A stretch of DNA of 64,000 nucleotides. Origin: an uncultured Candidatus Saccharibacteria bacterium (GTDB lineage: Bacteria; Patescibacteriota; Dojkabacteria; SC72). The notes under the pieces are model-generated. The model made no database searches. It worked only from the letters and a program-made list of their open reading frames with translations, and had not been told where the DNA came from. How positions within the stretch are numbered: position 1 is the stretch's first letter; every line of letters starts with the position of its first letter. A program made the position numbers and the translations under genes. This document shows, one piece after another, positions 1 to 64,000 of this stretch. The DNA lies in NCBI GenBank assembly GCA_964621195.1, contig CAZULJ010000002.1, positions 19,665 to 83,664 of the forward strand. Reading direction: 5' to 3'.

Positions 1-600
1 TCCAACTTCTAGGATCCTTACCGTAGGTTCCCTCTCTATGCTCTCTGCTAATATCTTTGTATCAATCAAAACACCATCTTCATAGTAACTGAGCACCTTC
101 TGCTTCTTAATACCCAATACTCCCTCCTGAGAGGTATGCTCTTCCCCCTTTATATATTTATCTGTTTTAATAACCTTTGTTTCGAATGGGATATCTGAAA
201 GGATCTCCTCTATTACTGTTTCAGTTTTAATAACTCGAATAAGACTACCATTGACTATGTTGTTTGTACTGACAATAATTTTTTCTCCACCGTCTAAAGG
301 TATTTTGTATTCAGACAGTATCTTGTAAATATCTATCTCAGTTGTGAACACATCATATACGAACTCTCCCTTCTTTATCGTCAACAGCTTTGGTCTTCTT
401 GAACTTCTCTCCACCTCTGGGTTGGTATCATATACTAAAGCCAACAGGGTGGTATTCTTTCCCTCGGAGATATTGGAATTTGCGAATACCATATGGTTAG
501 ATCCATACAGCAATGCGATAGAAATAACTCCTACCGTAGTCAAAACCAATTTCGCTATATTAGATTTACTTGATCGTTTGTTCGCTTCTTTCATATACAT
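1..600 (-). CDS. G5/DUF348-domain cell-wall associated protein (YabE/RpfB-like), partial; C-terminal part lies beyond window start
   Basis: Manual reverse-strand translation from ATG at 598-600 gives MYMKEANKRSS..., a hydrophobic N-terminus, then DUF348-like segments and a G5-like motif (IRVIKTETVIEEI..IPFETKVIKTD..GEEHTSQEGVLGIKK). No stop before position 1, so it is absent from the ORF track. Confidence 0.55.
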   Translation of the reverse strand, partial: MYMKEANKRSSKSNIAKLVLTTVGVISIALLYGSNHMVFANSNISEGKNTTLLALVYDTNPEVERSSRRPKLLTIKKGEFVYDVFTTEIDIYKILSEYKIPLDGGEKIIVSTNNIVNGSLIRVIKTETVIEEILSDIPFETKVIKTDKYIKGEEHTSQEGVLGIKKQKVLSYYEDGVLIDTKILAESIEREPTVRILEVG

Positions 601-699
601 TGCTTCTCTCCTAGTGATGTTTCGCTAGGGTTTCAGAAAAGTATAGCATGATTGCCAAAACATGTGTAAAATGAGAAAGCATAGTTTAATGATATACAA

Positions 700-2130
700 A
701 TGAAAAACATATCTAAAATACTACTGTATATAGGAGTCATAGTTTTGAGTGGATTTTTACTCTCTGGTTGTACACCATCAGATGAACAACTTGCCCAATA
801 TGATCAGTTAGTCAAAGATGCAGATCTCCTAATTGAAGGTAGGGAGTACTCTTCCGCAATTGTAAAGCTTACCGAGGCAGCAGAGTTGGTTCCTTCAAAA
901 GCAGATGCATACCGTAGAATTGTTGATTTGTTGATACTAAAAAACAGATTAGATGATGCAAAGACTCTTGTAGATGAATCTGCGAGTAACCTCTCGGATA
1001 CTGATAGGGGAGACCTATATGTGGATATCGGGAAGGCATATTATGAACGGAGAGAATATGTTAAAGCATTAAATAGTTTCGAGCTTGCAAAGGCGGGTTT
1101 TTCTGATAATGAATCAATTACTCTTTCTACCTCGAAGGTATACCTTCAGCAAGGAGAACTTGAGAAAGCTAAGAATTTACTAAACAGAGATTGGGGAGAT
1201 GAATATCTCTTGGAGGGTAAGCTTCTCTACTCATATCTTCTTGGTGTTAGTGATACAGGAAAGGCACTAGAAGCTATTTCAGATATACAGCCATCAGACG
1301 AATGGAACGATGCTTACTCCGAATGGAAAGATGTTCTGAATTCACTGAATGAGGACATCCTCTACAATGCCGCAAAAATATCAAAAGTATACATAGAGGA
1401 GGGATATCCATATCTTGCTATACAAGTTCTTTCTCCTCTTGAGGAGCAAATGGATGAATATATTGATGGAAAGTATCTTTTAGGAAAGGCTTATTATGAG
1501 AATGGTAAATATCAAGAAAGCCTTGATACTCTGGTAGGTGTTACCTCCTTCAGTGACTTAAATACTCATCTTTATTGGATAATTGCTAGGGATTACTATC
1601 TCCTAAATGATATAAATCAGGCATTCTCATACTACGAAAGTGCTTTATCATATGCAGGAGACACTCCAGATATAAAGTTGTACCAAGAGTATTTAGATTT
1701 GCTTTTTGAAAACAACCAAACAACAAAAGCAGAGGAAGTATTAAGTAAGGCATCGAAAGAATTTATTGAACCATGGATAGATCTGTACTACATACAGCTG
1801 TCATATCTTATAAAAGAGGATGAAAAGATCGCCTACTATATAGATAGGATTGAATACGAGGAGTTGGAGGGAGATTACAGGAAAGAGTATCTATACTGGA
1901 GCTCTAAAATCTCTATGGAGAATGGTGAGTTAGAGGATGCCAAAAGATCCCTGGATCTTTATTGGGAAATTGATAAATATGACCCAATGTACAATCTCCT
2001 TATGGCTCAACTGAGATTTCTAGAGGGTAATCTTGAAGAATCTAGAACATTTGCTAAAAAGTCTATAGAGTATGATACGCAGAGAGTGGTAACAGATGAA
2101 GCTCAAAAGCTATTGGCGAGGATTGATTAG
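700..2130 (+). CDS. TPR-repeat lipoprotein (signal peptide with LSGC lipobox)
   Basis: N-terminus MKNISKILLYIGVIVLSGFLLSGC is a lipoprotein signal. The body is full of TPR-like helix pairs (KAYYE..G.Y..A...F). Confidence 0.55.
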   Translation: MKNISKILLYIGVIVLSGFLLSGCTPSDEQLAQYDQLVKDADLLIEGREYSSAIVKLTEAAELVPSKADAYRRIVDLLILKNRLDDAKTLVDESASNLSDTDRGDLYVDIGKAYYERREYVKALNSFELAKAGFSDNESITLSTSKVYLQQGELEKAKNLLNRDWGDEYLLEGKLLYSYLLGVSDTGKALEAISDIQPSDEWNDAYSEWKDVLNSLNEDILYNAAKISKVYIEEGYPYLAIQVLSPLEEQMDEYIDGKYLLGKAYYENGKYQESLDTLVGVTSFSDLNTHLYWIIARDYYLLNDINQAFSYYESALSYAGDTPDIKLYQEYLDLLFENNQTTKAEEVLSKASKEFIEPWIDLYYIQLSYLIKEDEKIAYYIDRIEYEELEGDYRKEYLYWSSKISMENGELEDAKRSLDLYWEIDKYDPMYNLLMAQLRFLEGNLEESRTFAKKSIEYDTQRVVTDEAQKLLARID

Positions 2131-2199
2131 TTTGTTATAATCCCCATTGCGTATGTAACCCTAATATCCCATTAGGCCTTAAATTTTATTATTAACTAT

Positions 2200-4296
2200 A
2201 TGCAAACCTATGATGTTAAAATGGCTTTGGAACAGATCAGAAATATTGGAATAATTGCACACATTGATGCTGGAAAAACAACAACAACTGAAAGACTTCT
2301 TTACTTTACTGGTCAAATTCATAAGATAGGTGAGGTTCATGATGGAGCTGCAACAACAGACTTCATGGAACAAGAGAGAGAAAGAGGTATTACAATCCAA
2401 TCTGCAGCTGTAACATGTTTCTGGGATATGGATGGTAAGAGGTATAGAATCAACATTATTGATACTCCAGGACATGTAGATTTCACTGCAGAAGTAGAAA
2501 GATCACTACGTGTATTGGACGGAGCAGTAGTTATCTTTGACGGAAGAAAAGGTGTAGAGCCACAGTCTGAAACTGTATGGAGACAAGCTAGCAAGTATAA
2601 GGTTCCAAGAATTTGTTTTATGAACAAGATCAACCTTATCGGTGGAGACTTTGAAAAGAGTTTCGGAACTATCAAATCAAGATTAAGCAACAAGGCTGTA
2701 GCAGTAACATTACCAATTGGTAGAGAGAGTGAATTACATGGACATGTAGATCTTGTAGAAATGAAAGCATATACATATACATCTGTAGACTCAGAGGAAC
2801 TAACAGAGATTGAAATTCCAGAAGAGCTAAAAGCAAAGGCAGATCAATACAGAGCTATATTAGTAGAAACTCTAGTAGAATTGGATGATGCTTTAATGGA
2901 GAAATATTTCGAAGGAAGGGAAATTACAACAGAGGAGCTTAAGGCTGCACTTAGAAAGGGTACATTGGAAAGCAAGATCTTCCCAGTTCTTGGTGGAGAC
3001 TCTAGATCACCAATGGCAAAAATTCTCCTAAACTATATAACCCTTTGTCTTCCATCACCTTTAGATGTACCTCCTGTACAAGGAGACCACCCAAAGACTG
3101 GAGAAGAAATCGAAAGAAAGCCTGATGAGGCAGAACCATTTGCAGGATTAGTTTTCAAGATTGTAAATGATCCTCATATTGGTAACCTTTCTTACTTCAG
3201 AGTTTACTCTGGTACTATCAAGTCTGGTACATATGTTCTAAATACTACAAAAGGTATTAGAGAAAGAGTAGGAAGATTGGTACTTATGCACGCTGATGAA
3301 AGGGAAGAAGTAGATGCTTTAAGGGCAGGTGATATTGGTGCAATAGTTGGATTAAGGGAATCTGTAACAGGTGATACCATTTGTGAAGAGGGTCATCCTA
3401 TAATTTTGGAACAGATCACATTTGCAGAACCAGTTGTATCTCAGGCAATAGAGCCTGCAACAAAATCCGATGAAGAAAAGATGGCAGAAGTATTAGCAAG
3501 ACTTGTAAAAGAAGATCCTACATTTAAAGTAGAAACTAATCACGAAACGGGTCAAACTATTATCTCCGGAATGGGTGAGCTACACCTTGAAATTATGGTA
3601 GACAGAATGAAGAGAGAATTCGGTGTTGTTGCAAATGTTGGAAAGCCTCAGGTTGCATATAGAGAAACTGTTAAGGGTGTATGTGAGCAAGCAGAAGGAA
3701 GATATGTTAAACAGTCTGGTGGTAAGGGTCAGTATGGACACTGTTGGTTAAAGATTGAGCCGAATGAACAAGGAAAAGGTTTTGAATTTATTGATGCAAT
3801 CAAAGGTGGAGCTATTCCTAGAGAGTATATTCCTGCAGTACAAAAGGGTGTTGAAGACGCATTGAAGGCTGGAGTTGTTGCTGGTTACCCAGTTGTAGAC
3901 ATTAGGGTTACACTTTTTGATGGTTCATATCACGAGGTAGACTCCTCTGAGGCAGCATTTAAAGTCGCAGCATCTATGGCATTCAAAGAAGGCTGTAAGA
4001 GAGCCAATCCAGTATTACTTGAACCAGTAATGGATGTTGCAGTTGAAGTTCCTCAGGAATATATGGGTGATATAACTGGTTCCTTAAGTAGTAAGAGAGG
4101 CCAAATCCAAGGATCAGAAGATATCGGTAACGGTATTACTGTTATAAATGCATTAGTTCCTCTTTCTGAGCTTTTTGGTTATACAAGCGAGTTGAGATCT
4201 TTAACTAGTGGTAGAGGAAGTGCAAATATAGAGCCATCCCATTATGCAGAGGTACCAAGAAATATAGCTGAAGAGATTGGGGGTGGTAAAGCGTAA
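2200..4296 (+). CDS. fusA: translation elongation factor G
   Basis: NIGIIAHIDAGKTTTTERLL, DTPGHVDF, NKID-like G motifs; 698 aa full-length EF-G architecture. Confidence 0.95.
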   Translation: MQTYDVKMALEQIRNIGIIAHIDAGKTTTTERLLYFTGQIHKIGEVHDGAATTDFMEQERERGITIQSAAVTCFWDMDGKRYRINIIDTPGHVDFTAEVERSLRVLDGAVVIFDGRKGVEPQSETVWRQASKYKVPRICFMNKINLIGGDFEKSFGTIKSRLSNKAVAVTLPIGRESELHGHVDLVEMKAYTYTSVDSEELTEIEIPEELKAKADQYRAILVETLVELDDALMEKYFEGREITTEELKAALRKGTLESKIFPVLGGDSRSPMAKILLNYITLCLPSPLDVPPVQGDHPKTGEEIERKPDEAEPFAGLVFKIVNDPHIGNLSYFRVYSGTIKSGTYVLNTTKGIRERVGRLVLMHADEREEVDALRAGDIGAIVGLRESVTGDTICEEGHPIILEQITFAEPVVSQAIEPATKSDEEKMAEVLARLVKEDPTFKVETNHETGQTIISGMGELHLEIMVDRMKREFGVVANVGKPQVAYRETVKGVCEQAEGRYVKQSGGKGQYGHCWLKIEPNEQGKGFEFIDAIKGGAIPREYIPAVQKGVEDALKAGVVAGYPVVDIRVTLFDGSYHEVDSSEAAFKVAASMAFKEGCKRANPVLLEPVMDVAVEVPQEYMGDITGSLSSKRGQIQGSEDIGNGITVINALVPLSELFGYTSELRSLTSGRGSANIEPSHYAEVPRNIAEEIGGGKA

Positions 4297-4451
4297 GGAA
4301 TTTATCTAAAGATGTACGAAATGTTAATTAAATACTTGCATATCTCACATCTTTTTGATAATATTCAACGCAGGTTTGCTTATTAAAAATAAGTAAACGT
4401 TTATTACGGTATTAAACAATATATTTTATATAAATTATTTATTTTATATTC

Positions 4452-5618
4452 ATGGCAGAGTTCACAAGATCAAAGCCTCACATGAATATCGGAACCTTAG
4501 GTCACATTGACCACGGTAAGACGACATTGGTTCGTGGTATTCTAAACGCATTTTCAACAGAAAGTGCAAAAATGATTGATAAGTTAGACAAGGATCCAGA
4601 TTCAAGAGCTAAATCTATTACTATTTCTGTAGCTCACGTAGAATTTGAGACTGAAAGCAGGCACTATGCATTAGTAGATTGCCCAGGTCACAAAGACTAT
4701 ATCAAGAATATGATCACTGGTGCTGCTCAAATGGACGGCGCAATATTAGTAGTATCTTCTGATGATGGTGCAATGCCTCAAACAAAAGAGCACTTACTTC
4801 TTGCAAAGCAAGTTGGTGTTCCTAAGATTGTAGTATTCATCAACAAGTTTGGAGATGCTGATGATGAAATCTTAGAGCTTATCAAAGCAGACATCCAAGA
4901 TCTTTTGGGGAAATATGGATATGATTCAAATGCTCCAATCGTTGTTGGAAATGCACTTAAGGCTCAAAATGGTGATGAGGAAGGTCTTGCATCCGCAAGA
5001 GAACTACTCAAAGCTGTAGATGAGTATATCGAGTTACCAGAAAGAGATGTTGAGAAGCCATTCTTAATGCCTATCGAAGATGTATTCTCTATTGAAGGTA
5101 GAGGTACAGTTGTAACAGGTAGAGTTGAGAGAGGTGTAATAAATCTTGGTGAGGAGGTTGATGTATTAGGAATGGGAAGAAAGCCACAGAAGACTGCTGT
5201 AACAGGAATTGAAATGTTCAACAAATCAATGAAAGAGTGTCAAGCAGGTGATAATGTAGGTATTTTACTAAGAGGATTCAAGAGAACTGATGTAGAAAGA
5301 GGTCAAACTCTTTCCAAGCCAGGTAGTGCTGAAGCTCATACAGAGTTTAAAGCAGAGGTATATATCTTAAGCAAAGAAGAGGGTGGAAGGCACACTCCAT
5401 TTGTAAGTGGATATAAGCCACAGTTCTATATCAGAACTGCAGATGTAACTGGTGAGGTTGTTCTTCCTGAGGGCGTAGAAATGGTTGCTCCCGGAGATAA
5501 CACACAGTTGAATGTTACATTGCTAGCTCCAGTAGTATTGGAGAAAGGTCAAGGTTTTGCAATCCGCGAGGGTGGCCAGACTGTAGGTAAGGGAATTGTT
5601 ACCGAAATTATTAAGTAA
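4452..5618 (+). CDS. tuf: translation elongation factor Tu
   Basis: [32 protein letters not shown] motifs; 388 aa; follows fusA as in the str operon. Confidence 0.95.
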
Positions 5619-5687
5619 GAATTGGGTTGGGGGAGTGGGTAAAACCCACTCCCTTATCTTAAGTTTAATTTAGCTCTTTAAGATAGA

Positions 5688-5999
5688 ATGAGTGATGCAA
5701 CAGCAAAAATTCGAGTAAAGTTAAGAGGATATGATGCAGTTGTTTTAGATAAATCTGCTAAAAGTATAATAGAGTCTGCAATTAGTACAGGTGCAAAGGT
5801 TGCAGGCCCAATACCTCTACCAACAAGGAAGAGGAAGATCGCAGTTAATAGGTCAACATTCATCTATAAGAGTTCAATTGAACATTTTGAGATAGGAACT
5901 CACAAAAGAGTTATAGACATTATCGATCCAACACCAAAGACAATAGATGCACTACAGCACTTACAAATGCCTGCAGGTGTAGAGATCGAAATCCAATAA
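5688..5999 (+). CDS. rpsJ: 30S ribosomal protein S10
   Basis: KIRVKLRGYD...GPIPLPTRK..IDIIDP S10 signature; first gene of S10 operon order. Confidence 0.9.
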   Translation: MSDATAKIRVKLRGYDAVVLDKSAKSIIESAISTGAKVAGPIPLPTRKRKIAVNRSTFIYKSSIEHFEIGTHKRVIDIIDPTPKTIDALQHLQMPAGVEIEIQ

Positions 6000-6019
6000 T
6001 AAATATATATTTAAAAGAA

Positions 6020-6604
6020 ATGAAGGCTATATTAGGAATAAAAAAAGGAATGACAAGGATATTCGATGGAGAGAAATCCATTCCTGTAACCATTGTAGAT
6101 GTTAATGGTTGCAAGGTTTCCAAAATCGAAGGAGAGAAGGTAGAGCTTGGCTTAGGAAAGAAGAAGAATGCAACAAAGGCATTAGAAGGACAGTACAAGA
6201 AATTGGGCTTTGTTCCTATGTATAGAAAGGTATTTGAAGGTGTTACATTGGAGAATTTGGAAGTAGGCAAAGATATCGAATCTGTAAGTTTTGTGAAAGG
6301 TGACGTTGTAAATATAAGTGGAGTATCAAAGGGTAAAGGGTTTGCTGGTGTTGTAAAAAGATGGGGTTTTAAAGGTGGTCCTAGAACTCACGGACAATCA
6401 GACAGATTGAGGGCTCCCGGCTCTATTGGTGCAGGTGCAGATCCAGGTAGGGTATTTAAGGGTACAAGAATGGGTGGAAGAATGGGAAGTGAGAATATTA
6501 CAGTTAAGAACAAGAGAATCGTAGATGTTAAGGAGACATATCTTTTAGTAAGTGGACCAATCCCTGGTTCTAATGGAGATTTAGTCGCAATATTTAGTGA
6601 ATAA
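6020..6604 (+). CDS. rplC: 50S ribosomal protein L3
   Basis: GxKKGMTRIFD...VKRWGFKGGPRTHGQS motif; position after rpsJ. Confidence 0.9.
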   Translation: MKAILGIKKGMTRIFDGEKSIPVTIVDVNGCKVSKIEGEKVELGLGKKKNATKALEGQYKKLGFVPMYRKVFEGVTLENLEVGKDIESVSFVKGDVVNISGVSKGKGFAGVVKRWGFKGGPRTHGQSDRLRAPGSIGAGADPGRVFKGTRMGGRMGSENITVKNKRIVDVKETYLLVSGPIPGSNGDLVAIFSE

Positions 6605-6609
6605 TTGAG

Positions 6610-7215
6610 ATGGCAAATACAAAGACAAAAACAACAGTAAAAGAAGTATCATTAAATCCAAAGGTATGGGAAGTTCCATACAGTGCAGATTTAATAGCAC
6701 AGGTTCTTTATGTGTTTTTTAACAACGAAAGAAAAGGAACTTCTGCAGTCAAAGGTAGGGGAGATGTAAGTGGTGGTGGTAAGAAACCTTGGAAGCAAAA
6801 GGGAACTGGAAGAGCAAGAGCTGGATCTATCAGATCTCCACTTTGGGTCGGTGGTGGTGTTACATTCGGACCAATTAATAGAAATTGGAAGAGAAGTATA
6901 AATAAGAAGATGGTAAAGAAAGCCACAAGCATGATTCTTTCCAAGAGGTTAGCAGATAACAATCTTACATTTGTAGATATTGATACAGATAAGGAGTTAA
7001 AAGATCTTAGAAATACACTTTCTAAGGGAATTGATAGCAAGACATTAATTATTGCTGGTAATGAGAATATCTCATTAGCTCTTAGAAATATCCCATCTAT
7101 AAATGTAATAGATCCAATGAAAGTTAATGTAAAGAATATTGTAAATGCAAAGAAAGTATTAGTTGATAACGAATCAGTTAAGATTTTGGAAGACAGATTA
7201 ACAAATGGAAAGTAA
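6610..7215 (+). CDS. rplD: 50S ribosomal protein L4
   Basis: KPWKQKGTGRARAGSIRSPLWVGGG motif; operon position. Confidence 0.9.
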   Translation: MANTKTKTTVKEVSLNPKVWEVPYSADLIAQVLYVFFNNERKGTSAVKGRGDVSGGGKKPWKQKGTGRARAGSIRSPLWVGGGVTFGPINRNWKRSINKKMVKKATSMILSKRLADNNLTFVDIDTDKELKDLRNTLSKGIDSKTLIIAGNENISLALRNIPSINVIDPMKVNVKNIVNAKKVLVDNESVKILEDRLTNGK

Positions 7216-7498
7216 AAATATAGTTATAAAACCAGTTGTATCTGAGAAAAGCTATACACTTGCTAATGCTAGTAATAAATATACCTTCTTGGTGGAAAAT
7301 ACTGTTAACAAGATTGAAATAAAAAAGGAAGTCGAGAGTAAGTACAAAGTTACCGTTGAGGGTGTAAACATAGTTATTAGACCTGGGAAGATGAAAAGAG
7401 ATTGGAAGAGTAACAAAAAGAGTAGAAAGAGTGATGTTAGAAAAGCTATCGTAACCTTGAAAAAGGGAGATAAAATTGATGAATTCTTAAATATTTAA
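7205..7498 (+). CDS. rplW: 50S ribosomal protein L23
   Basis: Small basic protein, VSEKSY..YTF.V...KIEIK pattern, between L4 and L2. Confidence 0.8.
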   Translation: MESKNIVIKPVVSEKSYTLANASNKYTFLVENTVNKIEIKKEVESKYKVTVEGVNIVIRPGKMKRDWKSNKKSRKSDVRKAIVTLKKGDKIDEFLNI

Positions 7499-7500
7499 TA

Positions 7501-8349
7501 ATGGCAGTAAGATCATTTAAAGCAACAACTTCTACACGTAGAGGAACAAAGTTAGAGGATAGGTCATATCTTGAGAAAGACTCAGGACCTAGAAGTTTGA
7601 CTCTACCTAAGAGAAAGATCACTGGTAGAAATAACCAGGGTAAAGTAACTATTAGGCACAGAGGTGGTGGAGCAAAGAGAAGAATGAGAATTATAGACTT
7701 TAAGAGAGATAAGTTTGATATTGAAGCAAAGGTTTTAGGTTTGTATTTTGATCCTAATAGGACTGCACATTTAGCACTTTTACAGTATGTAGATGGAGAG
7801 AGAAGATATATAATTGCACCTAAGGATATTAAAGCTGGTGACACAGTTATCTCTGGTGAGAAAGTAGATGTATTGCCTGGTAATGCTATGAGGATAAAGA
7901 ATATTCCATCAGGAACAATTGTACACTGTGTCGAAAGTAGGGTTGGAATGGGGGCATCATTTGGTAGATCTGCTGGTCAAGAGATTGTTGTACAGGGTAT
8001 AGATCCTACAGGTAAATATTCTCAGATAAAGCTTTCTTCGGGAGAGATAAGATTAGTACCTGCAGATGCTATGGCAACTGTAGGACAGGTTGGTAACGAA
8101 GATAAGTTAAATGTGAAGCTAGGAAAGGCTGGTAGAAAGAGAAACTTAGGTTGGAGACCAGTAGTTAGAGGTATGGCTATGCACGCAGTAGAGCATCCAC
8201 ACGGTGGTGGTGAAGGTAAGGGATCTATTGGTGAAGCAAAAGATATTTGGGGAAATAGAATTGGTACAAGAACTAGAAAGAATAAGAGAACCGAAAGATA
8301 TATAATTAAGAGAAGAAGGTCTAAAACAAGGCCTTTTGCAAAGAAATAA
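7501..8349 (+). CDS. rplB: 50S ribosomal protein L2
   Basis: GRNNQGKVTIRHRGGGAKR...HPHGGGEGK signature. Confidence 0.95.
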   Translation: MAVRSFKATTSTRRGTKLEDRSYLEKDSGPRSLTLPKRKITGRNNQGKVTIRHRGGGAKRRMRIIDFKRDKFDIEAKVLGLYFDPNRTAHLALLQYVDGERRYIIAPKDIKAGDTVISGEKVDVLPGNAMRIKNIPSGTIVHCVESRVGMGASFGRSAGQEIVVQGIDPTGKYSQIKLSSGEIRLVPADAMATVGQVGNEDKLNVKLGKAGRKRNLGWRPVVRGMAMHAVEHPHGGGEGKGSIGEAKDIWGNRIGTRTRKNKRTERYIIKRRRSKTRPFAKK

Positions 8350-8366
8350 TTTATTGATTAATTGGT

Positions 8367-8672
8367 ATGTCAAGATCGCTTAAGAAGGGACCATTTGTAG
8401 ACAAAAATGTAAAGAAGAAAGTAGATAAAGCTTTGGAAAGTGGAAATAGAAAGCCTATTAAAACATGGGCAAGAGCATCTACAATTACACCTGAGATGGT
8501 AGGATTAACATTCGCTATATATAACGGTAAGAAGCACGAGGAGGTTTTAATAGAAGAATCAATGATAGGTCACAGGTTAGGAGAATTTTCTCAAACTAGA
8601 AAATTCAAAGGTCACGCTAAGAAGGGTAAATTAGCAAAGGTATATGGAAGTAGCGGTAGATTTGAAGAATAA
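8367..8672 (+). CDS. rpsS: 30S ribosomal protein S19
   Basis: SLKKGPFVD...[43 protein letters not shown]. Confidence 0.9.
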
Positions 8673-8689
8673 AATAATAGAAATATTTA

Positions 8690-9031
8690 ATGGAAGTTAA
8701 AAGTACAAAAGTAAAAGTAAAGAATATAGCACAGTCACCACAGAAACTTAGGTTAGTGGCAGATTTGATCAGAGGTAAGGAAGTTGAGAATGCATTGGAT
8801 ATTCTACAATTTACAAATAGGAAAGGTACAAAAGTTTTAAAGGATGCTCTTCTAAGTGGTATTGCAAATGCTAGAGAGCTATTTGGAGTTGATAAGTCTG
8901 AACTTAAGATCTCACATCTATCAGTAGATGGAGCACCTACTCTTAAGAGAGTTAGATTTGCTTCAAAGGGTAGAGTTTCTAGAATAAGTAAGAGAAGATC
9001 ACATATTAATTTAGAGTTAACAGTAAAATAA
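8690..9031 (+). CDS. rplV: 50S ribosomal protein L22
   Basis: Operon position between S19 and S3; KLRLVADLIRGK...SKGR..RISKRRSHI pattern. Confidence 0.85.
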   Translation: MEVKSTKVKVKNIAQSPQKLRLVADLIRGKEVENALDILQFTNRKGTKVLKDALLSGIANARELFGVDKSELKISHLSVDGAPTLKRVRFASKGRVSRISKRRSHINLELTVK

Positions 9032-9675
9032 TGGGAAGAAAGGTTAACCCAAATGCAATTAGAATGGGTTTGAATAAAACTTGGAATTCGGTATGGTATG
9101 CAAGAAAAGCTAATTTTGCAACTATCTTCGCAGAAGATATGAGAATCAAAAAGATAGTATCCGAAAAGATGAAGGATGCAGGAATTGATAAAATCGGTAT
9201 TAATAGAACATTAAACAAAATAGAGATAGAGGTGTATGTTGCAAGACCTGGAGTCGCAATCGGTAGAGGTGGAGAGGGAATTGATATTTTACAAAAAGAT
9301 CTATCTAGAAAAGCACAGAAAGAGGTTGAATTAAAAATTCGTGAAGTTAAGAAATCAGATCTCTCAGCATCAATTATCGCCCACTCAATTGCAGAAGGAA
9401 TACAAAGAAGACAACCATCTAAGCTACTTGTTGCTAGTGCAAAAGAGAAAGCTATGATGGCAGGTGCAAAAGGTGTAAGAATTTGGGTATCAGGACGTAT
9501 TAACAACGCAAGTCAGGCAAGAACAGTTAAGGTTACTGCAGGATCTGTACCAGCTCAAACATTAAAAGCAGATATCGATTATGCAGAGGCAACAGCAAAA
9601 ACATTAGATGCAGGACTTATGGGTATAAAGGTATGGATATACAAGGGAGATAAAACAAATATTGAAGAAGAATAA
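9031..9675 (+). CDS. rpsC: 30S ribosomal protein S3
   Basis: MGRKVNPNAIRMG...KH domain...GAKGVRIWVSGRINNA signature. Confidence 0.9.
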   Translation: MGRKVNPNAIRMGLNKTWNSVWYARKANFATIFAEDMRIKKIVSEKMKDAGIDKIGINRTLNKIEIEVYVARPGVAIGRGGEGIDILQKDLSRKAQKEVELKIREVKKSDLSASIIAHSIAEGIQRRQPSKLLVASAKEKAMMAGAKGVRIWVSGRINNASQARTVKVTAGSVPAQTLKADIDYAEATAKTLDAGLMGIKVWIYKGDKTNIEEE

Positions 9676-9697
9676 TATATATAGAATTTAAACTACT

Positions 9698-10111
9698 ATG
9701 TTACAGCCTAAGAAAAGAAAATACAGGAAAGATTTTAGAGGAAAGATGGGTGGCATTGCTACTGTTAACAGTACTATTGCTTTCGGTGAGCACGGTCTAA
9801 AGTCAATGCAATGTGGTTGGATAAAATCCAGAGAGATAGAGGCTGCAAGAAGAGCAATAGCAGGTCATATAAAGAGAAAAGGAAAAGTTTGGATTAAGAT
9901 ATTCCCACATAAGCCATACACACAGAAAGGTACAAATAGTAAGATGATCGCTGGAAAGGGAGAAGTAGAGGGATATGTCGCAGTTGTAAGACCAGGAACT
10001 ATGCTTTTTGAAATAAGTGGTGTAGATAGAGATACTGCAATGGAAGCAATGAGATTAGGAGCACAGAAACTATCTGTTCAAACTAAATTTGTATCTAAAA
10101 AAGAGAATTAG
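9698..10111 (+). CDS. rplP: 50S ribosomal protein L16
   Basis: MLQPKKRKYRK.FRG...AFGE.GLK...WI...EAARRA signature. Confidence 0.9.
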   Translation: MLQPKKRKYRKDFRGKMGGIATVNSTIAFGEHGLKSMQCGWIKSREIEAARRAIAGHIKRKGKVWIKIFPHKPYTQKGTNSKMIAGKGEVEGYVAVVRPGTMLFEISGVDRDTAMEAMRLGAQKLSVQTKFVSKKEN

Positions 10112-10169
10112 GCTTGAGCTAAACCCATATTATTGGTAGAATACTAGCCGTTTTACATAGATAAAATAT

Positions 10170-10433
10170 ATGAAAAAGGAAATGACAACAAACGAACAGA
10201 ATACTGGAAAAAAGAGGGAGTTGGAAGGTGTTGTTGTAAGCAACAGTATGCAAAATACAGTAAGGGTAAGGGTAGATACTACTCACTCACATCCTGTATA
10301 TAAGAAAGTTGTAAGTAAGAAAAAGATATTCTTCGCTCATACTCAAGAAACTTTAAACGTTGGTGATAAAGTAGTAATTAGAGAATCTAGACCTTACTCT
10401 AAGAATGTTAAATGGGTCGTTGTAACTGAATAA
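10170..10433 (+). CDS. rpsQ: 30S ribosomal protein S17
   Basis: [17 protein letters not shown]...HP.YKK......F.AH...LNVGD.V.IRESRP.SK.KWVV. Follows L16 directly, with no L29 gene in the 58-bp gap. Confidence 0.85.
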
Positions 10434-10435
10434 AA

Positions 10436-10804
10436 ATGATACAAAAAGAAACAATAGTAACAATTGCAGATAACAGTGGAGCAAAACTAGGAAAGGTAGT
10501 TGGTATTCCTGGTTACTCAAAAATCAGATATGCTGGCTTAGGTGATGTTGTAAAGGTTGCAGTTCAAAAGGTACTTGCTAATAGTGCAGTAAAAAAGCAT
10601 GAAGTATTAACTGCAGTCATTATAAGAACACATAAGGAAACTAAAAGAGCTGATGGTTCATATATTAGATTTGATGACAATGCTGCTGTTGTAATTGATA
10701 ACAAGAAAGCACCAAAAGGAACAAGAATTTTTGGACCAGTAGCAAGAGAGTTGAAGGAGAAGGGTTTCGATAAGATAGTATCTCTAGCTCCAGAAGTATT
10801 GTAA
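10436..10804 (+). CDS. rplN: 50S ribosomal protein L14
   Basis: [17 protein letters not shown]...[27 protein letters not shown] signature. Confidence 0.9.
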
Positions 10805-10820
10805 TTTAAGGATTAAAACG

Positions 10821-11195
10821 ATGAAGATTAAAAAGGGCGACACAGTAAAAATACTATACGGAAAAGACTCTGGTAAGCAGGGGAAGGTTGTACTTGTTGA
10901 TATTAAAAAGAGCAAGTTGGTAGTAGATGGTTTAAATATGTTCAAAAAGCATGTTAAGGGAGATGGAAGAACTAAAACATCCGAGATTGTAAATATTGCA
11001 AAAGCTATGGATGTCTCTAAGGTAATTCTCGTATGTAATAACTGTGGAAAGACAACAAGAGTAGGAATAAAAAGAGAAGGTGAGACTGTAACAAGAGTAT
11101 GTAAAAAGTGTGGAAAGAATATTGAAATCGTGAAAGAAGTCGAGAAGAAAGAAAAAGAAGAAAAGAAAGTAACTAAGAAGAAAACTACTAAGTAA
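10821..11195 (+). CDS. rplX: 50S ribosomal protein L24 with C-terminal CxxC...CxxC zinc-ribbon and lysine-rich tail
   Basis: KOW-type N-terminus KIKKGDTVKILYGKDSGKQGKV; C-terminal CNNCGK-x17-CKKCGK, then a K/E-rich tail. Confidence 0.85.
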   Translation: MKIKKGDTVKILYGKDSGKQGKVVLVDIKKSKLVVDGLNMFKKHVKGDGRTKTSEIVNIAKAMDVSKVILVCNNCGKTTRVGIKREGETVTRVCKKCGKNIEIVKEVEKKEKEEKKVTKKKTTK

Positions 11196-11197
11196 AT

Positions 11198-11752
11198 ATG
11201 GCAAGGCTAAGAGAAGAGTATAACAATAGAATAAGAGGTGAGATGATGAAAGAGTTCGGATACTCCAATATTATGGAAGTTCCTACTCTTAAAAAGATAG
11301 TAGTAAATGTTGGAGCAGGAGCTGCAGTAAAAGAAGCAGAAGCACTGGAAGATATTGTAGGAATAGTTACACAAATTACAGGTCAGAAGCCAGTAGTAAA
11401 CAAAGCAAGAAAGGCAGTCGCTGCATTTAAGATTAGAGAAGGTATGGATATAGGAGTCTCTGTAATCTTAAGAGGAGATAGAATGTGGGAGTTCTTTGAT
11501 AAACTGGTTAATGTAGTATTCCCAAGAGTCAAAGACTTTAGGGGTTTAGATCCAAAGGCTTTTGATGGAGCTGGAAACTACTCAATAGGTATTGAAGATC
11601 ACACAGTATTTCCTGAGATTGACGCAAACAACATTAGAAGAGTAAGAAGTTTACAGGTAGTTATTGTAACAACAGCAAACGATGATAGAGGTGGAAAGTT
11701 ACTTTTAGATAAATTTGGGTTCCCATTCAAGAAAGATGTCAACAGAAGCTAA
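11198..11752 (+). CDS. rplE: 50S ribosomal protein L5
   Basis: RL.E.Y......L...FGY.N.M.VP.L.KIVVN.G...DF.G....AFDG.GNY..GI.D pattern. Confidence 0.9.
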
Positions 11753-11930
11753 GGAGCACAAAGCTAGACAATTAAAGAACAAATCAAAGTTTAAAACTAG
11801 AGTCTATAATAGGTGTGAGCTTTGTGGTAGATCTAGAGGATATATGAGACACTACGGAATATGTAGGGTTTGTTTTAGAAAATTAGCAAGTGAGGGTCAG
11901 ATCCCTGGTGTTAAGAAAGCTATTTGGTAG
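11736..11930 (+). CDS. rpsN: 30S ribosomal protein S14, zinc-binding Z-type
   Basis: [38 protein letters not shown]; start chosen at the second in-frame ATG (MSTEAK...), ~60-aa Z-type length; overlaps the rplE 3' end. Confidence 0.8.
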
Positions 11931-11968
11931 AAATTATGTAATTTTTGGTAATTTATTAAATATATACA

Positions 11969-12346
11969 ATGAACGATTTAGTAGCAGACTTTCTTGCTAG
12001 AATGAAAAATGGAATACAAAGGAAAAGGGAAACAGTAATGGTTCCTTCTACTAAAATGAACATGGAAATCTTGAAAGTTTTGAAGCAGGAAGAGATGATT
12101 GAAGATATGAATGAAACAGAAGAAGGAATTGAAGTATTGCTTGCATACGATGATGGAGAGCCAGTTGTAACCCAATTTCAAAGAGTTAGTAGCCCAGGAC
12201 AAAGAATATATGTAAGTAGTAAAGAGATAGTTCCAATAATGAATGGTAGAGGTATATCAATAATCTCTACATCAAAGGGATTAATGACAGGCTCTATGGC
12301 TAAGAGTAAGAACTTAGGTGGTGAATTAATCTGTAAAGTTTGGTAA
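11969..12346 (+). CDS. rpsH: 30S ribosomal protein S8
   Basis: DFLARMKNG...ISTSKGLMT...GGELIC.VW signature. Confidence 0.9.
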   Translation: MNDLVADFLARMKNGIQRKRETVMVPSTKMNMEILKVLKQEEMIEDMNETEEGIEVLLAYDDGEPVVTQFQRVSSPGQRIYVSSKEIVPIMNGRGISIISTSKGLMTGSMAKSKNLGGELICKVW

Positions 12347-12894
12347 TACAAATGTCTAGAATAGGTCAAGAACCAATCAAAATTGAAGAAGGAGTACAGG
12401 TAAATATAGAAGGATCTAAGGTATTGGTATCTGGTTCTGGGAAAGAAACAGTAATTGAATTACCAGAAGAACTTAAAGCCGAGATCAAGGATGGAGAGAT
12501 ATTAGTATCAAGATCCAATGATGAAAAGTTTACAAAGTCTGTACACGGTACATACAGAGTCTTACTATTTAATGCAGTAAAGGGAATCAAGGAAGGATTT
12601 GAAAAAAGATTAGAACTAGTTGGTGTAGGATACAGAGCAAGAATGGAAGGAACTACATTAGTTATGAGTTTAGGATGGAATCACCCTGTGAAGGTTGAGA
12701 GTCCTGAAGGTATAACTATTGAAGTACCAGAGGAAACAAAGATCGTAATAAAAGGACACGACAAACAGCAAATCGGGCAGCTTGCTGCAAAGATAAGAGG
12801 TATTAGAAAGCCTGAGCCATATAAGGGCAAAGGAATTAGATATGAGGGTGAGTATGTAAGAAAAAAGAGTTCTAAATCTGGAGTAGGAGCATAA
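12340..12894 (+). CDS. rplF: 50S ribosomal protein L6
   Basis: SRIGQEPI.I..GV.V......V.V.G.KG pattern, two-domain length; operon position. Confidence 0.85.
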   Translation: MVIQMSRIGQEPIKIEEGVQVNIEGSKVLVSGSGKETVIELPEELKAEIKDGEILVSRSNDEKFTKSVHGTYRVLLFNAVKGIKEGFEKRLELVGVGYRARMEGTTLVMSLGWNHPVKVESPEGITIEVPEETKIVIKGHDKQQIGQLAAKIRGIRKPEPYKGKGIRYEGEYVRKKSSKSGVGA

Positions 12895-12910
12895 TTGTAA
12901 AAAAACGAAA

Positions 12911-13240
12911 ATGAAACACACTAAAACAGAAAAAAGAGAAAGAAGAAAGATGCATATAAGGAAGAATGTAAACGGTACAGCACAGAAGCCAAGAGTCTTC
13001 GTTTTTAAGAGTAACAAATTCTTCTATGCAGGTGTTGCAGATGATGAAAAGAGTATTGTATTAATGAGTAAACTTGCAAAGAAGAAAGAAGAGGAGATTG
13101 TAAAGATGGCAAAAGTATTTGCATCAGAATTAAAAAAGAAGAAAATAGAGGTTGGAGTATTTGATAGAAGTGGATATAGATATCATGGATTAATAGCTTC
13201 TTTCGCAGAGGAACTAAGAAATAATGGAATTAAGATTTAG
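12911..13240 (+). CDS. rplR: 50S ribosomal protein L18
   Basis: Basic N-terminus, VFDRSGYRYHG...A.A..R..G pattern; between L6 and S5. Confidence 0.8.
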   Translation: MKHTKTEKRERRKMHIRKNVNGTAQKPRVFVFKSNKFFYAGVADDEKSIVLMSKLAKKKEEEIVKMAKVFASELKKKKIEVGVFDRSGYRYHGLIASFAEELRNNGIKI

Positions 13241-13252
13241 TTTGAATAAGTA

Positions 13253-13885
13253 ATGTTTGATAAAAGTAAAACTCAAAAAGAAAGACCAAGTTATGACAAG
13301 AAGACTGTTTCTATAAGAAGAGTCGCAAAAGTAACTAAGGGAGGAAAGAGACTAAGATTTAGTGCAATGGTAGTTGTTGGAGATCATAATGGCTCTGTAG
13401 GAGTTGGCTTGGGTAGAGGAGTAGACACAAAGAGTGCAGTAGAGAAGGGAGAAAGAACAGCTGCAAAGAAAATGAGAAAGATACAATTAGCGGGAGATAC
13501 AATTCCTCATGAGATTACACAGAAAGAAGGAGCTGCGAAAGTATTACTAAGACCTGCAAGGCCAGGTACTGGTGTTATCGCAGGTTCATCTGTTAGAACA
13601 GTATTGGAATTAGCAGGAATAGAGAATGTATATGGTAAGTTACTTGGTACTACAGATGCAATTGCATCTGCATATGCAACATTTGAAGCATTGAAGGCAC
13701 TTCGAAATGGAAGAGTACTCTCAAAGATGAAGAATATGAGAGATAGAGTTGAAGCAAAGAAAGAAACAGATAAGGAGAGAAAAGTTAAGGAAGACAAAAA
13801 GAGAGCAGCAAAGAGAGCAGAAAAGAAGGATAATCGTAAGAAGGATTTTAAACCTAGAAGAAATACAGAAAAGAAAACCAACTAA
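13253..13885 (+). CDS. rpsE: 30S ribosomal protein S5 with long K/R/E-rich C-terminal extension
   Basis: VAKVTKGGKRLRFSAMVVVGD..G.VG.G.G...D...A..KG; C-terminal ~60 aa lysine-rich tail. Confidence 0.9.
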   Translation: MFDKSKTQKERPSYDKKTVSIRRVAKVTKGGKRLRFSAMVVVGDHNGSVGVGLGRGVDTKSAVEKGERTAAKKMRKIQLAGDTIPHEITQKEGAAKVLLRPARPGTGVIAGSSVRTVLELAGIENVYGKLLGTTDAIASAYATFEALKALRNGRVLSKMKNMRDRVEAKKETDKERKVKEDKKRAAKRAEKKDNRKKDFKPRRNTEKKTN

Positions 13886-13903
13886 AGTTATTAAATCAGT
13901 AAT

Positions 13904-14347
13904 ATGTACTTAGAAAGTATTCCAAGAAGAAAAAATAGAACAGGAAAAGCTAAAAGACTCGGAAGAGGGTATGGATCTGGTGTCGGTGGTCATACCTCTA
14001 CAAGGGGAACCAAAGGTCAGAAATCCAGATCAGGACATAAGTCTCTTCTATTCTTTGAGGGAGGTAACGTACCATTCTTTAGGAGAATGCCAAAGAAGAA
14101 GGGTTTCAACAACTCTGGAAAGATTGAAGCTACAGCTATTAATCTTAACATCCTAGAAGAGAACTACAAAGCTGGTGAGGTTGTTACATTGGAATCATTG
14201 AAAGAGAAAGCTCTTATCTCCAAAAAGACACAGTCTGTAAAGATCTTAGGATCTGGAGAAATCACAAAGAAGATATCTATCGAAAGTATCCCTGCATCAA
14301 AGGCAGCACAGGAGAAAGTATTGAAAGCAGGGGGTACAATAAAGTAA
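13904..14347 (+). CDS. rplO: 50S ribosomal protein L15
   Basis: RLGRGYGSGVGGHTSTRGTKGQKSRSG signature; follows S5 directly, with no L30 gene between. Confidence 0.9.
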   Translation: MYLESIPRRKNRTGKAKRLGRGYGSGVGGHTSTRGTKGQKSRSGHKSLLFFEGGNVPFFRRMPKKKGFNNSGKIEATAINLNILEENYKAGEVVTLESLKEKALISKKTQSVKILGSGEITKKISIESIPASKAAQEKVLKAGGTIK

Positions 14348-14358
14348 CCTCTATACAA

Positions 14359-15633
14359 ATGAACAAGTACATTGAGATCTTCCTTAGAATTGTTAAAACA
14401 GAGGAGATTCGAAAAAAAATTATATTCTCACTAGTAATACTTTTAGCATACAGATTGCTAGCTGCGATCCCTGTTGCAGGAATCCCTGCAGATGCTATCA
14501 AATTACTCTTTGAAGGAAGCAACTTCGGAGATCTCCTTTCAACAGTATCTGGTGGTGTACTTGAAACAGCATCCATTGCAGCAATAGGTTTAAGTCCATA
14601 CATCAATGCCTCTATTGTATTCCAACTATTAGGTTCTGTTGTTCCTAAGATTGAAGAGATGAGGAATGAGGGTCCAGAAGGAAGAAGAAAGATAAGTATG
14701 TATACAAGACTCCTTACAGTACCATTTGCAATTATGCAGTCTTTCGTAATATATTCCACTTTACGAGGTTTTGGTTTAATAGGGGAGCTTTCTCCACTAG
14801 AACTTGTAGTTATGGTATCTACCTTGACCGCAGGGTCTGTTGTAGTTATGTGGTTTAGTGAACTGACATCAGAGAGTGGTTTAGGTGGCGGTTCATCATA
14901 TTTGATATTCTTGGGCATTATTGCTGGTATCCCTGGTACTTTAAGATCAAACTTTACTCAATTAGATAGTATTGAGAAGGTAGTGTTCTTGCTAATGACT
15001 TTGGTATTGATAGTATCTGTCGTATATATTACAGAGGCACAAAGGAAGGTAAAAGTTCAGTATTCAAGAAGAGTCAGGGCTGGAGGTTCAATGGATAGCT
15101 ATATACCAATAAAAATTGTGCAATTCGGGGTAATGCCAGTAATCTTTGCCGTATCACTGCTCTCTTTCCCACAATTAATAGGTAAATTCATATTAAGTAG
15201 GGATATGAGTGATCGGGTGATTGAATTTACTACAAAAGCAATGGCACTAATAGATAATCCATATTTCAACAATATAGTTACATTCCTCTTAATAGTAGGT
15301 TTCTCCTTCTTCTATCTTACTGTTGTATTTAAAACTGATGAACTAGCAGAGAACCTACAAAAGCAGGGGGGCTTTATCCCAGGTATTAGGCCAGGAAAGA
15401 ATACCTCTGAGTATCTGCGAAAAGTTGCATTCAGACTAGCATCACTTGGTGCAATCTTCCTAGGATTAATCTCAATTTTACCTTCTGTACTAAATCCATT
15501 ACTCTTCCCAAATGGTAATGTTGTACCAATAATTACAGGAACGGGACTTCTAATTATGGTAAATGTAGTTCTCGATGTTAGAAGACAAGTAGAATCGATG
15601 ATTGTTGTTCGTGATTATGATCGATACCTCTAA
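14359..15633 (+). CDS. secY: preprotein translocase subunit SecY
   Basis: 10-TM profile, GI.PYI.ASI..QLL, plug and hinge regions; operon position after L15. Confidence 0.9.
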   Translation: MNKYIEIFLRIVKTEEIRKKIIFSLVILLAYRLLAAIPVAGIPADAIKLLFEGSNFGDLLSTVSGGVLETASIAAIGLSPYINASIVFQLLGSVVPKIEEMRNEGPEGRRKISMYTRLLTVPFAIMQSFVIYSTLRGFGLIGELSPLELVVMVSTLTAGSVVVMWFSELTSESGLGGGSSYLIFLGIIAGIPGTLRSNFTQLDSIEKVVFLLMTLVLIVSVVYITEAQRKVKVQYSRRVRAGGSMDSYIPIKIVQFGVMPVIFAVSLLSFPQLIGKFILSRDMSDRVIEFTTKAMALIDNPYFNNIVTFLLIVGFSFFYLTVVFKTDELAENLQKQGGFIPGIRPGKNTSEYLRKVAFRLASLGAIFLGLISILPSVLNPLLFPNGNVVPIITGTGLLIMVNVVLDVRRQVESMIVVRDYDRYL

Positions 15634-15682
15634 TAAAACTCTTGTGCTATTATTATCTAGTTAATATGTCCTTACATACATT

Positions 15683-16330
15683 ATGAAAACAATTCTCTTT
15701 CATGGTCCTTCAGGAAGTGGTAAAGATACCCAAGTTGAGCTATTAAAAGACAAGCACGAATTTGAAGGTATTGCTACTGGGGATATGTTCCGATCAATGT
15801 ATAAGCAGGCTGATTTAGAGGCCATAAAGGCATATAACTATTGGTCTAAAGGGCAATGGGTTCCAAATGACCTAGTATACAGCATGCTTAATAAATGGAT
15901 CTTACAGTTTGATAAAGAGAAGAACTGGGCTTTCATCTCCGTTGTAAGGGATCCTGGACAAATCCCTATGTTTGATAAGACACTAGAAAGTGTTGGAAGG
16001 AAGTTAGATCATTTTATTCACTTTACGCTCTCTGAGGAGGCTGCTATAGAGCGAATGTCTCTTAGGTGGGTATGTCCAAATTGTGATAGTACATACCATG
16101 AAAAATATAAAATAGAGAGTGTGAAAGGATACTGTGATAAGTGTGGAACAAAGCTTGTACAAAGAGAAGATGACCAACCTGATAGAATCAGGAACAGGAT
16201 AAGAGAATACAACAGAACAATAGCACCAATACTCCAAACTTACAAAGAGAGAGGCATTTTAATCGAGATTGATGCAACTCCTAGTATTGAAGAGATACAT
16301 AAAGAAGTAGTACTAAGACTGGGGTTGTAA
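15683..16330 (+). CDS. adk: adenylate kinase with zinc-binding lid
   Basis: P-loop HGPSGSGKDTQ; lid CPNCDSTYH...CDKCG; operon position after secY. Confidence 0.85.
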   Translation: MKTILFHGPSGSGKDTQVELLKDKHEFEGIATGDMFRSMYKQADLEAIKAYNYWSKGQWVPNDLVYSMLNKWILQFDKEKNWAFISVVRDPGQIPMFDKTLESVGRKLDHFIHFTLSEEAAIERMSLRWVCPNCDSTYHEKYKIESVKGYCDKCGTKLVQREDDQPDRIRNRIREYNRTIAPILQTYKERGILIEIDATPSIEEIHKEVVLRLGL

Positions 16331-16409
16331 AAACTTTCTCTTTTTGATATGCTTAACTCGTCTTTGTAGAGTTTTGACTATATTTCAAGGGAAAAATAGC
16401 ATTAAATCT

Positions 16410-16438
16410 TTGAAAAAAGCTAACACTTTTGATATAAT
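16410..16438 (+). promoter_or_regulatory. consensus sigma70-type promoter (TTGAAA-17bp-TATAAT) upstream of infA
   Basis: TTGAAA at 16410-16415, 17-nt spacer, TATAAT at 16433-16438, ~26 nt upstream of the infA ATG. Confidence 0.5.
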
Positions 16439-16464
16439 GCTCAGGACTCTATTTAGTTACAAGG

Positions 16465-16707
16465 ATGTCATTTATGGCTGTAGATACAAAGAAAGTTTAT
16501 GAATTTGAAGGTGAGGTTAAGGAATGTTTGCCAAATACAAAATTTCTAGTAGAAATTGATGTAAATGGTACTAAGCATGAGGTAATAGGTTACCTATCTG
16601 GAAAGATGAGAATGCACTACATTCGAATCCTTGAAGGAGATAAGGTGAGAATAGAAATGACCCCGTATGATAAGACGCAGGGTAGAATAACATATAGAAT
16701 GAAATAA
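16465..16707 (+). CDS. infA: translation initiation factor IF-1
   Basis: S1-like OB fold; GEV.E.LPN..F.V....G......SGKMR...I.ILEGDKV..E.TPYD...GRI.YR. Confidence 0.9.
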
Positions 16708-16709
16708 AA

Positions 16710-16826
16710 ATGAAAGTACAGGCTTCAGTAAAAAAAAGATGTGCAGATTGTTACACCGTTCGTAGGAAAGCTCGTGTATATGTCTACTGTAAAAAGAATC
16801 CTAAGCATAAGCAGAGACAGGGTTAA
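16710..16826 (+). CDS. rpmJ: 50S ribosomal protein L36
   Basis: Hand-translated 38-aa ORF below the ORF-track cutoff: [38 protein letters not shown], with the C-x2-C...C...H-type L36 pattern; located between infA and rpsM. Confidence 0.85.
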
Positions 16827-16858
16827 TATAATATATAACTGTATTTAATTAAGATACT

Positions 16859-17242
16859 ATGGCAAGAGTCGCAGGAATAGAAATACCAAATGATAAGAGA
16901 TTATGGGTCTCTTTGATGAGTTTGTATGGGATAGGAGAGAAATCATCTAAAAGTATTTGTGAGAATGTTAAAATAGATGGTAATACTTTTGTTAGAGATC
17001 TTAATGAGGCACAGTTAGATATTTTAAGAGCTTACTTAGATCAGAATTTCCAAGTAGAGGGTGAATTGAGACAGAAGATCTTTAGAGAGATTAAGAGATT
17101 GAAAGATATCAAGAGTTATAGAGGAATTAGACACAAATTGGGATTACCAGTTAGAGGTCAGAGGACAAGGCATAACGCTCATACAAGAAAAGGTAAGAGT
17201 AGGCCTGTCGGTGGTTTAAATCGTAAATTAGAAAAGACTTAG
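16859..17242 (+). CDS. rpsM: 30S ribosomal protein S13
   Basis: [14 protein letters not shown]...YGIG...[14 protein letters not shown]. Confidence 0.9.
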
Positions 17243-17248
17243 CATAAT

Positions 17249-17632
17249 ATGGCTACAAATATTAAAAAGAAAACAAAGAAGAGTGTTACAACAGGTATTG
17301 TTACTGTACAATCAACATTCAACAATACAATTATCTCTATAACAGATACTGAGGGTGAAGTGTTAGTACAGGGAAGTCCAAGCGTAGTTGGATTTAAGGG
17401 TGCAAAGAGAAGTACAGCATTTGCTGCTACAAAGGCTGCAAATGATGCTGCAGAGAAAGCAATCAAAAAGTATGGATTAAGAGAAGTAAAGGTAATTGTT
17501 AGCGGACCAGGAGCTGGTAGAAATGCTGCAGTAAAAGGTTTGGATTCTGCAGGTTTAAAGATAACAACATTGGTAGATAGAACCCCTATTCCTCATAACG
17601 GATGTAGGCCAAGAAAGTCTCCAAGAAAGTAA
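17249..17632 (+). CDS. rpsK: 30S ribosomal protein S11
   Basis: TFNNTIISITD..G.V......G..GFKG.KRST.FAA...A...A.....G.....V.V.GPG.GR..A...L. Confidence 0.9.
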   Translation: MATNIKKKTKKSVTTGIVTVQSTFNNTIISITDTEGEVLVQGSPSVVGFKGAKRSTAFAATKAANDAAEKAIKKYGLREVKVIVSGPGAGRNAAVKGLDSAGLKITTLVDRTPIPHNGCRPRKSPRK

Positions 17633-17656
17633 TTAATAATATTTGAATTAGTTTAA

Positions 17657-18268
17657 ATGGGTAGATATACAGGACCAAAAGAAAGATTAAGTAGACGAGA
17701 GGGTGTAGAGTTACACCTTAAAGGTTCAAGATCATTTTCTGAGAAGAGTGGTCTAAAGAGAAAGCCTTTTGTCCCAGGACAGCACGGTAGTAAAAGAAAG
17801 GCAAGACTTTCCAACTACGGATTACAGTTAAGGGAGAAGCAGAAGGTTAAGAGAACATATGGAGTTAGAGAGAAGCAGTTTAAGAATGTATATCTTGAGT
17901 CTGATAGAAGATCAAAGGTATACAATACAGACAAAGGTCTTGAACTTTTAAGATTGTTAGAATTAAGGGTGGACAACGTTTTGTATCTTGCAGGGTTAGC
18001 TCCATCAAGATCTGCTGCTAGGCAGTATGTTGTTCACGGTCATGTACTTTTGAACGGTAAGAAATTTACAGTTCCTTCTGCAGAATTGAAAGAAGGAGAT
18101 TCTTTAGAAATAAAAAAGGCTAAGCTTGCTCCAACTGAAAAATTGTTCCCAGTCCCAGAGTGGATTGAATCAAAAGAGAACAAGGCGGTTGTTTCAAGAT
18201 TACCAATTAGAGACGAAATTGATGAGGGTATTCGTGAGAACCTAATCATCGAGTACTACTCTAGATAA
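17657..18268 (+). CDS. rpsD: 30S ribosomal protein S4
   Basis: MGRYTGPK.RLSRREG..L; S4 RNA-binding domain LE.RLDNV...GLA.SR..ARQ.V.HGH. Confidence 0.9.
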   Translation: MGRYTGPKERLSRREGVELHLKGSRSFSEKSGLKRKPFVPGQHGSKRKARLSNYGLQLREKQKVKRTYGVREKQFKNVYLESDRRSKVYNTDKGLELLRLLELRVDNVLYLAGLAPSRSAARQYVVHGHVLLNGKKFTVPSAELKEGDSLEIKKAKLAPTEKLFPVPEWIESKENKAVVSRLPIRDEIDEGIRENLIIEYYSR

Positions 18269-18288
18269 TAATTTGTTTTTTAAACACA

Positions 18289-19254
18289 ATGGAGGCATTT
18301 AAAGATATAAAGGTAACAATTAAGGAAGAAGAGGGAAATATTGGTCTCTACGAGATCTCACCACTTCCAAGGGGATATGGTCATACATTAGGTAACGCAA
18401 TAAGAAGAATACTTTACTCTAGCTTAAAAGGCTCTGGAGTTACAAGTGTAAAGTTCAAAGGAGTAAAGCATGAATTCTCAACTATAGAGGGAGTAAAGGA
18501 AGATGTTACAACAATAATCCTTAACCTAAAGCAGGTGAAATTTAGAGTAGACTCGGACGATGTTAAGACATGCAAGATTGTTGCAAAAGGAAAGGGAGTT
18601 GTTAAAGCTTCAGACATTGATGTAGAAGCAGGAGTTACAGTTACAACTCCAGATCTAGTAATTGCAAATATTTCTGATGATTCTGGAGAATTAGTAATTG
18701 AAATGACTGTAGAATCAGGAATAGGATATAGAGATGCTAGAAACGTAGATAGAGCAGAAGTTGGAATTATCCCACTTGACTGTGACTTTACCCCTATTGA
18801 GAAAGTAAGTATGAGTGTTGAACAAGCACGTAAGGGTCAGGAAACAGACCTAGATGCAGTAGTAATTAGTGTTGAAACAGATGGCAGTATTACACCAAAA
18901 GATGCACTTTTAGAATCCGCAAAGATATTACAAGAATTTGCTGGAAAAGTAATGATAGCAATGGGAGTATCAAAGAAAGAAGTAGAAGAAAGAGTTGAAG
19001 AGATCAATCAGGTTGAAGTAGCACCAGAGACTGTAGAAGTATATGACGAAGCGAATGACCTTAGAATAGAAGATCTTCCAATCTCAAAGAGATCCAAAAC
19101 TGGATTACTCTCCGGAGGATATAAAACCTTGGGAGACCTAAAGAGTGTTACTGTAGATGACCTACTTTCACTTTCAGGTTTTGGTAACAAATCTCTAAAT
19201 GAAGTCGTAGAGCTTCTTAATCAATATGGAATTAACATCAAGAGTGAGCAATAA
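18289..19254 (+). CDS. rpoA: DNA-directed RNA polymerase subunit alpha
   Basis: PL.RGYGHTLGNAIRRIL.SSL.G; N-terminal assembly domain plus C-terminal domain; operon position. Confidence 0.9.
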   Translation: MEAFKDIKVTIKEEEGNIGLYEISPLPRGYGHTLGNAIRRILYSSLKGSGVTSVKFKGVKHEFSTIEGVKEDVTTIILNLKQVKFRVDSDDVKTCKIVAKGKGVVKASDIDVEAGVTVTTPDLVIANISDDSGELVIEMTVESGIGYRDARNVDRAEVGIIPLDCDFTPIEKVSMSVEQARKGQETDLDAVVISVETDGSITPKDALLESAKILQEFAGKVMIAMGVSKKEVEERVEEINQVEVAPETVEVYDEANDLRIEDLPISKRSKTGLLSGGYKTLGDLKSVTVDDLLSLSGFGNKSLNEVVELLNQYGINIKSEQ

Positions 19255-19256
19255 AC

Positions 19257-19772
19257 ATGTATAAAAGGATTGGAATCAAAAAATTAGGAAGAACAACTGC
19301 ACATAGAAAGGCTTTGATCTTTAATCTATTAAGATCTCTTGTAGAGAGTGGTTCTGTTAAAACAACAACTGCAAAAGCAAAAGCTTTGAAGGGTCAAATG
19401 GAATCATTAATAGTGAAAGTTAAATCTTCTGGAAATGTAGACCTAAGTACAAGAAGAAGTTTACAAGATATTCTTGGTAACACAGCATTGGTACAGAAGT
19501 TTGTAGAAATTGCAAAAAAAGAATCAACAACAATAACTATAAAGAAAGTTGGTTTTAGAGCAGGTGATAACTCCGAGGTATCTTTGGTTGAGATAAAGGG
19601 GTTAGCTAAAAAGGAAGGAAAAAAAGAAGTCAAAGAGAAGAAGGAAGAAAAAGTAGTAGTTAAGAAGGAAAGTACAAAGAGAAAACCTATTGATGCAGGA
19701 AAAAAGAAATCAATAACAAAAGTTGTTGCTCCTGTAAATAAAGAAAGAGCAAAATCTAGATCTGGTTTATAA
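19257..19772 (+). CDS. rplQ: 50S ribosomal protein L17 with lysine-rich C-terminal extension
   Basis: LGRTTAHRKALI.NL...L...G.V.TT..KAK core (~115 aa) followed by a K/E-rich tail. Confidence 0.85.
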   Translation: MYKRIGIKKLGRTTAHRKALIFNLLRSLVESGSVKTTTAKAKALKGQMESLIVKVKSSGNVDLSTRRSLQDILGNTALVQKFVEIAKKESTTITIKKVGFRAGDNSEVSLVEIKGLAKKEGKKEVKEKKEEKVVVKKESTKRKPIDAGKKKSITKVVAPVNKERAKSRSGL

Positions 19773-19791
19773 TTTATATTCGTAAATAGAG

Positions 19792-20226
19792 ATGAAGTAC
19801 AAGACTCAATGGACTAAAAAAGAAGATATAAAGAGAGAGTGGTATGTTGTAGATGTGAAAGATCTAATACTCGGTAGAGTAGCAACACAAGTAGCATCAC
19901 TTCTCATTGGAAAGGGAAAACCAGAGATTGTTCCTAATGTTGACTGTGGAGACTATGTAATAGTTGTTAATAGTGATGAGATCAAATTAACAAGAGGAAA
20001 AGAAAACAAGAAGGTTTACTACAACTACTCTGGTTATCCAGGTGGTTTGAAAGAAACTGTTTTCAAGGATCAAATTAGAAAAGATTCTACAAAGGTAATA
20101 ATTGATTCTGTTAAGAATATGTTACCAAAGAACAAAATGAGAGACTTGAGAATGGCAAGATTGTTTGTATACAAAGGCTTGGAGCATAAGCATCAAGCTC
20201 AAAGTCCAAAAGAGTATAAATTTTAA
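19792..20226 (+). CDS. rplM: 50S ribosomal protein L13
   Basis: W..K.....W.VVD.....LGR.A...A..L.GK.KP......D.GD.V.V.N. Confidence 0.85.
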   Translation: MKYKTQWTKKEDIKREWYVVDVKDLILGRVATQVASLLIGKGKPEIVPNVDCGDYVIVVNSDEIKLTRGKENKKVYYNYSGYPGGLKETVFKDQIRKDSTKVIIDSVKNMLPKNKMRDLRMARLFVYKGLEHKHQAQSPKEYKF

Positions 20227-20237
20227 TTACAGTATTA

Positions 20238-20636
20238 GTGAGTAAGGAGAAATTTTTTGAAGGTATCGGTCGAAGAAAAACATCTACATCCAGAGTAAGA
20301 ATATATGCTGGAGATAAAGCAAGTACTGTCAATGGGAAATCCGTTGATACATATTTCGCAAGTGTACCCAGAGCAATGGAAGAGATAAACAAAGCATTGA
20401 ATGTAACAGGACTAGAAGGGAAATTTTACTTTACTGCAAAAGTTTCTGGAGGTGGTCTCTCTGCACAGGTTGACAGTGTATCTTTGGGATTTGCAAGAGC
20501 ACTTTACTCCATGGATGAGACTCTAAAATCACCATTAAGAAAAGCTGGATTAATTACTAGAGATCCAAGAGAAGTTGAGAGAAAGAAATATCATCAGGTT
20601 AAAGCTAGAAAGAAACCTCAGTTCTCAAAACGTTAG
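20238..20636 (+). CDS. rpsI: 30S ribosomal protein S9
   Basis: GRRK.S..RV......G....NG; C-terminal ...RDPREVERKK.G...ARK..QFSKR. Confidence 0.9.
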   Translation: MSKEKFFEGIGRRKTSTSRVRIYAGDKASTVNGKSVDTYFASVPRAMEEINKALNVTGLEGKFYFTAKVSGGGLSAQVDSVSLGFARALYSMDETLKSPLRKAGLITRDPREVERKKYHQVKARKKPQFSKR

Positions 20637-20643
20637 TATTTGG

Positions 20644-20670
20644 AAAGCACCGCAAGGTGCTTTTTTTTTC
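20644..20670 (+). terminator. rho-independent terminator closing the ribosomal super-operon
   Basis: GCACC-GCAA-GGTGC hairpin followed by a 9-T run, immediately after the rpsI stop. Confidence 0.7.
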
Positions 20671-20713
20671 TTTAATTGTTATTCTATTTTTGAATAACTT
20701 ATCCATTAAAAAA

Positions 20714-21736
20714 ATGAAAATAAAACCTTCACATTTATATTGGCAAATCCCTGTAATATTCATAGGAGTAGCTTCTTTCCTTTACCTACTCTTTTCAATG
20801 TTGCCAGAATATACAATACTCAGAAATGTCTTCCCTACTAAAGAGAAGAATACTATCAGTGAAGAAACAGAAACTGAGACAGAAACAGAAACATCGAATA
20901 ATGTTGAAGAAGAGAACGAAGAAGAGCAAGCGGAAGATACAGAAGGGATAGAAAAATATGAAAGTTTCCAACAATATTTAGTAAAAGAATCAAATTCTAT
21001 AGCAAATATTTATTACGACCTTATTTTAGATACGAAGAAAAAAGAGTTTAATTTGGAGATAGAAATCTTTGCTAATCTTACAGAGGAGAAATTATCTTTC
21101 TCAGGATCTTATGATATTGATGAAGAAGAGAATATTATGTCTCTATCTTTGCCCGTCAATTTATGGAAAAGCGAATACAAAATAATAGGGGATGAAAACA
21201 AAAGACTAGAGGTATTAATCTCAGAACCTAATAGAGATTATCCTGTAGGTCCTTATGCATCATTTCTAGAAGATATTCTTCCTAAATCTGGCCTAACCTT
21301 TATTTCTCGACAAAGGAATGAAGTTGAAAGCTGTGATAAAGAATTTCCTGAGGATGGTATACCCTATGATGCTGCCTATGATCAAGGCTATTTCAATACT
21401 AAACAAATTAAAGATGAGTCCTCAGATGTCATGTGTTATAGAGGTGGTACTGTGATCCTTGTTGTTAAGAACCAAACTTTTGTATTTATGTATAACCTCG
21501 ATTGTAAATCTTGTACAAGCTATTTCTATGGAACATACAATATTGTAAACAACAAAGTTGTTGTTTCATATGATAAGAAGAAATATGGGAACTTAGGCAA
21601 TATACAATTCGATATTGTAAAATTCACGGAACCATTCGGAAATATGGAAGTATCATATCTTCGATATTCTGGAGATACAGTACCTTCCATTGATCTATCA
21701 AAGGGTGATATCTTTCCAACAATGCGACCGGATTAA
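20714..21736 (+). CDS. membrane-anchored hypothetical protein with acidic (ETETETETE / EEENEEE) low-complexity linker
   Basis: Start moved to MKIKPSH because the ORF-track start overlaps the terminator. One TM helix, then an acidic repeat, then a globular Cys-containing domain. Confidence 0.45.
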   Translation: MKIKPSHLYWQIPVIFIGVASFLYLLFSMLPEYTILRNVFPTKEKNTISEETETETETETSNNVEEENEEEQAEDTEGIEKYESFQQYLVKESNSIANIYYDLILDTKKKEFNLEIEIFANLTEEKLSFSGSYDIDEEENIMSLSLPVNLWKSEYKIIGDENKRLEVLISEPNRDYPVGPYASFLEDILPKSGLTFISRQRNEVESCDKEFPEDGIPYDAAYDQGYFNTKQIKDESSDVMCYRGGTVILVVKNQTFVFMYNLDCKSCTSYFYGTYNIVNNKVVVSYDKKKYGNLGNIQFDIVKFTEPFGNMEVSYLRYSGDTVPSIDLSKGDIFPTMRPD

Positions 21737-21802
21737 ACATCATTGTGTATTCTAAAATAGAAAGTGATAATATATTAATATATAACTTGTGAATCTTTTA
21801 AA

Positions 21803-22657
21803 ATGAAAAAAACTCTCTTTTGGATTTTACTTTCTGTGGGAATATTAGGAGCTTTTGTTGTACCTCTTCTCTTCTTTGTTAACAACAAGACCGAAACTCA
21901 AGATGAAATAGGTGGGTATATGCCTGCACCATATGAATCTTCTGACTATTCAAGAGCAACAGACTCATATCAAGAATCTCCTACATACAACAATTCTGAG
22001 GGATCTAAAATACAAAAAAGAGGGAGTATAAATATACTAGTGAACAGTATTGACGATATGGTGAGTACTCTTTCTCCAATAACTTCTAAGTACGAAGGAG
22101 AGGTAACAGATATATACGATTCTGGAAGAGGTAATGACAGAGTACTAACACTGACGATAAAAGTACCTGTTGATAATTTTGAAACATATTACAGTGAATT
22201 AAGAAAATTGGATGGTGAGGTAACATATGCAAATATTGGTACAACAGATCTTACTGAACAGTATATTGATATTACATCTAGATTAGAGAACCTTAGAGAG
22301 GTTGAGGCACAAATAATCGAGATTCTAGATAAAGCAAATACCGTTACAGATATACTTGCAGTTCAAAAAGAACTAAATAATGTTAGGGGAGAAATTGAAA
22401 GCTATGAAGCACAAAAGAGATATTTTGATAGCCAAACCGACTATTCATATCTTTCTTTAACATTGAGTATAGATAAGGAAGGATTAAATATCTCTGATGA
22501 ACCATGGAAGCCATTGGGAGAGTTTAGAGCTGCATTAAATGCTTTAGTTTCTGTACTAAAAACTTTAGTAAATTCTACAATCTGGATATTAGTATTCTCC
22601 CCTGTAGTACTAATACCTTTTGGGATAGTGTTAGTAATTAATAAAAGGAAGAAATAG
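21803..22657 (+). CDS. membrane protein with N- and C-terminal TM helices and central coiled-coil (DUF4349-like)
   Basis: MKKTLFWILLSVGILGAFVVPLLFF TM, a coiled-coil region (LENLREVEAQI..LNNVRGEIESYEAQKRY), and a C-terminal TM WILVFSPVVLIPFGIVLVI. Confidence 0.35.
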   Translation: MKKTLFWILLSVGILGAFVVPLLFFVNNKTETQDEIGGYMPAPYESSDYSRATDSYQESPTYNNSEGSKIQKRGSINILVNSIDDMVSTLSPITSKYEGEVTDIYDSGRGNDRVLTLTIKVPVDNFETYYSELRKLDGEVTYANIGTTDLTEQYIDITSRLENLREVEAQIIEILDKANTVTDILAVQKELNNVRGEIESYEAQKRYFDSQTDYSYLSLTLSIDKEGLNISDEPWKPLGEFRAALNALVSVLKTLVNSTIWILVFSPVVLIPFGIVLVINKRKK

Positions 22658-22699
22658 GATGATTGTATGAGTGCCGTGGGGGTGATATAATACTCATGT

Positions 22700-22978
22700 A
22701 TGGCAAAATATACTGATAGAATACAAGTGAATGTATCTAATGTCCTTAGGGATAGAGTAATTTCCGAGGCAAAAAGGATGGGAATAACTGTTCCTGAATA
22801 TATTAGGTATGCCCTATTGAATGAGTTGGAAAGTAGTATCGAAGTTGATGAAATAGATAGAGCATTACTAAAAGATTTGCCAGAAGCAATAGAGGATGTT
22901 ACGAGTGGCAGAGTTCTTGAGGCTAGGACTCCTGAAGAAGCAATAGCAATTATGCATAGCTTCGATGAAGATGTTTAA
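22700..22978 (+). CDS. ribbon-helix-helix type II antitoxin
   Basis: N-terminal beta-alpha-alpha pattern (RIQVNVSNVLRDRVISEAKRMGITVPEYIRYALLNEL); 14-nt overlap with the downstream RelE-like gene. Confidence 0.55.
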   Translation: MAKYTDRIQVNVSNVLRDRVISEAKRMGITVPEYIRYALLNELESSIEVDEIDRALLKDLPEAIEDVTSGRVLEARTPEEAIAIMHSFDEDV

Positions 22979-23255
22979 GGTAGAACTCTCTCAAAGCTTT
23001 CTTAAGAAGCGTGCTAAATTAGTAAAGGGGAATCCTTCTCTTGCGGTTAGATATGAGAAATTCTTCCGTAGTTTTATGCTAGATCCTTATTATCCGAGTT
23101 TAAAGACGCATAAGGTGGAGATAACCAACTTCGGTCTAGTATATAGCTCTAGGGTCACTGGCGATATTCGTATTCTTTGGAAGAGTATCGGAAATAATTC
23201 CATTATTATACTTACTACTGGTGGACATGAGGGGAAATCTTCTGTTTACAAGTAG
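22965..23255 (+). CDS. RelE/ParE-family type II toxin
   Basis: 96 aa; C-terminal HKVEITNFGLVYSSRVTGDIRILWKSIGNNSIIILTTGGHEGKSSVYK matches the RelE/ParE core (..g.yR..y.v.....i.il.igHR.d.Y). Confidence 0.6.
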   Translation: MKMFKVELSQSFLKKRAKLVKGNPSLAVRYEKFFRSFMLDPYYPSLKTHKVEITNFGLVYSSRVTGDIRILWKSIGNNSIIILTTGGHEGKSSVYK

Positions 23256-23273
23256 TATCTAGTATAATATATA

Positions 23274-23570
23274 GCGTAAGTATCATATACGATCGCGCTA
23301 ATTAATAATTAGTGAGGAAAGTCCGGACTCCATGTTGTCTCACATAAGAGATGGGTGCCAACGAAAGTTGGGAGGGAGTGATCTTTCGGAGAAAAGGGCA
23401 GCAGAGAGATATACCGCCTAAGTTTCTTAGGTAAGGGTGAAATGGTGGTGTAAGAGACCACCGGGTATTACAGTAATGTAATATCGCGTGGTAACCCCCC
23501 CTGGAGCAAGGCTTAGCCGCATAGATAGATGATCGTTTAATACAGAATCCGGCTTACTTGATACTTACGC
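23274..23570 (+). ncRNA. rnpB: RNase P RNA (bacterial type A, compact)
   Basis: P1 helix GCGTAAGTATCA (23274-23285) pairs with TGATACTTACGC (23559-23570). Universal motifs GGAAAGTCCGGACTC, AGGGTGAAATGGTGGTGTAAGAGACCACC and ACAGAATCCGGCTTA are present. TATAAT at 23263-23268 sits just upstream. Confidence 0.85.
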
Positions 23571-23595
23571 ATTAAAATACAGGACACTAGAAAAC

Positions 23596-23904
23596 ATGAG
23601 TATAGAAGATGAGATATCTGAGGATAGTTTCGGAGATGAGGATGATGATTTTGACAAAGAACTAGACCAAGAGGTAATTATGGACTTAGCAATGGACTAC
23701 ATATGGGGGGAGGTAACAGATGATAATCCTTCCAATGAAAACGGTCTTTCAGGTTTAGAACAGGTAATAGCATATGCTTTTGATCTTGGCCAAGATGACA
23801 AGGAAGCAATCAAGAAGTTTAAGTATGGAGTATTCGCCAGAGTTTCAGAACTTAATGGAGGGTGTGATATGAGTGATTCAGAATTTTTCTCCTTGCAGGA
23901 CTAA
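23596..23904 (+). CDS. small acidic hypothetical protein
   Basis: ORF with a strongly acidic N-terminus (EDEISEDSFGDEDDDFDKELDQE); no recognisable domain. Confidence 0.35.
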   Translation: MSIEDEISEDSFGDEDDDFDKELDQEVIMDLAMDYIWGEVTDDNPSNENGLSGLEQVIAYAFDLGQDDKEAIKKFKYGVFARVSELNGGCDMSDSEFFSLQD

Positions 23905-24861
23905 TTCTTTTCCAATTCCATTTATAAAATCTTTCTCTTTTATTCTTTTCTTTCCCTCTATTTGTAAATTCTTTATCCTCAAAGACATCTTTCTATCCTT
24001 CGTAGAAACAAGAAATTTCTCATCTCTTACATAAAGAGACCCTGGTTTCAAGTTAGAACCAACATTAACAAGTTCAGCTTCATAAATCTTTAGCATCTTT
24101 CCCTGTAAAGATTTTACAGTACTCTCTTGTACAATAAACCAAGCAATTGGCCAAGGAATCATAGCTCTAACTAACCTTTCGATATACTCTGGTTCCATCT
24201 TATCCCAAATAATCTCTGCATTTTCTTTTGAAATATCCTTTTGCCAACAGTAAGTAGCTTTAGAATCCTCTTGTTTTGTAGGTTTAATATCACCATTAAT
24301 CCATCTCTCTAATACATCCCCCAAAACCTCTGCAGATTTTCTTACCAGCCTTTCTCTTAGAGATAGGTTGGTGTCGTTTTCTAAGATTGGTTCTTTGTAT
24401 ACCTCTAAAACATCACCTTCATCTAGACCTTGCGACATTAGCATGATGGAAATACCTGTTTCTTTCTCTCCATCAAGAATAGCCTTTTGTATAGGGACAG
24501 CACCTCTGTATTTAGGAAGAATAGAGAAATGAACATTAACTGCTTTGTACTTAGGATATTCCAAGAAAAACCCTGGTACTATTTCCCCAAATGCTTTACA
24601 TACAATTAGCTCTGGTTTAAAAATCTCTAAAGCTTCAGAATATTTTTCTTTGTTCTTCTCAGTATGAAATACCTTAATACCATTCTCAAGAGCATACTCT
24701 TTAACTTTAGAAGGGGTTAAGATTTGTTTCCTACCAACCGGCTTATCTGTTGTAGTAATTACTCCTACAATATCAAACCTTTTATCTTTATCTAGAGCCT
24801 TAAGTGTCTCCACTGATTCCCAGTCTGTTCCAAGAAAGAGAGTTTTGATTGATTTTTTCAT
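23878..24861 (-). CDS. fmt: methionyl-tRNA formyltransferase
   Basis: N-terminal formyltransferase fold (IVGVITTTDKPVGRKQILTPSKVKEYA...HFSILPKYRGA.PIQ) plus a C-terminal Fmt domain. Confidence 0.85.
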   Translation of the reverse strand: MKKSIKTLFLGTDWESVETLKALDKDKRFDIVGVITTTDKPVGRKQILTPSKVKEYALENGIKVFHTEKNKEKYSEALEIFKPELIVCKAFGEIVPGFFLEYPKYKAVNVHFSILPKYRGAVPIQKAILDGEKETGISIMLMSQGLDEGDVLEVYKEPILENDTNLSLRERLVRKSAEVLGDVLERWINGDIKPTKQEDSKATYCWQKDISKENAEIIWDKMEPEYIERLVRAMIPWPIAWFIVQESTVKSLQGKMLKIYEAELVNVGSNLKPGSLYVRDEKFLVSTKDRKMSLRIKNLQIEGKKRIKEKDFINGIGKELVLQGEKF

Positions 24862-24925
24862 GGCATAATTTTACTTTAATAGTAAGAAAAATGCCACCAA
24901 ATGTAATATAATAGCGATACGAAGC

Positions 24926-25966
24926 ATGAAGATATCAGAATTTAAATACAACTTACCAGAGGAATTAATTGCAAAATATCCTCCTAAGAAAAGAGGTACA
25001 TCGAACTTGTTAGTACTTGATAAAGAGAGTGGAGAAATCACTCATAGGAAGTACTTTAACATTCCAGAATATGTCCAGAATGGAGATATTGTTGTATTAA
25101 ATGAAACTAAAGTAATAAATAGTAGAACATTTTTTTTGACACCAAAAGGTAAGAGAGTGGAAGTACTCTTCTTAGAAAATATTGGAAATGACATATGGTA
25201 TGTCCTCATCGGTAGAGCTAGAAATGTAGAGATTGGAGATATTTTAAAAAATGAAGAAGGGGAGGAAATACAAATACAGGTTAGAGAGAGGAAAGATAAT
25301 GGTTTTGTAGTTCTTTTTACTGAAGGTTCAAGCCAGGTTCTTTTTGATAAATATGGACATACTCCTCTTCCACCATACATGAAAAGAGAAGACGAGAAAA
25401 GTGATAGGGAGAGGTACAATACTGTTTTCTCAAAGATAGAAGGTGCAGTGGCAGCACCAACTGCGAGTCTTAATCTTACAAATGAAATATTAAATGAAAT
25501 AGAGAAGAAAGGAGCAAATATTGTAAAGGTAGAGTTGAGAGTTGGATGGGGAACCTTCGCACCGATAAGAGAGGAAGAAATTGAGAACCACAAGATACAT
25601 ACTGAGTATATAAATGTATCTCAAGATGTGGCAGAAGCTATTAATAGCAGAAAAGGAAAAGTATGGGCATTTGGAACAACAGTGGCAAGAGCACTTGAAA
25701 GTGTAGCATATGAACAGAATGGAAAATATCTTCTTAAAGAATATTCTGGATATACCTCCCTTTACATATATCCTGGATATAAATGGAAAATTGTAGATAA
25801 TCTTGTTACTAATTTCCATATGCCAGATTCTTCTCTAATTCTTCTGGTTAGTTCTTTTGCAGGTAAGGATAATATACAAAGGGCATATGTAGAGGCAATA
25901 AGTAGAAAGTACAAATTCCTTAGCTATGGAGATAGTATGTTAATAGGAGGTAATTTTAGTAAATAA
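24926..25966 (+). CDS. queA: S-adenosylmethionine:tRNA ribosyltransferase-isomerase
   Basis: MKISEFKYNLPEELIAKYP...HTPLPPYM..R.....D...YNTVF....GAVAAPTA.L. Confidence 0.85.
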   Translation: MKISEFKYNLPEELIAKYPPKKRGTSNLLVLDKESGEITHRKYFNIPEYVQNGDIVVLNETKVINSRTFFLTPKGKRVEVLFLENIGNDIWYVLIGRARNVEIGDILKNEEGEEIQIQVRERKDNGFVVLFTEGSSQVLFDKYGHTPLPPYMKREDEKSDRERYNTVFSKIEGAVAAPTASLNLTNEILNEIEKKGANIVKVELRVGWGTFAPIREEEIENHKIHTEYINVSQDVAEAINSRKGKVWAFGTTVARALESVAYEQNGKYLLKEYSGYTSLYIYPGYKWKIVDNLVTNFHMPDSSLILLVSSFAGKDNIQRAYVEAISRKYKFLSYGDSMLIGGNFSK

Positions 25967-25967
25967 A

Positions 25968-27023
25968 GTGATGAATTTAGATATTCTGAAAGAAAAATAT
26001 TTCTTTATGCCAGATGCTACTAGAGGGGCAGTAAGATATTTAACTACAAAACAGCTAAAGGAAACGAATACAGAAGCTATTGTTACCAATACTCTCCATT
26101 TATTGATTCATCCAGGACCTGATGTAATACAGGAATTGGGAGGCATAAAGAAGATGATGGGATGGGATGGGATTGTCTTTACTGACTCTGGTGGTTTCCA
26201 AGTATTTTCGCTAATTCACTCTAAGAAATGGAAAGGTAAAGTACATGAAAATGGTGCTACTTTTAAATCCCCAAGGGAGGGGAATGTATATGAATTAACT
26301 CCTGAGAGTTCAATAGATATTCAAATGAAAATAGGGAGTGATGTTTTAGTTTGTTTGGATGATTGTAGGAAGACGGATTTAAATAGAGATGAAGCAGAGC
26401 AATCTGTAGAGAGGACGATAAAGTGGGCCAAAAGATGTAAAAATCACTTTGAAAAGGAATATGGTGGAACAGTAAGAACAGGAAAACTCCTGACATGTGT
26501 TGTACAGGGAGCGAACTTTCCTGACTTGAGAGAAAAATGCGCGAAAGCATTAGTAGAAATAGGGTTTGATGGCTACAACTTTGGAGGGTTTGTAGTCGAT
26601 AGTGAAGGAAAGCTAGTGGAGGATGAGATGTCTGCTGTAATAGAGAATGTTCCAAAAGATACCATTAGGTATGCAATGGGTGTAGGAAAACCAGAAGATA
26701 TTCTTAAGGCAGCTAAAATAGGTTTTAATCTCTTTGATACAGTATTAGTTACTCGTAATGCAAGACATGGAACACTGTATACATCTGAAGGTGAATTAAG
26801 GATTGGAAATGGTGAAATGGCTTTAGATAAAAGACCAGTAGATCCTAATTGTCATTGTGAATGTTGTTCAAATTATTCAAGAGCATATATTCATCATATG
26901 ATGAAAAATAGTGAGGCAACTGCATTGACTTTGGCAACGATACACAATCTCACACACTATCAGTCTTTAATTGAAAATTTGAATAAAAACATTGCTTCGT
27001 CCCCATTTTTTCTGTACACTTAA
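25968..27023 (+). CDS. tgt: queuine tRNA-ribosyltransferase
   Basis: TDSGGFQVFSL, zinc site CHCECCSNYSRAYIHH; follows queA. Confidence 0.85.
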   Translation: MMNLDILKEKYFFMPDATRGAVRYLTTKQLKETNTEAIVTNTLHLLIHPGPDVIQELGGIKKMMGWDGIVFTDSGGFQVFSLIHSKKWKGKVHENGATFKSPREGNVYELTPESSIDIQMKIGSDVLVCLDDCRKTDLNRDEAEQSVERTIKWAKRCKNHFEKEYGGTVRTGKLLTCVVQGANFPDLREKCAKALVEIGFDGYNFGGFVVDSEGKLVEDEMSAVIENVPKDTIRYAMGVGKPEDILKAAKIGFNLFDTVLVTRNARHGTLYTSEGELRIGNGEMALDKRPVDPNCHCECCSNYSRAYIHHMMKNSEATALTLATIHNLTHYQSLIENLNKNIASSPFFLYT

Positions 27024-27034
27024 TTTAAGTGTAA

Positions 27035-30000
27035 ATGAAAAATACTGCTCTAGTGAGAAAAACAATATGGTTGTTTATTGCCTTGATTGTATCCCTCTTC
27101 TCTTGGGTTTCTCTTGGTCGTGTATTTGCAGCTAACCCTACCCCTGTTCTTGGCTCTGCCGTAGTACTAAATACAGGTAATTACATTTTCTTTACCTCTG
27201 AAATATATGGTGCTAATGTTGTAATCTCAGAACCAGATGCTGGTAATAGCAATATTAGAACTATATCTGGATATGCTTGGTCGCAAGATTTAGGTTGGAT
27301 TAAGTTTTCACAAGGTGAAACTCCTGGAGTATTTGTTGACTACACGACGGGAAATGTTTCCGGCTCTGCCTATGTAATTAATACAGGCAATATATTGGAT
27401 TTCTCAAATTACGGTAGTAATACAGTCGTTGATACTACAACAGGTATATTTTCAGGTTATGTATGGTCGCAAGATATTGGGTGGATAGAGTTTGGAAACA
27501 ATGTCTATGTAGCTGACACTTTGCCACCTACCAATGTTAATACTGTAGCAGGATACACCTCGGATTCAAAAGCGAAAAGTATTACCTCAAGTGAAGTCCT
27601 AGTGTATAACCATACTTTGCCATACTTTGAATGGGAGACTCCAATTGATCCAAGCACACAATCTCATGGTTATCAATCAAGTGGTATTTCTGGATACTAT
27701 GTATATTGGGGACCAAGCTCTACTGCAATACCATCAAGTTCTGGAGTATTCCAAGAGGAAAACTATATAGCACCCTCTGTCTCTGAAAATCAAACTTACT
27801 ATCTTAGAATACAATCAGTTGATAATCACGGGAATATATATACAAATGAAGATCAAGATTACACGTTCTTTGTTTACAAAGCAGACTTACTCAATCCAAC
27901 AAATGTAAAATATATAACTACACCAAGTGGAACATTTAGTAATATAGAGGAGATGTTTTTTAGCTGGCCTAGTGCTGCTAATGTGATCAGTTCTGATGAA
28001 AACGGAATTCTAGGATGGCAGTACAGTCTTAATGGAATAGACAATTGGAAAGGTACACTCACAAGTGAAAGATTTGATTTCGAATACATTCCTTTCGAAG
28101 ATACAACATATATACACTATCTTACTAATGAGAAAGATTCTGCAAATGTAATTATAGGGAACAACATAATCTATTTTAGAAGTATAGATAATGCAGGTAA
28201 TTTCAGTGATTATGTAACAGGAGGGATCTCATACGGAGGTATGGCTCCTCAGTTTCCTACTGAATCAGTAGTGAGTGTATCTCCAGAAACAAATACCTCT
28301 AATGAATTCTCTATAACTTGGCCTAATGCTACTGCACAAGAAGGAAGAACCATACTGCGTTACTACTATATGATTAACACTACACCACCATCGACATACG
28401 AAACTCTCTCTAGTAATAGCTCCCTGTATATCCCAGTAGAAGGCACATCAGTATCTACAAGGATGCTAAGAGGATCTATAAAGGGGGTTAATACAGTATA
28501 CGTTGTTGCGGTTGATAACCAATATGGGTACTCTCAAAGTAATGCGATTACGGGGACATATACTTTGAACAGTACACTGCCAGACCCTATTTTAAACCTT
28601 TCATTGGCAGATACATCTATAAAAAGTGTACAGCTCTGGAGAGCTTCCCTTAACTGGGAAGAACCAGCATATAAAGGAGATGGCGATTTAACATATACAA
28701 TACAAAGAAGCACTGATGGTACGACTTGGGCTACTGTTGGCACTACAAAAGGCCTCTCATATACAGATACTCTACCTGAAAGCAGGCGTTACTATTACCA
28801 GGTAGGAGTCTCAGACTCTACAGATGAAAGTACAAACAATCCTACAATGTCCTCAGTAATTAACTCAATGATACAAGGTCGATATACAGAACCTGCAGAA
28901 ATAGTTTCTAACGTAGTACTTAAAAATATCAGTACAAGACATGCAACAATATATTGGACTACTAACAGAGAATCTGACACCAAAGTTATGTATGGCACCT
29001 CTAGTGGCATGTATTTCAAGGAGGAGGCATATATGTCTGAACAGACCAAAAATCATGAGATAAAGTTGAATAACTTGGAACCAGATACAACATATTACCT
29101 TATTGCAAAATGGACAGATGAAGACGGTAATACTGGTTCTACACAAGAAATATCTTTTAGAACAGACCCAATGCCAAAAGTATTTTCTTCCAAAGTGGAG
29201 AGAGTAGGCCTTGACTATGCAATGGTAACATTCGAGGTGTATGGTGCAACAAAGGCATCTGTTTTGTACGGTAAAAATCTCTCATATACAGATCTAAAAG
29301 AAGTTAATACCTCTGTTACAAGAAGTAAATACTCAGTAATAATCGATGGCTTGCAGGATGGAACAATATATAACTACAAAATACGTTTAACAGATATAGA
29401 AGGATATATTTATGATTCTATAGAAAATCATTCTTTCACAACTCCTCCTAAACCAAATGTTTCAAATGTTCGTATTCAGGAACTAAGGGAAGTTACAAGT
29501 CCTACAGTATTATTTAGTTGGGAATCTAATGCAAAGATAAATTCTATTATCAGATATAGAGAAAATACAGAGGGTTCAGGTGAAATGGATAAAATAGATA
29601 TGGAATATCTCGCAGGTTTACATGAGATGGAAATATCAGGATTAAAATCCGAAACTCAGTACTTAGCATATGTAGAAGGTCTTGATGAGTATGGCAACAA
29701 AGCGATATCAGAACCAATATATTTTACAACTCAAACGGATACTCGTCCTCCAAAGATATTCAATATAAAAGTTGAGGAAGATTTGATGAGTAGAACTGTA
29801 CAAAATGATAGAACCAGAAGTGCACAATTAATACTAACATGGGAAACAGATGAGCCTTCTACAGGTAGGGTCGAATATGGGGAGGGATCCACAGGTATTT
29901 ACTCTTCAAGTTCAAAAATAGACCAAGACTTAAGAACAAAACACTTAGTAATACTTTCTGGTCTTACTCCATCAAAGGTATATAGTTTACAAATAGAATC

Positions 30001-30121
30001 ATCAGATCATTTTGGCAATACGTCAAAATATGGCCCACTAGTATCTGTAACCCCTAAGGCAAGTGCTACAGTTCTTGAAACGGTACTTAATTCAATTTCA
30101 AAAATATTCAGGATATTCTAA
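27035..30121 (+). CDS. giant secreted/surface protein with fibronectin-type-III-like repeats and duplicated SGY(A/V)WSQD(L/I)GWI(K/E)F motifs
   Basis: Signal peptide/TM MKNTALVRKTIWLFIALIVSLFSWVSLGRVFA. Two copies of GYAWSQDLGWIKF / GYVWSQDIGWIEF. Multiple ~100-aa W/Y-containing beta-sandwich-like modules (..TIYWTTNRESDTKVMYG.. and ..VTFEVYGATKASVLYGKN.. are typical FN3/purple-acid-phosphatase-N-like). Confidence 0.6.
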   Translation: MKNTALVRKTIWLFIALIVSLFSWVSLGRVFAANPTPVLGSAVVLNTGNYIFFTSEIYGANVVISEPDAGNSNIRTISGYAWSQDLGWIKFSQGETPGVFVDYTTGNVSGSAYVINTGNILDFSNYGSNTVVDTTTGIFSGYVWSQDIGWIEFGNNVYVADTLPPTNVNTVAGYTSDSKAKSITSSEVLVYNHTLPYFEWETPIDPSTQSHGYQSSGISGYYVYWGPSSTAIPSSSGVFQEENYIAPSVSENQTYYLRIQSVDNHGNIYTNEDQDYTFFVYKADLLNPTNVKYITTPSGTFSNIEEMFFSWPSAANVISSDENGILGWQYSLNGIDNWKGTLTSERFDFEYIPFEDTTYIHYLTNEKDSANVIIGNNIIYFRSIDNAGNFSDYVTGGISYGGMAPQFPTESVVSVSPETNTSNEFSITWPNATAQEGRTILRYYYMINTTPPSTYETLSSNSSLYIPVEGTSVSTRMLRGSIKGVNTVYVVAVDNQYGYSQSNAITGTYTLNSTLPDPILNLSLADTSIKSVQLWRASLNWEEPAYKGDGDLTYTIQRSTDGTTWATVGTTKGLSYTDTLPESRRYYYQVGVSDSTDESTNNPTMSSVINSMIQGRYTEPAEIVSNVVLKNISTRHATIYWTTNRESDTKVMYGTSSGMYFKEEAYMSEQTKNHEIKLNNLEPDTTYYLIAKWTDEDGNTGSTQEISFRTDPMPKVFSSKVERVGLDYAMVTFEVYGATKASVLYGKNLSYTDLKEVNTSVTRSKYSVIIDGLQDGTIYNYKIRLTDIEGYIYDSIENHSFTTPPKPNVSNVRIQELREVTSPTVLFSWESNAKINSIIRYRENTEGSGEMDKIDMEYLAGLHEMEISGLKSETQYLAYVEGLDEYGNKAISEPIYFTTQTDTRPPKIFNIKVEEDLMSRTVQNDRTRSAQLILTWETDEPSTGRVEYGEGSTGIYSSSSKIDQDLRTKHLVILSGLTPSKVYSLQIESSDHFGNTSKYGPLVSVTPKASATVLETVLNSISKIFRIF

Positions 30122-32265
30122 TGAAAAATAGTGAATTAATAGTTATTAAAAATATTAATAAGAGTTTTCCTGTTGGTGATAGGATAAATACAGTATTAAA
30201 AGATATATCTTTTAATATTAACAAAGGAGAGTTAATTACAATATTCGGCCCTTCTGGATGTGGTAAGTCCACACTACTACATATAATAATGGGTATTGAA
30301 AGGCCAGAATCTGGTTGTATAAAAATCTTCGGTATTGACTTATGGAAGATGAATGCAGATGACAGATCTGATATGAGGAAAAGAAACATAGGTGTTGTAT
30401 ACCAACAACAGAATTGGATTAAATCTCTTAGTATAATAGAGAATCTGGCCTTAACCTCCCAGTTACTTGGTTTCAATAAAAAGGACTCTATAAAAAAAGC
30501 AGAAGAAAGTATCTTATTAGTAGGTCTTAATGGATATCGAGATAAATATCCCTCCGAGCTATCTTCCGGTGAACAACAAAAAGCAGGTCTTGCAAGGGCT
30601 ATTATATCTAATCCGCAGGTTATAATAGCCGATGAACCTACGGGAAATCTAGATACAAAGAGTGGATATGATGTTTTAAATATACTGCAAAAGCTTGTGA
30701 GCCAAGGTAAGACAGTTGTTTTGGTTACGCACAATCCAGAATATCTTGAACATTCTGATAGGGTTGTGATTATGAAAGATGGGAATATATTAGATATTGT
30801 AACTAAAACAGGAAACACAAGAGATATTGTTGAAAGAAAACTCTTAGAAGATACGCCAAAACATACTAATGGCAATGATAGTCCTAATATTAAAATAGTT
30901 GAAGAAAATGACTATCCTGAGAGAAGTATCTTTACAAGATTTCAGCAAAATATCTCACTAATAATAAAATTCTTCATAGAATCTACCATTGTATTTATAA
31001 ACATCCTATTACTAAAATTTAATAAAGGAGAGATCCTAGATAGGTATGTAGGTAGTAAAAACAAAAAATTCTCAAAAGAAATAGGAAGCATCTATCTAAC
31101 GGAACTCTCTCTCAAGAATCTCTTCTATAAAAAATTCAGAACAATAATTACAATACTAGGAGTAGGTTTAGGGACTGGATTTGTATTACTTTTGCTTTCA
31201 CTTGGGTATGGCTTGGAAAAGGTAATTCTTGATGAAATAACAGAAGTAAAGGATCTTAAACAATTAGAAGTATTTCCAAAAGTAGGAAGTCTACTAACCC
31301 TTGATCAAGAACTCATAGAGAAAATTAAAAATGTTCCAGGAGTAGAGAAAGTATATAAAGTTAAGAGTATACCTGGCAGAATAAACTATGAAGGCTCAAG
31401 TACTGATGTTGTTTTGTATGGTATTGAAAGTGGCTATTTAGAGGATAGCTCAACAAAAAAAATAGAAGGAGAATATATTATTAAAACTTCCGATAATATG
31501 GATATAATGCTTAATAATGAATACCTGAATGTTCTTGGTCTTAAAAAAGATGAAATTGTTGGTAAGAAAATTGAGCTAGAAGTTGTAAAAACTATACCCT
31601 CAGATGAAACAAAGCAAGAGCCCCTCTCTTTAAAGATTGTAGGAATAGTAGAAGATGATTCCCCCCCAGTGGCATATATGAAAATAGAAGAAGTTATAAA
31701 ATACTCTACACAGGATTACTCACAAGCAACAGTAATTATTAAGGATGATTCTGTAATAGATAATGTCAGAAGGCAAATAGAATCCCTTGGCCTAGAATCC
31801 TTCTCTATCATGGATACAATAACCCAAGTAGAAACACTATTTACATATGTAAGGTATGGATTACTTCTCTTTGGAATAATAGCATTTAGTGTTGCATTTT
31901 TAGGAATGGTAAACACTTTAGTAGTATCACTCCTAGAAAGAACTAGGGAAGTAGGCCTTATGAAAATAGTGGGTATGAAGAAAGATGAGATAATGACAAT
32001 CTTCATTACCGAATCTATGTTCATTGGCTTCCTTGGAGGATTAATAGGTATTGCAGCTGGTTATGTAGGAGGTCTTTTCGTCTCTCTACTTGTATATATA
32101 CTATCGATATCTCGAGGAGTTGATTTTGTTAATATTTCATACATACCTTGCTCTGTTGTTATTCTTGTTGTCGTATGTACTACACTTCTTGGATTCTTTA
32201 CGGGGTTGTATCCTGCTAAAAGAGCAGTAAAGATACCTCCTCTTAATGCTATGAGGTACGAATAA
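30121..32265 (+). CDS. fused ABC transporter ATP-binding protein / FtsX-like permease (MacB/LolCDE-like)
   Basis: Walker A GPSGCGKST, signature LSSGEQQK, Walker B VIIADEPTGNLD; C-terminal 4-TM FtsX-like permease with a large extracytoplasmic loop; start overlaps the upstream stop (TAATG). Confidence 0.8.
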   Translation: MKNSELIVIKNINKSFPVGDRINTVLKDISFNINKGELITIFGPSGCGKSTLLHIIMGIERPESGCIKIFGIDLWKMNADDRSDMRKRNIGVVYQQQNWIKSLSIIENLALTSQLLGFNKKDSIKKAEESILLVGLNGYRDKYPSELSSGEQQKAGLARAIISNPQVIIADEPTGNLDTKSGYDVLNILQKLVSQGKTVVLVTHNPEYLEHSDRVVIMKDGNILDIVTKTGNTRDIVERKLLEDTPKHTNGNDSPNIKIVEENDYPERSIFTRFQQNISLIIKFFIESTIVFINILLLKFNKGEILDRYVGSKNKKFSKEIGSIYLTELSLKNLFYKKFRTIITILGVGLGTGFVLLLLSLGYGLEKVILDEITEVKDLKQLEVFPKVGSLLTLDQELIEKIKNVPGVEKVYKVKSIPGRINYEGSSTDVVLYGIESGYLEDSSTKKIEGEYIIKTSDNMDIMLNNEYLNVLGLKKDEIVGKKIELEVVKTIPSDETKQEPLSLKIVGIVEDDSPPVAYMKIEEVIKYSTQDYSQATVIIKDDSVIDNVRRQIESLGLESFSIMDTITQVETLFTYVRYGLLLFGIIAFSVAFLGMVNTLVVSLLERTREVGLMKIVGMKKDEIMTIFITESMFIGFLGGLIGIAAGYVGGLFVSLLVYILSISRGVDFVNISYIPCSVVILVVVCTTLLGFFTGLYPAKRAVKIPPLNAMRYE

Positions 32266-32282
32266 ATTTTAAATAAATAGTT

Positions 32283-33137
32283 ATGAAATTAACAAGATTA
32301 GAAAAAATTTTAATAGTTTTAATAGTTGGTATATTAGCTAGTACCTTTGTAATAACTAAGGTTCTTGCAGAACAAAGTACTGGTACTCCAAACTCTGAAG
32401 TCAATTCTGTGATCAAGGATGTATACGAGAATCTAGTTAATTTAGAGTATGGATCCGAGACAGGATCTAATGGCCCTATGTGGAACAGAATAATATCTTC
32501 TAGCTTATGGGTACCAGAGGGTACTATTACAGAGGCAGATGTAGTAAATGGTAAAACATTTTTTAATAGTAGTAGAGTAGAAAAAACCGGTACTTTAGAT
32601 TTTCCAAAATACGAAGATATGTCTTTACAAGCAAAAGACTATAGAGATTCAAGTGCCTCTACTACTTGGAGCTCTTGGACCTTGACAAGTGGTGCTGCTA
32701 CAACAGGTGTATACAAAGATAATAGGACGGGGTTATATTGGAGTGCAATGCTGGGTTCTGCAAATTCATTTACAAACGAATTTACAATAGCATCGTGCCC
32801 CTTTTTTACAACGGTACCTAGGGGTGATTATAACGGTGGTAATGTAAATTGTGGTAATGCTATAAATACCTGTGCAACTCTATCCCTTGATTTAAATGGT
32901 GACTCAACTCCAGAAACTAAATGGTACTTACCAACACAAGCAGAACTTATGCAGGCATATTTAAATGGTATAAACTTATCTACCAATACTACATGGGTAA
33001 CAGGGAATAATTTTTGGTCCAGTACCGAGAATCAGTCTACTAATACGTACGCATGGAACGCCTACCTTAACGGTGGCTATACCGCTATCAATAATAAGAT
33101 TACAAGTTATTCAGTTCGTTGTGTCCACAGGGATTGA
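32283..33137 (+). CDS. DGR target (variable) protein: pilin-like N-terminal hydrophobic segment plus C-terminal DUF1566 (Lcl-C / C-type-lectin-fold) domain carrying the VR
   Basis: N-terminus MKLTRLEKILIVLIVGILAS. C-terminus WYLPTQAELMQAYLNG....FWSST..........AWNAYLNGGY.....K.....VRCVHRD matches the DUF1566 pattern (W.LPT..EL..L...YWSS........aw.v.f..G........VRCVR). The last 41 codons are duplicated downstream as the TR. Confidence 0.8.
   Translation: MKLTRLEKILIVLIVGILASTFVITKVLAEQSTGTPNSEVNSVIKDVYENLVNLEYGSETGSNGPMWNRIISSSLWVPEGTITEADVVNGKTFFNSSRVEKTGTLDFPKYEDMSLQAKDYRDSSASTTWSSWTLTSGAATTGVYKDNRTGLYWSAMLGSANSFTNEFTIASCPFFTTVPRGDYNGGNVNCGNAINTCATLSLDLNGDSTPETKWYLPTQAELMQAYLNGINLSTNTTWVTGNNFWSSTENQSTNTYAWNAYLNGGYTAINNKITSYSVRCVHRD
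33012..33133 (+). repeat. DGR variable repeat (VR), 122 bp, at the 3' end of the target CDS
   Basis: 108/122 identity to 33511..33632 with no indels; all 14 mismatches occur at TR adenines. Confidence 0.85.
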
Positions 33138-33510
33138 TAGGAGGGTTCTAGTATAAGTATATAGGGTTGTCCGCCCTGTCTGTAATTGATATCCCATTAA
33201 ACTTGTTTTGCTGAACCCGATTAGCCTAGCAGTGAAAATGTAGAACACAGTCTTAAATCTATAGGTCTCTAGGTCGCTGAACTCTTGGAGAGTATAATAT
33301 CTGCTAGGCAATTTAAATATTGAAATGTCTATTTTGATATGTGATTATGACTTATGCAGGATCTTACATTCTCAACCTTGTTTTAGGCTCTGGTTTGTAA
33401 GGGGGGCGTAATATATAATCCTACTTGCTATACCCATTGGGTACTAAGATTCAAAAAGTCTTTTTATAAAATCAGACTTTTGGTGAGTAATATAAATTAG
33501 CAAGTTTCCG

Positions 33511-33632
33511 TTTTGGTCCAGTACCGAGAATCAGAATAATAATACGAACGCATGGAACACAAACCTTAACAATGGAAATACCAATAACAATAATAAGATT
33601 ACAAGTTATTCAGTTCGTTGTGTCCACAGGGA
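33511..33632 (+). repeat. DGR template repeat (TR), 122 bp, Asn-codon (AAY)-rich
   Basis: Non-coding copy of the VR. In target frame it reads FWSSTENQNNNTNAWNTNLNNGNTNNNNKITSYSVRCVHR; VR differs only where the TR has A. Confidence 0.85.
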
Positions 33633-33641
33633 GAATATATT

Positions 33642-33992
33642 ATGCCTCATGCAAGTAATACTTTATATTTAACACTATATAAATTTATACAGTATTTGTA
33701 TTGTGTTGTTCGCAATTTCCCCAAAGAGTACAAATATACACTTGGTGCAGATATTTTAAATCTCTCTTGGAAATCTCTTGATTATATTATTGTCGCTAAT
33801 TCGGTTAGTAACAAGGAGAAGAAAAAATATCTTGAAAAGGCAGTAGCTGTGTTTCTTAGTCTTAAATATAGATTAAGGCTCTCTAGTGATTTAAAACTGT
33901 TTAACAATAAGAGGTATGCGTATGTTCTAGAAAACTATCTTGAAATAGAAAAAATATTAAACGGTTGGCTTGCTTGGTCTAAAAGACAGTAG
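33642..33992 (+). CDS. avd: DGR accessory variability determinant (Avd; four-helix-bundle / 23S-rRNA-IVS protein family)
   Basis: ~116 aa; FPKEYKYTLGADILNLSWKSL..I..ANS......K.YLEKA......L.Y.LRLS.DLK resembles Avd / S23 ribosomal-IVS proteins (FPKeEkygLtsQi.Raa.Si.sNIaEG); start taken at the MPHASN ATG just after the TR. Confidence 0.7.
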   Translation: MPHASNTLYLTLYKFIQYLYCVVRNFPKEYKYTLGADILNLSWKSLDYIIVANSVSNKEKKKYLEKAVAVFLSLKYRLRLSSDLKLFNNKRYAYVLENYLEIEKILNGWLAWSKRQ

Positions 33993-35162
33993 ATTATTCT
34001 GAGGTTCGATATATTCTTTCAGTTTACCAAAGTGTTTGTTGTAGAGGTTGTTTCTTAGTAGGTAAGAATTACTCCATTTCAAGTGTCCAAATGTAGAATT
34101 AATGCTTGTACAAAGAGCCTTAATATCTTTTTGAGTGATATTTTCCCCTAGAGGTATTCTTTCTTCCATACAGAGCTTTCTGTTTATTAGGTATCCTTTG
34201 TTAAAGTAGTATAGCTTTCTTTCTAAATTTGCTAAAACCCTGTTTCTACACAGTGTGAATCTTGGTTTAACTATGTATCCCACAAAGTCTATTCCTTGGT
34301 ATACACTTCCATATTTTGTTTTGTTGCTCTTGATTTTTAATCTAAGCCTTTTTTGTAGGAATAACTCTACCTTTCTTTTGATAATTTCTAAGGTATCTAT
34401 ATCTTCTGAGAGAAATAGCATATCGTCGGCGTATCTCAGATAGTATTTTACCTCTAGTTTCCTTTTAATATATTGATCTACTTCATTTAGATATAGATTT
34501 GCGAAGAATTGCGAGGTTAAGTTACCAATCGCAAGTCCTTTACCTTTCGGTATTGTGAACAGGCTTTTATTCTTTGGAAGGCTACCTATTATTTTGAAAC
34601 TGCCTTTCTTTTTATAATTACTACATGGGTCATGGAATATAATTTTTGAGATTAGCCATATCAAATCTGCCTTGTCTTTTTTGTTGAAATTAAGGCGGTT
34701 TATTTCCTTTTTGAGAATTCTATAAAGTATTTCCTTGTCTATTGAATAAAAAAAGCTCTCAATATCGAGTTTAAGATAGTACGCCTGTTTGGTATTGTTA
34801 TGAGTAATTTTTTTTATAAACCGTTTCAATCTCCTTATGCCCAGGAGAGCTCCTTTGTTTTTTCTACAAGCAAGAGAGTCGTATATAAATTTTTTGTCAA
34901 TAGGTCTTTCAATATGATTAATAAGCAGGTGGTGTACAATCCTGTCTCTAAAACTTGCCGCAAAGATCTCTCTTGTAGTGGGATAGGTAATTACAAAGCA
35001 CTGAGACTTACCTATTGTATACCTTCTGTTAAGAAGTTCTTCATGGAGAATGTAAAGATTGTTTTCAAGAGATTCTTCAAACTCAGAAGCATATTTGCAA
35101 TTTCTTTTTCCTTTTCTGCATGCAGAGTATGCTTGAAGAAGTGATGATAGTTCAAAAACCAT
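33957..35162 (-). CDS. DGR-type reverse transcriptase
   Basis: RT domains with YADDMLF (motif 5) and IGNLTSQFFANLYLN (motif 4 with SQ, as in DGR RTs, instead of the QG of group II intron/retron RTs). 401 aa. Adjacent to TR and avd but on the opposite strand, overlapping the avd 3' end by 36 bp. Confidence 0.8.
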   Translation of the reverse strand: MVFELSSLLQAYSACRKGKRNCKYASEFEESLENNLYILHEELLNRRYTIGKSQCFVITYPTTREIFAASFRDRIVHHLLINHIERPIDKKFIYDSLACRKNKGALLGIRRLKRFIKKITHNNTKQAYYLKLDIESFFYSIDKEILYRILKKEINRLNFNKKDKADLIWLISKIIFHDPCSNYKKKGSFKIIGSLPKNKSLFTIPKGKGLAIGNLTSQFFANLYLNEVDQYIKRKLEVKYYLRYADDMLFLSEDIDTLEIIKRKVELFLQKRLRLKIKSNKTKYGSVYQGIDFVGYIVKPRFTLCRNRVLANLERKLYYFNKGYLINRKLCMEERIPLGENITQKDIKALCTSINSTFGHLKWSNSYLLRNNLYNKHFGKLKEYIEPQNNLLSFRPSKPTV

Positions 35163-35623
35163 ATCGCGATATATTATATAAATGGTATAGAGTAAGTATC
35201 TTGGGCCTAATAATACTTGGGAACCTATGCAAAATTATAGTGAATCTGCAATTCTTAACTATGAAGATCTTAACAGTTCAAGATTGTTACATCTGATATG
35301 AAGAGTTTTTAAAAGACATACAGATATATTACAGGAAAAAGTTGAAATAAACTCTTCCCGATTGTTGTTAACTATGTTGATTTGTATATTAGGGGCAATA
35401 GCTAGAAAGTAAGCTCTAAAAATGATATCATTACAAAGTCCTTGATAACCATGTTTTGTGGTTGGTAAAGAAATATTAAAGAATAATTGATTAATGAACA
35501 TTTTGAAAAATATATATACTAAAAAATATATACTACAAGAACTCTTTGATGTAGGAGATCGTAATTAGATCTTCCTATTTTTCTTCACCAAAAAAGGATG
35601 AATAAATTTTTAACAATACTCTT

Positions 35624-37144
35624 ATGGAGTTAATTATTGGTATTGTTGCAACACTCGTCGGAGGTATTTCTGTGTTTTCCTACCTCAAGTATGTACAGAA
35701 GTGGGTAAATATTAAGGATATTCCCGAGGAAGAAGTAGAGAGAGTTGCAAACAAGATAATCGGTAACAAGATAGCACAAACCGAGAAAGAATTAGAAGAA
35801 AACAAAAGAAGGGCAGAAGATAGACTCCGCGAACTTCGAAAAGAAACTCAGGAGCATGAGGAACTTCTTCTTGATAGGGAGAAGAAATTAAATGAGAGAA
35901 CTAAGATGCTCGATCAAAAAAGTGAAGAACTCGAGAGTGCTTCTGAGAATGTAAAGAAAATGCAAAGAGGTCTTGAAAATACAAGGAATCAATTGAAAGA
36001 AGAATTGGAAAGGATTTCAGGATTAACTCAGGATGAAGCAAGACAGAAACTTATGAGTCAGGTTGATGAGGATATCAAAAACTATGAAGCTAAGAAAATT
36101 AGGCAGGCAGAGAAAAGAGTAGAAGAAGTAGCAGAGGAGAAGGCAAGGCATATTCTTGTTGAATCTATGCAAAGAATTGCAACTGACTATGTAGGTGAAA
36201 CTACTACGTCTTCTATTAAAATTGAAGATGATAAAGTAAAGGGTAGAGTTATTGGTAAAGAGGGTAGAAATATCAGGGCATTTGAAAAGCTTACCGGTGT
36301 TGACGTTATTGTCGATGAATCTCCAAATACAATAGCTCTTTCATCTTTTGATCCTTTGAGAAGAGAGATTGCTTCTGTTGCACTTACCAAATTGATTGGT
36401 GATGGAAGAATTCATCCAGGATCTATCGAAGAGGCTATTAGAAAGGCAAAGAATGAGATTTCAATTGAAATAAAAAAGAATGGTCAAATTCTTGCAGAAG
36501 AAGCTGATTGGCCAGGTATAGATATCGGATTGTTAAAGCTTATTGGTAAGATGAAATATAGAACTAGTTATGGGCAGTCCTTAATGTCTCACACTATCGA
36601 AATGATGAGAATGGGAGAAGTTCTAGCTGCAGAAGTTGGAGCTGATGTAGGTCTTGTTAAAAAGGCATGTCTATTACATGATGTTGGTAAGGTATTAACT
36701 CATAAGATTGAGAGTCCTCATCATCATATTTCTGGTCAGGTTGCTCGTAAATATGGTTTAGATGAGAAATTGGTGAATGCAATTGAAGCTCATCACTTGG
36801 ATATTGAACCACAATCTGTTGAAGCTGTATTGGTATATATTGCGGATGCAATCTCTGGTGCAAGACCAGGTGCAAGAAAAGATAGCTATGAACAGTATAT
36901 TCAAAGGATTGAATCTTTAGAGAATGTTGCAAAGGAATTGGCTGGAGATAAGATTGAAGAGGTGTTTGCTATTAAGGCTGGTAGAGAATTAAGAATAATT
37001 GTTAAACCTGCTTTGATATCTGACGATGAAATGACTGTACTTGCAAAGGATATCGCGTCTAGTATTGAGAAGACTCAGAATTATCCTGGTAATGTAGAAG
37101 TTACATTAATCAGAGAAACTAGAGCTATTGAGGTCGCAAGATAG
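35624..37144 (+). CDS. rny: ribonuclease Y
   Basis: N-terminal TM, coiled coil, KH domain (GRVIGKEGRNIRAFE..TGVD), HD domain (HSIEVA-like ...LLHDVGK...HH). Confidence 0.85.
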   Translation: MELIIGIVATLVGGISVFSYLKYVQKWVNIKDIPEEEVERVANKIIGNKIAQTEKELEENKRRAEDRLRELRKETQEHEELLLDREKKLNERTKMLDQKSEELESASENVKKMQRGLENTRNQLKEELERISGLTQDEARQKLMSQVDEDIKNYEAKKIRQAEKRVEEVAEEKARHILVESMQRIATDYVGETTTSSIKIEDDKVKGRVIGKEGRNIRAFEKLTGVDVIVDESPNTIALSSFDPLRREIASVALTKLIGDGRIHPGSIEEAIRKAKNEISIEIKKNGQILAEEADWPGIDIGLLKLIGKMKYRTSYGQSLMSHTIEMMRMGEVLAAEVGADVGLVKKACLLHDVGKVLTHKIESPHHHISGQVARKYGLDEKLVNAIEAHHLDIEPQSVEAVLVYIADAISGARPGARKDSYEQYIQRIESLENVAKELAGDKIEEVFAIKAGRELRIIVKPALISDDEMTVLAKDIASSIEKTQNYPGNVEVTLIRETRAIEVAR

Positions 37145-37191
37145 GTAACTTCTAGTAGTCATTACTACAGGGCAATGATTAGAGTTATTAA

Positions 37192-37220
37192 AAGGGAGGA
37201 AAATAAATCCTCCCTTTTTG
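37192..37220 (+). terminator. rho-independent terminator after rny
   Basis: GGGAGGA-AAATAAA-TCCTCCC hairpin followed by TTTTTG. Confidence 0.65.
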
Positions 37221-37588
37221 TTCTTTCAGAAAGGCTTTTGATCAAATATTGTCCTAGAAAAATAGGGGGAGTTGAAAACGTTAGAATATATTGTAGACAT
37301 CCAAAAACGCTGGTAGAAAAGCTTTTTCTGGTAGTTTGCTCATGAAACCTTGTGATATCAATATGAATTGCTTCACGGAGTTAATATCTTATTCACAAAT
37401 ATTACCCAATCTTGAGGGGGAAACTCTTGACAGTAAAAGCTTTTTAGTAGCTACGGATGAAAAATCCTATAACAATAAGGTTCTTGATGTGACCCTTTAT
37501 TTACGCTATTTTAATCATGTGGTAGCACGAATCGGATGATATCAGGATTCGTGGCACCCGTATCTCTAAGAAAGGAGGTTTTAAACAC

Positions 37589-37861
37589 ATGTTAAAGAAA
37601 GATTTAGTAGAGAGAGTTGCAAAAGCTGCAGGTCTTACTAAGAAGCAAGCTGGTGAGGCTGTTGATGCATTATTTGATGCAATCACAGGATCTCTTAAGG
37701 CTGGTGATCCTGTTTTACTAACAGGATTCGGTAAGTTCGAAGTAAGAGAGAGAGCTGCTAGAACAGGTATCAATCCTAAGACTCTTGAGAAGATCAAGTT
37801 ACCAGCATCCAAGGTTCCTGCCTTTAAAGCTGGAAAAGCTCTTAAGGTTGCTGTTAAGTAA
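37589..37861 (+). CDS. hup: DNA-binding protein HU
   Basis: [26 protein letters not shown]...[22 protein letters not shown]...I...A...P.FKAGK.LK; AGGAGG RBS 8 nt upstream. Confidence 0.9.
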
Positions 37862-37902
37862 GCAATTTCTGCCGGCATTTCTCTCTAGACGAGAGAATTA
37901 GA

Positions 37903-37930
37903 AAACCTGGGTTCCTGACCCAGGTTTTTC
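37903..37930 (+). terminator. rho-independent terminator after hup
   Basis: AACCTGGGT...ACCCAGGTT hairpin followed by TTTTTC. Confidence 0.7.
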
Positions 37931-38005
37931 TATTTAAATGGTAGTCTTTATCTTTAACTAGTTGCATGATACTATTTATCAAATATATGATTTCTACTAC
38001 TGCTT

Positions 38006-39397
38006 GTGAGGAAATTTTTTATTCCAAGTAAAGAGAATAGGTACAAGCCATACTTGCTTAGAAAAGCTGCGCTATCTGTTTACACTATTCTTCTTCTCGT
38101 TGTAAATATGTTTGGTGGTCTACTTGGTATCCCAGAAGCAATGGCAAGCTCGATAACTTCTGCCAACATTATTCAGCTCACAAATCAACAAAGAGCAGCC
38201 GCAGGTCTCAATACTCTTAATTCTGACTCAAGGCTTGCTGCAGCGGCTCTAGCGAAGGCTAACAACATGTTTGAACAGCAGTACTGGGATCACTTCGGGC
38301 CCAATGGGGAATCTCCTTGGATGTTTATCTCTGATGCTGGTTATCAGTATGTATATGCCGGAGAAAATCTTGCAAAAGGCTTTAGAACTGCAGAGGGTGT
38401 TCACGAAGCTTGGATGGCCAGTCCAACCCACAAGGAGAATATTATGAGTGGGAATTACAAAGATATTGGAGTTGCAGTTGTAGAAGGAGTATTACTCGGT
38501 AAAGAAACTATTCTTGTTGTTCAGATGTTTGGAAACTTAACGACACAAACTTTCAAAGCAGAAACACCTGTTAAAGCAGAAACTACAAAACCATCTACAC
38601 CGAAAGCAAATATTGTAGATACCGGAGAAATAAAATCGATAAGTATTACAAGTCCAAAGGTTGGGGATTTACTTAATGATGCAAATGTAAATATCCATGG
38701 TACTACAGAAAATGTATCAGGATCATACTCAGTAGAAATATTAAATCACAACACTGTAGTTGGCGAGGTAGGAAGTACTGGAAAAGAGTGGGAGTATGAC
38801 AAAGGATCTGATTGGGAAGAGGGAGAACAGAAAATTGTTGCTCAGATAAAGGGCACAGATGTTCGTTCTTCAGAAGTCAGTTTCGTAGTAGACTCTACCC
38901 CTGCTGAGATAGAGGCACAATCTATAACGGTGAAGAGAACTGAAACAGAATATGAATTAAGTTTTGTAATACCGGAAGAAGCAAAATCTATACAATTGGT
39001 GACAGGAGACAAGACCTTTGATCTTGTTATCGATGAAGAGGGTTTTGCAGTTCTTGGCATATCCAAGAATGATATAGGAGAGAAATCTGTGTTAATAATT
39101 TCTGACAAAGCAGGTAATATTTCAGAGATTGATATCTCTGAATACTTTATGGACGAAGATGAGTCAGTAGTATATACCCCAGATCTTACCCTTTGGGTTC
39201 GTAATATGGTTGGTACTACAGATGGAATTAGCTTGGCAATTGTCTCCTTTGTCTTTATACTTTTAAGCATAGAGGTGTATGTATACTGGAAGAAAGGATT
39301 GTTAGGAAAGAATGCTGGTGGCTTGTTTACACTAGGTGCATGGTGGTTAATTATTTTAGTAGGTGTCTTTAAAGGATTCGGAGGAGTTATTAATTAA
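38006..39397 (+). CDS. membrane-anchored CAP/SCP (YkwD-like) domain protein with beta-rich middle region and C-terminal TM
   Basis: LTNQQRAAAGL..L..D..L...A...A..M......DHFGPNGESPW......GY.Y.YAGENLA.GF.TAEGVHEAWM.SPTHKENI....Y..IGVAV is the CAP/SCP signature; TM helices at both ends. Confidence 0.65.
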   Translation: MRKFFIPSKENRYKPYLLRKAALSVYTILLLVVNMFGGLLGIPEAMASSITSANIIQLTNQQRAAAGLNTLNSDSRLAAAALAKANNMFEQQYWDHFGPNGESPWMFISDAGYQYVYAGENLAKGFRTAEGVHEAWMASPTHKENIMSGNYKDIGVAVVEGVLLGKETILVVQMFGNLTTQTFKAETPVKAETTKPSTPKANIVDTGEIKSISITSPKVGDLLNDANVNIHGTTENVSGSYSVEILNHNTVVGEVGSTGKEWEYDKGSDWEEGEQKIVAQIKGTDVRSSEVSFVVDSTPAEIEAQSITVKRTETEYELSFVIPEEAKSIQLVTGDKTFDLVIDEEGFAVLGISKNDIGEKSVLIISDKAGNISEIDISEYFMDEDESVVYTPDLTLWVRNMVGTTDGISLAIVSFVFILLSIEVYVYWKKGLLGKNAGGLFTLGAWWLIILVGVFKGFGGVIN

Positions 39398-39411
39398 ATA
39401 CTGCCCAAAAA

Positions 39412-40203
39412 GTGAAGAGGAAATTCGAGATTAAAAGTGAAGTGCTTTATCTTTTTCTGATTACCGTTATTACGGTATATTTCTCGTACACTACTCATAT
39501 TCCCGGTATTGTATATCTTTATGCTGGTGGATTAGGGCTAATACTTCTTCTAACCTGGTTTGTTAGAGCTTTTGCTCTCTACTCTGGTAGGAGAATATCC
39601 CAATACAGTGAAGTGATACAACGAATCTCTCTTAAGGAAAGATCCTTTTCCTACTTTGTTCTACCAACAATCTTCTATCTCTCTTTACTTTTATACCTTT
39701 ACTACAATACCTCCTTTGTTATGGACTTGGTACTAATAGTGGTTGCATCTTTACAAATCTTAATACTTTTTCTCAACGTTAAAAGCTCTCTTAGTAAGGT
39801 ATACACAATAGCTAGTCAAACCAGAGCAGTATTTGACTTTGTTTGTATCTCAACATTCTTTCTTCTGATGAGTGTGTATATTAGGTTGGGACTTGAACTG
39901 ACACTCTTCCTACCATTGGTATTTATTACATCATTGATACTATTCTGGTTTGATATTAAAGTTCACTCCAGAGAAAGCCTCTCTGGATTACTCCTTTCCG
40001 TAGTATCCTCACTTTTCGTCAGTATATTTTCTTGTTCATTCTTCTTAACTAATATATTTGTTATACCAGCAGTTAGTACATTAGCTTTTTACTTGATACT
40101 CTCGTTGTGGAATATTCGCTTTTCAGGTAAGGTTAAACTAGCAGACTATATTGTACCTTTCTTGTACTCAATACTTGCATTAATATTAATTCTAAACATA
40201 TGA
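39412..40203 (+). CDS. polytopic integral membrane protein, hypothetical
   Basis: ~8 predicted hydrophobic helices; no motif recognised. Confidence 0.4.
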   Translation: MKRKFEIKSEVLYLFLITVITVYFSYTTHIPGIVYLYAGGLGLILLLTWFVRAFALYSGRRISQYSEVIQRISLKERSFSYFVLPTIFYLSLLLYLYYNTSFVMDLVLIVVASLQILILFLNVKSSLSKVYTIASQTRAVFDFVCISTFFLLMSVYIRLGLELTLFLPLVFITSLILFWFDIKVHSRESLSGLLLSVVSSLFVSIFSCSFFLTNIFVIPAVSTLAFYLILSLWNIRFSGKVKLADYIVPFLYSILALILILNI

Positions 40204-40904
40204 AAAAGAGCATAGTTTTAAAAGTAGGTGGATCAATTCTTTATGATCATCTTCTAAATATTAACTTCGACCTATTTCGTAGGATTAAGAAATGGTATTG
40301 GGAGGCAAAGAACGATTATGAAAATATTGTATTAGTAACTGGTGGAGGTGGTATCTCTAGAAATATGCAGGAGAAAGTTATTGAAGATATTAAAGGTGAT
40401 GAAGGCCTTCATAGTATAGCAATGTCACTAACCCAAACGAATGCAACTATACTAGCCTCTTACCTCGAGGACAAAGAAATATTTGTACCTCAAAAATTAG
40501 GAGATGCATATGAATTTCTTAATACAGCTAGTGGTAAATATATGGTCAGTGGAGGATTAAAGGTAGGGTGGAGTACTGACATGGATGCTGCAGTTTTTGC
40601 AGATATTCTTTCAGCAGATAGGGTGCACAAGATCTCAAATGTAGATGCTATCTATGATAAAGATCCAAAGGAATTCTTTGAAGCCAAAGCAATACGAGAT
40701 ATGTCTTGGCAGGACTACTTCGAAGTATTTTCAATTTTACCTGGCCAATCTCATACCCCTAACGCACATATACCTGTAGACGCTCAATGTTCTGTATATT
40801 GCGAGAAGAAAGGGATATCCTTCCATGTAACTGGTGGTAAGCTTCTTGATGAAATAGAGGAGATAAAAGATATACTTGATGAAGGAACTTTCTTACACCC
40901 CTAA
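40200..40904 (+). CDS. amino-acid-kinase superfamily protein (isopentenyl phosphate kinase / archaeal-type UMP kinase-like)
   Basis: IVLKVGGSIL...VLVTGGGGISR glycine-rich kinase motifs; 234 aa. Confidence 0.45.
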   Translation: MKKSIVLKVGGSILYDHLLNINFDLFRRIKKWYWEAKNDYENIVLVTGGGGISRNMQEKVIEDIKGDEGLHSIAMSLTQTNATILASYLEDKEIFVPQKLGDAYEFLNTASGKYMVSGGLKVGWSTDMDAAVFADILSADRVHKISNVDAIYDKDPKEFFEAKAIRDMSWQDYFEVFSILPGQSHTPNAHIPVDAQCSVYCEKKGISFHVTGGKLLDEIEEIKDILDEGTFLHP

Positions 40905-40906
40905 AG

Positions 40907-41377
40907 CTACTTAACGCTTACTATTACGCATGATGTAGAACCAGCTGGTGTTTCTATTGTTAGTTTATCACCCTTCTTTTTTCCCATTAATGAACTACCA
41001 ATAGGGGATTTGTATGAGATCTTTGCTTCTAATGGATTAGCTTCATCTGTACCAACTATATCGAATGTCTTTAACTTTCCACCTTGGCATTCTATTGTTA
41101 CCTTTGATCCAATATCTACTGTCTCCTTATTTTTCTTTTCAACTACCTCTGCTCTGTCTAATCTCTCTTTAATCTCTAGAATCCTATCTTCATTGTTCTG
41201 GAAGTCATCTATAGCAATTGAGTAGCCATCATTCTCTCTTAAATCTCCTTGGCTACGCATTTGATTGAGGGTATCTTGAAGTTCTGTTCTAATCTTGCCC
41301 TCTCTTCTCTCAAGTTCTTTCTTTAGTTTCTTAAAACCCTCTTCTGTGAGCAGTACTTTTCTTTTTGTTCCTGCCAT
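40907..41377 (-). CDS. greA: transcription elongation factor GreA
   Basis: LT.EG...L..EL..R.......I......QGDLRENDGY..A.....F...RI..I...L..A.V; C-terminal FKBP-like domain. Confidence 0.85.
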   Translation of the reverse strand: MAGTKRKVLLTEEGFKKLKKELERREGKIRTELQDTLNQMRSQGDLRENDGYSIAIDDFQNNEDRILEIKERLDRAEVVEKKNKETVDIGSKVTIECQGGKLKTFDIVGTDEANPLEAKISYKSPIGSSLMGKKKGDKLTIETPAGSTSCVIVSVK

Positions 41378-41512
41378 CGGAATGAATATAAAGTTATATT
41401 TCGTCGAATGATATATTTAATTATATGCATTGTCAATTGTTTAAAAGGCTTCAGATTTGTAGTAAAATGCATACTAATACTGAATTTTGTGGTAAAATTC
41501 TAACCGCACTAT

Positions 41513-41584
41513 GCCGCTATCGTCTAACGGTTAGGACACATGATTCTCAATCATGTAATCGGGGTTCGATTCCCCGTAGCGGTA
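41513..41584 (+). tRNA. tRNA-Glu (anticodon CUC)
   Basis: Hand-folded cloverleaf: acceptor GCCGCTA/TAGCGGT, anticodon stem CATGA/TCATG, loop TTCTCAA (anticodon CTC at 41546-41548), T-arm CGGGG-TTCGATT-CCCCG, discriminator A; a genomic CCA follows. Confidence 0.8.
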
Positions 41585-41597
41585 CCATTTTACAAAT

Positions 41598-42275
41598 ATG
41601 ATTACTTTCGATTTAATAACAATATTTCCAGATTCTTTAGAAGCTTACATTGAGAGTAGCATCGTTAAAAGGGCTCAAGAAAAAGGTCTCGTAAAGATAA
41701 CGGTTCATAATCTAAGGGATTGGAGCAGTAGCAAACATAGAACTGTGGATGATACTCCCTATGGTGGTGGTCCAGGCATGGTCTTTATGATAGAGCCAAT
41801 ATTTAATGCCCTAAAGGAATTGAGGAAAGTAAACTCACTTGTATTTCTTACTTCCCCCAAGGGAAAGAAGTTAACACAGAGTACACTATCGAACCTCTCG
41901 CAATCCCCAGATGCTCACTATATTGTCCTTTGTGGTCACTATGAAGGATTCGATGAAAGGATACATGAGAATTTAGTAGATTATGAATTCTCAATAGGGG
42001 ACTATGTCCTCTCTGGTGGGGAGTTACCTGCACTAGTTTTAGTAGATGGGATCACTAGACTTATTCCAGGAGTTTTGGGAAATGAAGATTCTTTGGGCTC
42101 TGAATCTTTTACCGATGATGTCTTAGACTATCCACAATATACAAAGCCCTCTGAATTTAATGGCTGGAAAGTACCTGATGTTTTACTCTCAGGAAATCAT
42201 AAACAGATTGAACAATGGAGAAAAGAGATGTCCCAAAAGGAGACATTAGAGAAGAGACCAGATCTGAGTAAATAG
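41598..42275 (+). CDS. trmD: tRNA (guanine37-N1)-methyltransferase
   Basis: F.IITIFP......Y...SI..RA...G...I..HNLRD.......HR.VDD.PYGGG.GMV; SPOUT knot motifs. Confidence 0.85.
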   Translation: MITFDLITIFPDSLEAYIESSIVKRAQEKGLVKITVHNLRDWSSSKHRTVDDTPYGGGPGMVFMIEPIFNALKELRKVNSLVFLTSPKGKKLTQSTLSNLSQSPDAHYIVLCGHYEGFDERIHENLVDYEFSIGDYVLSGGELPALVLVDGITRLIPGVLGNEDSLGSESFTDDVLDYPQYTKPSEFNGWKVPDVLLSGNHKQIEQWRKEMSQKETLEKRPDLSK

Positions 42276-42344
42276 TTTGCCCTTGTTTCGACTATCTAAA
42301 TATTATACACTCTTATTAGAAATACTTAATCAATTTCCCTCACC

Positions 42345-42815
42345 ATGAAGAAAGAAAGTTACAAGATAACGGAAGAGAAGAAGTTTGAACTAATAAAGGA
42401 ACTTGAAAAGCTCCAGAATGAAACTCTAAAAGAAATTGCTGATAGATTAGAAGAGTCTAGAAAAGAGGACTTAAGTGAAGATGACATACAGCTTGGGGAG
42501 ATTCTTGAAGAGAAGGAAGTAGTTGAAAGAAGAATAGAGGAAATTAGTGAGATCCTTGATAATGCAGAAATACTTGGAGAGAAAGATTACTGCGAGCCAT
42601 ATCAGGTTTCTCTTGGTTCAACAGTAAAACTCAAACAAGGTAAAAGGATATTCGATATAAAGCTGGTATCTTCTTTGGAGACAGATCCAGAGAAAAACTA
42701 CATATCAAATAAGTCGCCATTAGGAAGGGTATTACTAAAATCAAAATCTGGAGATACCGTAAAGGTAAAGATTAGAGGTAATGTAACCGAATACAAAATA
42801 CTCGACGTTTGTTAA
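42345..42815 (+). CDS. GreA/GreB-family transcription factor paralog
   Basis: N-terminal coiled coil with EDLSEDDIQ acidic tip; C-terminal YISNKSPLGRVLLKSKSGDTVKV (GreA C-domain SP.G.AL.G...GD.V.V). Confidence 0.7.
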   Translation: MKKESYKITEEKKFELIKELEKLQNETLKEIADRLEESRKEDLSEDDIQLGEILEEKEVVERRIEEISEILDNAEILGEKDYCEPYQVSLGSTVKLKQGKRIFDIKLVSSLETDPEKNYISNKSPLGRVLLKSKSGDTVKVKIRGNVTEYKILDVC

Positions 42816-42835
42816 AAAATTCTTTCGACTGTAAA

Positions 42836-42871
42836 GAGGGGCGTCCGTGGAGGGTCGGGCGCCCCTTTTTG
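42836..42871. terminator. GC-rich hairpin, probable bidirectional terminator between greA-like (+) and glyQS (-)
   Basis: AGGGGCGTCCG...CGGGCGCCCCT stem followed by TTTTT on the + strand and an A/T-rich tract on the - strand; it is a GC island in an AT-rich genome. Confidence 0.65.
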
Positions 42872-44161
42872 CTATATTATAGATTCCAAATCTTCGATAT
42901 TAACTCTTTTTTGTTCCATGGTATCCCTATCTCGTACTGTAACCGTATTGTTTTCTAAAGTCTCATAGTCGATTGTAATACAGTTTGGTGTGCCGATCTC
43001 ATCTTGATATCTATACCTCTTTCCAATATTCCCTCTATCATCCCATACTACTTTGTGATTATCTGCGAGTAACTCAAATACCTCTCTTGCCTTACTTGAT
43101 ATTTCTTCCTTGTTACCAACCAATGGGAATATTGCAGCTTTGTATGCAGCAATTTCTGGATGAATCTTGAGAACAGTTCTGATATTACCATCTCCCAAAT
43201 CTTCCTCCTCGTATGCATCGAAGAGTAACATTAAGAGTGTCCTATCTACACCTCCTGAAGTTTCTACAATCCATGGGGTATATTTCTCTCCTGTTTTTGG
43301 ATCTGTATATTTCAATTCTTTACCACTAAACTCACTATGTTGAGTTAAATCGTAGTCACTTCTCCAGTGTATACCCTCATTCTCTGCCCATCCCCAAGGA
43401 GATAGATACTCTACATCAAAGGCTCTCTTTGCATAGAAGACTAATTTTTCTTTAGGATGTTCATAGAAACGTAGATTCTCGCCCTTCCGATACAGCTCTT
43501 TGTAAAACTTCATTCTTTCCTCTTTCCAATACTCAAACCACTTCTCCATATCATCTGGATGTACAAAGAATTGAAGATCCCATTGCTCAAACTCTCTACT
43601 TCTGAATGTAAGTTTTCCGGGGGTAACCTCATTCCTAAAAGCTTTACCAATCTGTGCAATACCAAAAGGAATCTGTTGTCTTGTAGAATCTACTACATTC
43701 ATAAAATCAAGATATATTGTTTGACATGCTTCTCCTCTTAGATATGCATCCATCTTCTCTCCTTCAACAACTCCAACCTCTGTTTTAAAAAGCATGTTGT
43801 ATTTTCTTGATTCTGTAAACTCTGTACCACCACACTTAGGACATTTCTCCTCAATATCTTCAGGTCTAAATCTTTGATGACATTTCTTACATTCCACAAC
43901 CTCATCAGCAAAACCTTTAACATGCCCTGATGCTTCCCAAACCTTTGGATGTGTAATTATTGTTCCATCTATACCAACTACATTCTCCCTTCTATCAACA
44001 ATATTTCTCCACCAGTATCTCTTTAAATTATTCTTCATCTCTACACCAACAGGACCGTAATCATAGAAGCCACCTATACCTCCATATATCTCAGAGTTTG
44101 GAAATATTATTCCTCTTCTTTTCGCTAAGGCTGTAATCTTTTGGAGTAGGTCTTGTGACAT
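42872..44161 (-). CDS. glyQS: glycyl-tRNA synthetase (alpha2 homodimeric class II type)
   Basis: MSQDLLQKI..LAKRRGIIFPNSEIYGG..GFYDYGP.G; class II motifs; zinc-knuckle insertion CKKCHQRF...CPKCGG. Confidence 0.85.
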   Translation of the reverse strand: MSQDLLQKITALAKRRGIIFPNSEIYGGIGGFYDYGPVGVEMKNNLKRYWWRNIVDRRENVVGIDGTIITHPKVWEASGHVKGFADEVVECKKCHQRFRPEDIEEKCPKCGGTEFTESRKYNMLFKTEVGVVEGEKMDAYLRGEACQTIYLDFMNVVDSTRQQIPFGIAQIGKAFRNEVTPGKLTFRSREFEQWDLQFFVHPDDMEKWFEYWKEERMKFYKELYRKGENLRFYEHPKEKLVFYAKRAFDVEYLSPWGWAENEGIHWRSDYDLTQHSEFSGKELKYTDPKTGEKYTPWIVETSGGVDRTLLMLLFDAYEEEDLGDGNIRTVLKIHPEIAAYKAAIFPLVGNKEEISSKAREVFELLADNHKVVWDDRGNIGKRYRYQDEIGTPNCITIDYETLENNTVTVRDRDTMEQKRVNIEDLESII

Positions 44162-44240
44162 ATATATTTTTACTTATTTAAACGACCAATTATACAATAT
44201 TCTTTACCCATTAAGAAAATTTCTGCTATATTATACATAG

Positions 44241-45101
44241 ATGAAAAAGAGTGATGTTACAAAACTTGTCCTGTTCATTGATTTTCAGTTAGCCATCCTT
44301 CTAGGATTAGTCCTTTACAACGGCTTTTCTAGTATCACTAAAACATCTGAACCTCAACAAGATGTCCTAGGTGCAGAATATATTCCAGAAGACAGGGAAT
44401 TTACAATATCAGTTTGTCATATTGAAAACTGTGTATATCTCTCTAGCTTAGATGTAACCAAGGAGGGAAATATTGACAAGGGTCTTGTATACCAACTAGT
44501 TTTAGAGAAAGTTTTCCCATACTTTGAGGACACATATGGTGGTAAAGGTTTCGCTTCAAATCGTGGAGGTTCCTTTGTCTATTGGAAGGAAGATATACGA
44601 CCTGATCTTTCAAATGTTTTCGATGAGGTTTATAAATCATTTAAATCTGGATTAGATACAAATGTTGAGATATCACTTCGAGATATGCCAAGTACAGATG
44701 GAAAGTACGCTACTAAGTATATCGAGATAGATAACTCTAGGCAGAAGCTTTTTGTATGGAATAACGGGGTAGTTGAAAAAGAGATATTACTTTCTGGACC
44801 CAAGGAGGGATATGAAGTATATGGAGTATTTCCAATTGTAGATAAAGGGTTAAATCCTAAAGCTCCTACTGGGGACTATATGCCCTACTGGATGGCTTTC
44901 TACTATTCTGCCTCCCAAGATTCTTGGTATGGACTTCACGGTTTAATATGGTGGTATGATTCTAATGGTAGAGCTGTATACGAGCCAGAGAGTAATATTG
45001 GTATTAGAAAGAGTGGAGGATGTATACGTATGGTGGAAGAAGATGCGAAATATCTGTACGAAGCTTTTCAAAAGGGTGATCTAATCCTTCTGCATGAGTA
45101 A
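44241..45101 (+). CDS. L,D-transpeptidase (YkuD-domain) protein with N-terminal TM
   Basis: C-terminal catalytic region ...YGLHGL......G...SGGCIRM...DAKYLYE....GDLIL.H matches the HxxxxS/C...GCIRM LDT signature. Confidence 0.7.
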   Translation: MKKSDVTKLVLFIDFQLAILLGLVLYNGFSSITKTSEPQQDVLGAEYIPEDREFTISVCHIENCVYLSSLDVTKEGNIDKGLVYQLVLEKVFPYFEDTYGGKGFASNRGGSFVYWKEDIRPDLSNVFDEVYKSFKSGLDTNVEISLRDMPSTDGKYATKYIEIDNSRQKLFVWNNGVVEKEILLSGPKEGYEVYGVFPIVDKGLNPKAPTGDYMPYWMAFYYSASQDSWYGLHGLIWWYDSNGRAVYEPESNIGIRKSGGCIRMVEEDAKYLYEAFQKGDLILLHE

Positions 45102-45217
45102 AACTGTTTAAAAAACTTTCTGTTTAGTAAATTTCAAAATATTCTTTTAACAAAGGTCTTTCTCTTTGTATCCGGTTATTGATATAATCGCAGTATATTA
45201 ATTTATTCACCATTACT

Positions 45218-46762
45218 ATGGAAGATGCTCAAAGGAGTGATCTGGTTGGACAGAGAGAATTAAGACTTGAGAAGATTGAGCAGCTAAAGAAACTTGGTAT
45301 TAATCCATATCCTGCTAGATCTAACAAAACGAATACGATAGGGGAGATAACTAACTCGTATGAGCAATTTGAAGGTAAGAACGTATGTCTTGCTGGTAGG
45401 ATTAGAGCATGGAGGACCCATGGTAAGCTAATATTTCTTGATATTAGTGATCAGTTTGCAAATATCCAGGTGATGATAAAGAAAGATTCCTTAGTTGGAG
45501 AAAACAGCAATGGAACTCTGTCCTGGGATCAATTAGATTTACTCGATCTCGCAGACTTTGTTGAAGTATCTGGTAGTATCGGTAAGAGCAAAAGAGGTGA
45601 GATATCTCTGTTTTGTGAAGGTATTAGATTGTTAAGTAAATCTCTAAGGCCTATTCCAAGGAAGTTAAATAGCAAGGAACAGATGTTTAGAAGAAGATAC
45701 TTGGATTTGATAATTAACGAAGATAGGAGGAGGATGTTTGAAAGGAAGGCAGCGTTTTGGCAAGTTCAGAGAGATTTCCTTCGTAAAGAGGGCTTCATAG
45801 AAGTTGAAGTGCCAGTATTAGAACCTGTAACTGGTGGAGCGGATGCAAGACCATTTGTTACACACCACAACGCTCTTGATCAGGATTTCTTCCTAAGAAT
45901 TTCTACAGAGTTGTATCAGAAGAGATTGATAGGGGCAGGTTTTGAGAAGGTATATACATTGGGTCCAAACTTTAGAAATGAGGGAATGGATGATGAACAT
46001 TTACAGGAATATTATCAATTAGAATGGTACTGGGCATATGCCGATTTTAGAATGAATATGGAACTTGTAAGAAAACTTTTCATTGAGATTGCAGAGAAAG
46101 TCTATGGAAAGACAGAGTTTACAACCAGAGGACATACCTTTAATCTGGCAGATAAATGGGAAGAGATAGACTATACAACTGTAATTAAGGAAAGGTTTGG
46201 AATTGATATCTTCAAAGATTCTGATGAAAAAATATTAGAAGTAGTAAAAAAGAACAATATTGAATTGGATGGAGATATTAACAGAAGCAGATTGATAGAC
46301 AACCTTTGGAAAGTCATTAGAGCAACTATCTCTGGTCCTGCATTCTTGATCAATCAACCAGTATTTATCTCCCCATTAGCAAAAGCTCATGAAGAGAATC
46401 CTGAACTAACTGAGAGATTCCAAGTAGTTATAGCTGGTAGTGAATTAGGTAACGGATATTCAGAAATTAATGACCCTGTAGACCAATTAAATAGATTCTT
46501 AGAGCAACAGGAGCTAAGAGATTCCGGTGATCAGGAAGCTCAAATGTTGGATATAGATTTTGTAGAGATGCTTGAATATGGTATGCCACCTACGAGTGGA
46601 TATGGACAGAGTGAGAGAATCTTCTGGTTTATGGAAAATATATCTGGAAGAGAAGGTACTTTCTTCCCACAGATGAGAGTTGAAGTTGATTCAACAACAA
46701 AGAAAATCTATGGAGAGAAGCTTTCAAAATACTTAAAGCTAAAAAGTAAAAAGAAAGTTTAA
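45218..46762 (+). CDS. lysS: lysyl-tRNA synthetase (class II)
   Basis: N-terminal OB anticodon-binding domain, NPYP..., class II motifs 2/3 (FRNEGMD..H..EF...E.Y.AY; GSELGNGYSE..D). Confidence 0.85.
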   Translation: MEDAQRSDLVGQRELRLEKIEQLKKLGINPYPARSNKTNTIGEITNSYEQFEGKNVCLAGRIRAWRTHGKLIFLDISDQFANIQVMIKKDSLVGENSNGTLSWDQLDLLDLADFVEVSGSIGKSKRGEISLFCEGIRLLSKSLRPIPRKLNSKEQMFRRRYLDLIINEDRRRMFERKAAFWQVQRDFLRKEGFIEVEVPVLEPVTGGADARPFVTHHNALDQDFFLRISTELYQKRLIGAGFEKVYTLGPNFRNEGMDDEHLQEYYQLEWYWAYADFRMNMELVRKLFIEIAEKVYGKTEFTTRGHTFNLADKWEEIDYTTVIKERFGIDIFKDSDEKILEVVKKNNIELDGDINRSRLIDNLWKVIRATISGPAFLINQPVFISPLAKAHEENPELTERFQVVIAGSELGNGYSEINDPVDQLNRFLEQQELRDSGDQEAQMLDIDFVEMLEYGMPPTSGYGQSERIFWFMENISGREGTFFPQMRVEVDSTTKKIYGEKLSKYLKLKSKKKV

Positions 46763-46799
46763 ATCTTTCAGTTCAATTTATACAAAATAGGTCCATTCA

Positions 46800-47177
46800 A
46801 TGGATTCGATAAAAGATATACTTAAAAGTCTCAATACCCCCAAGGGAGAAGAGGAGAAGCCCCAAGGAGAACTCTTCGATACTCAGAAATACTCAAAGAA
46901 GAGGGTCTTGATTAATGATAAGCATAAGTATATATCCAAGGAGTATCAGTATTATGGATTAAGCATTGCAGGTAAGCTTGGAGATCAAAAGAGGGTAACT
47001 ATGTATATAAAGTGGGCAAAAGAAAAACCAAGAGTAATACTAGAACAGGCTTTTAGTTTTGCAATTGATTATCCAAGTGCAAAAGACAGAAGTAGAATCT
47101 TTATGTGGAAGGTAAGGGAGCTAGAGAAAGAAAGAGAGGCTAGGAAGGCTTCTGGGAAGAAAGATACTGATGAATAG
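46800..47177 (+). CDS. hypothetical protein
   Basis: 125-aa ORF; no recognisable motif; 38-bp convergent overlap with the downstream gene. Confidence 0.35.
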   Translation: MDSIKDILKSLNTPKGEEEKPQGELFDTQKYSKKRVLINDKHKYISKEYQYYGLSIAGKLGDQKRVTMYIKWAKEKPRVILEQAFSFAIDYPSAKDRSRIFMWKVRELEKEREARKASGKKDTDE

Positions 47178-48150
47178 TATCTAGAACCTTTTGTGAAGCT
47201 TCTGGCCCATCTGAGGCTTCTACTCTAGCCGCAGCAGAGTATTCATGCCCACCTCCTCCAAGTAGAACAGCTATTTCACTAACCTTTTGATATCCTTTTG
47301 TACCTCTAAAGGATACTTGCCAAATATTCTCTTTGTAGTACGAGGGCTTTACTACAAAGCCCCAGTGTATTCCATGTATATTCCTTATTATTCTATCTCT
47401 GACATGCTGCTGTGCATTGTTTACACCTGTTTTTGTAAGACCTAAATCATCAATATCTTGTTTGGAAATGTATGTATATGCCATATCTTCCTCCAGGGTT
47501 ATATTTTTAAGAAATATCCTAAGAGGCTCTATTGTGTCAAATGGGAATTTACTGTTCTTGTATGTAAAATCCTCAATATCAAGATTATGTACTCTTCTAA
47601 GTTTACCCATCATTTCGTAAGTATCGGGGGTTGCATTCTCGTATAGGAATCTTCCTGTATCTGAAACTATACCGATCTGGCCAAGCTTAGAGATATCCTC
47701 TGTAATCTTAAATCTCCATCTCTCCATCTCAAAGCAAACACTTAGTACCTGCTCTGTTGCAGAACTCATATTGTTGTTAATACTTAGATCCGCCTCAATA
47801 TCCTTTGTATCATGATGATCTATACTGACAAGAGTAGCTTTGGATGTTTGTATATTGTCATGGTGAGTTGTACAAAGGTCTAATTTCCCAGAATCGGTCA
47901 TAATGATTAGGTCTTCATCTCCACTTAGAATCTCCTCTACGACTTCAATCTCTTGCATATGAGGAATGTTTTGTGTTGGCATTTGTCTTGCTTTGAATAC
48001 CACCTTTTTCTTTGAGTAGTAGGTATTTAGGAATTCTTTAAGAATTAATGCACTACAAAATGCATCGAAATCCGGTCCTTTATGTGTCAGTATGAGTATA
48101 CTCTTCGATCTTTGTATTAATTTCTTTAGCTCTGAGGTTTCTTTTTTCAC
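47140..48150 (-). CDS. DHH/DHHA1-family phosphoesterase (NrnA-like nanoRNase / pAp phosphatase)
   Basis: ILILTHKGPDFDAFCSALIL (DHH motif I), DHHD (IDHHDTKD), C-terminal GGGH (LLGGGGHEYSAAARV) DHHA1 motif. Confidence 0.7.
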   Translation of the reverse strand: MKKETSELKKLIQRSKSILILTHKGPDFDAFCSALILKEFLNTYYSKKKVVFKARQMPTQNIPHMQEIEVVEEILSGDEDLIIMTDSGKLDLCTTHHDNIQTSKATLVSIDHHDTKDIEADLSINNNMSSATEQVLSVCFEMERWRFKITEDISKLGQIGIVSDTGRFLYENATPDTYEMMGKLRRVHNLDIEDFTYKNSKFPFDTIEPLRIFLKNITLEEDMAYTYISKQDIDDLGLTKTGVNNAQQHVRDRIIRNIHGIHWGFVVKPSYYKENIWQVSFRGTKGYQKVSEIAVLLGGGGHEYSAAARVEASDGPEASQKVLDTIHQYLSSQKPS

Positions 48151-48351
48151 TAGAGTAAGTATACCAGAAAAGATATTTGTGTAATATTGCTCTCCTTGAT
48201 AAATGCCTTGTTGTGGTAATATAATACAATATGTATATACAAGGGATATTTTCTAATAGTATGTCCTCCTTTTCATCTGTCCACCTCGGTGGACATATAT
48301 ACTTTTAAACAAAATTAATTTCCAATTTAAATTAGATAAATATATAGACAG

Positions 48352-49629
48352 ATGTTAGATATTAAAAGAATCATAGAAGACAAGGAGGGAGTAAAGAAGG
48401 CACTCTTAAAGAGGGTTGCACCAGAGGATTTAAACCTTGATGAAATAATCGAGTTGTATGAGAAAAGAAAGGAATATGTTAAGAAGTTTGAAGAGAAGAG
48501 ATCAGGACAAAATAGCTTCAATAGTAAGATGGCTACCGTAGAAAAAGGATCAGAGGAGTTCTTAAAGTTAGTGAAGGAGTTAAAAGAACTTGCTACTGAA
48601 GTTAAGGAATTAGAAGAGAAATTGAAAGAGTTAGATGAAGAGCTAAAAGAGAAGCTTGAAGTATTACCAAATATTCCTGATGAAGATGTAGTTGCTGGTG
48701 GTAAAGAGAACAATGAGGTTGTTAAAACAAGTGGTGAGAAACCACAGTTTGATTTTGAGATAAAGGATCATGTTCAGCTTGGGCAGGAACTTGGGCTATT
48801 TGATTTTGAAACAGCATCTAAGATGTCTGGTTCAAATTTCTCTATGTATAGGGGTTTAGGAGCAAGATTAGAATGGGCCTTAATCAACTACTTTATAGAT
48901 GAACATATCAAGGATGGGTATGAAATGATCATACCACCACATATTGTAGGTGAGGAATCTGGTTACTGTGCGGGACAGCTTCCTAAGTTCAAAAATGACG
49001 TGTATTGGTTAGAGGATGAAGATCAATTCCTTATTCCTACTGCAGAGACTGTTTTAACAAATATATATAGGGATGAGATTTTAAATGAGGAAGATCTTCC
49101 AAAGAAGTTCTTTGCATATACCCCCTGCTATCGTAAGGAAGCAGGTAGCTATCGTGCAAATGAGAGAGGATTGATACGTGTTCACCAATTTAACAAAGTT
49201 GAGATGTACCAATTTACAAAAGAGGAAGATGCCGAGAAAGCATTAGAAGAGTTAGTTGCAAAAGCAGAGAAACTCGTAGAAGGCTTAGGATTGCATTACC
49301 ATACTACAAAGCTTGCCGCAGCAGATTGCTCTGCAGGTGCAGCAAAGACATTTGATGTAGAGGTCTGGTTACCAGCAATAGGGCAGTACTATGAAGTAAG
49401 TTCAATCTCAAATGTTAGAGAGTATCAATCAAGAAGAGGGAATATTAGATACAAGAGTAAGCAAGAAAACAAAACAAAGTTTGTTCAGACATTGAATGCT
49501 TCTGGTCTTGCTACAAGTAGACTTATGGTAGCTATCGTAGAAACATATCAGCAAAAAGATGGTTCAATTGTAGTTCCAGAGGTTTTAAGAAAATATATTG
49601 GAGTAGATAAGATAGAGAAGGGAAGGTAA
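48352..49629 (+). CDS. serS: seryl-tRNA synthetase
   Basis: N-terminal coiled-coil arm; class II core FRKEAGS.....GLIRVHQF.KVE; TFDVEVWLP..G.Y.E.SS.SN...YQSRR. Confidence 0.85.
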   Translation: MLDIKRIIEDKEGVKKALLKRVAPEDLNLDEIIELYEKRKEYVKKFEEKRSGQNSFNSKMATVEKGSEEFLKLVKELKELATEVKELEEKLKELDEELKEKLEVLPNIPDEDVVAGGKENNEVVKTSGEKPQFDFEIKDHVQLGQELGLFDFETASKMSGSNFSMYRGLGARLEWALINYFIDEHIKDGYEMIIPPHIVGEESGYCAGQLPKFKNDVYWLEDEDQFLIPTAETVLTNIYRDEILNEEDLPKKFFAYTPCYRKEAGSYRANERGLIRVHQFNKVEMYQFTKEEDAEKALEELVAKAEKLVEGLGLHYHTTKLAAADCSAGAAKTFDVEVWLPAIGQYYEVSSISNVREYQSRRGNIRYKSKQENKTKFVQTLNASGLATSRLMVAIVETYQQKDGSIVVPEVLRKYIGVDKIEKGR

Positions 49630-49635
49630 GTAGAT

Positions 49636-50211
49636 ATGAACTATTTTCTGGGCTTTTTCCCAGATGAGAAAGCTAACTACAAAATACGAAAGGTAGTAGG
49701 TGAGGTTGGTCGGATATTTAAGGACTTTGATATCCCTGTCCGATGGGTTAAGCCTGAAACTTATCATATCTCAATATATTTGATAGGAGAGAAACTAAAC
49801 CCAATCTCTCAATTTTTTCTATCTAGGAAAATCAGGAAGATTGAATTCAAACCATTTGAAATTTCTTTTGGTAAAGTACGCTTAGGTATATCTAGGAAAT
49901 ATAAAGAATTAGTATATATTGATCTTAGTGATGGAGGGGAAGAGCTTAGGGAGCTCCTCCATCGCCTAAGGTATGAGCTCCGTGGTATTGATAACTCTAC
50001 TTTCGTTCCTCACCTAACTATCGGTAGGGTGAGTAAAGATCTTTCAGAAGAGGAGTATAGAAATCTTGTAAAAGATATTCAAAATATTTCAGATGATTTA
50101 AATATCCCAGAGATATCTTTTACTGTAAATGAGATGTATCTTGTAAAAAGTAAGGATGGGGATTATTCCTTACTTATGAAATTCGATGCTAGGTCCAACA
50201 TGCTCTCATAG
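49636..50211 (+). CDS. thpR: RNA 2',3'-cyclic phosphodiesterase / 2'-5' RNA ligase (2H family)
   Basis: Two H-x-(S/T)-x motifs: YHISIYLIGE and PHLTIGRV. Confidence 0.65.
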   Translation: MNYFLGFFPDEKANYKIRKVVGEVGRIFKDFDIPVRWVKPETYHISIYLIGEKLNPISQFFLSRKIRKIEFKPFEISFGKVRLGISRKYKELVYIDLSDGGEELRELLHRLRYELRGIDNSTFVPHLTIGRVSKDLSEEEYRNLVKDIQNISDDLNIPEISFTVNEMYLVKSKDGDYSLLMKFDARSNMLS

Positions 50212-51044
50212 CTATTTACATATACGCAATTCTTGTTTCTTCTAAACCAAGTCCTCTGTCTTTTAGCATATCGAAGGGTGTTTGTTACTATCTCTTTTTT
50301 TACCTCTTCTAATGTACAATCTTTTCTGAAATATTTCTCAAACTCTCTATACCCAATACTATTCAATCCTTTATCCTCATACCGGTATCCCATTTCTAAA
50401 AGTTTTCTATTTTCATCCTCTAATCCATCTTCAAACATTTTGTTCACTCTTTTTTCTATCCTCTTTCTTAGTTCTTCTTTTTCAATATCCAAAACAAAAT
50501 AGATGCTATTTAAATCTTTCCCTTTGTTTTGATCTATTGAATTCTTTTGTATTGCTCTAATAAGTCTATGAGGATTCTTTTTGTCACTTTCGGTCATTAG
50601 TTCTAAGAAAGGTGTTGCTCTTTCTTGAAGCTCTTCCAAAGAAAGATTCGAAAGATCTGATTCGTGGTTGTTCTCATTTAGATCATAATTAAATACCACA
50701 CTATCTATATACAAACCTGTACCACCAACTATGATTGGAATACCTTCCTCCCTGTCTAATATTTTTTGTACTTCTTGTTGATATTCGAATAGGGTAAAGG
50801 GATCTTTAGGATCCACAATATCATAGAGGAAGTGTCTTACATCTGAGATTATCCATGTACCATCTTCTAAGACTTTATCAGGTAAGGGTTTTGCTGTACC
50901 TATAGATAGATGTTTGTACACCTGTCTTGAATCTCCATTGATAATATATCCACCAATATCTTTGGCTAACTGTATAGCTAGGTTGGATTTACCAGATGCG
51001 GTAGGTCCTGCAATTACAATGATCTTACCTTTGTAATCTATCAT
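50163..51044 (-). CDS. miaA: tRNA dimethylallyltransferase
   Basis: P-loop IIVIAGPTASGKSNLAI.LA...GG.IINGDS.QVYK.L.IGTAKP. Confidence 0.85.
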   Translation of the reverse strand: MIDYKGKIIVIAGPTASGKSNLAIQLAKDIGGYIINGDSRQVYKHLSIGTAKPLPDKVLEDGTWIISDVRHFLYDIVDPKDPFTLFEYQQEVQKILDREEGIPIIVGGTGLYIDSVVFNYDLNENNHESDLSNLSLEELQERATPFLELMTESDKKNPHRLIRAIQKNSIDQNKGKDLNSIYFVLDIEKEELRKRIEKRVNKMFEDGLEDENRKLLEMGYRYEDKGLNSIGYREFEKYFRKDCTLEEVKKEIVTNTLRYAKRQRTWFRRNKNCVYVNSYESMLDLASNFISKE

Positions 51045-51553
51045 CTAAGTATATATCTTGAGATTCCATATGTTGCCCAGATACTCCCTATGCATGATAT
51101 TACACTTGATACTAGTATCGCTTGTGTTTGTACTGATACAAAGAGAAATATTGAGCTAGCTAAAAGTAGAAGGAATATTGTTTGTTTAGCAGTATCAGTA
51201 AAATATTCGAGTCTGATTTTTTCCAATGTAAAGTTCTTCTTATGTATCTTGTGTACATAGAATCCTACAAATATTCCTAGATTACTAACGAGTAGTATGG
51301 AGGTTAATATTGGGACAATTCTAAATACTTCTGTAATCTCGATTTTAAAGAGAACATTTAAAAGTACAAGGCTTAATACATTTAACATTGCTGCTATTGC
51401 GAAGGTGATGGAGGAAAGTATAAGGAGGTTTCTGTTTTTAGACATAAAGTATATGCCAATTTGTGATACAAGAAAGATCCCTCCAAGGAGGACAATCTCT
51501 TGTACTTTCTCATATGTACTCCAGCTATTTATTAAGTCTGTTAATATTGTCAT
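51041..51553 (-). CDS. small polytopic membrane protein, hypothetical
   Basis: 4-5 hydrophobic helices; translationally coupled to the upstream membrane gene (4-bp overlap). Confidence 0.4.
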   Translation of the reverse strand: MTILTDLINSWSTYEKVQEIVLLGGIFLVSQIGIYFMSKNRNLLILSSITFAIAAMLNVLSLVLLNVLFKIEITEVFRIVPILTSILLVSNLGIFVGFYVHKIHKKNFTLEKIRLEYFTDTAKQTIFLLLLASSIFLFVSVQTQAILVSSVISCIGSIWATYGISRYILR

Positions 51554-52803
51554 ATCTTTAATATACTTCTTACTTTATATGTATAGAATCGGGCAATTTG
51601 CTCGGATATATTCCCTAGGATTAGTAGTAGGAATAGGTGAGAGGCAAATATTTTGGCATATCCTGTTCCGAGTATTGCTACGATAGAGGCTATTAAAGCA
51701 AGTAGCACATTCACTATTATCCTTGACTCTGAGTTCTCTGTAGTAATCCTTAAAACAGCAATCATTGTTATTACCTCTATTGCAAGAATGAATGTATCTA
51801 TTGGCAATGAGGATATCTTTAGGTATGCGACCCAAAGTGAGATTGTTAACATTGTTGTTAATCCTGCAACTATGAGAGTCTTTTTATCCGTTTTGTCTAT
51901 TAGTAGTAGGTATGCATATATTACTACCGTTGCAATTATCACACCTTCAAGAATCTTTACATAGTCAGCCTCGATATCTTCAATTGGGACTTCTTGTTGA
52001 TTTACTAAGGTGTATGAGACAGGCACAACCCCTGAGTTATAAAGAATATTTATTAATTCGGCCTCTTTTTTCTCTGTCGTTGATACTGGTAATGCAAATA
52101 TTAATGGCTCTGTTGCAGGTATCTGTATTGGTGTAACAAATCCATCTATAGAAACGCCTACTTCTACACCCTTGTTGTCACTTAGAAATGTATTCCACTG
52201 TTTGTTCCAAGGCCAAGTTTTAAATAGGGCAAAGTAAGAGTACTCATTTGCGGAGTTTCTTAATTTTGTTACATAGATATTTCTAAAGGAGGATCTATCA
52301 AAGGAAGTTTCAGTATAGTTTTCTTCTAAATATATTGCGTATGGATTCTCTGGATCTTCGAAGTTTACATCAGGATTCCTTGTTACAACGGTTATTTTAA
52401 AAGGGCTTCTTACTAACTCATCAACATATTCTTGTGGCAGGGAAGACTGGATTAAAATTGAGATATACTCTTTTTCATTTTCAGCAAATCTACTCATATC
52501 TACTTTCTCTACTCCAATCTTGGTGAGTCTTTTGTAAAGTACGGACATTATCTGATCTATTTCTTTATCCTTCGTTGATGACTTTGCATTATCAACTTCA
52601 AGTGTGTACTCTTTTGCCCAGTAGAGCTGGGATTTAGTTTGTAAGTCATATGTAACATTTGAAGATACCCTTTCAGTTAATGGTAGGGCGATCAATATAG
52701 ATACTAAGATACCTGAGGTTAGTAATATTACTCCTAAGTAATTTAACAAATATCTAATATCAATCTTTGGTAATCTAATCTTGTTGAATTTTATTTTTTT
52801 CAT
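51550..52803 (-). CDS. membrane protein with N-terminal TM, large extracytoplasmic domain and C-terminal TM bundle, hypothetical
   Basis: Topology resembles SecD/SecF-like or RND-accessory architecture, but no diagnostic motif was seen. Confidence 0.4.
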   Translation of the reverse strand: MKKIKFNKIRLPKIDIRYLLNYLGVILLTSGILVSILIALPLTERVSSNVTYDLQTKSQLYWAKEYTLEVDNAKSSTKDKEIDQIMSVLYKRLTKIGVEKVDMSRFAENEKEYISILIQSSLPQEYVDELVRSPFKITVVTRNPDVNFEDPENPYAIYLEENYTETSFDRSSFRNIYVTKLRNSANEYSYFALFKTWPWNKQWNTFLSDNKGVEVGVSIDGFVTPIQIPATEPLIFALPVSTTEKKEAELINILYNSGVVPVSYTLVNQQEVPIEDIEADYVKILEGVIIATVVIYAYLLLIDKTDKKTLIVAGLTTMLTISLWVAYLKISSLPIDTFILAIEVITMIAVLRITTENSESRIIVNVLLALIASIVAILGTGYAKIFASHLFLLLILGNISEQIARFYTYKVRSILKI

Positions 52804-52805
52804 GG

Positions 52806-53378
52806 TTATATAAGGTCTGTATCTTTCCCAATTACAATAATTTTGTCATTAAGAAGTGCATTCATCAAAATAGGGTCTTTCTTTCTCCTACCGAATTCAT
52901 AATCTTCGGCTTTCATAGCAGCATATTTAATTACTTTCCCTAACTCTTTCTCTAAGGTATTCATAGTTGATGTTAGATCTTTTATCTTCATATCTCCTAT
53001 AAATAGCATATCTAAATCTGTTGTTTGATCATGCTTTCCCTTAAACAGGTTCTCTGTGACTATTGCAACAGTTATTCCATCAACCTGTAAAAGTCTACTG
53101 TAGAGAAGTTTACCTAAGTCAGATTCTTTGAAAAATATTGCTCTAAGTTCCCAAATAATAGGGCAGCTCTTATCTATTGTGTATACAATCTTGTTTCCAT
53201 CCTTAACAGACTTGAGTATACCTGCTGCTTTTAGATTAAGTAGCTCTCTTCTTACAGCATTGATCTCTTCACCCAATTCTCTAACCAATCCTCTTACGTG
53301 ATAGTTTGCTTTTATATTGAGCATATACTTCTCAAGGATTCTTATTCTTACTTTTGAAATAAAAAGATTTTTTAGCAT
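52806..53378 (-). CDS. winged-HTH regulator fused to nucleotidyltransferase-like domain
   Basis: N-terminus IRILEKYMLN...VRGLVRELGEEINAVRRELLNLKAAGIL (wHTH); C-terminus DLDMLFIGD (NTase G/S-x9-13-D-x-D-like). Confidence 0.45.
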   Translation of the reverse strand: MLKNLFISKVRIRILEKYMLNIKANYHVRGLVRELGEEINAVRRELLNLKAAGILKSVKDGNKIVYTIDKSCPIIWELRAIFFKESDLGKLLYSRLLQVDGITVAIVTENLFKGKHDQTTDLDMLFIGDMKIKDLTSTMNTLEKELGKVIKYAAMKAEDYEFGRRKKDPILMNALLNDKIIVIGKDTDLI

Positions 53379-53442
53379 AGCCCTTGTAATATAAATATAT
53401 ATTAAATAGGCCTAGTATATTAGACTAGGTCCATGGGGCATT

Positions 53443-54717
53443 TTATTGTTCAATTATAGCAAATTTTCCTTCAGAGCGAGCGAGAGCACTAATCCATATT
53501 CTTCCTCTGTTAAATTGTACCTCATTTCCATCGCTATAATAATAGGTTGTACGATCTGTTCTACTAATCTTTTCCCATGTCCCTTCTGTAATTTTCCCAT
53601 CCATTAGAAATACCGCTTTACCTTTCCCTATCGTATCTTGAATAATTCTTCCTTTATCGTCGTAGCTTGGACTCATATTTATTTCTTGCACTATTAGATT
53701 CTTTGCATATACCTGTGTATTTGTTTCTTGATCTAATGCTGCCTGTTTACCAACCTGTAGCATATAGCTGTTGGTCTTGCTGTCATAGGTCCATACCGTG
53801 TCATATAGGCCACTGTTGTTTATTCTTTGATGGAATACAATACTAATTTTACTCTTCTCTCCTCGCTCATTTACAGGAGCATCATTTTTGAACTTCCATG
53901 ACTCTATCTTAGGGAAAGAATCCCAGTTCATATCTTCTGCATACTCCCATGCATTTGTAATTGAGGAATATTCATTGTGTGGTGCATATCTTCTCCCATC
54001 ATTCCATCTCCATGCCCCTATAGTAGCAATCTTCTTAATCTTGTAGGATGCTATATTCCCACAAGCATCTGTTTTCGGATCTTCGGTTTCTGCGCAACCA
54101 TCATATATGAATAGAGGATCGTAAGGGCTTAACCATTCTAAGTAATACTGTCTCGCACTCCTTATCGGTCCTACCTTTGCTGGAGCTTCACTCCAAAATA
54201 TTGCTAAATATCTTGTAATTCCAGATTCTGCTAATGCTTCATATACAACATCTGCACTATTTAATCCCGATTGTGGTCTTGCCTCTGCATGATTGTTTAT
54301 CATTACTGCCACTGGTCTATTTTTTTTCAACTCATCGATCTCGGTCTTAGTAAACAGTAAACCATTAATTGGGCTTACTTCAGTCTTAGGTTCCTGTGGA
54401 GATATCGTAGGTGTACTTGGTAGTAGGTACTCTTTAGATTTTGAAATTAGGTATTCGCTATTTAAACTTATTACCTCAGAAGGATTCTTAAACGGTTCTG
54501 TTTTGTATATTCCAAAGTAGTAGAAGGCAGCAATACCAAGTAATACTGTAAATCCAAAAGCTATGAGTAAAAGGGTTACTGTCTTGGATGATATCCTTGG
54601 TTTCTTTTTTATAGCATCTGCCTCTACATTTGGTACTATATTCTCAGGTACTTCTTCCCTCTTGATACTTTCCTCTTTAGGGATATTCTTTTTCGCAGAT
54701 ATGGTTATCTCTTTCAC
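53443..54717 (-). CDS. DUF3048-domain secreted/membrane-anchored protein (YerB-like)
   Basis: RPVAVMINNHAEARPQSGLNSADVVYEALAE.GITRYLAIF matches the DUF3048 N-terminal signature; N-terminal TM. Confidence 0.6.
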   Translation of the reverse strand: MKEITISAKKNIPKEESIKREEVPENIVPNVEADAIKKKPRISSKTVTLLLIAFGFTVLLGIAAFYYFGIYKTEPFKNPSEVISLNSEYLISKSKEYLLPSTPTISPQEPKTEVSPINGLLFTKTEIDELKKNRPVAVMINNHAEARPQSGLNSADVVYEALAESGITRYLAIFWSEAPAKVGPIRSARQYYLEWLSPYDPLFIYDGCAETEDPKTDACGNIASYKIKKIATIGAWRWNDGRRYAPHNEYSSITNAWEYAEDMNWDSFPKIESWKFKNDAPVNERGEKSKISIVFHQRINNSGLYDTVWTYDSKTNSYMLQVGKQAALDQETNTQVYAKNLIVQEINMSPSYDDKGRIIQDTIGKGKAVFLMDGKITEGTWEKISRTDRTTYYYSDGNEVQFNRGRIWISALARSEGKFAIIEQ

Positions 54718-54821
54718 TTTGAGTAAAGGTAATAGATATACTTAATATATAATTTACCATTTGATGTATACAATGTTAAATCTATCTATGTTAATATCTA
54801 AATATATTAATATGAAGGGAT

Positions 54822-55856
54822 TTGAAGATGAAATATAGACATATTTTTTACATAATACTGATTGTATCCTCTGGCTTACTACTATCTGGTTGTACCAAAA
54901 AGGATCCAGCCTATGATACCTCCAAGATAGATATTGTTGATTCAGAAGAGAAAGAAGAGGTCGAGAACCAAGAAGAAGAGGTTGATGAGTTACCCGTCGA
55001 TTCTACAGATCTAGGATCGCTATCTAATCCTGAAGAATTTACAAGAAAGAGTCAAAGTATTGGTGCAATCTCAGAATCGGAATACACTCTTGAGTCTTTA
55101 GAAGCTACTCAAGCTAATGGATATCACGATTTTAAGTTTAGAATTTCAACTGCATCTGAGACTCCAGTCTTGCCACTTTTCACAGTCGATCCTGTGTTAG
55201 ATAAGGGGGTATTTAGGGTAACAGTAAAAAATGTAGTAACTGATAACAGTGGTATTGCATATCAAACCAGCAAATTGGTAGAGAAGGGCGCTATCACTGG
55301 AATATATAGGGCGGTTACATCACAACCAAAAACTTCTGTATATGAGATTGGGTTTTTAGGTATAAATAACGTAAAGCTCGACTATCTAGAGAATGATCTA
55401 AATAGTTGGGATGTATCTGTAAAGGTTTCATACGATCTTAAATATTCTCCTCCAAGTATAGATTTCGGTAGTACTGAGTTCAGTAGCGATGCACAAAGTA
55501 TTGAAGGTATGACATCTTCGGATGGAGCGAGGGTATCCTCATACTCATACAGTGTTACAGGTGGTGTCTTAAAATTTGTATTTTCTGTTGCTAGTGGTGC
55601 ATCTAACCCTATTCCCTCTGTAGAGGCAGCTTACGATGATATGAATATCTTGGATGTTAGATTTACATCTTTGCTTTCAGATAAAGTATCTACTTGGGGT
55701 AATACAATTACTCTCCCTGGAGGTATTGTTGTTAATGTATCGAGGATTGGTGAGGTTAGTAGTTACAAATTTGGAGGTATTGGTGCTGCAAGGGCTTTTA
55801 AGCTAAGTGCGACTCAGAGTCCTAATCAAGTAATAGTTGAGATTAAATTGAATTAA
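54822..55856 (+). CDS. lipoprotein, hypothetical (acidic linker then beta-rich domain)
   Basis: Signal with LLSGC lipobox; EEKEEVENQEEEVDE acidic linker. Confidence 0.45.
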   Translation: MKMKYRHIFYIILIVSSGLLLSGCTKKDPAYDTSKIDIVDSEEKEEVENQEEEVDELPVDSTDLGSLSNPEEFTRKSQSIGAISESEYTLESLEATQANGYHDFKFRISTASETPVLPLFTVDPVLDKGVFRVTVKNVVTDNSGIAYQTSKLVEKGAITGIYRAVTSQPKTSVYEIGFLGINNVKLDYLENDLNSWDVSVKVSYDLKYSPPSIDFGSTEFSSDAQSIEGMTSSDGARVSSYSYSVTGGVLKFVFSVASGASNPIPSVEAAYDDMNILDVRFTSLLSDKVSTWGNTITLPGGIVVNVSRIGEVSSYKFGGIGAARAFKLSATQSPNQVIVEIKLN

Positions 55857-55859
55857 TCT

Positions 55860-56270
55860 ATGCAAGATTTCGCTGTTGTTTGGGATATCAATGGGGTTAT
55901 ATTTAAGAATTACTCTTTAGATAAAGATACATTAGGAATTGTAAAGGAACTTTTCTCTGTTGGTTGTAAGCAGTATGTATGTACAAACACACGCATAAGT
56001 AGGATGGATTCTTTGGAAAAGTTACTACATAGTTTTGGATATTTTGAGGAGATCTTTAGTAGTGCAAGACTTGGTCTCACTAAGCCAGACTGTCGTGTAT
56101 ATGAATATCTCAAGGAGAATATTCCTTACAAGACTTTGTATTTCATTGATGATTCTCCACAAAATATTGCAGTAGCAAATGAGATGGGTCTGTATGGTAT
56201 AAGGTATACATCGGATATTAATCTAAAAGAAGACTTTAAATTATTAGGAATATATAAAGATGATAAGTAG
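55860..56270 (+). CDS. HAD-superfamily hydrolase, short single-domain form with variant motif I (D-I-N)
   Basis: Motif I AVVWDINGVIF, motif II VCTNT, motif IV YFIDDSPQNI. Confidence 0.5.
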   Translation: MQDFAVVWDINGVIFKNYSLDKDTLGIVKELFSVGCKQYVCTNTRISRMDSLEKLLHSFGYFEEIFSSARLGLTKPDCRVYEYLKENIPYKTLYFIDDSPQNIAVANEMGLYGIRYTSDINLKEDFKLLGIYKDDK

Positions 56271-56841
56271 AGATAGAGCCCAGGAGTTAATTGATAAGTA
56301 TATATCAACACCATGGCTTAAATTACATATGAGAGAAACAGAAGTAATATTGCAAGGGGTTGCAAGAGAGTTGGGTGAAGATCCTAACTCTTGGGGTATT
56401 GCAGGATTCTTGCATGATCTTGATTTTGACTACGTAGGTAAAGATCCTGCAAGGCATGTTGTAGAGTTCGACGATATCTTAAAAAAGGAGGGACTAACAG
56501 TTGGTAATGATATCTCTGAAGAGATGTATCATGCTATCAAGTCTCACTATGAGGATAACCCAAAGGTGGAGCAAAAAAGAGAATCTAAGTTTGATTATGC
56601 ATTGGCAGCTGCAGAAAATCTAAGCGGTTTTCTAGTTGCATGCGCTTTGGTTATGCCAGATAAAAAGATTTCTTCTGTTCAAGTAGATTCTATAATTAAA
56701 AAACTAAAGAAGAAAGATTTCGCAAAGGCAGTAAACAGGGAGTATATCTATGATATTGATAAAACGGGTATTTCCTTAGAGAGATTTATAGAAATTGCTT
56801 TAAAAGAAATGAATGATATTGCTGATGAAATAGGGCTTTAG
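56260..56841 (+). CDS. HD-domain phosphohydrolase
   Basis: H...GFLHDLDFDY (HD motif); ~190 aa all-helical. Confidence 0.55.
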   Translation: MISRDRAQELIDKYISTPWLKLHMRETEVILQGVARELGEDPNSWGIAGFLHDLDFDYVGKDPARHVVEFDDILKKEGLTVGNDISEEMYHAIKSHYEDNPKVEQKRESKFDYALAAAENLSGFLVACALVMPDKKISSVQVDSIIKKLKKKDFAKAVNREYIYDIDKTGISLERFIEIALKEMNDIADEIGL

Positions 56842-57440
56842 TATAATTCTTTCATCGGGGTGTAGTTCAGATGGCTAGAACGCTTGCATGGGGTGCAAGA
56901 GGTCGCACGTTCAAGTCGTGTCACCCCGATTTCCTCCTTGTTTATGTTATAAACAAATACCCACCCATATTTCTTTCTATCGAAGACTCTCTCAAGCTTT
57001 TTGTTCTGTTTAAATCCTCCTACTTGTATAAACTGTGTTTCCCACCAAGCTCTTGTCGCAAGGGTTCTGTGTGTTTCATCATCAATTATTTGTCTTTGTA
57101 CTTCTTGATTGTTAACTACTCTTGGGCTATCAATTGTAGGAATTATTGCATAGAATAGACCATTATTTTTAATTATCCTTCTTATTTCTTTCAGAGCCAT
57201 TCCTATCTCATCTGCTTCTATATGTTCTAGTGTATGATGTGATGTGGCAATATCAAGGAGATCTGTTTTTAATTTGATTTTTTGTAGGAAGGATTGAACT
57301 CTTTTTACTCTAAATCTTTTAGCCTCTTTTGCTATATATTTACAAGAATCTACAGCATAGACCTTAACTTTAGGTAACTGTTCCTTAATAGCTGCAGCAT
57401 AGAATCCTGGCCCAGAGCCCAAGTCTGCATACCGAGACAA
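56838..57440 (-). CDS. class I SAM-dependent methyltransferase; boundaries doubtful (possible pseudogene or mis-called ends)
   Basis: Motif I DLGSGPG lies only 6 aa from the called Met. The frame stays open ~92 codons further upstream (to 57716) with no ATG/GTG/TTG. The C-terminal 25 aa are antisense to tRNA-Pro. Confidence 0.35.
   Translation of the reverse strand: MSRYADLGSGPGFYAAAIKEQLPKVKVYAVDSCKYIAKEAKRFRVKRVQSFLQKIKLKTDLLDIATSHHTLEHIEADEIGMALKEIRRIIKNNGLFYAIIPTIDSPRVVNNQEVQRQIIDDETHRTLATRAWWETQFIQVGGFKQNKKLERVFDRKKYGWVFVYNINKEEIGVTRLERATSCTPCKRSSHLNYTPMKELY
56856..56929 (+). tRNA. tRNA-Pro (anticodon GGG)
   Basis: Acceptor CGGGGTG/CACCCCG, D-arm TAGTTCAGATGGCTAGAA, anticodon stem CTTGC/GCAAG with loop ATGGGGT, T-arm GCACG-TTCAAGT-CGTGT, discriminator A; no encoded CCA. 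Confidence 0.8.
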
Positions 57441-57817
57441 CTTGTTCTCTAGAATATATTTTGTTACATTTGTAATGTCGCCTTTGTATTTCTCTTTTCT
57501 TGATTCGAAGGTATATCCTTCTTGGTAGGCATTGTGATTATCGGAAAAGTACTCATCAGTATTGTAATATTTTTTCGTGTTAAAAAGATTGTTTGATAGA
57601 GAGAATGCATAGCTTGATTCACCATCTTCGAACCTTAGGTGTGGAAGATATGCTCTTGGGATATATATTTTCTTAAATTTTACTAGATCTTTTTCCTTAT
57701 GGTAGATCGATTTTATCTATTCTCGGTGTGTAGATTAAAAGCTGCTGGGGGTGACGGCCATTATATTACATATTTAGAGATATTTGAAATGGGATACAAA
57801 GTATTGTAATTTTATAT

Positions 57818-58486
57818 GTGAAGGTGAATATAAAAAGAAATAAAAAAATCATACCTCTGCTATTTTTTGTAATACTGCAATCCAGCAATACAATCGCTTT
57901 TGGGAATCAACCGGATCCTCCCGAATTTCATCCTAACCTTGAGAATATTGAGTACGTTGATACTGAAATACTTGTTGAAGATATCCAAGATGATACTTTG
58001 GGGTTGGGAACAAAAGATATCGCTATAGATGCAAATGATAATATTTTTACCCTCGGAGATACATCATATGATTACGGTTATAATATTGGAATTGACAATA
58101 CGAGAGACTATATCTATATCGCTGGGGCTGTTGGTAGTGCATTGGATATGAATCCCGATCCTTTTCAAGAGGATATAAAGGCGAATGGAGGTGCATATCT
58201 TGCCAAATTTGATATGACAGGTGAATATCTGTGGTCAAATGTTTATGCTACAACAGTAAACTACGGTTTTGTTGCTGTTAAAGAGAGTACTGGTATTGTT
58301 TATTACTCTGCACTGGTTAGTAGTGGAACGATAGATTTTGTTCTGAATGGTAAATATCAACTAGAGAGTTTAGATACTGATTTGTATATAGAGAATTCAT
58401 CTAAGCTTGTGTTCAAAGGAAAAGAGAATGGTGTGTCTGAAATAAAGCCTAATATTGTAATTAGAAGTAATTCTACTAGACCATGA
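57818..58486 (+). CDS. secreted beta-propeller-repeat (SBBP-like) protein
   Basis: Signal peptide MKVNIKRNKKIIPLLFFVILQSSNTIAFG; repeats of the D.YIAG.VGS..D......GG.AYLAKFD.TGE.LWS pattern typical of SBBP repeats. Confidence 0.5.
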   Translation: MKVNIKRNKKIIPLLFFVILQSSNTIAFGNQPDPPEFHPNLENIEYVDTEILVEDIQDDTLGLGTKDIAIDANDNIFTLGDTSYDYGYNIGIDNTRDYIYIAGAVGSALDMNPDPFQEDIKANGGAYLAKFDMTGEYLWSNVYATTVNYGFVAVKESTGIVYYSALVSSGTIDFVLNGKYQLESLDTDLYIENSSKLVFKGKENGVSEIKPNIVIRSNSTRP

Positions 58487-59577
58487 GCTTAGCTGATATG
58501 AAGATATTAATCTGTTGTGGTACTCGTCCAAATTTTATTAAATTGGCCCCCCTTTATCACGAAGGTGTTAAAAGAAACCATGACATACAGATATTACATA
58601 CTGGGCAACATTACGACATTAATCTAAATCAGATATTTTTCTCTCAACTTGGTATACCAGAACCAAACGTAAATCTAAATATTGAAAGAGGAGGAGAGTA
58701 TGTTAAAGAAATTGCAAAATCTGTAGAGCTATTTCTGGAAGAGAATAGATATGACTATATATTTGTAATTGGAGATGTGGATTCTTCATTGGGTTGTGCG
58801 GTTGGTGCAAAGAACTCGTCGCACAAGGTTGTACATATAGAGGCAGGACTGAGAAGTCATGATATGGATATGCCAGAAGAGAGAAACAGAATTGAGATAG
58901 ATAAGATTTCAGATATCAAGTTCGTTTCTGAGCCTGATGGGATTGTTAACCTAAAAAATGAGAATCTTTATTCAGATGAAGACACATTTCTAGTTGGCAA
59001 TGTTATGATTGATACCTTCGTATCAAATATATCCAATATAGAAGGGGTAGATTTAAAAGATGAGCTTGATCTGGAGAAAGGTACTTACTGTATTGTTACA
59101 GTGCATAGGCCTTCTAATGTAGATGTAAGGGAGCGATTAAAATCTCTACTAAGCTATCTAGATTCTCTGTCTAAAGATATTAAGGTTCTGTTTCCTATTC
59201 ATCCACGAACATTAATGGCAATTGAGAAGTGTGGTCTTTCGAAGTTATTGAAAAATATAATTGTGACTGAGCCTTTAGGATATTTTGAATTCCTTAATCG
59301 AGTACAGAATGCGAGGTATATGATTACGGATTCTGGAGGGGCTCAAGAAGAAAGTATGCATTTGAGGATTCCTTGCATTACAATAAGATCTTGTACTGAA
59401 AGACCTATTACATTGAGATATGGTACGAGTTTTCTTGCTGGTGAGGATATGAATCTACTTAGATATTACTCTAAGTTAGCCTGTGAAGGTAGGCTGGAAT
59501 CTAATCGTAGGGGTGGGTATGAATTGTGGGATGGGCAGGCTACTCGTAGGATTTATTCTGTTTTGGAAAGTTTATAG
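58483..59577 (+). CDS. wecB: UDP-N-acetylglucosamine 2-epimerase (non-hydrolysing, WecB/MnaA family)
   Basis: KILICCGTRPNFIKLAPL......HTGQHYD...........LN.ERG; H.EAGLRS; DSGG.QEE. Confidence 0.8.
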   Translation: MSLADMKILICCGTRPNFIKLAPLYHEGVKRNHDIQILHTGQHYDINLNQIFFSQLGIPEPNVNLNIERGGEYVKEIAKSVELFLEENRYDYIFVIGDVDSSLGCAVGAKNSSHKVVHIEAGLRSHDMDMPEERNRIEIDKISDIKFVSEPDGIVNLKNENLYSDEDTFLVGNVMIDTFVSNISNIEGVDLKDELDLEKGTYCIVTVHRPSNVDVRERLKSLLSYLDSLSKDIKVLFPIHPRTLMAIEKCGLSKLLKNIIVTEPLGYFEFLNRVQNARYMITDSGGAQEESMHLRIPCITIRSCTERPITLRYGTSFLAGEDMNLLRYYSKLACEGRLESNRRGGYELWDGQATRRIYSVLESL

Positions 59578-59785
59578 GAAGCTATGGGCCTTCCTGGCTG
59601 TTCCAGCAATTATTCGTAGGTCAAATATTCTGCTTGGTGTCTCATAGTCGGGGCTTGCATTCTCTTGAATGCTCTTGTGTAGGGTTCGTACTTAGTTTTA
59701 AGCTATCTATATAGCTTATCTATAACATTAAAATGCTGGATTTTTTAGCATTCTTATCCTAGCATATAGTTATAATTAAATTGTC

Positions 59786-60199
59786 ATGTTTATAACTATG
59801 ACAAACAGAGATAGAGCAGTCTTGCTTTCTATATTCATTTCAGTATTCGGTTTTTCCCTCCTCAATGTAGTTAATCCATTAGATCGACAATTGGGTAAAC
59901 CATTTGTTGTAACATCAGAATATATTTCCAAAGTCCCTCTCATGGATGAGGAGTATTCGTATGATTATAACTTTGATATTGATAGACGGTACAGTAGATT
60001 TGATTCAAGTAAATCAAAATTAGTAAATATGCTAAGTATATCTATGGGAATATCTACTGAAGATGTTCAAGAGGCCTTAGAGGCTGGTATGAAGCCTTCA
60101 GAGATGCTTGCAGAGGAGGGTATACTTCTTTCTGATCTTGAGGAGGATTTCAATTTTGAATTAGTAGGGGAGAGAGAGTTTGTTAGATTTAATTCGTAG
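59786..60199 (+). CDS. hypothetical protein with N-terminal TM
   Basis: ORF only; N-terminal hydrophobic helix. Confidence 0.3.
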   Translation: MFITMTNRDRAVLLSIFISVFGFSLLNVVNPLDRQLGKPFVVTSEYISKVPLMDEEYSYDYNFDIDRRYSRFDSSKSKLVNMLSISMGISTEDVQEALEAGMKPSEMLAEEGILLSDLEEDFNFELVGEREFVRFNS

Positions 60200-60255
60200 C
60201 GCATAACAATTTACTATAAGCCCCAACTGGTGTATAATCCCACCAGTAAGTTGTT

Positions 60256-60447
60256 TTGGTAAATAATATGTACGAAAACCCTGGTTCCGTATTGGGAGCT
60301 TCAACTGCAGCTATAATCTTGCCTGCGACAGCTAGTGCAATAACTGGAATTGACTATTTACTCCTCCTAGGAGCATTCTTAGTCTTTTTAGTAGTATACA
60401 ATCTTGCAGTAAAAGCTATCTCATATTTCCTTTCTAAGAGAGGATAA
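60256..60447 (+). CDS. small hydrophobic protein (2 TM), hypothetical
   Basis: 63 aa, two hydrophobic segments; 8 bp upstream of the GT2 gene. Confidence 0.3.
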   Translation: MVNNMYENPGSVLGASTAAIILPATASAITGIDYLLLLGAFLVFLVVYNLAVKAISYFLSKRG

Positions 60448-60455
60448 TCAGTATT

Positions 60456-61721
60456 GTGAATATTCATAATATTGTTCTAACAACCTCTCTTGTAATTTCA
60501 GGAATTGCAATCTTCAGATACTTTGTGTATCTGATTTTTGCACCTTTGTATGAATTCCAAAGAATTTTGATATTAAAAAGCTCAAAGAAGAAATCAAAAA
60601 AACAGATTGAGAAATCTATGAAGATATCTGTAATAGTTCCTGCATGGAATGAGGAAGTTGGTATTTCAACATCAATATCTTCGCTATTGGAGAGTAGCTA
60701 TAATAACTTGGAGATAGTTGTTGTAAATGATGGGTCTACAGATTCAACAAATCGCATAATTCGAAGTTATTTGAGGAAGAAGAATGTAGAGGGCAAGAAT
60801 CTAAAAGGCAAAAGTATCGTATATATAAATAAGAGAAAGAATGCAGGGAAGGGAGCTGCTCTAAACTCTGGTATAAAACGTAGTTCTGGGGATATTATTG
60901 TAACAATGGATGCAGATACTAAGTTTGAAAACGATGCATTATACAATGTTGCACGATATTTTCAGAATAAGGATATAGATTGTGGAGTTGGCAACGTAAA
61001 AGTTTCAAATACTAAGAGTCTATTGGGATTAATTCAGCAAATTGAATATACATTTGGTTTTTACTTTAAAAGGATGCACTCAGTTCTTAATTGTGAATAC
61101 ATAATTGGGGGAGCCTTTGGTGTTTATAGGAGGAATATTTTCGATAATTACGGTTACTTTGATGAGAAAAACAAGACTGAAGATATTGAGTTCTCGACAA
61201 GATTGAGCTCATATGGCTTGAAGTGCTTTTTCATGGAGGATGCGATTGCTTATACAGAGGGTGCCTCGAGTCTAGATGGCTTGTTAAAGCAAAGGACAAG
61301 ATGGAAGCGAGGGAGGATTGATACCTTCCTGCGATACCTTAATCTCTTTTTTAGTCTTGAGAAGAGACACAGCAAGGTTCTCTCATGGTTTGTTCTTCCA
61401 TTGGCTCTTGTTGGAGATTTTGAACTTCTTTTGTTTCCTATACTTTTTCCATTGATCATGTTCTATACCTTTGATTTTGGTAGCTTCAATTACTGGATTT
61501 CGTGGATAATATTTTTCTCATTTGTTGTTCTATTATCTTATCTCTTTGGCTCTAAGAGGAATGCTTTGCAAAGCATTCTGTTAATACCGGTCTTTTATTT
61601 TCTTGCCTTTATACTTGTTTTTACTGAAATCTATGCCATGTTGAAGTCAATATCCTTGCTTATTAAAGGTAAGGATATTGTTTGGCAAAGGTGGGAGAGA
61701 AAGGGGGTGGAAAATGTATAG
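60456..61721 (+). CDS. processive family-2 glycosyltransferase (PgaC/IcaA/cellulose-synthase-like, QxxRW)
   Basis: ISVIVPAWNEE (DXD region), VVVNDGSTD, TMDADT, QRTRWKRG (QxxRW); N-terminal TM and C-terminal TM bundle. Confidence 0.75.
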   Translation: MNIHNIVLTTSLVISGIAIFRYFVYLIFAPLYEFQRILILKSSKKKSKKQIEKSMKISVIVPAWNEEVGISTSISSLLESSYNNLEIVVVNDGSTDSTNRIIRSYLRKKNVEGKNLKGKSIVYINKRKNAGKGAALNSGIKRSSGDIIVTMDADTKFENDALYNVARYFQNKDIDCGVGNVKVSNTKSLLGLIQQIEYTFGFYFKRMHSVLNCEYIIGGAFGVYRRNIFDNYGYFDEKNKTEDIEFSTRLSSYGLKCFFMEDAIAYTEGASSLDGLLKQRTRWKRGRIDTFLRYLNLFFSLEKRHSKVLSWFVLPLALVGDFELLLFPILFPLIMFYTFDFGSFNYWISWIIFFSFVVLLSYLFGSKRNALQSILLIPVFYFLAFILVFTEIYAMLKSISLLIKGKDIVWQRWERKGVENV

Positions 61722-62334
61722 AAGTATATTAAAAATTTCGATACTATTACTTTTCTTCGTTGGATTCGGTTATCTATCGTCTAGAGTTGTTTCTTATGTG
61801 GAAAGTAATATTCGTCTATGGGAAAGGATTGAGGCGTATGTAAACAGTAGGGAGGGAGTCATCGAAGAGGAGTTAATTCTTGTTAGTGTCGAGGAGAAAG
61901 TTGAAATAGAGGAGGATAATGTGAATTTGGGGGTACCAGTAAGTATAAGGATTGAGAGTGTAGGTATCGATTTGGAGGTAAAAGAGGGTATCTACGATTA
62001 CGAGGAAAGGGTTTGGACAATAACAAATGGCTATGCATATTGGGCAAATCTCTCAGACTCAATATTTCAGAAAAATTCTAATACCGTAATATATGCTCAT
62101 AATCAGAAGAACGAGTTTGGGAAATTAAAAAATATTAATATAGGAGATAAGATTGTTGTAACTACAGACTCTGGGAATACCCTTGTGTTTGAATATTTCT
62201 CCGATAATATTGTAGATCCAAATAACTCCTCTGTAATTTTCGAAGAAGTTGATGTTTCTAGACTCGTCCTTATTACTTGTAATGGTGTGTTTAGTGAGGA
62301 TCGTAGGATTTTGTATGCACGATTAGTTGATTAA
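61714..62334 (+). CDS. sortase-family transpeptidase
   Basis: N-terminal TM, catalytic His (VIYAHN), LITCNG Cys motif, downstream Arg (RRILYARL); start set at MYRSILK (8-bp overlap with the GT2 stop). Confidence 0.65.
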   Translation: MYRSILKISILLLFFVGFGYLSSRVVSYVESNIRLWERIEAYVNSREGVIEEELILVSVEEKVEIEEDNVNLGVPVSIRIESVGIDLEVKEGIYDYEERVWTITNGYAYWANLSDSIFQKNSNTVIYAHNQKNEFGKLKNINIGDKIVVTTDSGNTLVFEYFSDNIVDPNNSSVIFEEVDVSRLVLITCNGVFSEDRRILYARLVD

Positions 62335-62400
62335 TATTCTGGTTGATATATTCTCATATTTTTGAAAAAATGGAATATATATAAATTGAGAGGCTAGAAT

Positions 62401-62604
62401 ATGAAAGTTTCTATAGATCAAACAAAGTGTGTAGCTTGTGGCTCATGCGTAGCTATTTGTCCTGAAGTTTTTGAAATGAAAGAGGATGGTACTGTTGATG
62501 TAAAAGCTGAGTGGAAGGGAAAAGAAATACCAGAGGAGTTACAAGCTAAGGTTCAGGAAGCACATGATATGTGTCCTGCAACAGCCATTGTAATAGAGTC
62601 TTAG
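62401..62604 (+). CDS. single-cluster [4Fe-4S]/[3Fe-4S] ferredoxin
   Basis: C.ACGSC...CPEVF....DG......CPATAI; 67 aa. Confidence 0.75.
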   Translation: MKVSIDQTKCVACGSCVAICPEVFEMKEDGTVDVKAEWKGKEIPEELQAKVQEAHDMCPATAIVIES

Positions 62605-62605
62605 T

Positions 62606-63196
62606 ATGTCTAAGCATCCAGAAAAGATACTTTGTATACAGAGTGAAAAACTCTTTAGGTTGGGTAAATGGAATGGTCTTAAAACAGAAGACTTAGATTC
62701 ATACTTGAAGATTCTAAGGGAGGAGAGTGAATTTAGGGTAAGGGATGAGTTGGAATTAGATACCTCATACAAGCAGATAATTGGCCAGGTATTACTTAGA
62801 TACAATGGTAAATATTTCTTACATAAGCAGGTTAACAGGACAGAGGAGAGATTAAACTCTCTTTGTCCTTTACCATTGGGTGGTCATATTGAGGAGTTTG
62901 ATATTGTAGAGGGTAGGGATATATTTGAGATTGCATTGGATAGAGAATTGCATGAAGAAGCAGAGGTTAATTCTAAGATTGTTAAGAAGGAGTTTTTGGG
63001 TCTTGTATATTTGGAGGATGAGAATCCTGTTAATCATGTTCATGTTGGTCTTTTCTATATATATGATTTGGATGGTATGGACGTACATATTAGAGAAGAA
63101 GGGTTAGAAGATATTGGCTTTGTTAGTTTGGAGTATCTTAAAAACAACAAAGAGACTCTTACATATTGGAGTCGTATAGTTATATATCATTTATAA
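62606..63196 (+). CDS. Nudix-like hydrolase
   Basis: Nudix-box-like GGHIEEFD-x10-LDRELHEEAEV (GX5EX7REUXEEXGU, with E in place of the final G). Confidence 0.45.
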   Translation: MSKHPEKILCIQSEKLFRLGKWNGLKTEDLDSYLKILREESEFRVRDELELDTSYKQIIGQVLLRYNGKYFLHKQVNRTEERLNSLCPLPLGGHIEEFDIVEGRDIFEIALDRELHEEAEVNSKIVKKEFLGLVYLEDENPVNHVHVGLFYIYDLDGMDVHIREEGLEDIGFVSLEYLKNNKETLTYWSRIVIYHL

Positions 63197-63200
63197 ACGT

Positions 63201-63629
63201 ATGGATGATTGTATATTTTGTAAGATTGTAAAAGGTGAGATACCTTGTTACAAGATCTATGAAGATGAATACTTCTTAGCATTTTTAGATATCTCTGAAT
63301 TTACACCTGGTCATACATTAGTAATTCCTAAAAAACATTACCGATTTATATGGAATGTAGATGATATTTCAGGATATGCTCAGGCTGTAAAAAAGATCTG
63401 TTCCCACTATACTGAAGTATTAGGTTACAAGTATGTAGATACACTTTCTTTTGGTAGGATGGTTCCTCATGCTCATATACATCTTGTCCCTCATAACAAT
63501 GGGGAAGGTGGTTGGGAGGATTCTTTGAATAAAATTTGTGAGATGCAAGATGATGAGAGTAGAAGATTAACTCCGCAGAGAGGAAAAGATGCGATGGAGA
63601 AGTTCAAACTACCTGTCGAAGAATTGTAA
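63201..63629 (+). CDS. HIT-family (histidine triad) protein
   Basis: CIFCKI..GEIP...IYED....AFLDI...PGHTLVIPK.H; HAHIHLVPH triad. Confidence 0.8.
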   Translation: MDDCIFCKIVKGEIPCYKIYEDEYFLAFLDISEFTPGHTLVIPKKHYRFIWNVDDISGYAQAVKKICSHYTEVLGYKYVDTLSFGRMVPHAHIHLVPHNNGEGGWEDSLNKICEMQDDESRRLTPQRGKDAMEKFKLPVEEL

Positions 63630-64000
63630 GATCTCTGTCATATATTCTGTATCTACATCGAAGTGTGTTTTCCCTTGAAGGGTTACTAACTCAATATCAT
63701 GCCCCCATGTTTTCATACTGTTTACGAAATTTACAACACTACTGTATGGGACATTAACGTCTGCATTACCATGCCATATCTTTATATCAATATCTGCTAT
63801 CTTACTTGCCCTTGTTTGATTCCACTCAGAAGTCCTTGTTGTAGGTGCAAGTAGTGCTATCTTAGATATCATTTCAGGATACTCTGATGCAAAGTTCATA
63901 GTGGGTAACCCGCCCATGCTAAAACCGAGTAGATATATCTCTGAGCTAACAAAGTAGTTCTCATCTACCCAAGATTTTAAATTAAGAGTATCCCTTATTG
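63609..64000 (-). CDS. alpha/beta-hydrolase (carboxylesterase/peptidase S9-like), C-terminal part; N-terminus beyond window end
   Basis: C-terminal fragment ...GGLPTM.FAS.YPE.ISK.ALLAP......W......IW.HG..D..VPY...........G........G..H; the reading frame stays open to the window edge. Confidence 0.45.
   Translation of the reverse strand, partial: IRDTLNLKSWVDENYFVSSEIYLLGFSMGGLPTMNFASEYPEMISKIALLAPTTRTSEWNQTRASKIADIDIKIWHGNADVNVPYSSVVNFVNSMKTWGHDIELVTLQGKTHFDVDTEYMTEILQFFDR

Follow-up and report, generated by a model that had tools for sequence, protein, structure and literature searches.

DGRs are unusually common in CPR (ultra-small) bacteria, and the CPR 'clade 2' DGRs are reportedly the subject of a study by Paul et al. 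from 2017. The targets of CPR DGRs typically lack a transmembrane domain or any other conserved domain that can be recognised, and their localisation was left open (Roux et al., 2021; PMC8144416). In Legionella pneumophila, the DGR target LdtA of the DUF1566/CLec2 class is an outer-membrane lipoprotein of a diderm, and its diversified surface faces outward (PMC5758913). In Bordetella phage BPP-1, the variable domain of Mtd has a CLec fold, is located at the end of the tail fibre and is subject to adenine mutagenesis (PMC2408619). Bacteroides DGRs are reported to diversify adhesins at the tip of type V pili (bioRxiv 10.1101/2024.11.15.621889).

Here, a window of 64,000 nucleotides from an uncultured Candidatus Saccharibacteria bacterium was analysed, in which a DGR target gene follows the genes for an FN3-rich protein (the stalk) and an ABC transporter. 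No published description of this module was found in the literature; a prior mention by Paul et al. (2017) is possible. Like LdtA, the target in the window is an Lcl_C/DUF1566 protein with the VR at its extreme C-terminus, and is accompanied by a TR, an Avd-type accessory and an RT. Unlike LdtA, it contains no lipobox Cys behind its signal sequence, an outer membrane is not expected, and its gene is linked to those for an FN3 stalk and an ABC of the MacB type. As reported for the Bacteroides pili, a DGR-variable binding protein would be carried by an extended surface appendage whose gene lies next to its own; however, the Bacteroides appendage is a pilus polymerised by strand exchange, whereas the window encodes a single tandem-FN3 polypeptide plus an ABC, and both phylum and envelope differ. 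In contrast to Mtd, a phage structural protein, the system in the window is chromosomal and cellular, with housekeeping genes on both flanks. It thereby resembles the CPR 'clade 2' DGRs, being a cellular, chromosomal Patescibacteria DGR with a CLec-type target, but differs from the CPR targets in Roux et al. (2021) in that the stalk-linked targets have signal peptides and a conserved set of genomic partners.

Organization of the locus

Three consecutive ORFs were found on the plus strand, as originally predicted, followed by a DGR. The features are:

27035..30121, plus strand: stalk protein gene, 1028 aa (ORF; Pfam; AF2; Foldseek; homologs)
27035..27133, plus strand: N-terminal hydrophobic signal peptide or anchor, residues 1-33 (hydropathy segment 4-33; AF2-predicted helix 4-30)
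27122..27529, plus strand: W-domain, residues 30-165, two repeats of ~60 aa (motifs; ortholog alignment; AF2)
27530..30058, plus strand: eight FN3/Ig-like modules joined by Pro-rich linkers (AF2 secondary structure; Pfam; Foldseek)
30071..30115, plus strand: conserved C-terminal amphipathic helix, residues 1013-1027 (AF2 helix, low confidence)
30121..32265, plus strand: fused ABC transporter gene of MacB architecture, 714 aa (Pfam; hydropathy; PDB matches)
32283..33137, plus strand: DGR target gene, 284 aa (Pfam Lcl_C; hydropathy; family alignment)
33012..33133, plus strand: VR, coding for target residues 243-284 (repeat pair with TR)
33511..33632, plus strand: TR (repeat pair with VR)
33618..33992, plus strand: bAvd accessory gene (Pfam bAvd)
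33957..35162, minus strand: DGR reverse transcriptase gene, 401 aa (Pfam RVT_1; motifs in translation)

The stop codon of the stalk gene (TAA, 30119-30121) and the start codon of the ABC gene (ATG, 30121-30123) overlap in the sequence TAATG, as had been noted, and the start codon of the target gene follows the ABC stop codon after 17 nt instead of the 18 bp given before. The tight packing of the three genes was shown to be real, but not specific to them. The genome is compact, and the end of the tgt gene (27023) is likewise separated from the stalk gene by 11 nt, so that the packing is weak evidence for coupling. A scan for promoters and terminators did not set the three genes apart, but says little about them, as 41 promoter-like sites were detected compared to 51 expected. 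It is the recurrence of the arrangement in different species, not the packing, that goes beyond chance.

The stalk protein and its W-domain

In the stalk protein, a signal peptide and a W-domain precede eight beta-sandwich modules of the FN3/Ig-like type, which are followed by a conserved C-terminal helix. Its earlier description as an FN3-rich protein was borne out by Pfam scores above cut-off for fn3 (40.4 vs. 25) and Pur_ac_phosph_N (53.8 vs. 30), with matches at residues 628-710, 817-897, and 967-998, by an all-beta AF2 model (pLDDT 85), and by Foldseek, in which tandem FN3/Ig arrays were the top matches (E down to 2e-21). In the AF2 model, the modules correspond approximately to residues 166-283, 288-402, 408-512, 517-617, 622-710, 715-803, 808-899, and 906-1008. 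The alignment of the stalk homologs (n = 92; full-length orthologs down to 38% identity) showed this array to be the part conserved in all of them.

The signal segment ends in an (R/K)(V/I)FA motif that is conserved in the alignment in both stalk architectures described below; this motif is likely a signal peptidase I site, at which the segment would be cleaved. If the segment is instead an uncleaved anchor, the variable domain would be located close to the membrane and not at a distal tip. At the other end, the helix pattern L..V...L...F.F with an invariant F1025 is kept in all aligned stalk homologs, which makes the helix a candidate docking element. Cys is absent from the entire protein, which consequently has no lipobox. 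A type I secreted giant adhesin of the LapA/RTX type was considered and rejected, as the stalk carries an N-terminal signal peptide, its ABC partner is of the FtsX/MacB type and not ABC_membrane, and no MFP or OMP was found nearby.

Each repeat of the W-domain closes with SGY(A/V)WSxD(L/I)GWIxF (SGYAWSQDLGWIKF at residues 78-91 and SGYVWSQDIGWIEF at residues 140-153), and the G, S, D, G, W, and F columns are invariant in 48 orthologs. In agreement with the original prediction, no Pfam or NCBIfam family was found for the duplicated W-rich motif, the sole match being a sub-threshold DUF7038, and the AF2 model of the domain (pLDDT 90.5, pTM 0.84) gave no match to PDB folds at E<=1e-3. We here define the W-domain as a widespread, unnamed N-terminal domain, present in 5877 representative clusters. 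Since it is found on thousands of other proteins, it may serve more generally for binding or anchoring and not be a specific lectin dock.

The ABC transporter

The second product was shown to be a fused ATPase/FtsX permease similar to MacB, as predicted, both by Pfam (ABC_tran 26-174, MacB_PCD 341-555, FtsX 583-707) and by a PDB sequence search, in which the MacB structures 5nik, 5gko, and 5lil were the closest solved structures. The layout comprises an NBD (residues ~1-240), TM1 (~339-370), a periplasmic core domain (341-555), and FtsX TM2-4 (583-707), with hydrophobic segments at 339-370, 573-606, and 624-699. An NBD, a four-TM FtsX permease and a large periplasmic core domain between TM1 and TM2 constitute the MacB-type (type VII) architecture. 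The Walker A, Walker B, and H-loop motifs are intact.

Domain order and topology (NBD, TM1, periplasmic core domain, TM2-4) are shared with MacAB-TolC and LolCDE, but the locus differs from both by the absence of MacA/TolC genes nearby, by neighbours that have no lipobox, and by scores below the equivalog cut-offs. A MacAB-TolC pump was rejected (NCBIfam MacB equivalog, 239.6 bits vs. a cut-off of 966); no MacA/HlyD- or TolC-family gene was found near the module in the window or at related loci, nor was a two-component system found adjacent to the ABC gene in either. A LolCDE extractor was rejected as well (LolD model, 191 vs. 307.75), stalk and lectin both being devoid of a lipobox Cys after the signal sequence, and so was an FtsEX complex (FtsE model, 188.9 vs. 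264.85), the extracytoplasmic domain matching MacB_PCD.

FtsEX has the extracellular partners EnvC, PcsB, CwlO, and RipC (type VII ABC mechanotransmission). Similarly, the permease in the window belongs to the FtsX family, has an extracytoplasmic domain, and is encoded together with an outside protein on which it may act. Unlike FtsEX, it has a MacB_PCD of ~200 aa and not a small FtsX ECD, its ATPase is fused to the permease, its score is below the FtsE equivalog cut-off, and its partner is an FN3 array, whereas the FtsEX partners are coiled-coil hydrolase activators.

MacB-type transporters act on substrates already outside the cytoplasm. The export role previously suggested for the ABC is doubtful, as stalk and lectin both bear N-terminal Sec-type signal peptides and no MacA/TolC-like partner is nearby. 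Given these signal peptides, the ABC is more likely an anchor, an actuator or a membrane extractor than an exporter.

The DGR and its lectin target

The target protein comprises a signal peptide (residues 1-29, ending in ..KVLA before EQ), a conserved N-terminal region (AEQSxxxP..WNRI), and an Lcl_C domain (143-281) matching Pfam Lcl_C/DUF1566 (PF07603, C-type-lectin fold) with 49.6 bits vs. a cut-off of 34.9; nearly all of its homologs (n = 126) contain Lcl_C. Residues 243-284, encoded by the VR, form the C-terminal end of this domain. The position of the VR and the complete DGR adjacent to it confirm the third gene as the DGR target. All mismatches between VR and TR (14/14) are located at TR adenines, and the TR contains 49 A in 122 nt. 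For the bAvd ORF (Pfam, 1.3e-17), the listed start is a TTG at 33618; the ATG that lies just past the TR, at 33642, is more likely to be its true start. The RT (RVT_1, 1.1e-19; YADD and IGNLTSQ motifs in the translation) groups with the RTs of those other stalk-associated DGRs whose target is encoded by a gene of its own.

Conservation in related loci

The stalk gene was found to have relatives in hundreds of species-level genomes. Among the best 80 of 334 (or 328) matches inspected in each homolog scan, the stalk gene adjoined a MacB-like ABC gene in 66 of 70 informative species loci, with the ABC homolog directly downstream in 63 and directly upstream in 3 more, and the stop/start overlap was kept in close relatives. 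When only loci with at least 5 kb upstream were counted (n = 39), a DGR RT was found within 3 kb of the stalk in 23 (~60%) among these best matches. The recurrence of the arrangement beside DGRs in related genomes, proposed earlier as a check, was thus observed, with varying gene order. In ~40% of the stalk+ABC loci among the best matches no DGR or lectin was in view; the lectin is thus an optional add-on, and the core function of stalk and ABC is independent of it. Stalk homologs paired 1:1 with the ABC are proteins of 1000-3000 aa built from FN3 modules, and their N-terminal heads swap between binding-type domains (W-domain, FGE-sulfatase CLec, and DUF2341/LamG).

In the lineage that includes the window, the variable lectin is encoded by a separate neighbouring gene in shuffled gene orders: the Lcl_C gene is located upstream instead of downstream in loci L005 and L006, is divergent in L007, and in L003/L004 the module with its Lcl_C gene is present in an unrelated genomic context. 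The Lcl_C gene is still found beside the stalk after loss of the RT (L003/L004) and without any DGR (L005). In a sister lineage, a variable domain of the FGE-sulfatase type is fused at the stalk N-terminus, where it replaces the W-domain, and the VR is included in the stalk gene. At least 12 loci have the VR within the stalk homolog (residues ~345-485, the C-terminal end of the N-terminal FGE-sulfatase domain) and avd-TR-RT directly upstream of it. The RTs of stalk-associated DGRs fell into two clades that match the separate-target and fused architectures, and the DGRs have therefore been inherited together with the module.

The W-domain head and a separate Lcl_C gene were found to co-occur (13/13 vs. 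1/26; Fisher p = 1.7e-9, not corrected for shared ancestry). The single exception, L058, contains a stand-alone LPETG-anchored W-domain protein right beside the Lcl_C gene. This was the only W-domain ORF besides the stalk genes in the 83 stalk-centred loci inspected, and W-domain genes are thus a rare background. In the reciprocal scan, limited to the same number of best matches, 28 Lcl_C-centred loci from metagenomes were 8 kb or longer; 20 of these contained a W-domain protein, including non-stalk proteins, and the other 8 contained no W-domain or stalk gene. The non-stalk W-domain proteins beside Lcl_C genes had no ABC, and the ABC is therefore linked to the body of the stalk rather than to the lectin.

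Probable function of the module and alternative explanations

In a CPR bacterium that is Dojkabacteria (WS6)-like, the three genes and the adjacent DGR probably make up one cell-surface module, in which the lectin is docked on the W-domain and the ABC acts on the outside-facing stalk. That the three genes are a functional module is supported by the conserved stalk/ABC pair, the DGR beside it in ~60% of the loci, and the fusion of the variable domain to the stalk in the sister lineage. The lectin gene is hence no unrelated insertion next to an ABC operon. Of the dedicated export-and-display apparatus originally predicted, the module is upheld by synteny and fusions, but export is put in doubt by the proteins' own Sec-type signal peptides. 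We infer an 'adhesive tip' and a display role for the module; physical contact, co-transcription and surface location are predicted from the genes.

The W-domain, at the N-terminal end of the stalk, would serve as a non-covalent dock for the secreted Lcl_C lectin, and the DGR would re-tune the binding of the stalk, most plausibly to host or prey cell surfaces in an epibiotic lifestyle. The MacB-type transporter would carry no proteins across the membrane, but work from the membrane on the outside-facing stalk. It may hold or actuate the stalk via its periplasmic core domain, perhaps through the C-terminal helix of the stalk, as FtsEX does with its partners; alternatively, it may extract the N-terminal hydrophobic segment of the stalk from the membrane, as LolCDE does with lipoproteins.

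It is rather unlikely that only stalk and ABC cooperate and that the Lcl_C protein is an independent variable receptor whose DGR cassette merely shares a surface-protein island. Such a receptor would fit the signal peptide of the lectin, its variable position relative to the stalk/ABC pair, the ~40% of stalk+ABC loci without DGR or lectin, and the 8 of 28 long Lcl_C-centred loci without a W-domain or stalk gene. However, the stalk of the sister lineage contains a fused variable CLec domain, the co-occurrence of W-domain and free Lcl_C is almost perfect and extends to L058 and to non-stalk W-domain proteins, the Lcl_C gene remains beside the stalk without an RT or a DGR, and W-domain genes are rare in the background.

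We regard as very unlikely a MacB/BceAB-style resistance or efflux pump for peptides, toxins or lipids, with the FN3 protein as its accessory or sensor and a lectin that binds, for instance, toxins or phage and does not serve adhesion. MacB-family pumps commonly confer resistance, MacB was the best NCBIfam and PDB match, and the ATPase motifs are intact; yet the equivalog score (240 bits) is far under the 966-bit cut-off, no MacA/HlyD, TolC or two-component system is adjacent, and the strict 1:1 pairing with a 1000-3000-aa FN3 protein with swapped binding heads fits a display structure better. Genome compaction, by which three unrelated genes would merely be co-directional, agrees with the 11 nt between tgt and the stalk gene and with the flanking housekeeping genes, but is effectively refuted by the synteny data: the arrangement is kept across dozens of species although their flanks differ and internal rearrangements occur, and there are fusion proteins.

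A more far-reaching version of the module, which we consider distinctly unlikely, is that stalk, MacB-type ABC and hypervariable lectin form an unrecognised ATP-coupled surface organelle of Microgenomates/Dojkabacteria-type CPR, built from a single-chain FN3 fibre and a type VII ABC motor. The motor would hold and mechanically actuate (or release) the fibre, the W-domain, as a new fold, would provide the socket in which the free lectin docks, and the DGR-reprogrammed lectin would cap the fibre as a tunable device for host-cell capture.

The module gives a large class of CPR DGR targets a context, namely as Sec-exported lectins that gene neighbourhood and natural fusions connect with a long FN3 stalk and an ABC of the MacB type. 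It predicts contacts between lectin and W-domain and between stalk and ABC, as well as surface fibres of ~30-40 nm, and may represent a new use of type VII ABC mechanotransmission.

Variation of the DGR in natural populations

The DGR is active in natural populations, in which the VR varies and the TR is fixed. Among 9 close relatives, 21 of 42 VR columns were variable, and the TR was 97.5% conserved in strains ~92% identical overall. Pairwise comparison of two near-identical field strains (L166 and L167; 98-100% identity over the locus) showed 100% identity in TR, avd, and spacer, and 86% identity in the VR, where 16 of the 17 differing positions were located at TR adenines.

Gene content and packing of the cluster

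The window was found to contain a genuine cluster of three co-directional genes that includes the target of a diversity-generating retroelement (DGR), as claimed in the original prediction; this is supported by the ORFs, their Pfam content and a complete DGR adjoining the target. The three products are referred to here as stalk, ABC and lectin, and the DGR comprises a template repeat (TR), a variable repeat (VR), bAvd and a reverse transcriptase (RT):

27035-30121, plus strand: stalk gene (ORF, 1028 aa; Pfam fn3 and Pur_ac_phosph_N, both FN3-like)
30121-32265, plus strand: ABC gene (ORF, 714 aa; Pfam ABC_tran, MacB_PCD and FtsX)
32283-33137, plus strand: lectin gene, the DGR target (ORF, 284 aa; Pfam Lcl_C, DUF1566)
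33012-33133, plus strand: VR, in the last 42 codons of the target gene
33511-33632, plus strand: TR, forming a repeat pair with the VR
33618-33992, plus strand: bAvd gene, with a listed TTG start inside the TR
33957-35162, minus strand: RT gene, part of the complete DGR directly downstream of the target

The packing of the genes was described correctly for the stalk stop and ABC start codons, which share the sequence TAATG (30119-30123), but not for the gap between the ABC and target genes, which is 17 nt instead of 18 bp. The close spacing is no evidence by itself, since tgt likewise ends 11 nt from the stalk gene and housekeeping genes surround the cluster, with fmt, queA and tgt before it and RNase Y after it. 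A consensus scan of positions 24000-36000, of little discriminating power in this AT-rich CPR genome, showed fewer promoter-like sites than shuffled sequences, and none of the gene junctions had a terminator. About 3 kb downstream (38006-39397), an ORF was found for a 463-aa protein of the CAP (cysteine-rich secretory protein) family, probably another secreted protein, and a CAP gene is present in the same place in two related loci (L006 and L166).

Conservation of the arrangement in related genomes

Homologs of the stalk numbered 92, with full-length orthologs reaching down to 38% identity; their source names include WS6/Dojkabacteria, Microgenomates, Woesebacteria and Daviesbacteria, the organism names of MAG records being unreliable. 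The neighborhoods of five ever more distant homologs all (5/5) contained a stalk, a MacB-like ABC and an Lcl_C gene, usually with a DGR and in varying order.

Table. Related loci by stalk identity to the window
L001: 74%; gene order as in the window
L003/L004: 67%; stalk-ABC-Lcl_C in wholly different genomic surroundings; TR and VR retained, 57-aa Avd remnant, RT absent
L005: 57%; Lcl_C upstream of stalk; DGR absent
L006: 44%; Lcl_C-Avd-RT upstream of stalk
L007: 38%; entire DGR upstream and divergent; ABC split into ATPase and permease

A species scan with one genome per GTDB species detected relatives in 334 genomes, of which the best-scoring 80 were inspected; 76 loci were kept and annotated ad hoc with our own ORF calls and iterated HMMs. 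Among the 70 loci with at least 1 kb of downstream sequence, the stalk gene was followed directly by a MacB-like ABC gene in 63 and preceded directly by one in three more; three of the four loci without an adjacent ABC gene were paralogs within a single MAG. A DGR RT was present within 3 kb of the stalk gene in 23 of the 39 loci with at least 5 kb of upstream sequence, while chance proximity would be below 1% if each ~1-Mb genome is assumed to carry no more than about one DGR. The anticipated recurrence of the arrangement beside DGRs in related genomes was thus confirmed (stalk-ABC adjacency in 66/70 loci), with the gene order shuffled, and chance adjacency of the three genes was rejected, since their arrangement is kept across species.

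The module is shifted as a block relative to fmt-queA-tgt, following tgt in the window (24926-27034) and L001 and preceding fmt in L005 and L006; in L001, queA is absent and two small ORFs separate tgt from the stalk gene. The DGR of L003/L004 (15409-15714) is decayed, with 12/13 TR/VR mismatches at A, the 57-aa Avd remnant and no RT within 10 kb; this cassette is either served by an RT supplied in trans from elsewhere or a fossil. In L007 (5961-7105), a gene for an AbiEii-like toxin and two small ORFs, one resembling DUF6922, are located between the RT and the Lcl_C target. Three loci (L015:8243-9948, L101:12973-14678 and L104:1408-3116) contain an extra Lcl_C copy and apparent pieces (77 and 143 aa) directly upstream of the stalk gene besides a DGR-linked Lcl_C copy; the extra copy could represent a second paralog that is not diversified, or else a pseudogene. 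In five loci (L022, L030, L039, L062 and L068, the last at 7604-22259), a single ABC gene is shared by stalk paralogs of 1400-2350 aa that stand in tandem, two to four per locus. Further stalk homologs are as long as 2500-3200 aa, some with DUF2341 or LamG-like heads.

The lectin and activity of the DGR

The lectin consists of a signal peptide (predicted cleavage between KVLA and EQ), a family-conserved N-terminal region (AEQSGxSP...WNRI) and a CLec domain, and a local HMM found the latter two always together, fragments aside. The N-terminal region as sole query gave no match in a word-indexed database, and neither did an exact-sequence look-up of P0366, a protein identical to the window's target; the contig of a 98%-identical relative (P0001) stops short of the target gene.

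All 14 TR/VR mismatches in the window are located at TR adenines. For bAvd, the ATG at 33642, right behind the TR, is a more plausible start than the TTG at 33618. No stable hairpin was found when the DNA just 3′ of the VR was folded (z = +1.3). In nine close relatives of the target, 21 of 42 VR columns were variable compared to 26 of 242 columns elsewhere. Furthermore, the contigs L166 and L167, which come from independent samples, showed 98.3-100% identity over the locus and 100% in TR, avd and spacer; their VRs differed at 17 positions (16 at TR adenines). Judged from these sequence comparisons, the DGR is active.

The RT of L166 (7675-8881) was called as two fragments of 154 and 177 aa, whereas that of L167 (7675-8880), 99.8% identical, is intact (401 aa), yet the VRs of the two differ strongly; the split may reflect inactivation in the recent past or faulty assembly. 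Comparison of the window (26283-37800) with L166/L167 showed mosaic identity: 99.7% in tgt, 96% in the stalk gene and 97-98% in the lectin gene outside the VR, compared to 87-88% in the ABC gene, 87% in avd, 89% in the RT gene and 75% downstream, which suggests recombination inside the module between strains.

Fusion of the variable domain to the stalk

Stalk homologs of about 1500-1600 aa carry an N-terminal Pfam FGE-sulfatase extension in place of the W-domain (stalk residues 30-165). FGE-sulfatase is a classic DGR target fold. A TR/VR scan in which at least 80% of mismatches had to be at template adenines located a VR inside such a homolog (residues ~345-485) in at least 12 loci (L034, L047, L055 (e.g., 9040-9161), L056, L059-L061, L066, L070, L071, L073 and L079); this stretch corresponds to the C-terminus of the FGE-sulfatase domain, with avd-TR-RT directly upstream on the same strand. 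The variable domain is therefore either a separate neighbor, as in the window (architecture A), or covalently placed on the stalk N-terminus (architecture B). The RT tree was divided into two clades coinciding with these architectures, and thus each DGR lineage travelled with its module. DGR VRs are usually located at or near the target C-terminus, so the fused ~1550-aa homologs, with an internal VR followed by more than 1000 residues, represent an atypical target organization.

The stalk protein and its W-domain

The stalk has a hydrophobic N-terminal signal (residues 4-33) and no cysteines. An AF2 model (48 orthologs; mean pLDDT 85) was all-beta with a terminal helix (1013-1027), and the body is read from this model as eight beta-sandwich modules joined by Pro-rich linkers; Foldseek matched it only to generic tandem FN3/Ig arrays (titin/MyBP-C, gp130, contactin). 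The duplicated W-rich motif reported earlier is present at residues 78-91 and 140-153, closing each of the two ~60-aa repeats of the W-domain. That it belongs to no named domain also held, as the W-domain matched no Pfam or NCBIfam family and its separate model (pLDDT 90.5, pTM 0.84) no PDB fold at E ≤ 1e-3.

A W-domain profile search of 1.84 billion representatives matched 5877 clusters (883 at E ≤ 1e-10). The domain is nearly always N-terminal, right behind the signal peptide, in proteins of 130-2600 aa, and in ten scanned proteins the recognizable rest was Ig, FN3, PKD or Big. Some short W-domain proteins close with an LPETG sortase signal; P0130 and P0143 are anchored in this way, like the W-domain protein of L058. 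Another small W-domain protein (P0104) had no informative neighbors on its 2.4-kb contig. No fusion of W-domain and Lcl_C was found among 149 W-domain representatives.

In 39 fully flanked loci, a separate Lcl_C gene accompanied 13/13 W-domain-headed stalks compared to 1/26 of those without (Fisher p = 1.7e-9, kinship ignored). In the exception, L058 (61-1630), a 203-aa protein with signal peptide, W-domain and LPETG is encoded immediately before the Lcl_C gene, this being the only non-stalk W-domain in 83 stalk-centered loci; the stalk gene of this locus, 6 kb further downstream, encodes a head of FGE-sulfatase type and has no DGR. A reciprocal metagenome scan seeded with Lcl_C homologs (best-scoring 80 of 328 inspected) gave 28 loci with a length of 8 kb or more, of which 20 contained a W-domain protein (kinship ignored) and 12 a MacB-like permease. 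Some of these W-domain proteins (195-890 aa) do not belong to the stalk family, and the loci include a short stalk version (668-723 aa) with split ABC, lectin and DGR. Co-occurrence supports, short of proof, the W-domain as a docking site replacing covalent fusion, and indicates that the ABC goes with the stalk body, neither with the lectin nor with the W-domain.

The ABC protein and a proposed mechanism

Walker A, Walker B and H-loop motifs are all intact in the ABC protein, whose topology is MacB-like and whose closest solved relative is MacB. Despite this architecture, membership in MacAB-TolC, FtsEX and LolCDE was rejected, as the protein scored far under the MacB, FtsE and LolD equivalog cut-offs and no MacA- or TolC-like gene was detected nearby in the window or related loci. 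A T1SS-type adhesin was likewise rejected, the stalk signal being N-terminal and the ABC of FtsX/MacB type. Substrates of MacB-family proteins are already outside the cytoplasm, and both stalk and lectin carry Sec-type signals; the export role proposed earlier is therefore unlikely for the ABC.

The sequence comparisons document the parts of the module, the conservation of their linkage, both architectures, the activity of the DGR and the signal peptides on stalk and lectin. In the mechanism we propose, the secreted lectin would be kept on the W-domain of the stalk, and the module would bind external ligands, with the DGR re-tuning its specificity. Host cells are the most plausible ligands, given the presumed epibiotic lifestyle of CPR bacteria. 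Rather than exporting the stalk, the ABC probably uses its ~200-aa periplasmic core domain to anchor or actuate it, and the C-terminal helix of the stalk, conserved in all homologs, is the candidate contact; alternatively, the ABC might pull the N-terminal hydrophobic segment of the stalk out of the membrane. A conserved (R/K)(V/I)FA motif is the putative cleavage site of the stalk, and its processing would decide which end points away from the cell.

Relation to known systems

The localization and function of CPR DGR targets were explicitly left open by Roux et al. 2021 (PMC8144416). No literature linking DGRs with FtsX/MacB transporters or describing the module was found, aside from a possible earlier mention in Paul et al. 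2017 (Nat Microbiol). A similar logic, with a variable binder on an appendage, is seen in phage Mtd (PMC2408619) and, on a surface appendage, in the Bacteroides type V pilus DGRs (bioRxiv 10.1101/2024.11.15.621889). The window DGR is a typical CPR-clade element, and its target is of the DUF1566 class, like Legionella LdtA (PMC5758913).

Follow-up and report, generated by a model that had tools for sequence, protein, structure and literature searches.

Organisation of the locus

The window, which is the whole 64-kb stretch of DNA that was analysed, contains a protein-coding gene that ends in a variable repeat (VR), a non-coding template repeat (TR) downstream of it, the gene avd and, on the opposite strand, a reverse transcriptase (RT) gene. 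The RT gene is convergent with avd and the 3' ends of the two genes overlap by 36 nt, a length that is the same in eight related loci. Coordinates of all features of this almost certain diversity-generating retroelement (DGR), including the RNA elements described below, are collected in Table 1.

The host is a tiny, uncultured Candidate Phyla Radiation (CPR) bacterium close to Candidatus Dojkabacteria, and the nearest named relatives of both the RT and the target protein come from Dojkabacteria/WS6 MAGs. The surroundings of the locus in the window are chromosomal (RNase P RNA, tRNAs, RNase Y and a MacB-type ABC transporter), and the locus is cellular rather than phage-borne. Synteny is kept in the related loci L001, L002, L163, L167, L169, L171 and L172. 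Exact-sequence look-ups with the window RT, Avd and P0001 returned no alternative assemblies carrying the same RT.

Table 1. Features of the locus, with positions counted from the first nucleotide of the window.
Feature	Coordinates	Strand	Description or basis
Target gene of the DGR, 284 aa	32283..33137	+	ORF; PF07603; AF2 model; Foldseek
Variable repeat (VR)	33012..33133	+	Last 41 target codons; alignment to TR; hypervariable among strains
IMH-like 3' end of VR	33110..33133	+	Same as TR 3' end; adenines unsubstituted in 4/4 strains
Promoter-like site	33320..33348	+	TTGAAA, 17-nt spacer, GATTAT, upstream TG; consensus scan
Structured 5' leader of TR RNA, 154 nt	33354..33507	+	Conservation, covariation, model R1
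Leader strand of long-range duplex	33403..33422	+	RNAduplex and MFE fold
P4 helix	33423-33430 with 33498-33505	+	Covariation and fold
Hairpins within P4	P5 33431-33443, P6 33449-33488	+	Covariation and fold
Template repeat (TR)	33511..33632	+	Non-coding, within avd 5' UTR; alignment to VR
3' strand of long-range duplex	33629..33648	+	Last 4 TR nt (GGGA), avd Shine-Dalgarno spacer and start codon (AUAUAUUAUGCCUC)
avd (accessory variability determinant), 116 aa	33642..33992	+	Four-helix-bundle family; PF22296
DGR-type reverse transcriptase (predicted), 401 aa	33957..35162	-	RVT_1; bRT 8ub7; motifs

Repeat pair and adenine footprint

Pairwise alignment of VR and TR was gap-free and gave 108/122 identities and 14 mismatches, with homology ending abruptly on both sides. 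The TR base was A at 14/14 mismatches, and the VR bases at these positions were T,C,C,T,G,C,T,G,G,C,T,G,C,T. The TR contains 49 A in 122 nt. The chance of all 14 mismatches falling on A was 7.9e-7 (hypergeometric, whole TR), and 1.7e-5 when the calculation was restricted to the 53-nt variable core (28 A). A preliminary description of this DNA had claimed the same repeat pair and footprint; the ungapped alignment confirmed both, down to the list of bases, and what had been claimed of the TR translation, its wealth of AAY codons and the codons affected (AAY, ACA, GGA) also held.

The VR is read in frame 0 of the target ORF. The substitutions hit codon positions 1, 2 and 3 seven, five and two times, and resulted in nine amino-acid changes and one silent change. 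In the same frame, AAY accounts for 12 of the 40 TR codons. Further VR-like copies were searched for in the 64 kb, on both strands and with TR adenines as wildcards, and none were found; scanning of the genome contigs with the TR pattern (N at adenines) gave 0 matches to sister TRs or VRs. The terminal bases of the TR, AGGGAG, form the Shine-Dalgarno sequence of avd (start ATG 33642), so that the TR is non-coding yet not intergenic 'junk'.

Comparison at the DNA level was done with four strains (window, L001, L171 and L172). The last substituted adenine in these was at repeat position 98 (33109), and A102, A116, A118 and A122 were unchanged in all four. The mutation-free 3' segment is at least 24 nt long, and in the TR it occupies 33609-33632. 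[quoted passage not shown] Here the VR copy is identical to the TR copy and IMH thus equals IMH*; DGRs with identical IMH and IMH* have been reported by Wu et al. (PMC5758913). A GC-rich inverted repeat (hairpin or cruciform) was not found just after the VR, where folding was no better than that of shuffles. Only about 34% of DGRs have such a repeat downstream of the VR; because the feature is not universal, its lack does not exclude DGR membership.

Reverse transcriptase, Avd and target protein

The RT matched Pfam RVT_1 at 1.1e-19. Its best relative in the PDB was the Bordetella phage bRT (8ub7, 6.2e-32), followed by the next RT at 7e-9, and the alignment with bRT runs through IGNLTSQFFANLY and RYADD. 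A motif-4 signature [I/V/L]GxxxSQ together with a YxDD catalytic site was taken to mark RTs of the DGR clade. The window RT has IGNLTSQFFAN at residues 212-222 and RYADD at residues 243-247, and the motif residues are invariant in 23 relatives. By these motifs and by its closest PDB relative, it is predicted to be of DGR type. The accessory protein of DGRs is Avd or, in some elements, HRDC. Avd matched Pfam PF22296 (bAvd) at 1e-17 with 65 bits (cut-off 40) and NCBIfam DivGenRetAVD at 2.6e-18 with 66.3 bits, the latter score being under the equivalog cut-off of 80. A PDB sequence search with Avd gave no matches.

For the target protein, Pfam PF07603 (Lcl_C) matched residues 143-281 at 6e-13, and this C-terminal DUF1566/Lcl_C C-type-lectin-like domain terminates in the VR. 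A PDB sequence search with the target gave no matches, and a fold search was therefore needed. The AF2 model had a pLDDT of 88.4 and a helix at residues 5-31; the N-terminus (residues about 5-31) is a predicted hydrophobic membrane anchor or signal. The best Foldseek match was the C-terminal domain of Legionella Lcl (8q4e, 6e-4), after which came many C-type lectins with weak E-values. The modelled fold is that of Lcl_C/C-type lectins, with the VR at its C-terminus, as in DGR targets, whose fold is of C-type-lectin (or Ig) type.

Adenine-specific mutagenic retrohoming had at first been read from the repeats alone. The reading is supported by the other defining DGR parts, as an RT, Avd and a C-type-lectin-type target all lie next to the repeats. 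The locus is almost certainly a genuine, complete, chromosomal DGR, in which reverse transcription serves to rewrite the tip of a single surface protein at template adenines.

Structured leader 5' of the TR

The leader is laid out as a P2/P3 domain, a linker and helix P4, which encloses hairpins P5 and P6; the 3' strand of P4 stops 5 nt short of the TR. Conservation of the leader exceeds that of the flanking coding DNA. In alignment A5 (11 sequences) 98.8% of cells were paired and 11 compensatory pairs were counted, which was reached by 0/500 shuffles. In alignment A7, which was fitted to the model and whose counts lean towards structure, compensatory changes were present in 38/40 pairs, including 8/8 P4 pairs. 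Model R1 detected the leader in 25 loci. Among its non-training matches with a called TR, 14/15 were located at -3 to +16 nt 5' of that TR, and the leader adjoins the TR irrespective of gene order. Rfam contained no family for the leader or the VR-TR spacer at gathering and permissive thresholds. The conserved folded RNA in which this TR sits does not seem to have been described so far.

The promoter-like site ends about 6 nt ahead of the leader; such consensus matches are not above chance in the region. A TTGnnA-17-nAnTAT match was read by eye at the equivalent position in L003, L083, L084, L163 and L166. We infer a transcription start near 33354.

Long-range duplex between leader and TR 3' flank

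One strand of the leader, which directly adjoins P2 at its 5' end and P4 at its 3' end, pairs with the end of the TR and the sequence beyond it (33403-33416 with 33635-33648, and 33419-33422 with 33629-33632). The duplex comprises 18 bp, 14 of them in the TR 3' flank. Wherever the TR call was usable (16 loci), the duplex begins 2-17 nt short of the point at which TR/VR homology ends. Mean energy was -21.4 kcal/mol for cognate and -11.5 kcal/mol for non-cognate pairings, a result that was reached in 0/20000 permutations. Full-length MFE and centroid folds recovered the duplex (z = -2.3). A single continuous strand thus runs from 33403-33422, bound to the TR 3' end, into 33423-33430, bound to the TR 5' flank. 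Since the leader is anchored at the 3' end of the TR and in its 3' flank, the TR itself projects as a loop between two adjoining helices that share one 'organiser' strand. The leader and the long-range duplex are very likely real RNA structure. Helix P1, which was part of the first model, competes with the long-range duplex.

In the Bordetella DGR RNA, adjacent TR:Sp and avd:Sp duplexes loop out the TR (Handa et al., bioRxiv 10.1101/2023.10.23.563531, 'cPRT Stop'). A search of the 250 nt that follow the TR gave no conserved Sp-like RNA or stem-loop; only the Shine-Dalgarno and start region is conserved there, and variation in the rest of the TR 3' flank (the avd ORF) is codon-like. One hairpin, at about 33688-33710 in the window and L001, was considered as an Sp-like element; as read by eye, other loci do not conserve it. 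An alternative in which the P4 5' strand would pair with GCAAGUA beyond the TR was likewise rejected, since by the same reading L003, L084 and L165 do not maintain it. The leader junction nucleotide was not a conserved adenosine across the 25 loci.

By analogy with Bordetella, the leader may have an organiser or primer function, to which we give slightly less than even odds. The leader and duplex could also mainly control avd translation or RNA stability, outside the RT machinery, by sequestering the Shine-Dalgarno sequence and AUG. The duplex in the window does cover the avd Shine-Dalgarno (GGGAG) and AUG (33642-33644), and a switch is possible in that the leader 5' end (AUGC) is similar to the start of avd and able to form pairs with the same strand (P1); but leader and duplex are kept where avd does not follow the TR. 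The RT gene comes after the TR in L035 and L026, in L004, L086 and L089 the closest Avd-like ORF to the TR is on the opposite strand, and the order in L093 is RT-leader-TR. Moreover, the duplex always begins inside the last TR nucleotides. Control of avd is unlikely to be the main role of these elements, and it is compatible with a role of the leader in reverse transcription; the two are not exclusive.

Variation among strains and probable recent activity

Eight target alleles belonging to one 90%-identity protein cluster were nearly invariant over 243 residues and differed almost only in the VR, which was different in all eight. Of the 28 VR codons in which position 1 or 2 is a TR adenine, 21 varied, as against 0 of the 12 other codons (Fisher 9e-6). 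Over the four strains, 72/73 TR/VR mismatches were at TR adenines, the counts for the related strains being 16/16, 20/21 and 22/22. The TRs of L001, L171 and L172 are identical and the window copy is 3 differences away, while the VRs of the four strains have 17-22 pairwise differences. TR changes specific to the window at non-adenine positions, for example T at repeat position 90, are present also in the window VR, and the non-adenine positions of the VR thus follow lineage-specific TR changes. The VR is hypervariable between assemblies while the TR is constant.

The preliminary description had called the system active or recently active and had proposed that polymorphism be tested for confinement to TR adenines. 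This population test was run on public assemblies rather than on reads, and the counts of codons and mismatches given above bear the claim out. Diversification has in all likelihood occurred since the sampled strains diverged.

It was also considered that the locus might be a relic: the footprint would date from past retrohoming, diversification of this copy would have ceased, and the strains would differ in the VR through long-fixed alleles that recombination has distributed. Window RT, avd, TR and leader are all intact, which argues against this. The RT gene of L171, on the other hand, is split, and this shows that DGR elements of this group can decay; the VR of L171 has diverged even so. 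L163 and L164, two assemblies with the same RT, have an identical VR, as a relic would allow, whereas the 8/8 different VRs in the 90% cluster speak against a relic. The window and L001 share about 1.3 kb at 100% identity, which shows that recombination does move alleles. The cassette is nevertheless 85-97% identical to L002 as against about 65% for the flanking genes, and identical TRs in L001, L171 and L172 next to 17-22 VR differences are hard to explain without repeated retrohoming after divergence. A relic is accordingly improbable. Ordinary segmental duplication or silent-cassette gene conversion of the kind seen in pilin-type antigenic variation, without reverse transcription, has in common with the locus only a direct repeat 499 bp downstream of a surface-protein gene and can be set aside with near certainty, given the adenine-specific mismatches in four independent strains (72/73), the adjacent DGR-type RT and Avd, and a single donor copy that is constant while the recipient varies.

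Proposed mechanism

In the mechanism proposed for this DGR, one transcript from near 33354 would consist of the folded leader of 154 nt, the TR of 122 nt and the avd ORF, and the RT would be expressed from the opposite strand. RT and Avd would copy the TR into cDNA, with misincorporation opposite template adenines during cDNA synthesis, and the target gene would exchange its 3'-terminal VR for the homologous cDNA. Up to about 20 codons, mostly Asn (AAY), would be recoded in the ligand-binding face of the target, which would be a membrane-anchored C-type-lectin-like surface protein. A probability of about 0.9 is assigned to identification as a DGR with this general mechanism, the organiser hypothesis being excluded from the estimate.

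The leader organiser, if it acts in the role of the Bordetella Sp RNA, would place the 3' end of the TR such that reverse transcription is primed in cis near 33419-33423, and P4 would halt the enzyme. More tentatively still, this clade may use a circularly permuted DGR RNA in which the organiser is 5' of the TR. The leader would then clamp the TR 3' end via the 18-bp duplex and stack on P4, which would mark the TR 5' end, and the organiser would be the counterpart of the Bordetella RNA that envelops RT-Avd and supplies the cis-primer. Because the duplex buries the ribosome-binding site and start codon of avd, RT-competent and Avd-translated conformers would be mutually exclusive in a permuted RNA of this kind; if true, this exclusivity would amount to a built-in feedback between Avd supply and mutagenesis.

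Comparison with known systems

The locus is an ordinary further cellular DGR within a class that is abundant in CPR bacteria. DGRs of Candidate Phyla Radiation bacteria were reportedly treated by Paul et al. in Nat Microbiol in 2017. DGRs with such targets are numerous in CPR bacteria and have been catalogued before (PMC5758913, PMC8144416), and Roux et al. (2021) defined a Patescibacteria-restricted DGR clade 2 (PMC8144416). In Wu et al. (2018), architecture B3, TR-(avd)-RT, makes up 90% of their CPR set, and TR and RT may occupy different strands (PMC5758913). The window DGR has in common with CPR DGRs the host lineage, the chromosomal site, a single adjacent target, Avd and the core order TR, avd, RT. 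This order and the orientation of avd opposite to RT both match B3 as printed (PMC5758913). TR and avd are here on one strand with a convergent RT and a fixed 36-nt overlap, whereas the formula as printed there is TR-(avd)-RT. The accessible portions of the two CPR accounts (PMC5758913, PMC8144416) make no mention of a 154-nt leader or of a duplex with the TR 3' flank.

The window DGR resembles that of Bordetella phage BPP-1 (mtd-avd-TR-brt) in its RT family, in having Avd, in a footprint confined to adenines and in a C-type-lectin target whose VR is C-terminal. Both elements loop out the TR by means of two adjacent duplexes on one continuous organiser strand; one of these duplexes takes in the 3' end of the TR, and its neighbour the TR 5' flank. 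In BPP-1 the organiser, Sp (140 nt), is located downstream (3') of the TR and provides the priming adenosine as well as an Avd-binding stem-loop, whereas in the window the organiser is located upstream (5') of the TR, and the avd ORF that forms the 3' flank has no conserved stem-loop. The window further differs from BPP-1 in a duplex that reaches 14 bp into the 3' flank, in having no GC hairpin after the VR, in IMH being equal to IMH*, and in being a cellular, not phage-borne, element with genes on two strands.

Cryo-EM work on Bordetella led to the conclusion that RNA around the TR governs priming, processivity and termination, and its survey of other DGRs reached no further than 40 nt before and 100 nt after the TR (bioRxiv 10.1101/2023.10.23.563531). 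Compared with this range, the covarying leader described here is about 100 nt further upstream, with a strand that pairs with both TR ends. If the leader strand is a functional organiser, it would constitute a natural permutation experiment on the DGR RNP, and minimal RNA cassettes for AT-rich hosts could be defined by DGR detectors and in engineering (DGRec-type tools). The comparative RNA result may outlast the locus.

Among the DGRs of Legionella pneumophila and those with CLec2/DUF1566 targets (category 'd' of Wu et al., 2018, PMC5758913), the VR is likewise in a DUF1566/Lcl_C-type domain. The Legionella Lcl C-terminal domain (8q4e) is the best structural match of the window target, at a sequence identity of only 20%. 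Targets of both types are short, surface-exposed proteins. Legionella LdtA is a lipoprotein of a diderm, whereas the window target has a predicted N-terminal transmembrane or signal helix and its host is probably single-membraned. The diversified small anchored lectin-like protein adjoins the MacB-type transporter, which fits the idea of these episymbionts varying their surface-binding proteins by DGRs.

Repeat pair and diversification of the target

The variable repeat (VR) and template repeat (TR) of the diversity-generating retroelement (DGR) were aligned over 122 columns without gaps, yielding 108 identities and 14 mismatches. The TR base is A at all 14, the VR bases being T,C,C,T,G,C,T,G,G,C,T,G,C,T, and the similarity has sharp limits at both ends (both checked by script). 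The preliminary description of a 122-bp pair mismatched only at template adenines was right throughout. With 49 A per 122 nt in the TR, the probability of 14 random mismatches all falling on A is 7.9e-7, or 1.7e-5 if restricted to the 53-nt variable core. Twelve of the 14 changes affect the first or second codon position, and nine amino acids are replaced. Both strands of the window were scanned with the TR adenines as wildcards, and no additional VR was found. A GC-rich inverted repeat after the VR was looked for and not found; it is present in only 34% of DGRs (Wu et al., PMC5758913). The mutation-free 3' segment has the same sequence in VR and TR, so discrimination between donor and recipient would have to rely on the flanks.

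Orthologous loci were retrieved via the reverse transcriptase (RT) and via the target. The order MacB, target, TR, avd, convergent RT recurs in Dojkabacteria-like contigs at RT identities of 60-100%. Clustered at 90% identity, the target is represented by eight distinct alleles of 284 aa each. Their first 243 residues are near-invariant (26 variable columns, all but one two-residue), and the VR is distinct in every allele. Of the VR codons, 21 of the 28 in which the TR has A at the first or second position were variable, versus 0 of the 12 others (Fisher 9e-6). Four strains (the window, L001, L171 and L172; loci ~89% identical overall) were then compared at the DNA level. The TR is identical in the last three and differs at 3 sites in the window, and the VRs show 17-22 pairwise differences. 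TR/VR mismatches were at adenines in 14/14, 16/16, 20/21 and 22/22 cases. The window-specific non-adenine TR substitutions are also present in the window VR, indicating that the VR is periodically overwritten from its cognate TR. The polymorphism test proposed earlier was thus run between assemblies, not within a sample, and VR variation was concentrated at TR-adenine codons and sites. This footprint in four strains, with the adjacent DGR RT, Avd and lectin-type target, supports the earlier interpretation as a DGR. The locus is a complete DGR, and closely related Dojkabacteria-like strains show that it has been diversifying its target.

Several loci showed individual features. L163 and L164, two assemblies with identical RT, have one common VR. 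In L171 (4675-5881, Logan SRR26929804) the RT gene was called as two ORFs of 154 and 177 aa, so either the DGR was inactivated recently or the assembly is at fault; the L171 VR differs from its own TR at 20 adenine sites and one adjacent T>A. The L002 VR (2517-2640, JGI 3300010223) is shorter than its TR by 18 nt (6 codons, in frame) and carries one non-adenine mismatch (C>G) within the otherwise invariant 3' part. Window positions 31510-32830 are ~100% identical to L001 (Logan DRR438537), and the flanks on both sides ~82%. This segment is a recombination tract that takes in the 3' portion of the MacB-type transporter gene together with two-thirds of the DGR target from its 5' end, and it stops before the VR.

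Genomic setting and gene content

Positions of features in the window
Feature	Position	Strand	Description
RNase P RNA	23276-23572		
1028-aa protein	27035-30121		upstream of target; FN3 and purple-acid-phosphatase-N-like domains
Fused MacB-type ABC transporter	30121-32265		directly upstream of target; ATPase, periplasmic core and FtsX domains
DGR target	32283-33137		ORF with VR as in-frame 3' end
VR	33012-33133		
Leader RNA	33354-33507		5' of TR; helices P1-P6 (P4, 33423-33430 with 33498-33505)
TR	33511-33632		
avd	33642-33992	plus	ATG at 33642, ten bases past TR; 116-aa ORF; Pfam bAvd 1e-17
RT	33957-35162	minus	401 aa; convergent with avd

The DGR neighbourhood is chromosomal. The window (G+C 35.5%) encodes RNase Y and two tRNAs in addition to the RNase P RNA, the MacB-type ABC transporter and the large FN3-containing protein tabulated above. 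For RT and target alike, the closest named relatives come from Candidatus Dojkabacteria (WS6) MAGs. Every syntenic relative has the FN3 protein and MacB-type genes ahead of the target, which hints that the variable lectin is functionally linked to an export or efflux module. L001, L171 and L172 carry an intact 89-aa ORF in the interval from RT to RNase Y; a decayed copy (stops, frameshift) was seen at window 35214-35500 (+).

The 284-aa target matched Pfam Lcl_C/DUF1566 at residues 143-281 (6e-13). Its AlphaFold model (40 homologues, mean pLDDT 88.4) has an N-terminal helix at residues 5-31, and the best solved-structure match was the Legionella Lcl C-terminal domain, followed by many C-type lectins. 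The Shine-Dalgarno sequence of avd, AGGGAG, consists of the final TR bases; the protein scores under the cut-off of the NCBIfam Avd equivalog model. Among solved structures, the RT is most closely related to bRT, the DGR enzyme of Bordetella phage (8ub7, 6.2e-32; next best 7e-9), with an alignment spanning IGNLTSQFFANLY and RYADD, both invariant among 23 relatives. The 3' ends of avd and RT overlap by exactly 36 nt (window 33957-33992) in 8/8 loci of 60-100% RT identity (window, L001, L002, L163, L165, L167, L169, L172), so the two mRNAs would be complementary at their ends.

Architecture was surveyed in 103 RT relatives with a detectable TR/VR pair. The classical order VR-avd-TR-RT was found in 47 loci, the same order with RT inverted in 15, the window order (VR-TR-avd, convergent RT) in 9 and VR-TR-avd-RT, entirely on one strand, in 6. 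Among the RTs most similar to that of the window (at least 45% identity), the window arrangement prevails, RT being encoded opposite to TR and VR; in a few (L071, L090, L091) TR and RT share a strand. The core order TR, avd, RT (architecture B3) accounts for 90% of CPR DGRs, TR and RT may occupy different strands, and DUF1566 targets form category 'd', with Legionella as an example (Wu et al. 2018, PMC5758913). A clade of cellular DGRs restricted to Patescibacteria has also been described (Roux et al. 2021, PMC8144416). At gene level the locus therefore belongs to a described class; the part worth pursuing is its leader RNA, apparently not described before, with the permuted topology of the proposed organiser.

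Structured leader RNA

Identity between the window and L002 is ~65% in flanking genes, 85-97% from the target end through avd and 95-98% in non-coding positions 33370-33510. The leader and its counterparts were aligned in 11 sequences (RT identity 60-100%), giving a six-helix fold in which 98.8% of cells are paired. Compensatory changes occur in 11 pairs, a number reached by 0/500 shuffles (0-2 in slid controls). The covariance model built from this alignment matched once in the window and in 24 other loci as well. In 14 of 15 non-training matches with a called TR, the leader sits -3 to +16 nt 5' of the TR on the same strand, independent of whether avd, RT or an opposite-strand Avd-like ORF follows. 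After fitting to the model, the 25-sequence alignment (A7) had 93.8% of cells paired versus 70% in shuffles, with compensatory changes in 38 of 40 pairs and 223 compensatory cells (59 in shuffles, 25-47 in slid controls). No matching Rfam family was found. L166 (824-3694, ENA ERZ28614712; RT identity 65%) has the order leader-TR-avd-target with divergent RT, which shows leader-TR-avd to move as one unit.

Long-range duplex

Leader positions 33403-33422, between P2 and P4, are complementary to 33629-33648, which comprise the four final TR bases, the avd Shine-Dalgarno spacer and the start codon. Eighteen base pairs flank a 2x2 internal loop in this duplex (-24.6 kcal/mol). When the 330 nt downstream were searched for pairing with this leader segment, the best partner lay at the TR 3' end in 25/25 loci, despite divergent sequences, and the duplex begins 2-17 nt before TR/VR homology ends (16 loci with a usable TR call). 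Mean energy was -21.4 kcal/mol for cognate versus -11.5 kcal/mol for non-cognate pairs, and 0/20000 permutations reached the observed mean. MFE and centroid folds of 33354-33670 recovered both the duplex and P2-P6 (z = -2.3). We put the probability that the leader and duplex structure is real at about 0.9.

On the leader strand the duplex directly abuts P2 and P4 with zero unpaired bases, and the P4 3' strand terminates 5 nt before the TR. The TR would thus be extruded as a ~120-nt loop between contiguous helices. The duplex is kept in loci without an avd start after the TR (L004, L026, L035, L086, L089), which links it with the TR, not with avd translation. In the window it also buries the avd start, and Avd synthesis could be coupled to RNA conformation. 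P1 of the first leader model, in which the leader 5' end AUGCA (33355-33358) pairs with GCGU at 33407-33410 (covariation-supported in A7), competes with the duplex. In the MFE fold the 5' end pairs instead with UGCA at 33650-33653, just past the avd start. Since P1 excludes the duplex, these modelled alternatives may constitute a conformational switch.

Comparison with the Bordetella RNA

In Bordetella, the Sp RNA, located 3' of the TR, makes two adjacent duplexes: a template:primer duplex involving the TR 3' end, in which Sp A56 is the priming site, and another with the segment immediately upstream of the TR ('cPRT Stop'), the TR being looped out between them (Handa et al., bioRxiv 10.1101/2023.10.23.563531). 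Upstream-downstream duplexes were predicted in 207/278 DGRs, in an analysis limited to 40 nt before and 100 nt after the TR (bioRxiv 10.1101/2023.10.23.563531). The window RNA has the same topology, but its continuous organiser strand lies 5' of the TR and not 3'. From this common topology we propose the leader as a putative Sp equivalent. By analogy, priming would occur near the duplex/P4 junction (33419-33423) and cDNA synthesis would be terminated by P4. No conserved adenosine was found at this junction among the loci compared. A function of the leader as organiser or primer is tentatively suggested by the analogy, at slightly less than even odds.

Sequences upstream of the leader

A promoter-like TTGAAA-17-GATTAT with an upstream TG, a consensus match only, ends 6 nt before the leader, and similar hexamers were read by eye at the equivalent place in relatives. 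The spacer before this site (33138-33320) shows conservation only among the window, L001 and L002, and is absent from relatives with shorter VR-TR spacers. Within it, CTGAACCCGATT(A/G)GCCTAGCAGT at about 33221-33243 is invariant in these three loci.

Follow-up and report, generated by a model that had tools for sequence, protein, structure and literature searches.

Exported lectins of the DUF1566 type that are varied by a DGR have been known since the description of LdtA in Legionella pneumophila, and they have since been catalogued in large surveys. In the DGR set of Wu et al. (2018), targets with a DUF1566/CLec2 domain constitute 'category d' and account for 14% of the set, with the Legionella protein LdtA as an example (PMC5758913). 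The VR of LdtA is located at the C-terminus of a DUF1566-type domain with the C-type lectin fold, and this exported protein is diversified through adenine mutagenesis by a cassette comprising avd, TR and RT. LdtA is a lipoprotein that resides in the outer membrane's outer leaflet. The related C-terminal domain of Legionella Lcl (PDB 8q4e; PF07603) belongs to a collagen-like adhesin on which no DGR acts. Treponema denticola TvpA (PDB 2y3c) is a lipoprotein as well, with the FGE-sulfatase subtype of the fold. In Bacteroides, the type V pilus tip adhesins provide a case in which a DGR varies the adhesive tip of a pilus (10.1101/2024.11.15.621889). In the CPR, DGR targets were reported by Roux et al. 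to be usually devoid of a recognisable transmembrane segment or conserved domain (PMC8144416).

The locus described in this work is found in a 64-kb stretch of DNA, called here the window, for which an earlier note had proposed a DGR-diversified tip carried by a pilus-like or membrane-anchored stalk; the concept of a pilus tip varied by a DGR exists in Bacteroides. The present analysis leads to a different conclusion. The target of this DGR is not a pilin; it is a Sec-exported DUF1566 lectin of an already known class, and very probably functions as an exported binding protein built from a Sec-type signal, a DUF1566 lectin domain and a variable tip that is rewritten by the DGR. It resembles LdtA by the position of the VR, by its export and by the cassette that diversifies it. 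Unlike LdtA, it has no lipobox and no Cys in its signal, it contains an extra N-terminal subdomain of roughly 100 aa, its RT is antisense to the TR, and its host belongs to the CPR, whose members appear to lack a Gram-negative envelope (PMC6744442). It differs from Lcl by a domain that carries the VR and by another N-terminal part, and from TvpA by its sequence family. The Bacteroides adhesins involve another type of pilus in another phylum, and no evidence links the present target to any pilus.

The target gene and its DGR cassette

The gene of the target protein was defined from the ORF list and the sequence:

32283..33137, + strand: gene of the DGR target (variable protein), 284 aa and a stop codon

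The ORF, its N-terminus and its C-terminal motifs are exactly as the earlier note gave them. The translation begins with MKLTRLEKILIVLIVGILAS, and this N-terminus cannot be longer because an in-frame TAA (32274-32276) lies two codons 5' of the start. The C-terminal motifs are located at aa 214-222 (WYLPTQAEL), 244-249 (FWSSTE), 257-258 (AW) and 278-281 (VRCV). The protein is identical to the NCBI protein P0230, encoded on a contig of 158,534 bp, and has 120 full-length homologues, mostly 265-330 aa long. Its nearest relatives come from Candidatus Dojkabacteria and other Patescibacteria MAGs. The surrounding window is chromosomal and of housekeeping nature, with a ribosomal protein operon, secY and genes for RNase Y-like and HU-like proteins.

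The elements of the DGR follow one another over the end of the target gene and the region immediately downstream:

33012..33133, + strand: variable repeat (VR), encoding aa 244-284; 122 nt, 89% identical to the TR
33111..33133, + strand: invariant 3' end of the VR (IMH-like), TCAGTTCGTTGTGTCCACAGGGA; 23 nt, the same as the end of the TR
33511..33632, + strand (shared with the VR): template repeat (TR), 122 nt, with 14 AAY codons in the VR frame
33642..33992, + strand: accessory gene avd, 116 aa counted from its ATG at 33642; Pfam bAvd, 64.7 bits
33957..35162, - strand: DGR reverse transcriptase (RT), 401 aa; Pfam RVT_1, 71.4 bits

The window contains a single VR and a single TR. The two repeats differ by 14 mismatches, which affect aa 252-269 and are all located at an adenine of the TR. 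Given that adenines represent 49 of the 122 nt of the TR (40%), the probability of such a 14/14 coincidence is ~0.4^14, or roughly 3e-6. With avd and RT adjacent to this pair of repeats, the status of DGR target attributed to the protein by the earlier note is borne out. The 23-nt end TCAGTTCGTTGTGTCCACAGGGA occurs in exactly two copies in the window, at the ends of VR and TR, where none would be expected by chance, and in a relative (L001; 89% DNA identity, same layout) the last A-substitution is found at repeat index 97 (0-based; 33109 in window coordinates). DNA folding revealed no significant hairpin 3' of the VR (fold z-score 0.0); a GC-rich inverted repeat is present in only about a third (34%) of DGRs (PMC5758913).

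The longest ORF compatible with avd begins at a TTG (33618) within the TR, while the gene called in L001 corresponds to the start at 33642. Its product scores 66 bits against the NCBIfam model DivGenRetAVD, which is under the 80-bit cut-off of that model. The RT gene overlaps the end of avd by 36 nt with its own 3' end, on the strand opposite to that of TR, VR and avd. The motifs IGNLTSQ and YADD can be read in its translation, and its top match in the PDB is 8ub7_A (E 6e-32), a chain of 328 aa that was deposited under the name 'Reverse transcriptase' and that we take to be the Bordetella phage DGR RT; the other RT chains listed, group II intron and retron RTs included, match at 7e-9 or weaker. 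An Rfam search of positions 31000-37500 (E<=1) returned nothing but a chance miRNA match, and a scan for promoters and terminators gave no more sites than in shuffled sequence.

Among relatives, the same A-biased TR lies beside the target gene in 23 of 23 related loci. In all 23 loci the RT is antisense to the TR, an arrangement unlike that of the DGR models studied so far.

The natural variation of the target was followed in nine sequences: the protein of the window itself and the eight that share its 90% cluster, among which one is identical to it. Eight distinct VRs are present among the nine. These sequences vary at 47 positions, 21 of which fall in aa 250-276, and all 21 are on codons containing a TR adenine. 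A second cluster follows the same pattern. In L001, the VR differs from its own TR by 14 other mismatches, again restricted to adenines. This DGR is thus real and evidently active.

Domain architecture of the target

Downstream of the signal region, which is treated below, three parts can be distinguished in the protein:

32370..32408, + strand: conserved linker EQSTGTPNSEVNS, aa 30-42; family consensus EQSGSSPESGxTS
32409..32708, + strand: N-terminal alpha/beta subdomain, aa 43-142; pLDDT 86-95
32709..33134, + strand: DUF1566/Lcl_C domain with the C-type lectin fold, aa 143-284

The assignment of the C-terminal part to DUF1566, put forward in the earlier note with an HMM search as the means of checking it, is confirmed by Pfam Lcl_C/DUF1566 (PF07603), which matches aa 143-281 above its gathering threshold (49.6 bits for a cut-off of 34.9; E 6e-13). 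The C-type lectin fold, which structure prediction was to verify, is recovered as well: the AF2 model, with a pLDDT of 91.4 when built on an alignment of 93 sequences (34.6 for AlphaFold on the single sequence), is similar to solved CTLD and Lcl_C structures, and Foldseek and a PDB profile search agree on this fold. In the model, the variable positions are carried by a loop and a beta-hairpin with strands 256-261 and 266-271. They are interleaved with a near-invariant scaffold (W245, S246, S247, E249, A257, W258, G265, K272, V278, R279 and C280) and accept in nature residues as different as Gly, His, Leu, Asn, Asp or Val. Such a tolerance at the same site is hard to reconcile with a burial of the variable residues. 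Secondary structure, conservation and natural variability all fit a predicted exposure of the VR residues to the solvent. The protein contains four cysteines (C172, C190, C197 and C280), three of which are at least 90% conserved; their pairing as disulfides would fit an extracytoplasmic protein.

No Pfam family matched aa 1-142. The N-terminal subdomain contains one unit of the type 'DV.xGKTF...KTGT', which is found repeated in tail-fibre-like proteins. A search with aa 30-142 among 1.84 billion representatives yielded 111 relatives, some of which match the unit in 4-7 stretches. In most representatives of this N-terminal-subdomain family, the linker motif directly follows the signal peptide. 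E30, P36 and S42 of the linker are at least 90% conserved, and the pLDDT is 57-62 over residues 21-40. For a linker, the EQSGSSPESG segment is conserved to an unusually high degree.

Conserved neighbours of the target gene

Two genes located upstream, outside of the DGR proper, are encoded on the same strand as the target:

27035..30121, + strand: FN3-repeat secreted protein, 1028 aa; Pfam fn3 and Pur_ac_phosph_N
30121..32265, + strand: MacB-type fused ABC transporter; Pfam ABC_tran, MacB_PCD and FtsX

The start of the MacB-type gene overlaps the stop of the FN3 gene, and its end is 18 nt before the target. The genes of the FN3 protein and of the MacB-type transporter are translationally coupled. 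Of 15 well-flanked loci, 11 have an FN3 homologue at a distance of about 4 kb or less from the target, and nine contain a MacB-type homologue. The pair adjoins the target in most of the well-flanked loci and stays in place even where the DGR has decayed.

A tentative and rather improbable proposal is that the DGR lectin is part of a conserved CPR surface module with these two proteins. In such a module, the holding, release or presentation of the lectin might fall to the transporter or to the FN3 protein, and the EQSGSSPESG segment could serve as a docking element; alternatively, the MacB-type protein could act as a mechanotransmission machine extracting a lectin that is anchored by its signal. 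If this proposal were true, it would represent a mechanism of retention or display that is not described for DGR targets.

Export of the target and alternative readings

The N-terminal region displays the organization of a signal for the Sec pathway:

32283..32369, + strand: Sec-type signal peptide, aa 1-29; predicted cleavage, or end of a signal anchor, before E30

A basic n-region, MKLTRLEK (K2, R5, K8), is followed by an uncharged core, I9-T25, and by the c-region V27-L28-A29, after which the sequence continues with E30-Q31. The uncharged run covers 17 aa, for a family median of 20. A hydrophobic core followed by (V, T, A or I)-x-(A or G)/E-(Q or K), where the slash marks the point of cleavage, is present in 108 of the 120 full-length homologues, with a median signal of 29 aa. 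As the search pattern itself already specified the -1 residue, only position -3 constitutes an independent check, and V, T, A or I is found there in 103 of the 108. Another 105 representatives of the N-terminal subdomain show, for the most part, the same signal and junction, and those with a complete N-terminus possess nearly always a classical signal peptide ending in ...A/EQSGSSPESG. The extracytoplasmic location presumed by the earlier note is upheld, a Sec-type signal peptide fitting this part of the sequence. Sequence rules and family conservation designate signal peptidase I as the most likely enzyme, with a cut after V27-L28-A29. Cleavage before E30 would generate the mature N-terminus and, as a semi-tryptic peptide, EQSTGTPNSEVNSVIK.

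The earlier note had instead read this N-terminus as aligning closely to class III signal peptides. A type-IV-pilin-like signal cut after MK would then make the DGR lectin a pilin, major or minor, displayed on a pilus. The idea was reasonable a priori, because PilD and type IV pili are common among the CPR (PMC6744442). DGR-varied pilus tips are known, and the rare DGR targets that have been listed include a pilin domain of the GspG type in which a VR is found (PMC11661182). The target shares indeed with type IV pilins a short basic N-terminus, a Glu in front of a hydrophobic helix and a stretch ...IVGILA... similar to pilin alpha-1N, and 43 of the 120 homologues, all in the close subclade, keep the start MK(K)LxxLE ahead of a hydrophobic stretch. 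This unusual start is unexplained by a plain signal-peptide model. Glu7 is arithmetically at +5 if the cut is made after K2, as had been claimed, but cleavage at this position is unsupported; distant homologues lack this Glu entirely, and a Glu immediately preceding the hydrophobic core is not distinctive, because 6 of 91 unrelated proteins with an N-terminal TM in these loci have one too. Class III signals have a Gly (rarely an Ala) at -1, and the basic leader in front of the cut comprises about 5 residues or more. Strom and Lory are said to have established in 1991 that this Gly is the one residue that prepilin peptidases essentially require. In MK/LTRLE, it is replaced by Lys, as the earlier note had correctly remarked, and the leader would be reduced to 2 residues, with an Arg at +3. 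The close alignment itself did not materialize: neither Pfam N_methyl (PF07963) nor the NCBIfam pilin motif (TIGR02532) matched the whole protein at E<=1 or its first 45 aa at E<=10, and the N-terminus still obtained no N_methyl score when G or GF was engineered at -1/+1, whereas in the same Pfam scan the N-terminus of P. aeruginosa PilA scored 44.7 bits and a CPR pilin from locus L037 scored 28.4 bits. None of about 225 family members possesses the class III motif G[FILMV]xxxE, the single regex match being the cleavage region GATLA/E. The structural prediction is also unfavourable to a pilin. The alpha-1 helix of pilins is roughly 50 residues long and its C-terminal half packs on the globular domain; the helix of the target, in the AF2 model, is limited to the 19 residues 5-23, gives way to a Pro/Gly-rich coil of low confidence and, unlike that of pilins, is followed by a conserved site of the signal peptidase I type. 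The search for pilus genes recommended in the earlier note revealed neither type IV pilus genes nor a gene for a prepilin peptidase in the 64-kb window, and no type IV pilus gene next to the target homologues; in ~800 kb comprising the window and the homologue loci, one pilin-like ORF was encountered, about 9 kb from the target of its locus and on the other strand. The target is most improbable as a pilin.

An exported lectin could nevertheless be retained at the cell by its own signal. If left uncleaved, this segment would act as a signal anchor and tether the lectin to the cytoplasmic membrane by a flexible linker of roughly 19 residues, and the 'membrane-anchored stalk' that the earlier note offered as a fallback would possibly hold. 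The 19-residue helix of the model and the uncharged run of 17 aa, of borderline length for a membrane span as judged with the family median of 20, are compatible with this proposal. So is the fact that a cleaved form would have no obvious means of cell retention, with no lipobox, LPXTG or C-terminal TM segment, and most cellular DGR targets bear an N-terminal TM segment or a signal peptide, together with a binding domain (PMC8144416). On the other side, the -3/-1 rule is obeyed in nearly all homologues and the Glu at +1 is at least 90% conserved, a pattern most easily explained as a site of cleavage; in addition, short classical signal peptides such as MKKIILFLSCFIFGIFSIFQVANVFA/EK occur in many distant homologues. 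A signal anchor is for these reasons possible but somewhat unlikely. A phage origin is much harder to defend. It would imply that the cassette is borne by a phage or prophage and that the protein is a phage receptor-binding protein instead of a cellular surface protein, as might be suggested by the top fold matches in BFVD, which are phage DUF1566, Peptidase_S74 and tail-fibre proteins, and by the repeat unit that the N-terminal subdomain shares with tail-fibre-like proteins. However, the locus is set amid the housekeeping genes listed above, the FN3-MacB synteny is kept across many Patescibacteria MAGs, no phage-related Pfam family was detected among the ORFs scanned in part of the window, and the target bears a signal peptide, a feature usually absent from virion proteins. 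This origin is accordingly given very little credit, and a prophage is rejected on the housekeeping context.

Two other modes of attachment to the cell were considered and rejected for the target. It is not a lipoprotein, having no lipobox and no Cys in aa 1-171; lipobox proteins starting with ...LSGC are encoded elsewhere in the window, at 700-2130 and 54822-55856. It is not a sortase substrate, since it has no LPXTG and no C-terminal anchor; the window does encode a sortase.

Proposed mechanism and significance

For the exported, DGR-diversified lectin, the following scheme can be proposed. Residues 1-29 would direct export by the Sec system, whose gene secY is present in the window, and the mature protein would open with the conserved flexible segment EQSxGxPxS. 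Roughly its last 30 residues (aa 250-276, that is the beta-hairpin and the loop preceding it) would be rewritten by the adjacent DGR. The TR would be transcribed from the + strand, then copied into cDNA by Avd and the RT, the product of the - strand gene, with misincorporation opposite adenines; the cDNA would subsequently replace the VR under the guidance of the invariant 3' end. The direction and the mechanism of this retrohoming are proposed by homology to the Bordetella phage BPP-1. In theory, the 14 AAY codons of the TR would permit a repertoire of up to about 10^24 protein variants without stops arising at these codons.

Had a DGR varied the tip of a type IV pilus in an episymbiotic CPR bacterium, this would have been a striking means of attachment, but the evidence says otherwise. 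Specialists of DGRs and of the CPR could take an interest in the uniformly antisense orientation of the RT with respect to the TR, as well as in the conservation of the FN3 and MacB-type neighbours. More generally, the existence of a family centred on Dojkabacteria that combines a signal peptide with a CLec domain indicates that at least one DGR lineage of the CPR employs the standard design of the exported variable binder. The likely outcome would be a variable binding of ligands on or near the surface of a host-dependent CPR bacterium, for which host or partner cells, glycans and phage are the candidate ligands.

Organization of the DGR locus

In all of the related loci compared (23/23), the reverse transcriptase (RT) gene of the diversity-generating retroelement (DGR) is carried by the strand opposite to the target gene, its variable repeat (VR) and the A-biased template repeat (TR). 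This set comprises the locus in the window (TR to RT gene, 33511-35162) and loci L001, L005-L008, L010-L012, L014, L016, L017, L020, L021, L023-L027, L030, L032, L035 and L038. The features concerned in the window are the following:

27035-30121 (+), FN3 protein gene
30121-32265 (+), MacB-type ABC transporter gene
32283-33137 (+), DGR target gene, 284 aa
33012-33133 (+), VR
33511-33632 (+), TR
33642-33992 (+), accessory gene avd
33957-35162 (-), RT gene

Since the RT gene is antisense to the TR, transcription of the TR RNA must be independent of that of the RT. The orientation of avd varies with the lineage: in the Dojkabacteria-like subclade it lies on the TR strand and is convergent with the RT gene, the two overlapping by 36 nt in the window, and in other subclades it shares the strand of the RT gene. 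Any "spacer" RNA located 3' of the TR would overlap with the coding region of avd. The architecture designated B3 by Wu et al. is TR-(avd)-RT (PMC5758913).

Neighbouring genes

Of 15 loci whose flanks extend 6 kb or more in each direction, 11 encode a secreted FN3-repeat protein of about 1030 aa next to the DGR target, and 9 encode a MacB-type fused ABC transporter there. The two genes, which share one base between the FN3 stop and the MacB start, occupy positions 27035-32265 in the window and are also found in L002-L004, L008-L012, L023, L024 and others. They lie upstream of the target in some loci and downstream of the RT gene in others. The FN3-MacB-target trio is kept in L002-L004 even though avd is cut to 57 aa and the RT gene is lost.

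Over about 1.2 kb (31500-32700), from the 3' end of the MacB gene through the first two-thirds of the target, the window and its relative L001 are 99.5-100% identical, whereas identity in the flanking sequence is just 77-92%. Such a pattern suggests that this tract recombined recently or that an assembly is chimeric.

The target protein and its family

Directly past the predicted cleavage site, residues 30-42 of the target (32370-32408) follow the family consensus EQSGSSPESGxTS, in which E30, P36 and S42 show a conservation of 90% or more among distant Patescibacteria. The structure model renders this segment as a low-confidence coil in spite of a conservation that, at the sequence level, exceeds that of a plain linker. 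Further on, within the N-terminal subdomain, the unit DV.xGKTF...(R/K)..KTGT occurs as a single copy (residues about 79-105, window about 32520-32600). The search with this subdomain matched the unit in 4-7 stretches in other proteins, several of which have no signal peptide and a tail-fibre-like appearance.

The window also encodes two proteins with a lipobox-like ...LSGC start (700-2130 and 54822-55856), a sortase-domain protein (61678-62334) and SecY (14359-15633); the organism therefore has several surface-anchoring routes. As far as can be read from its sequence, the DGR target makes no recognisable use of any of them.

In some genomes, two to four target-family paralogues are arranged in tandem beside one DGR cassette or none (L010, 9121-13798; L018, L022, L044 and L045). 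These paralogues may represent extra or former DGR targets.
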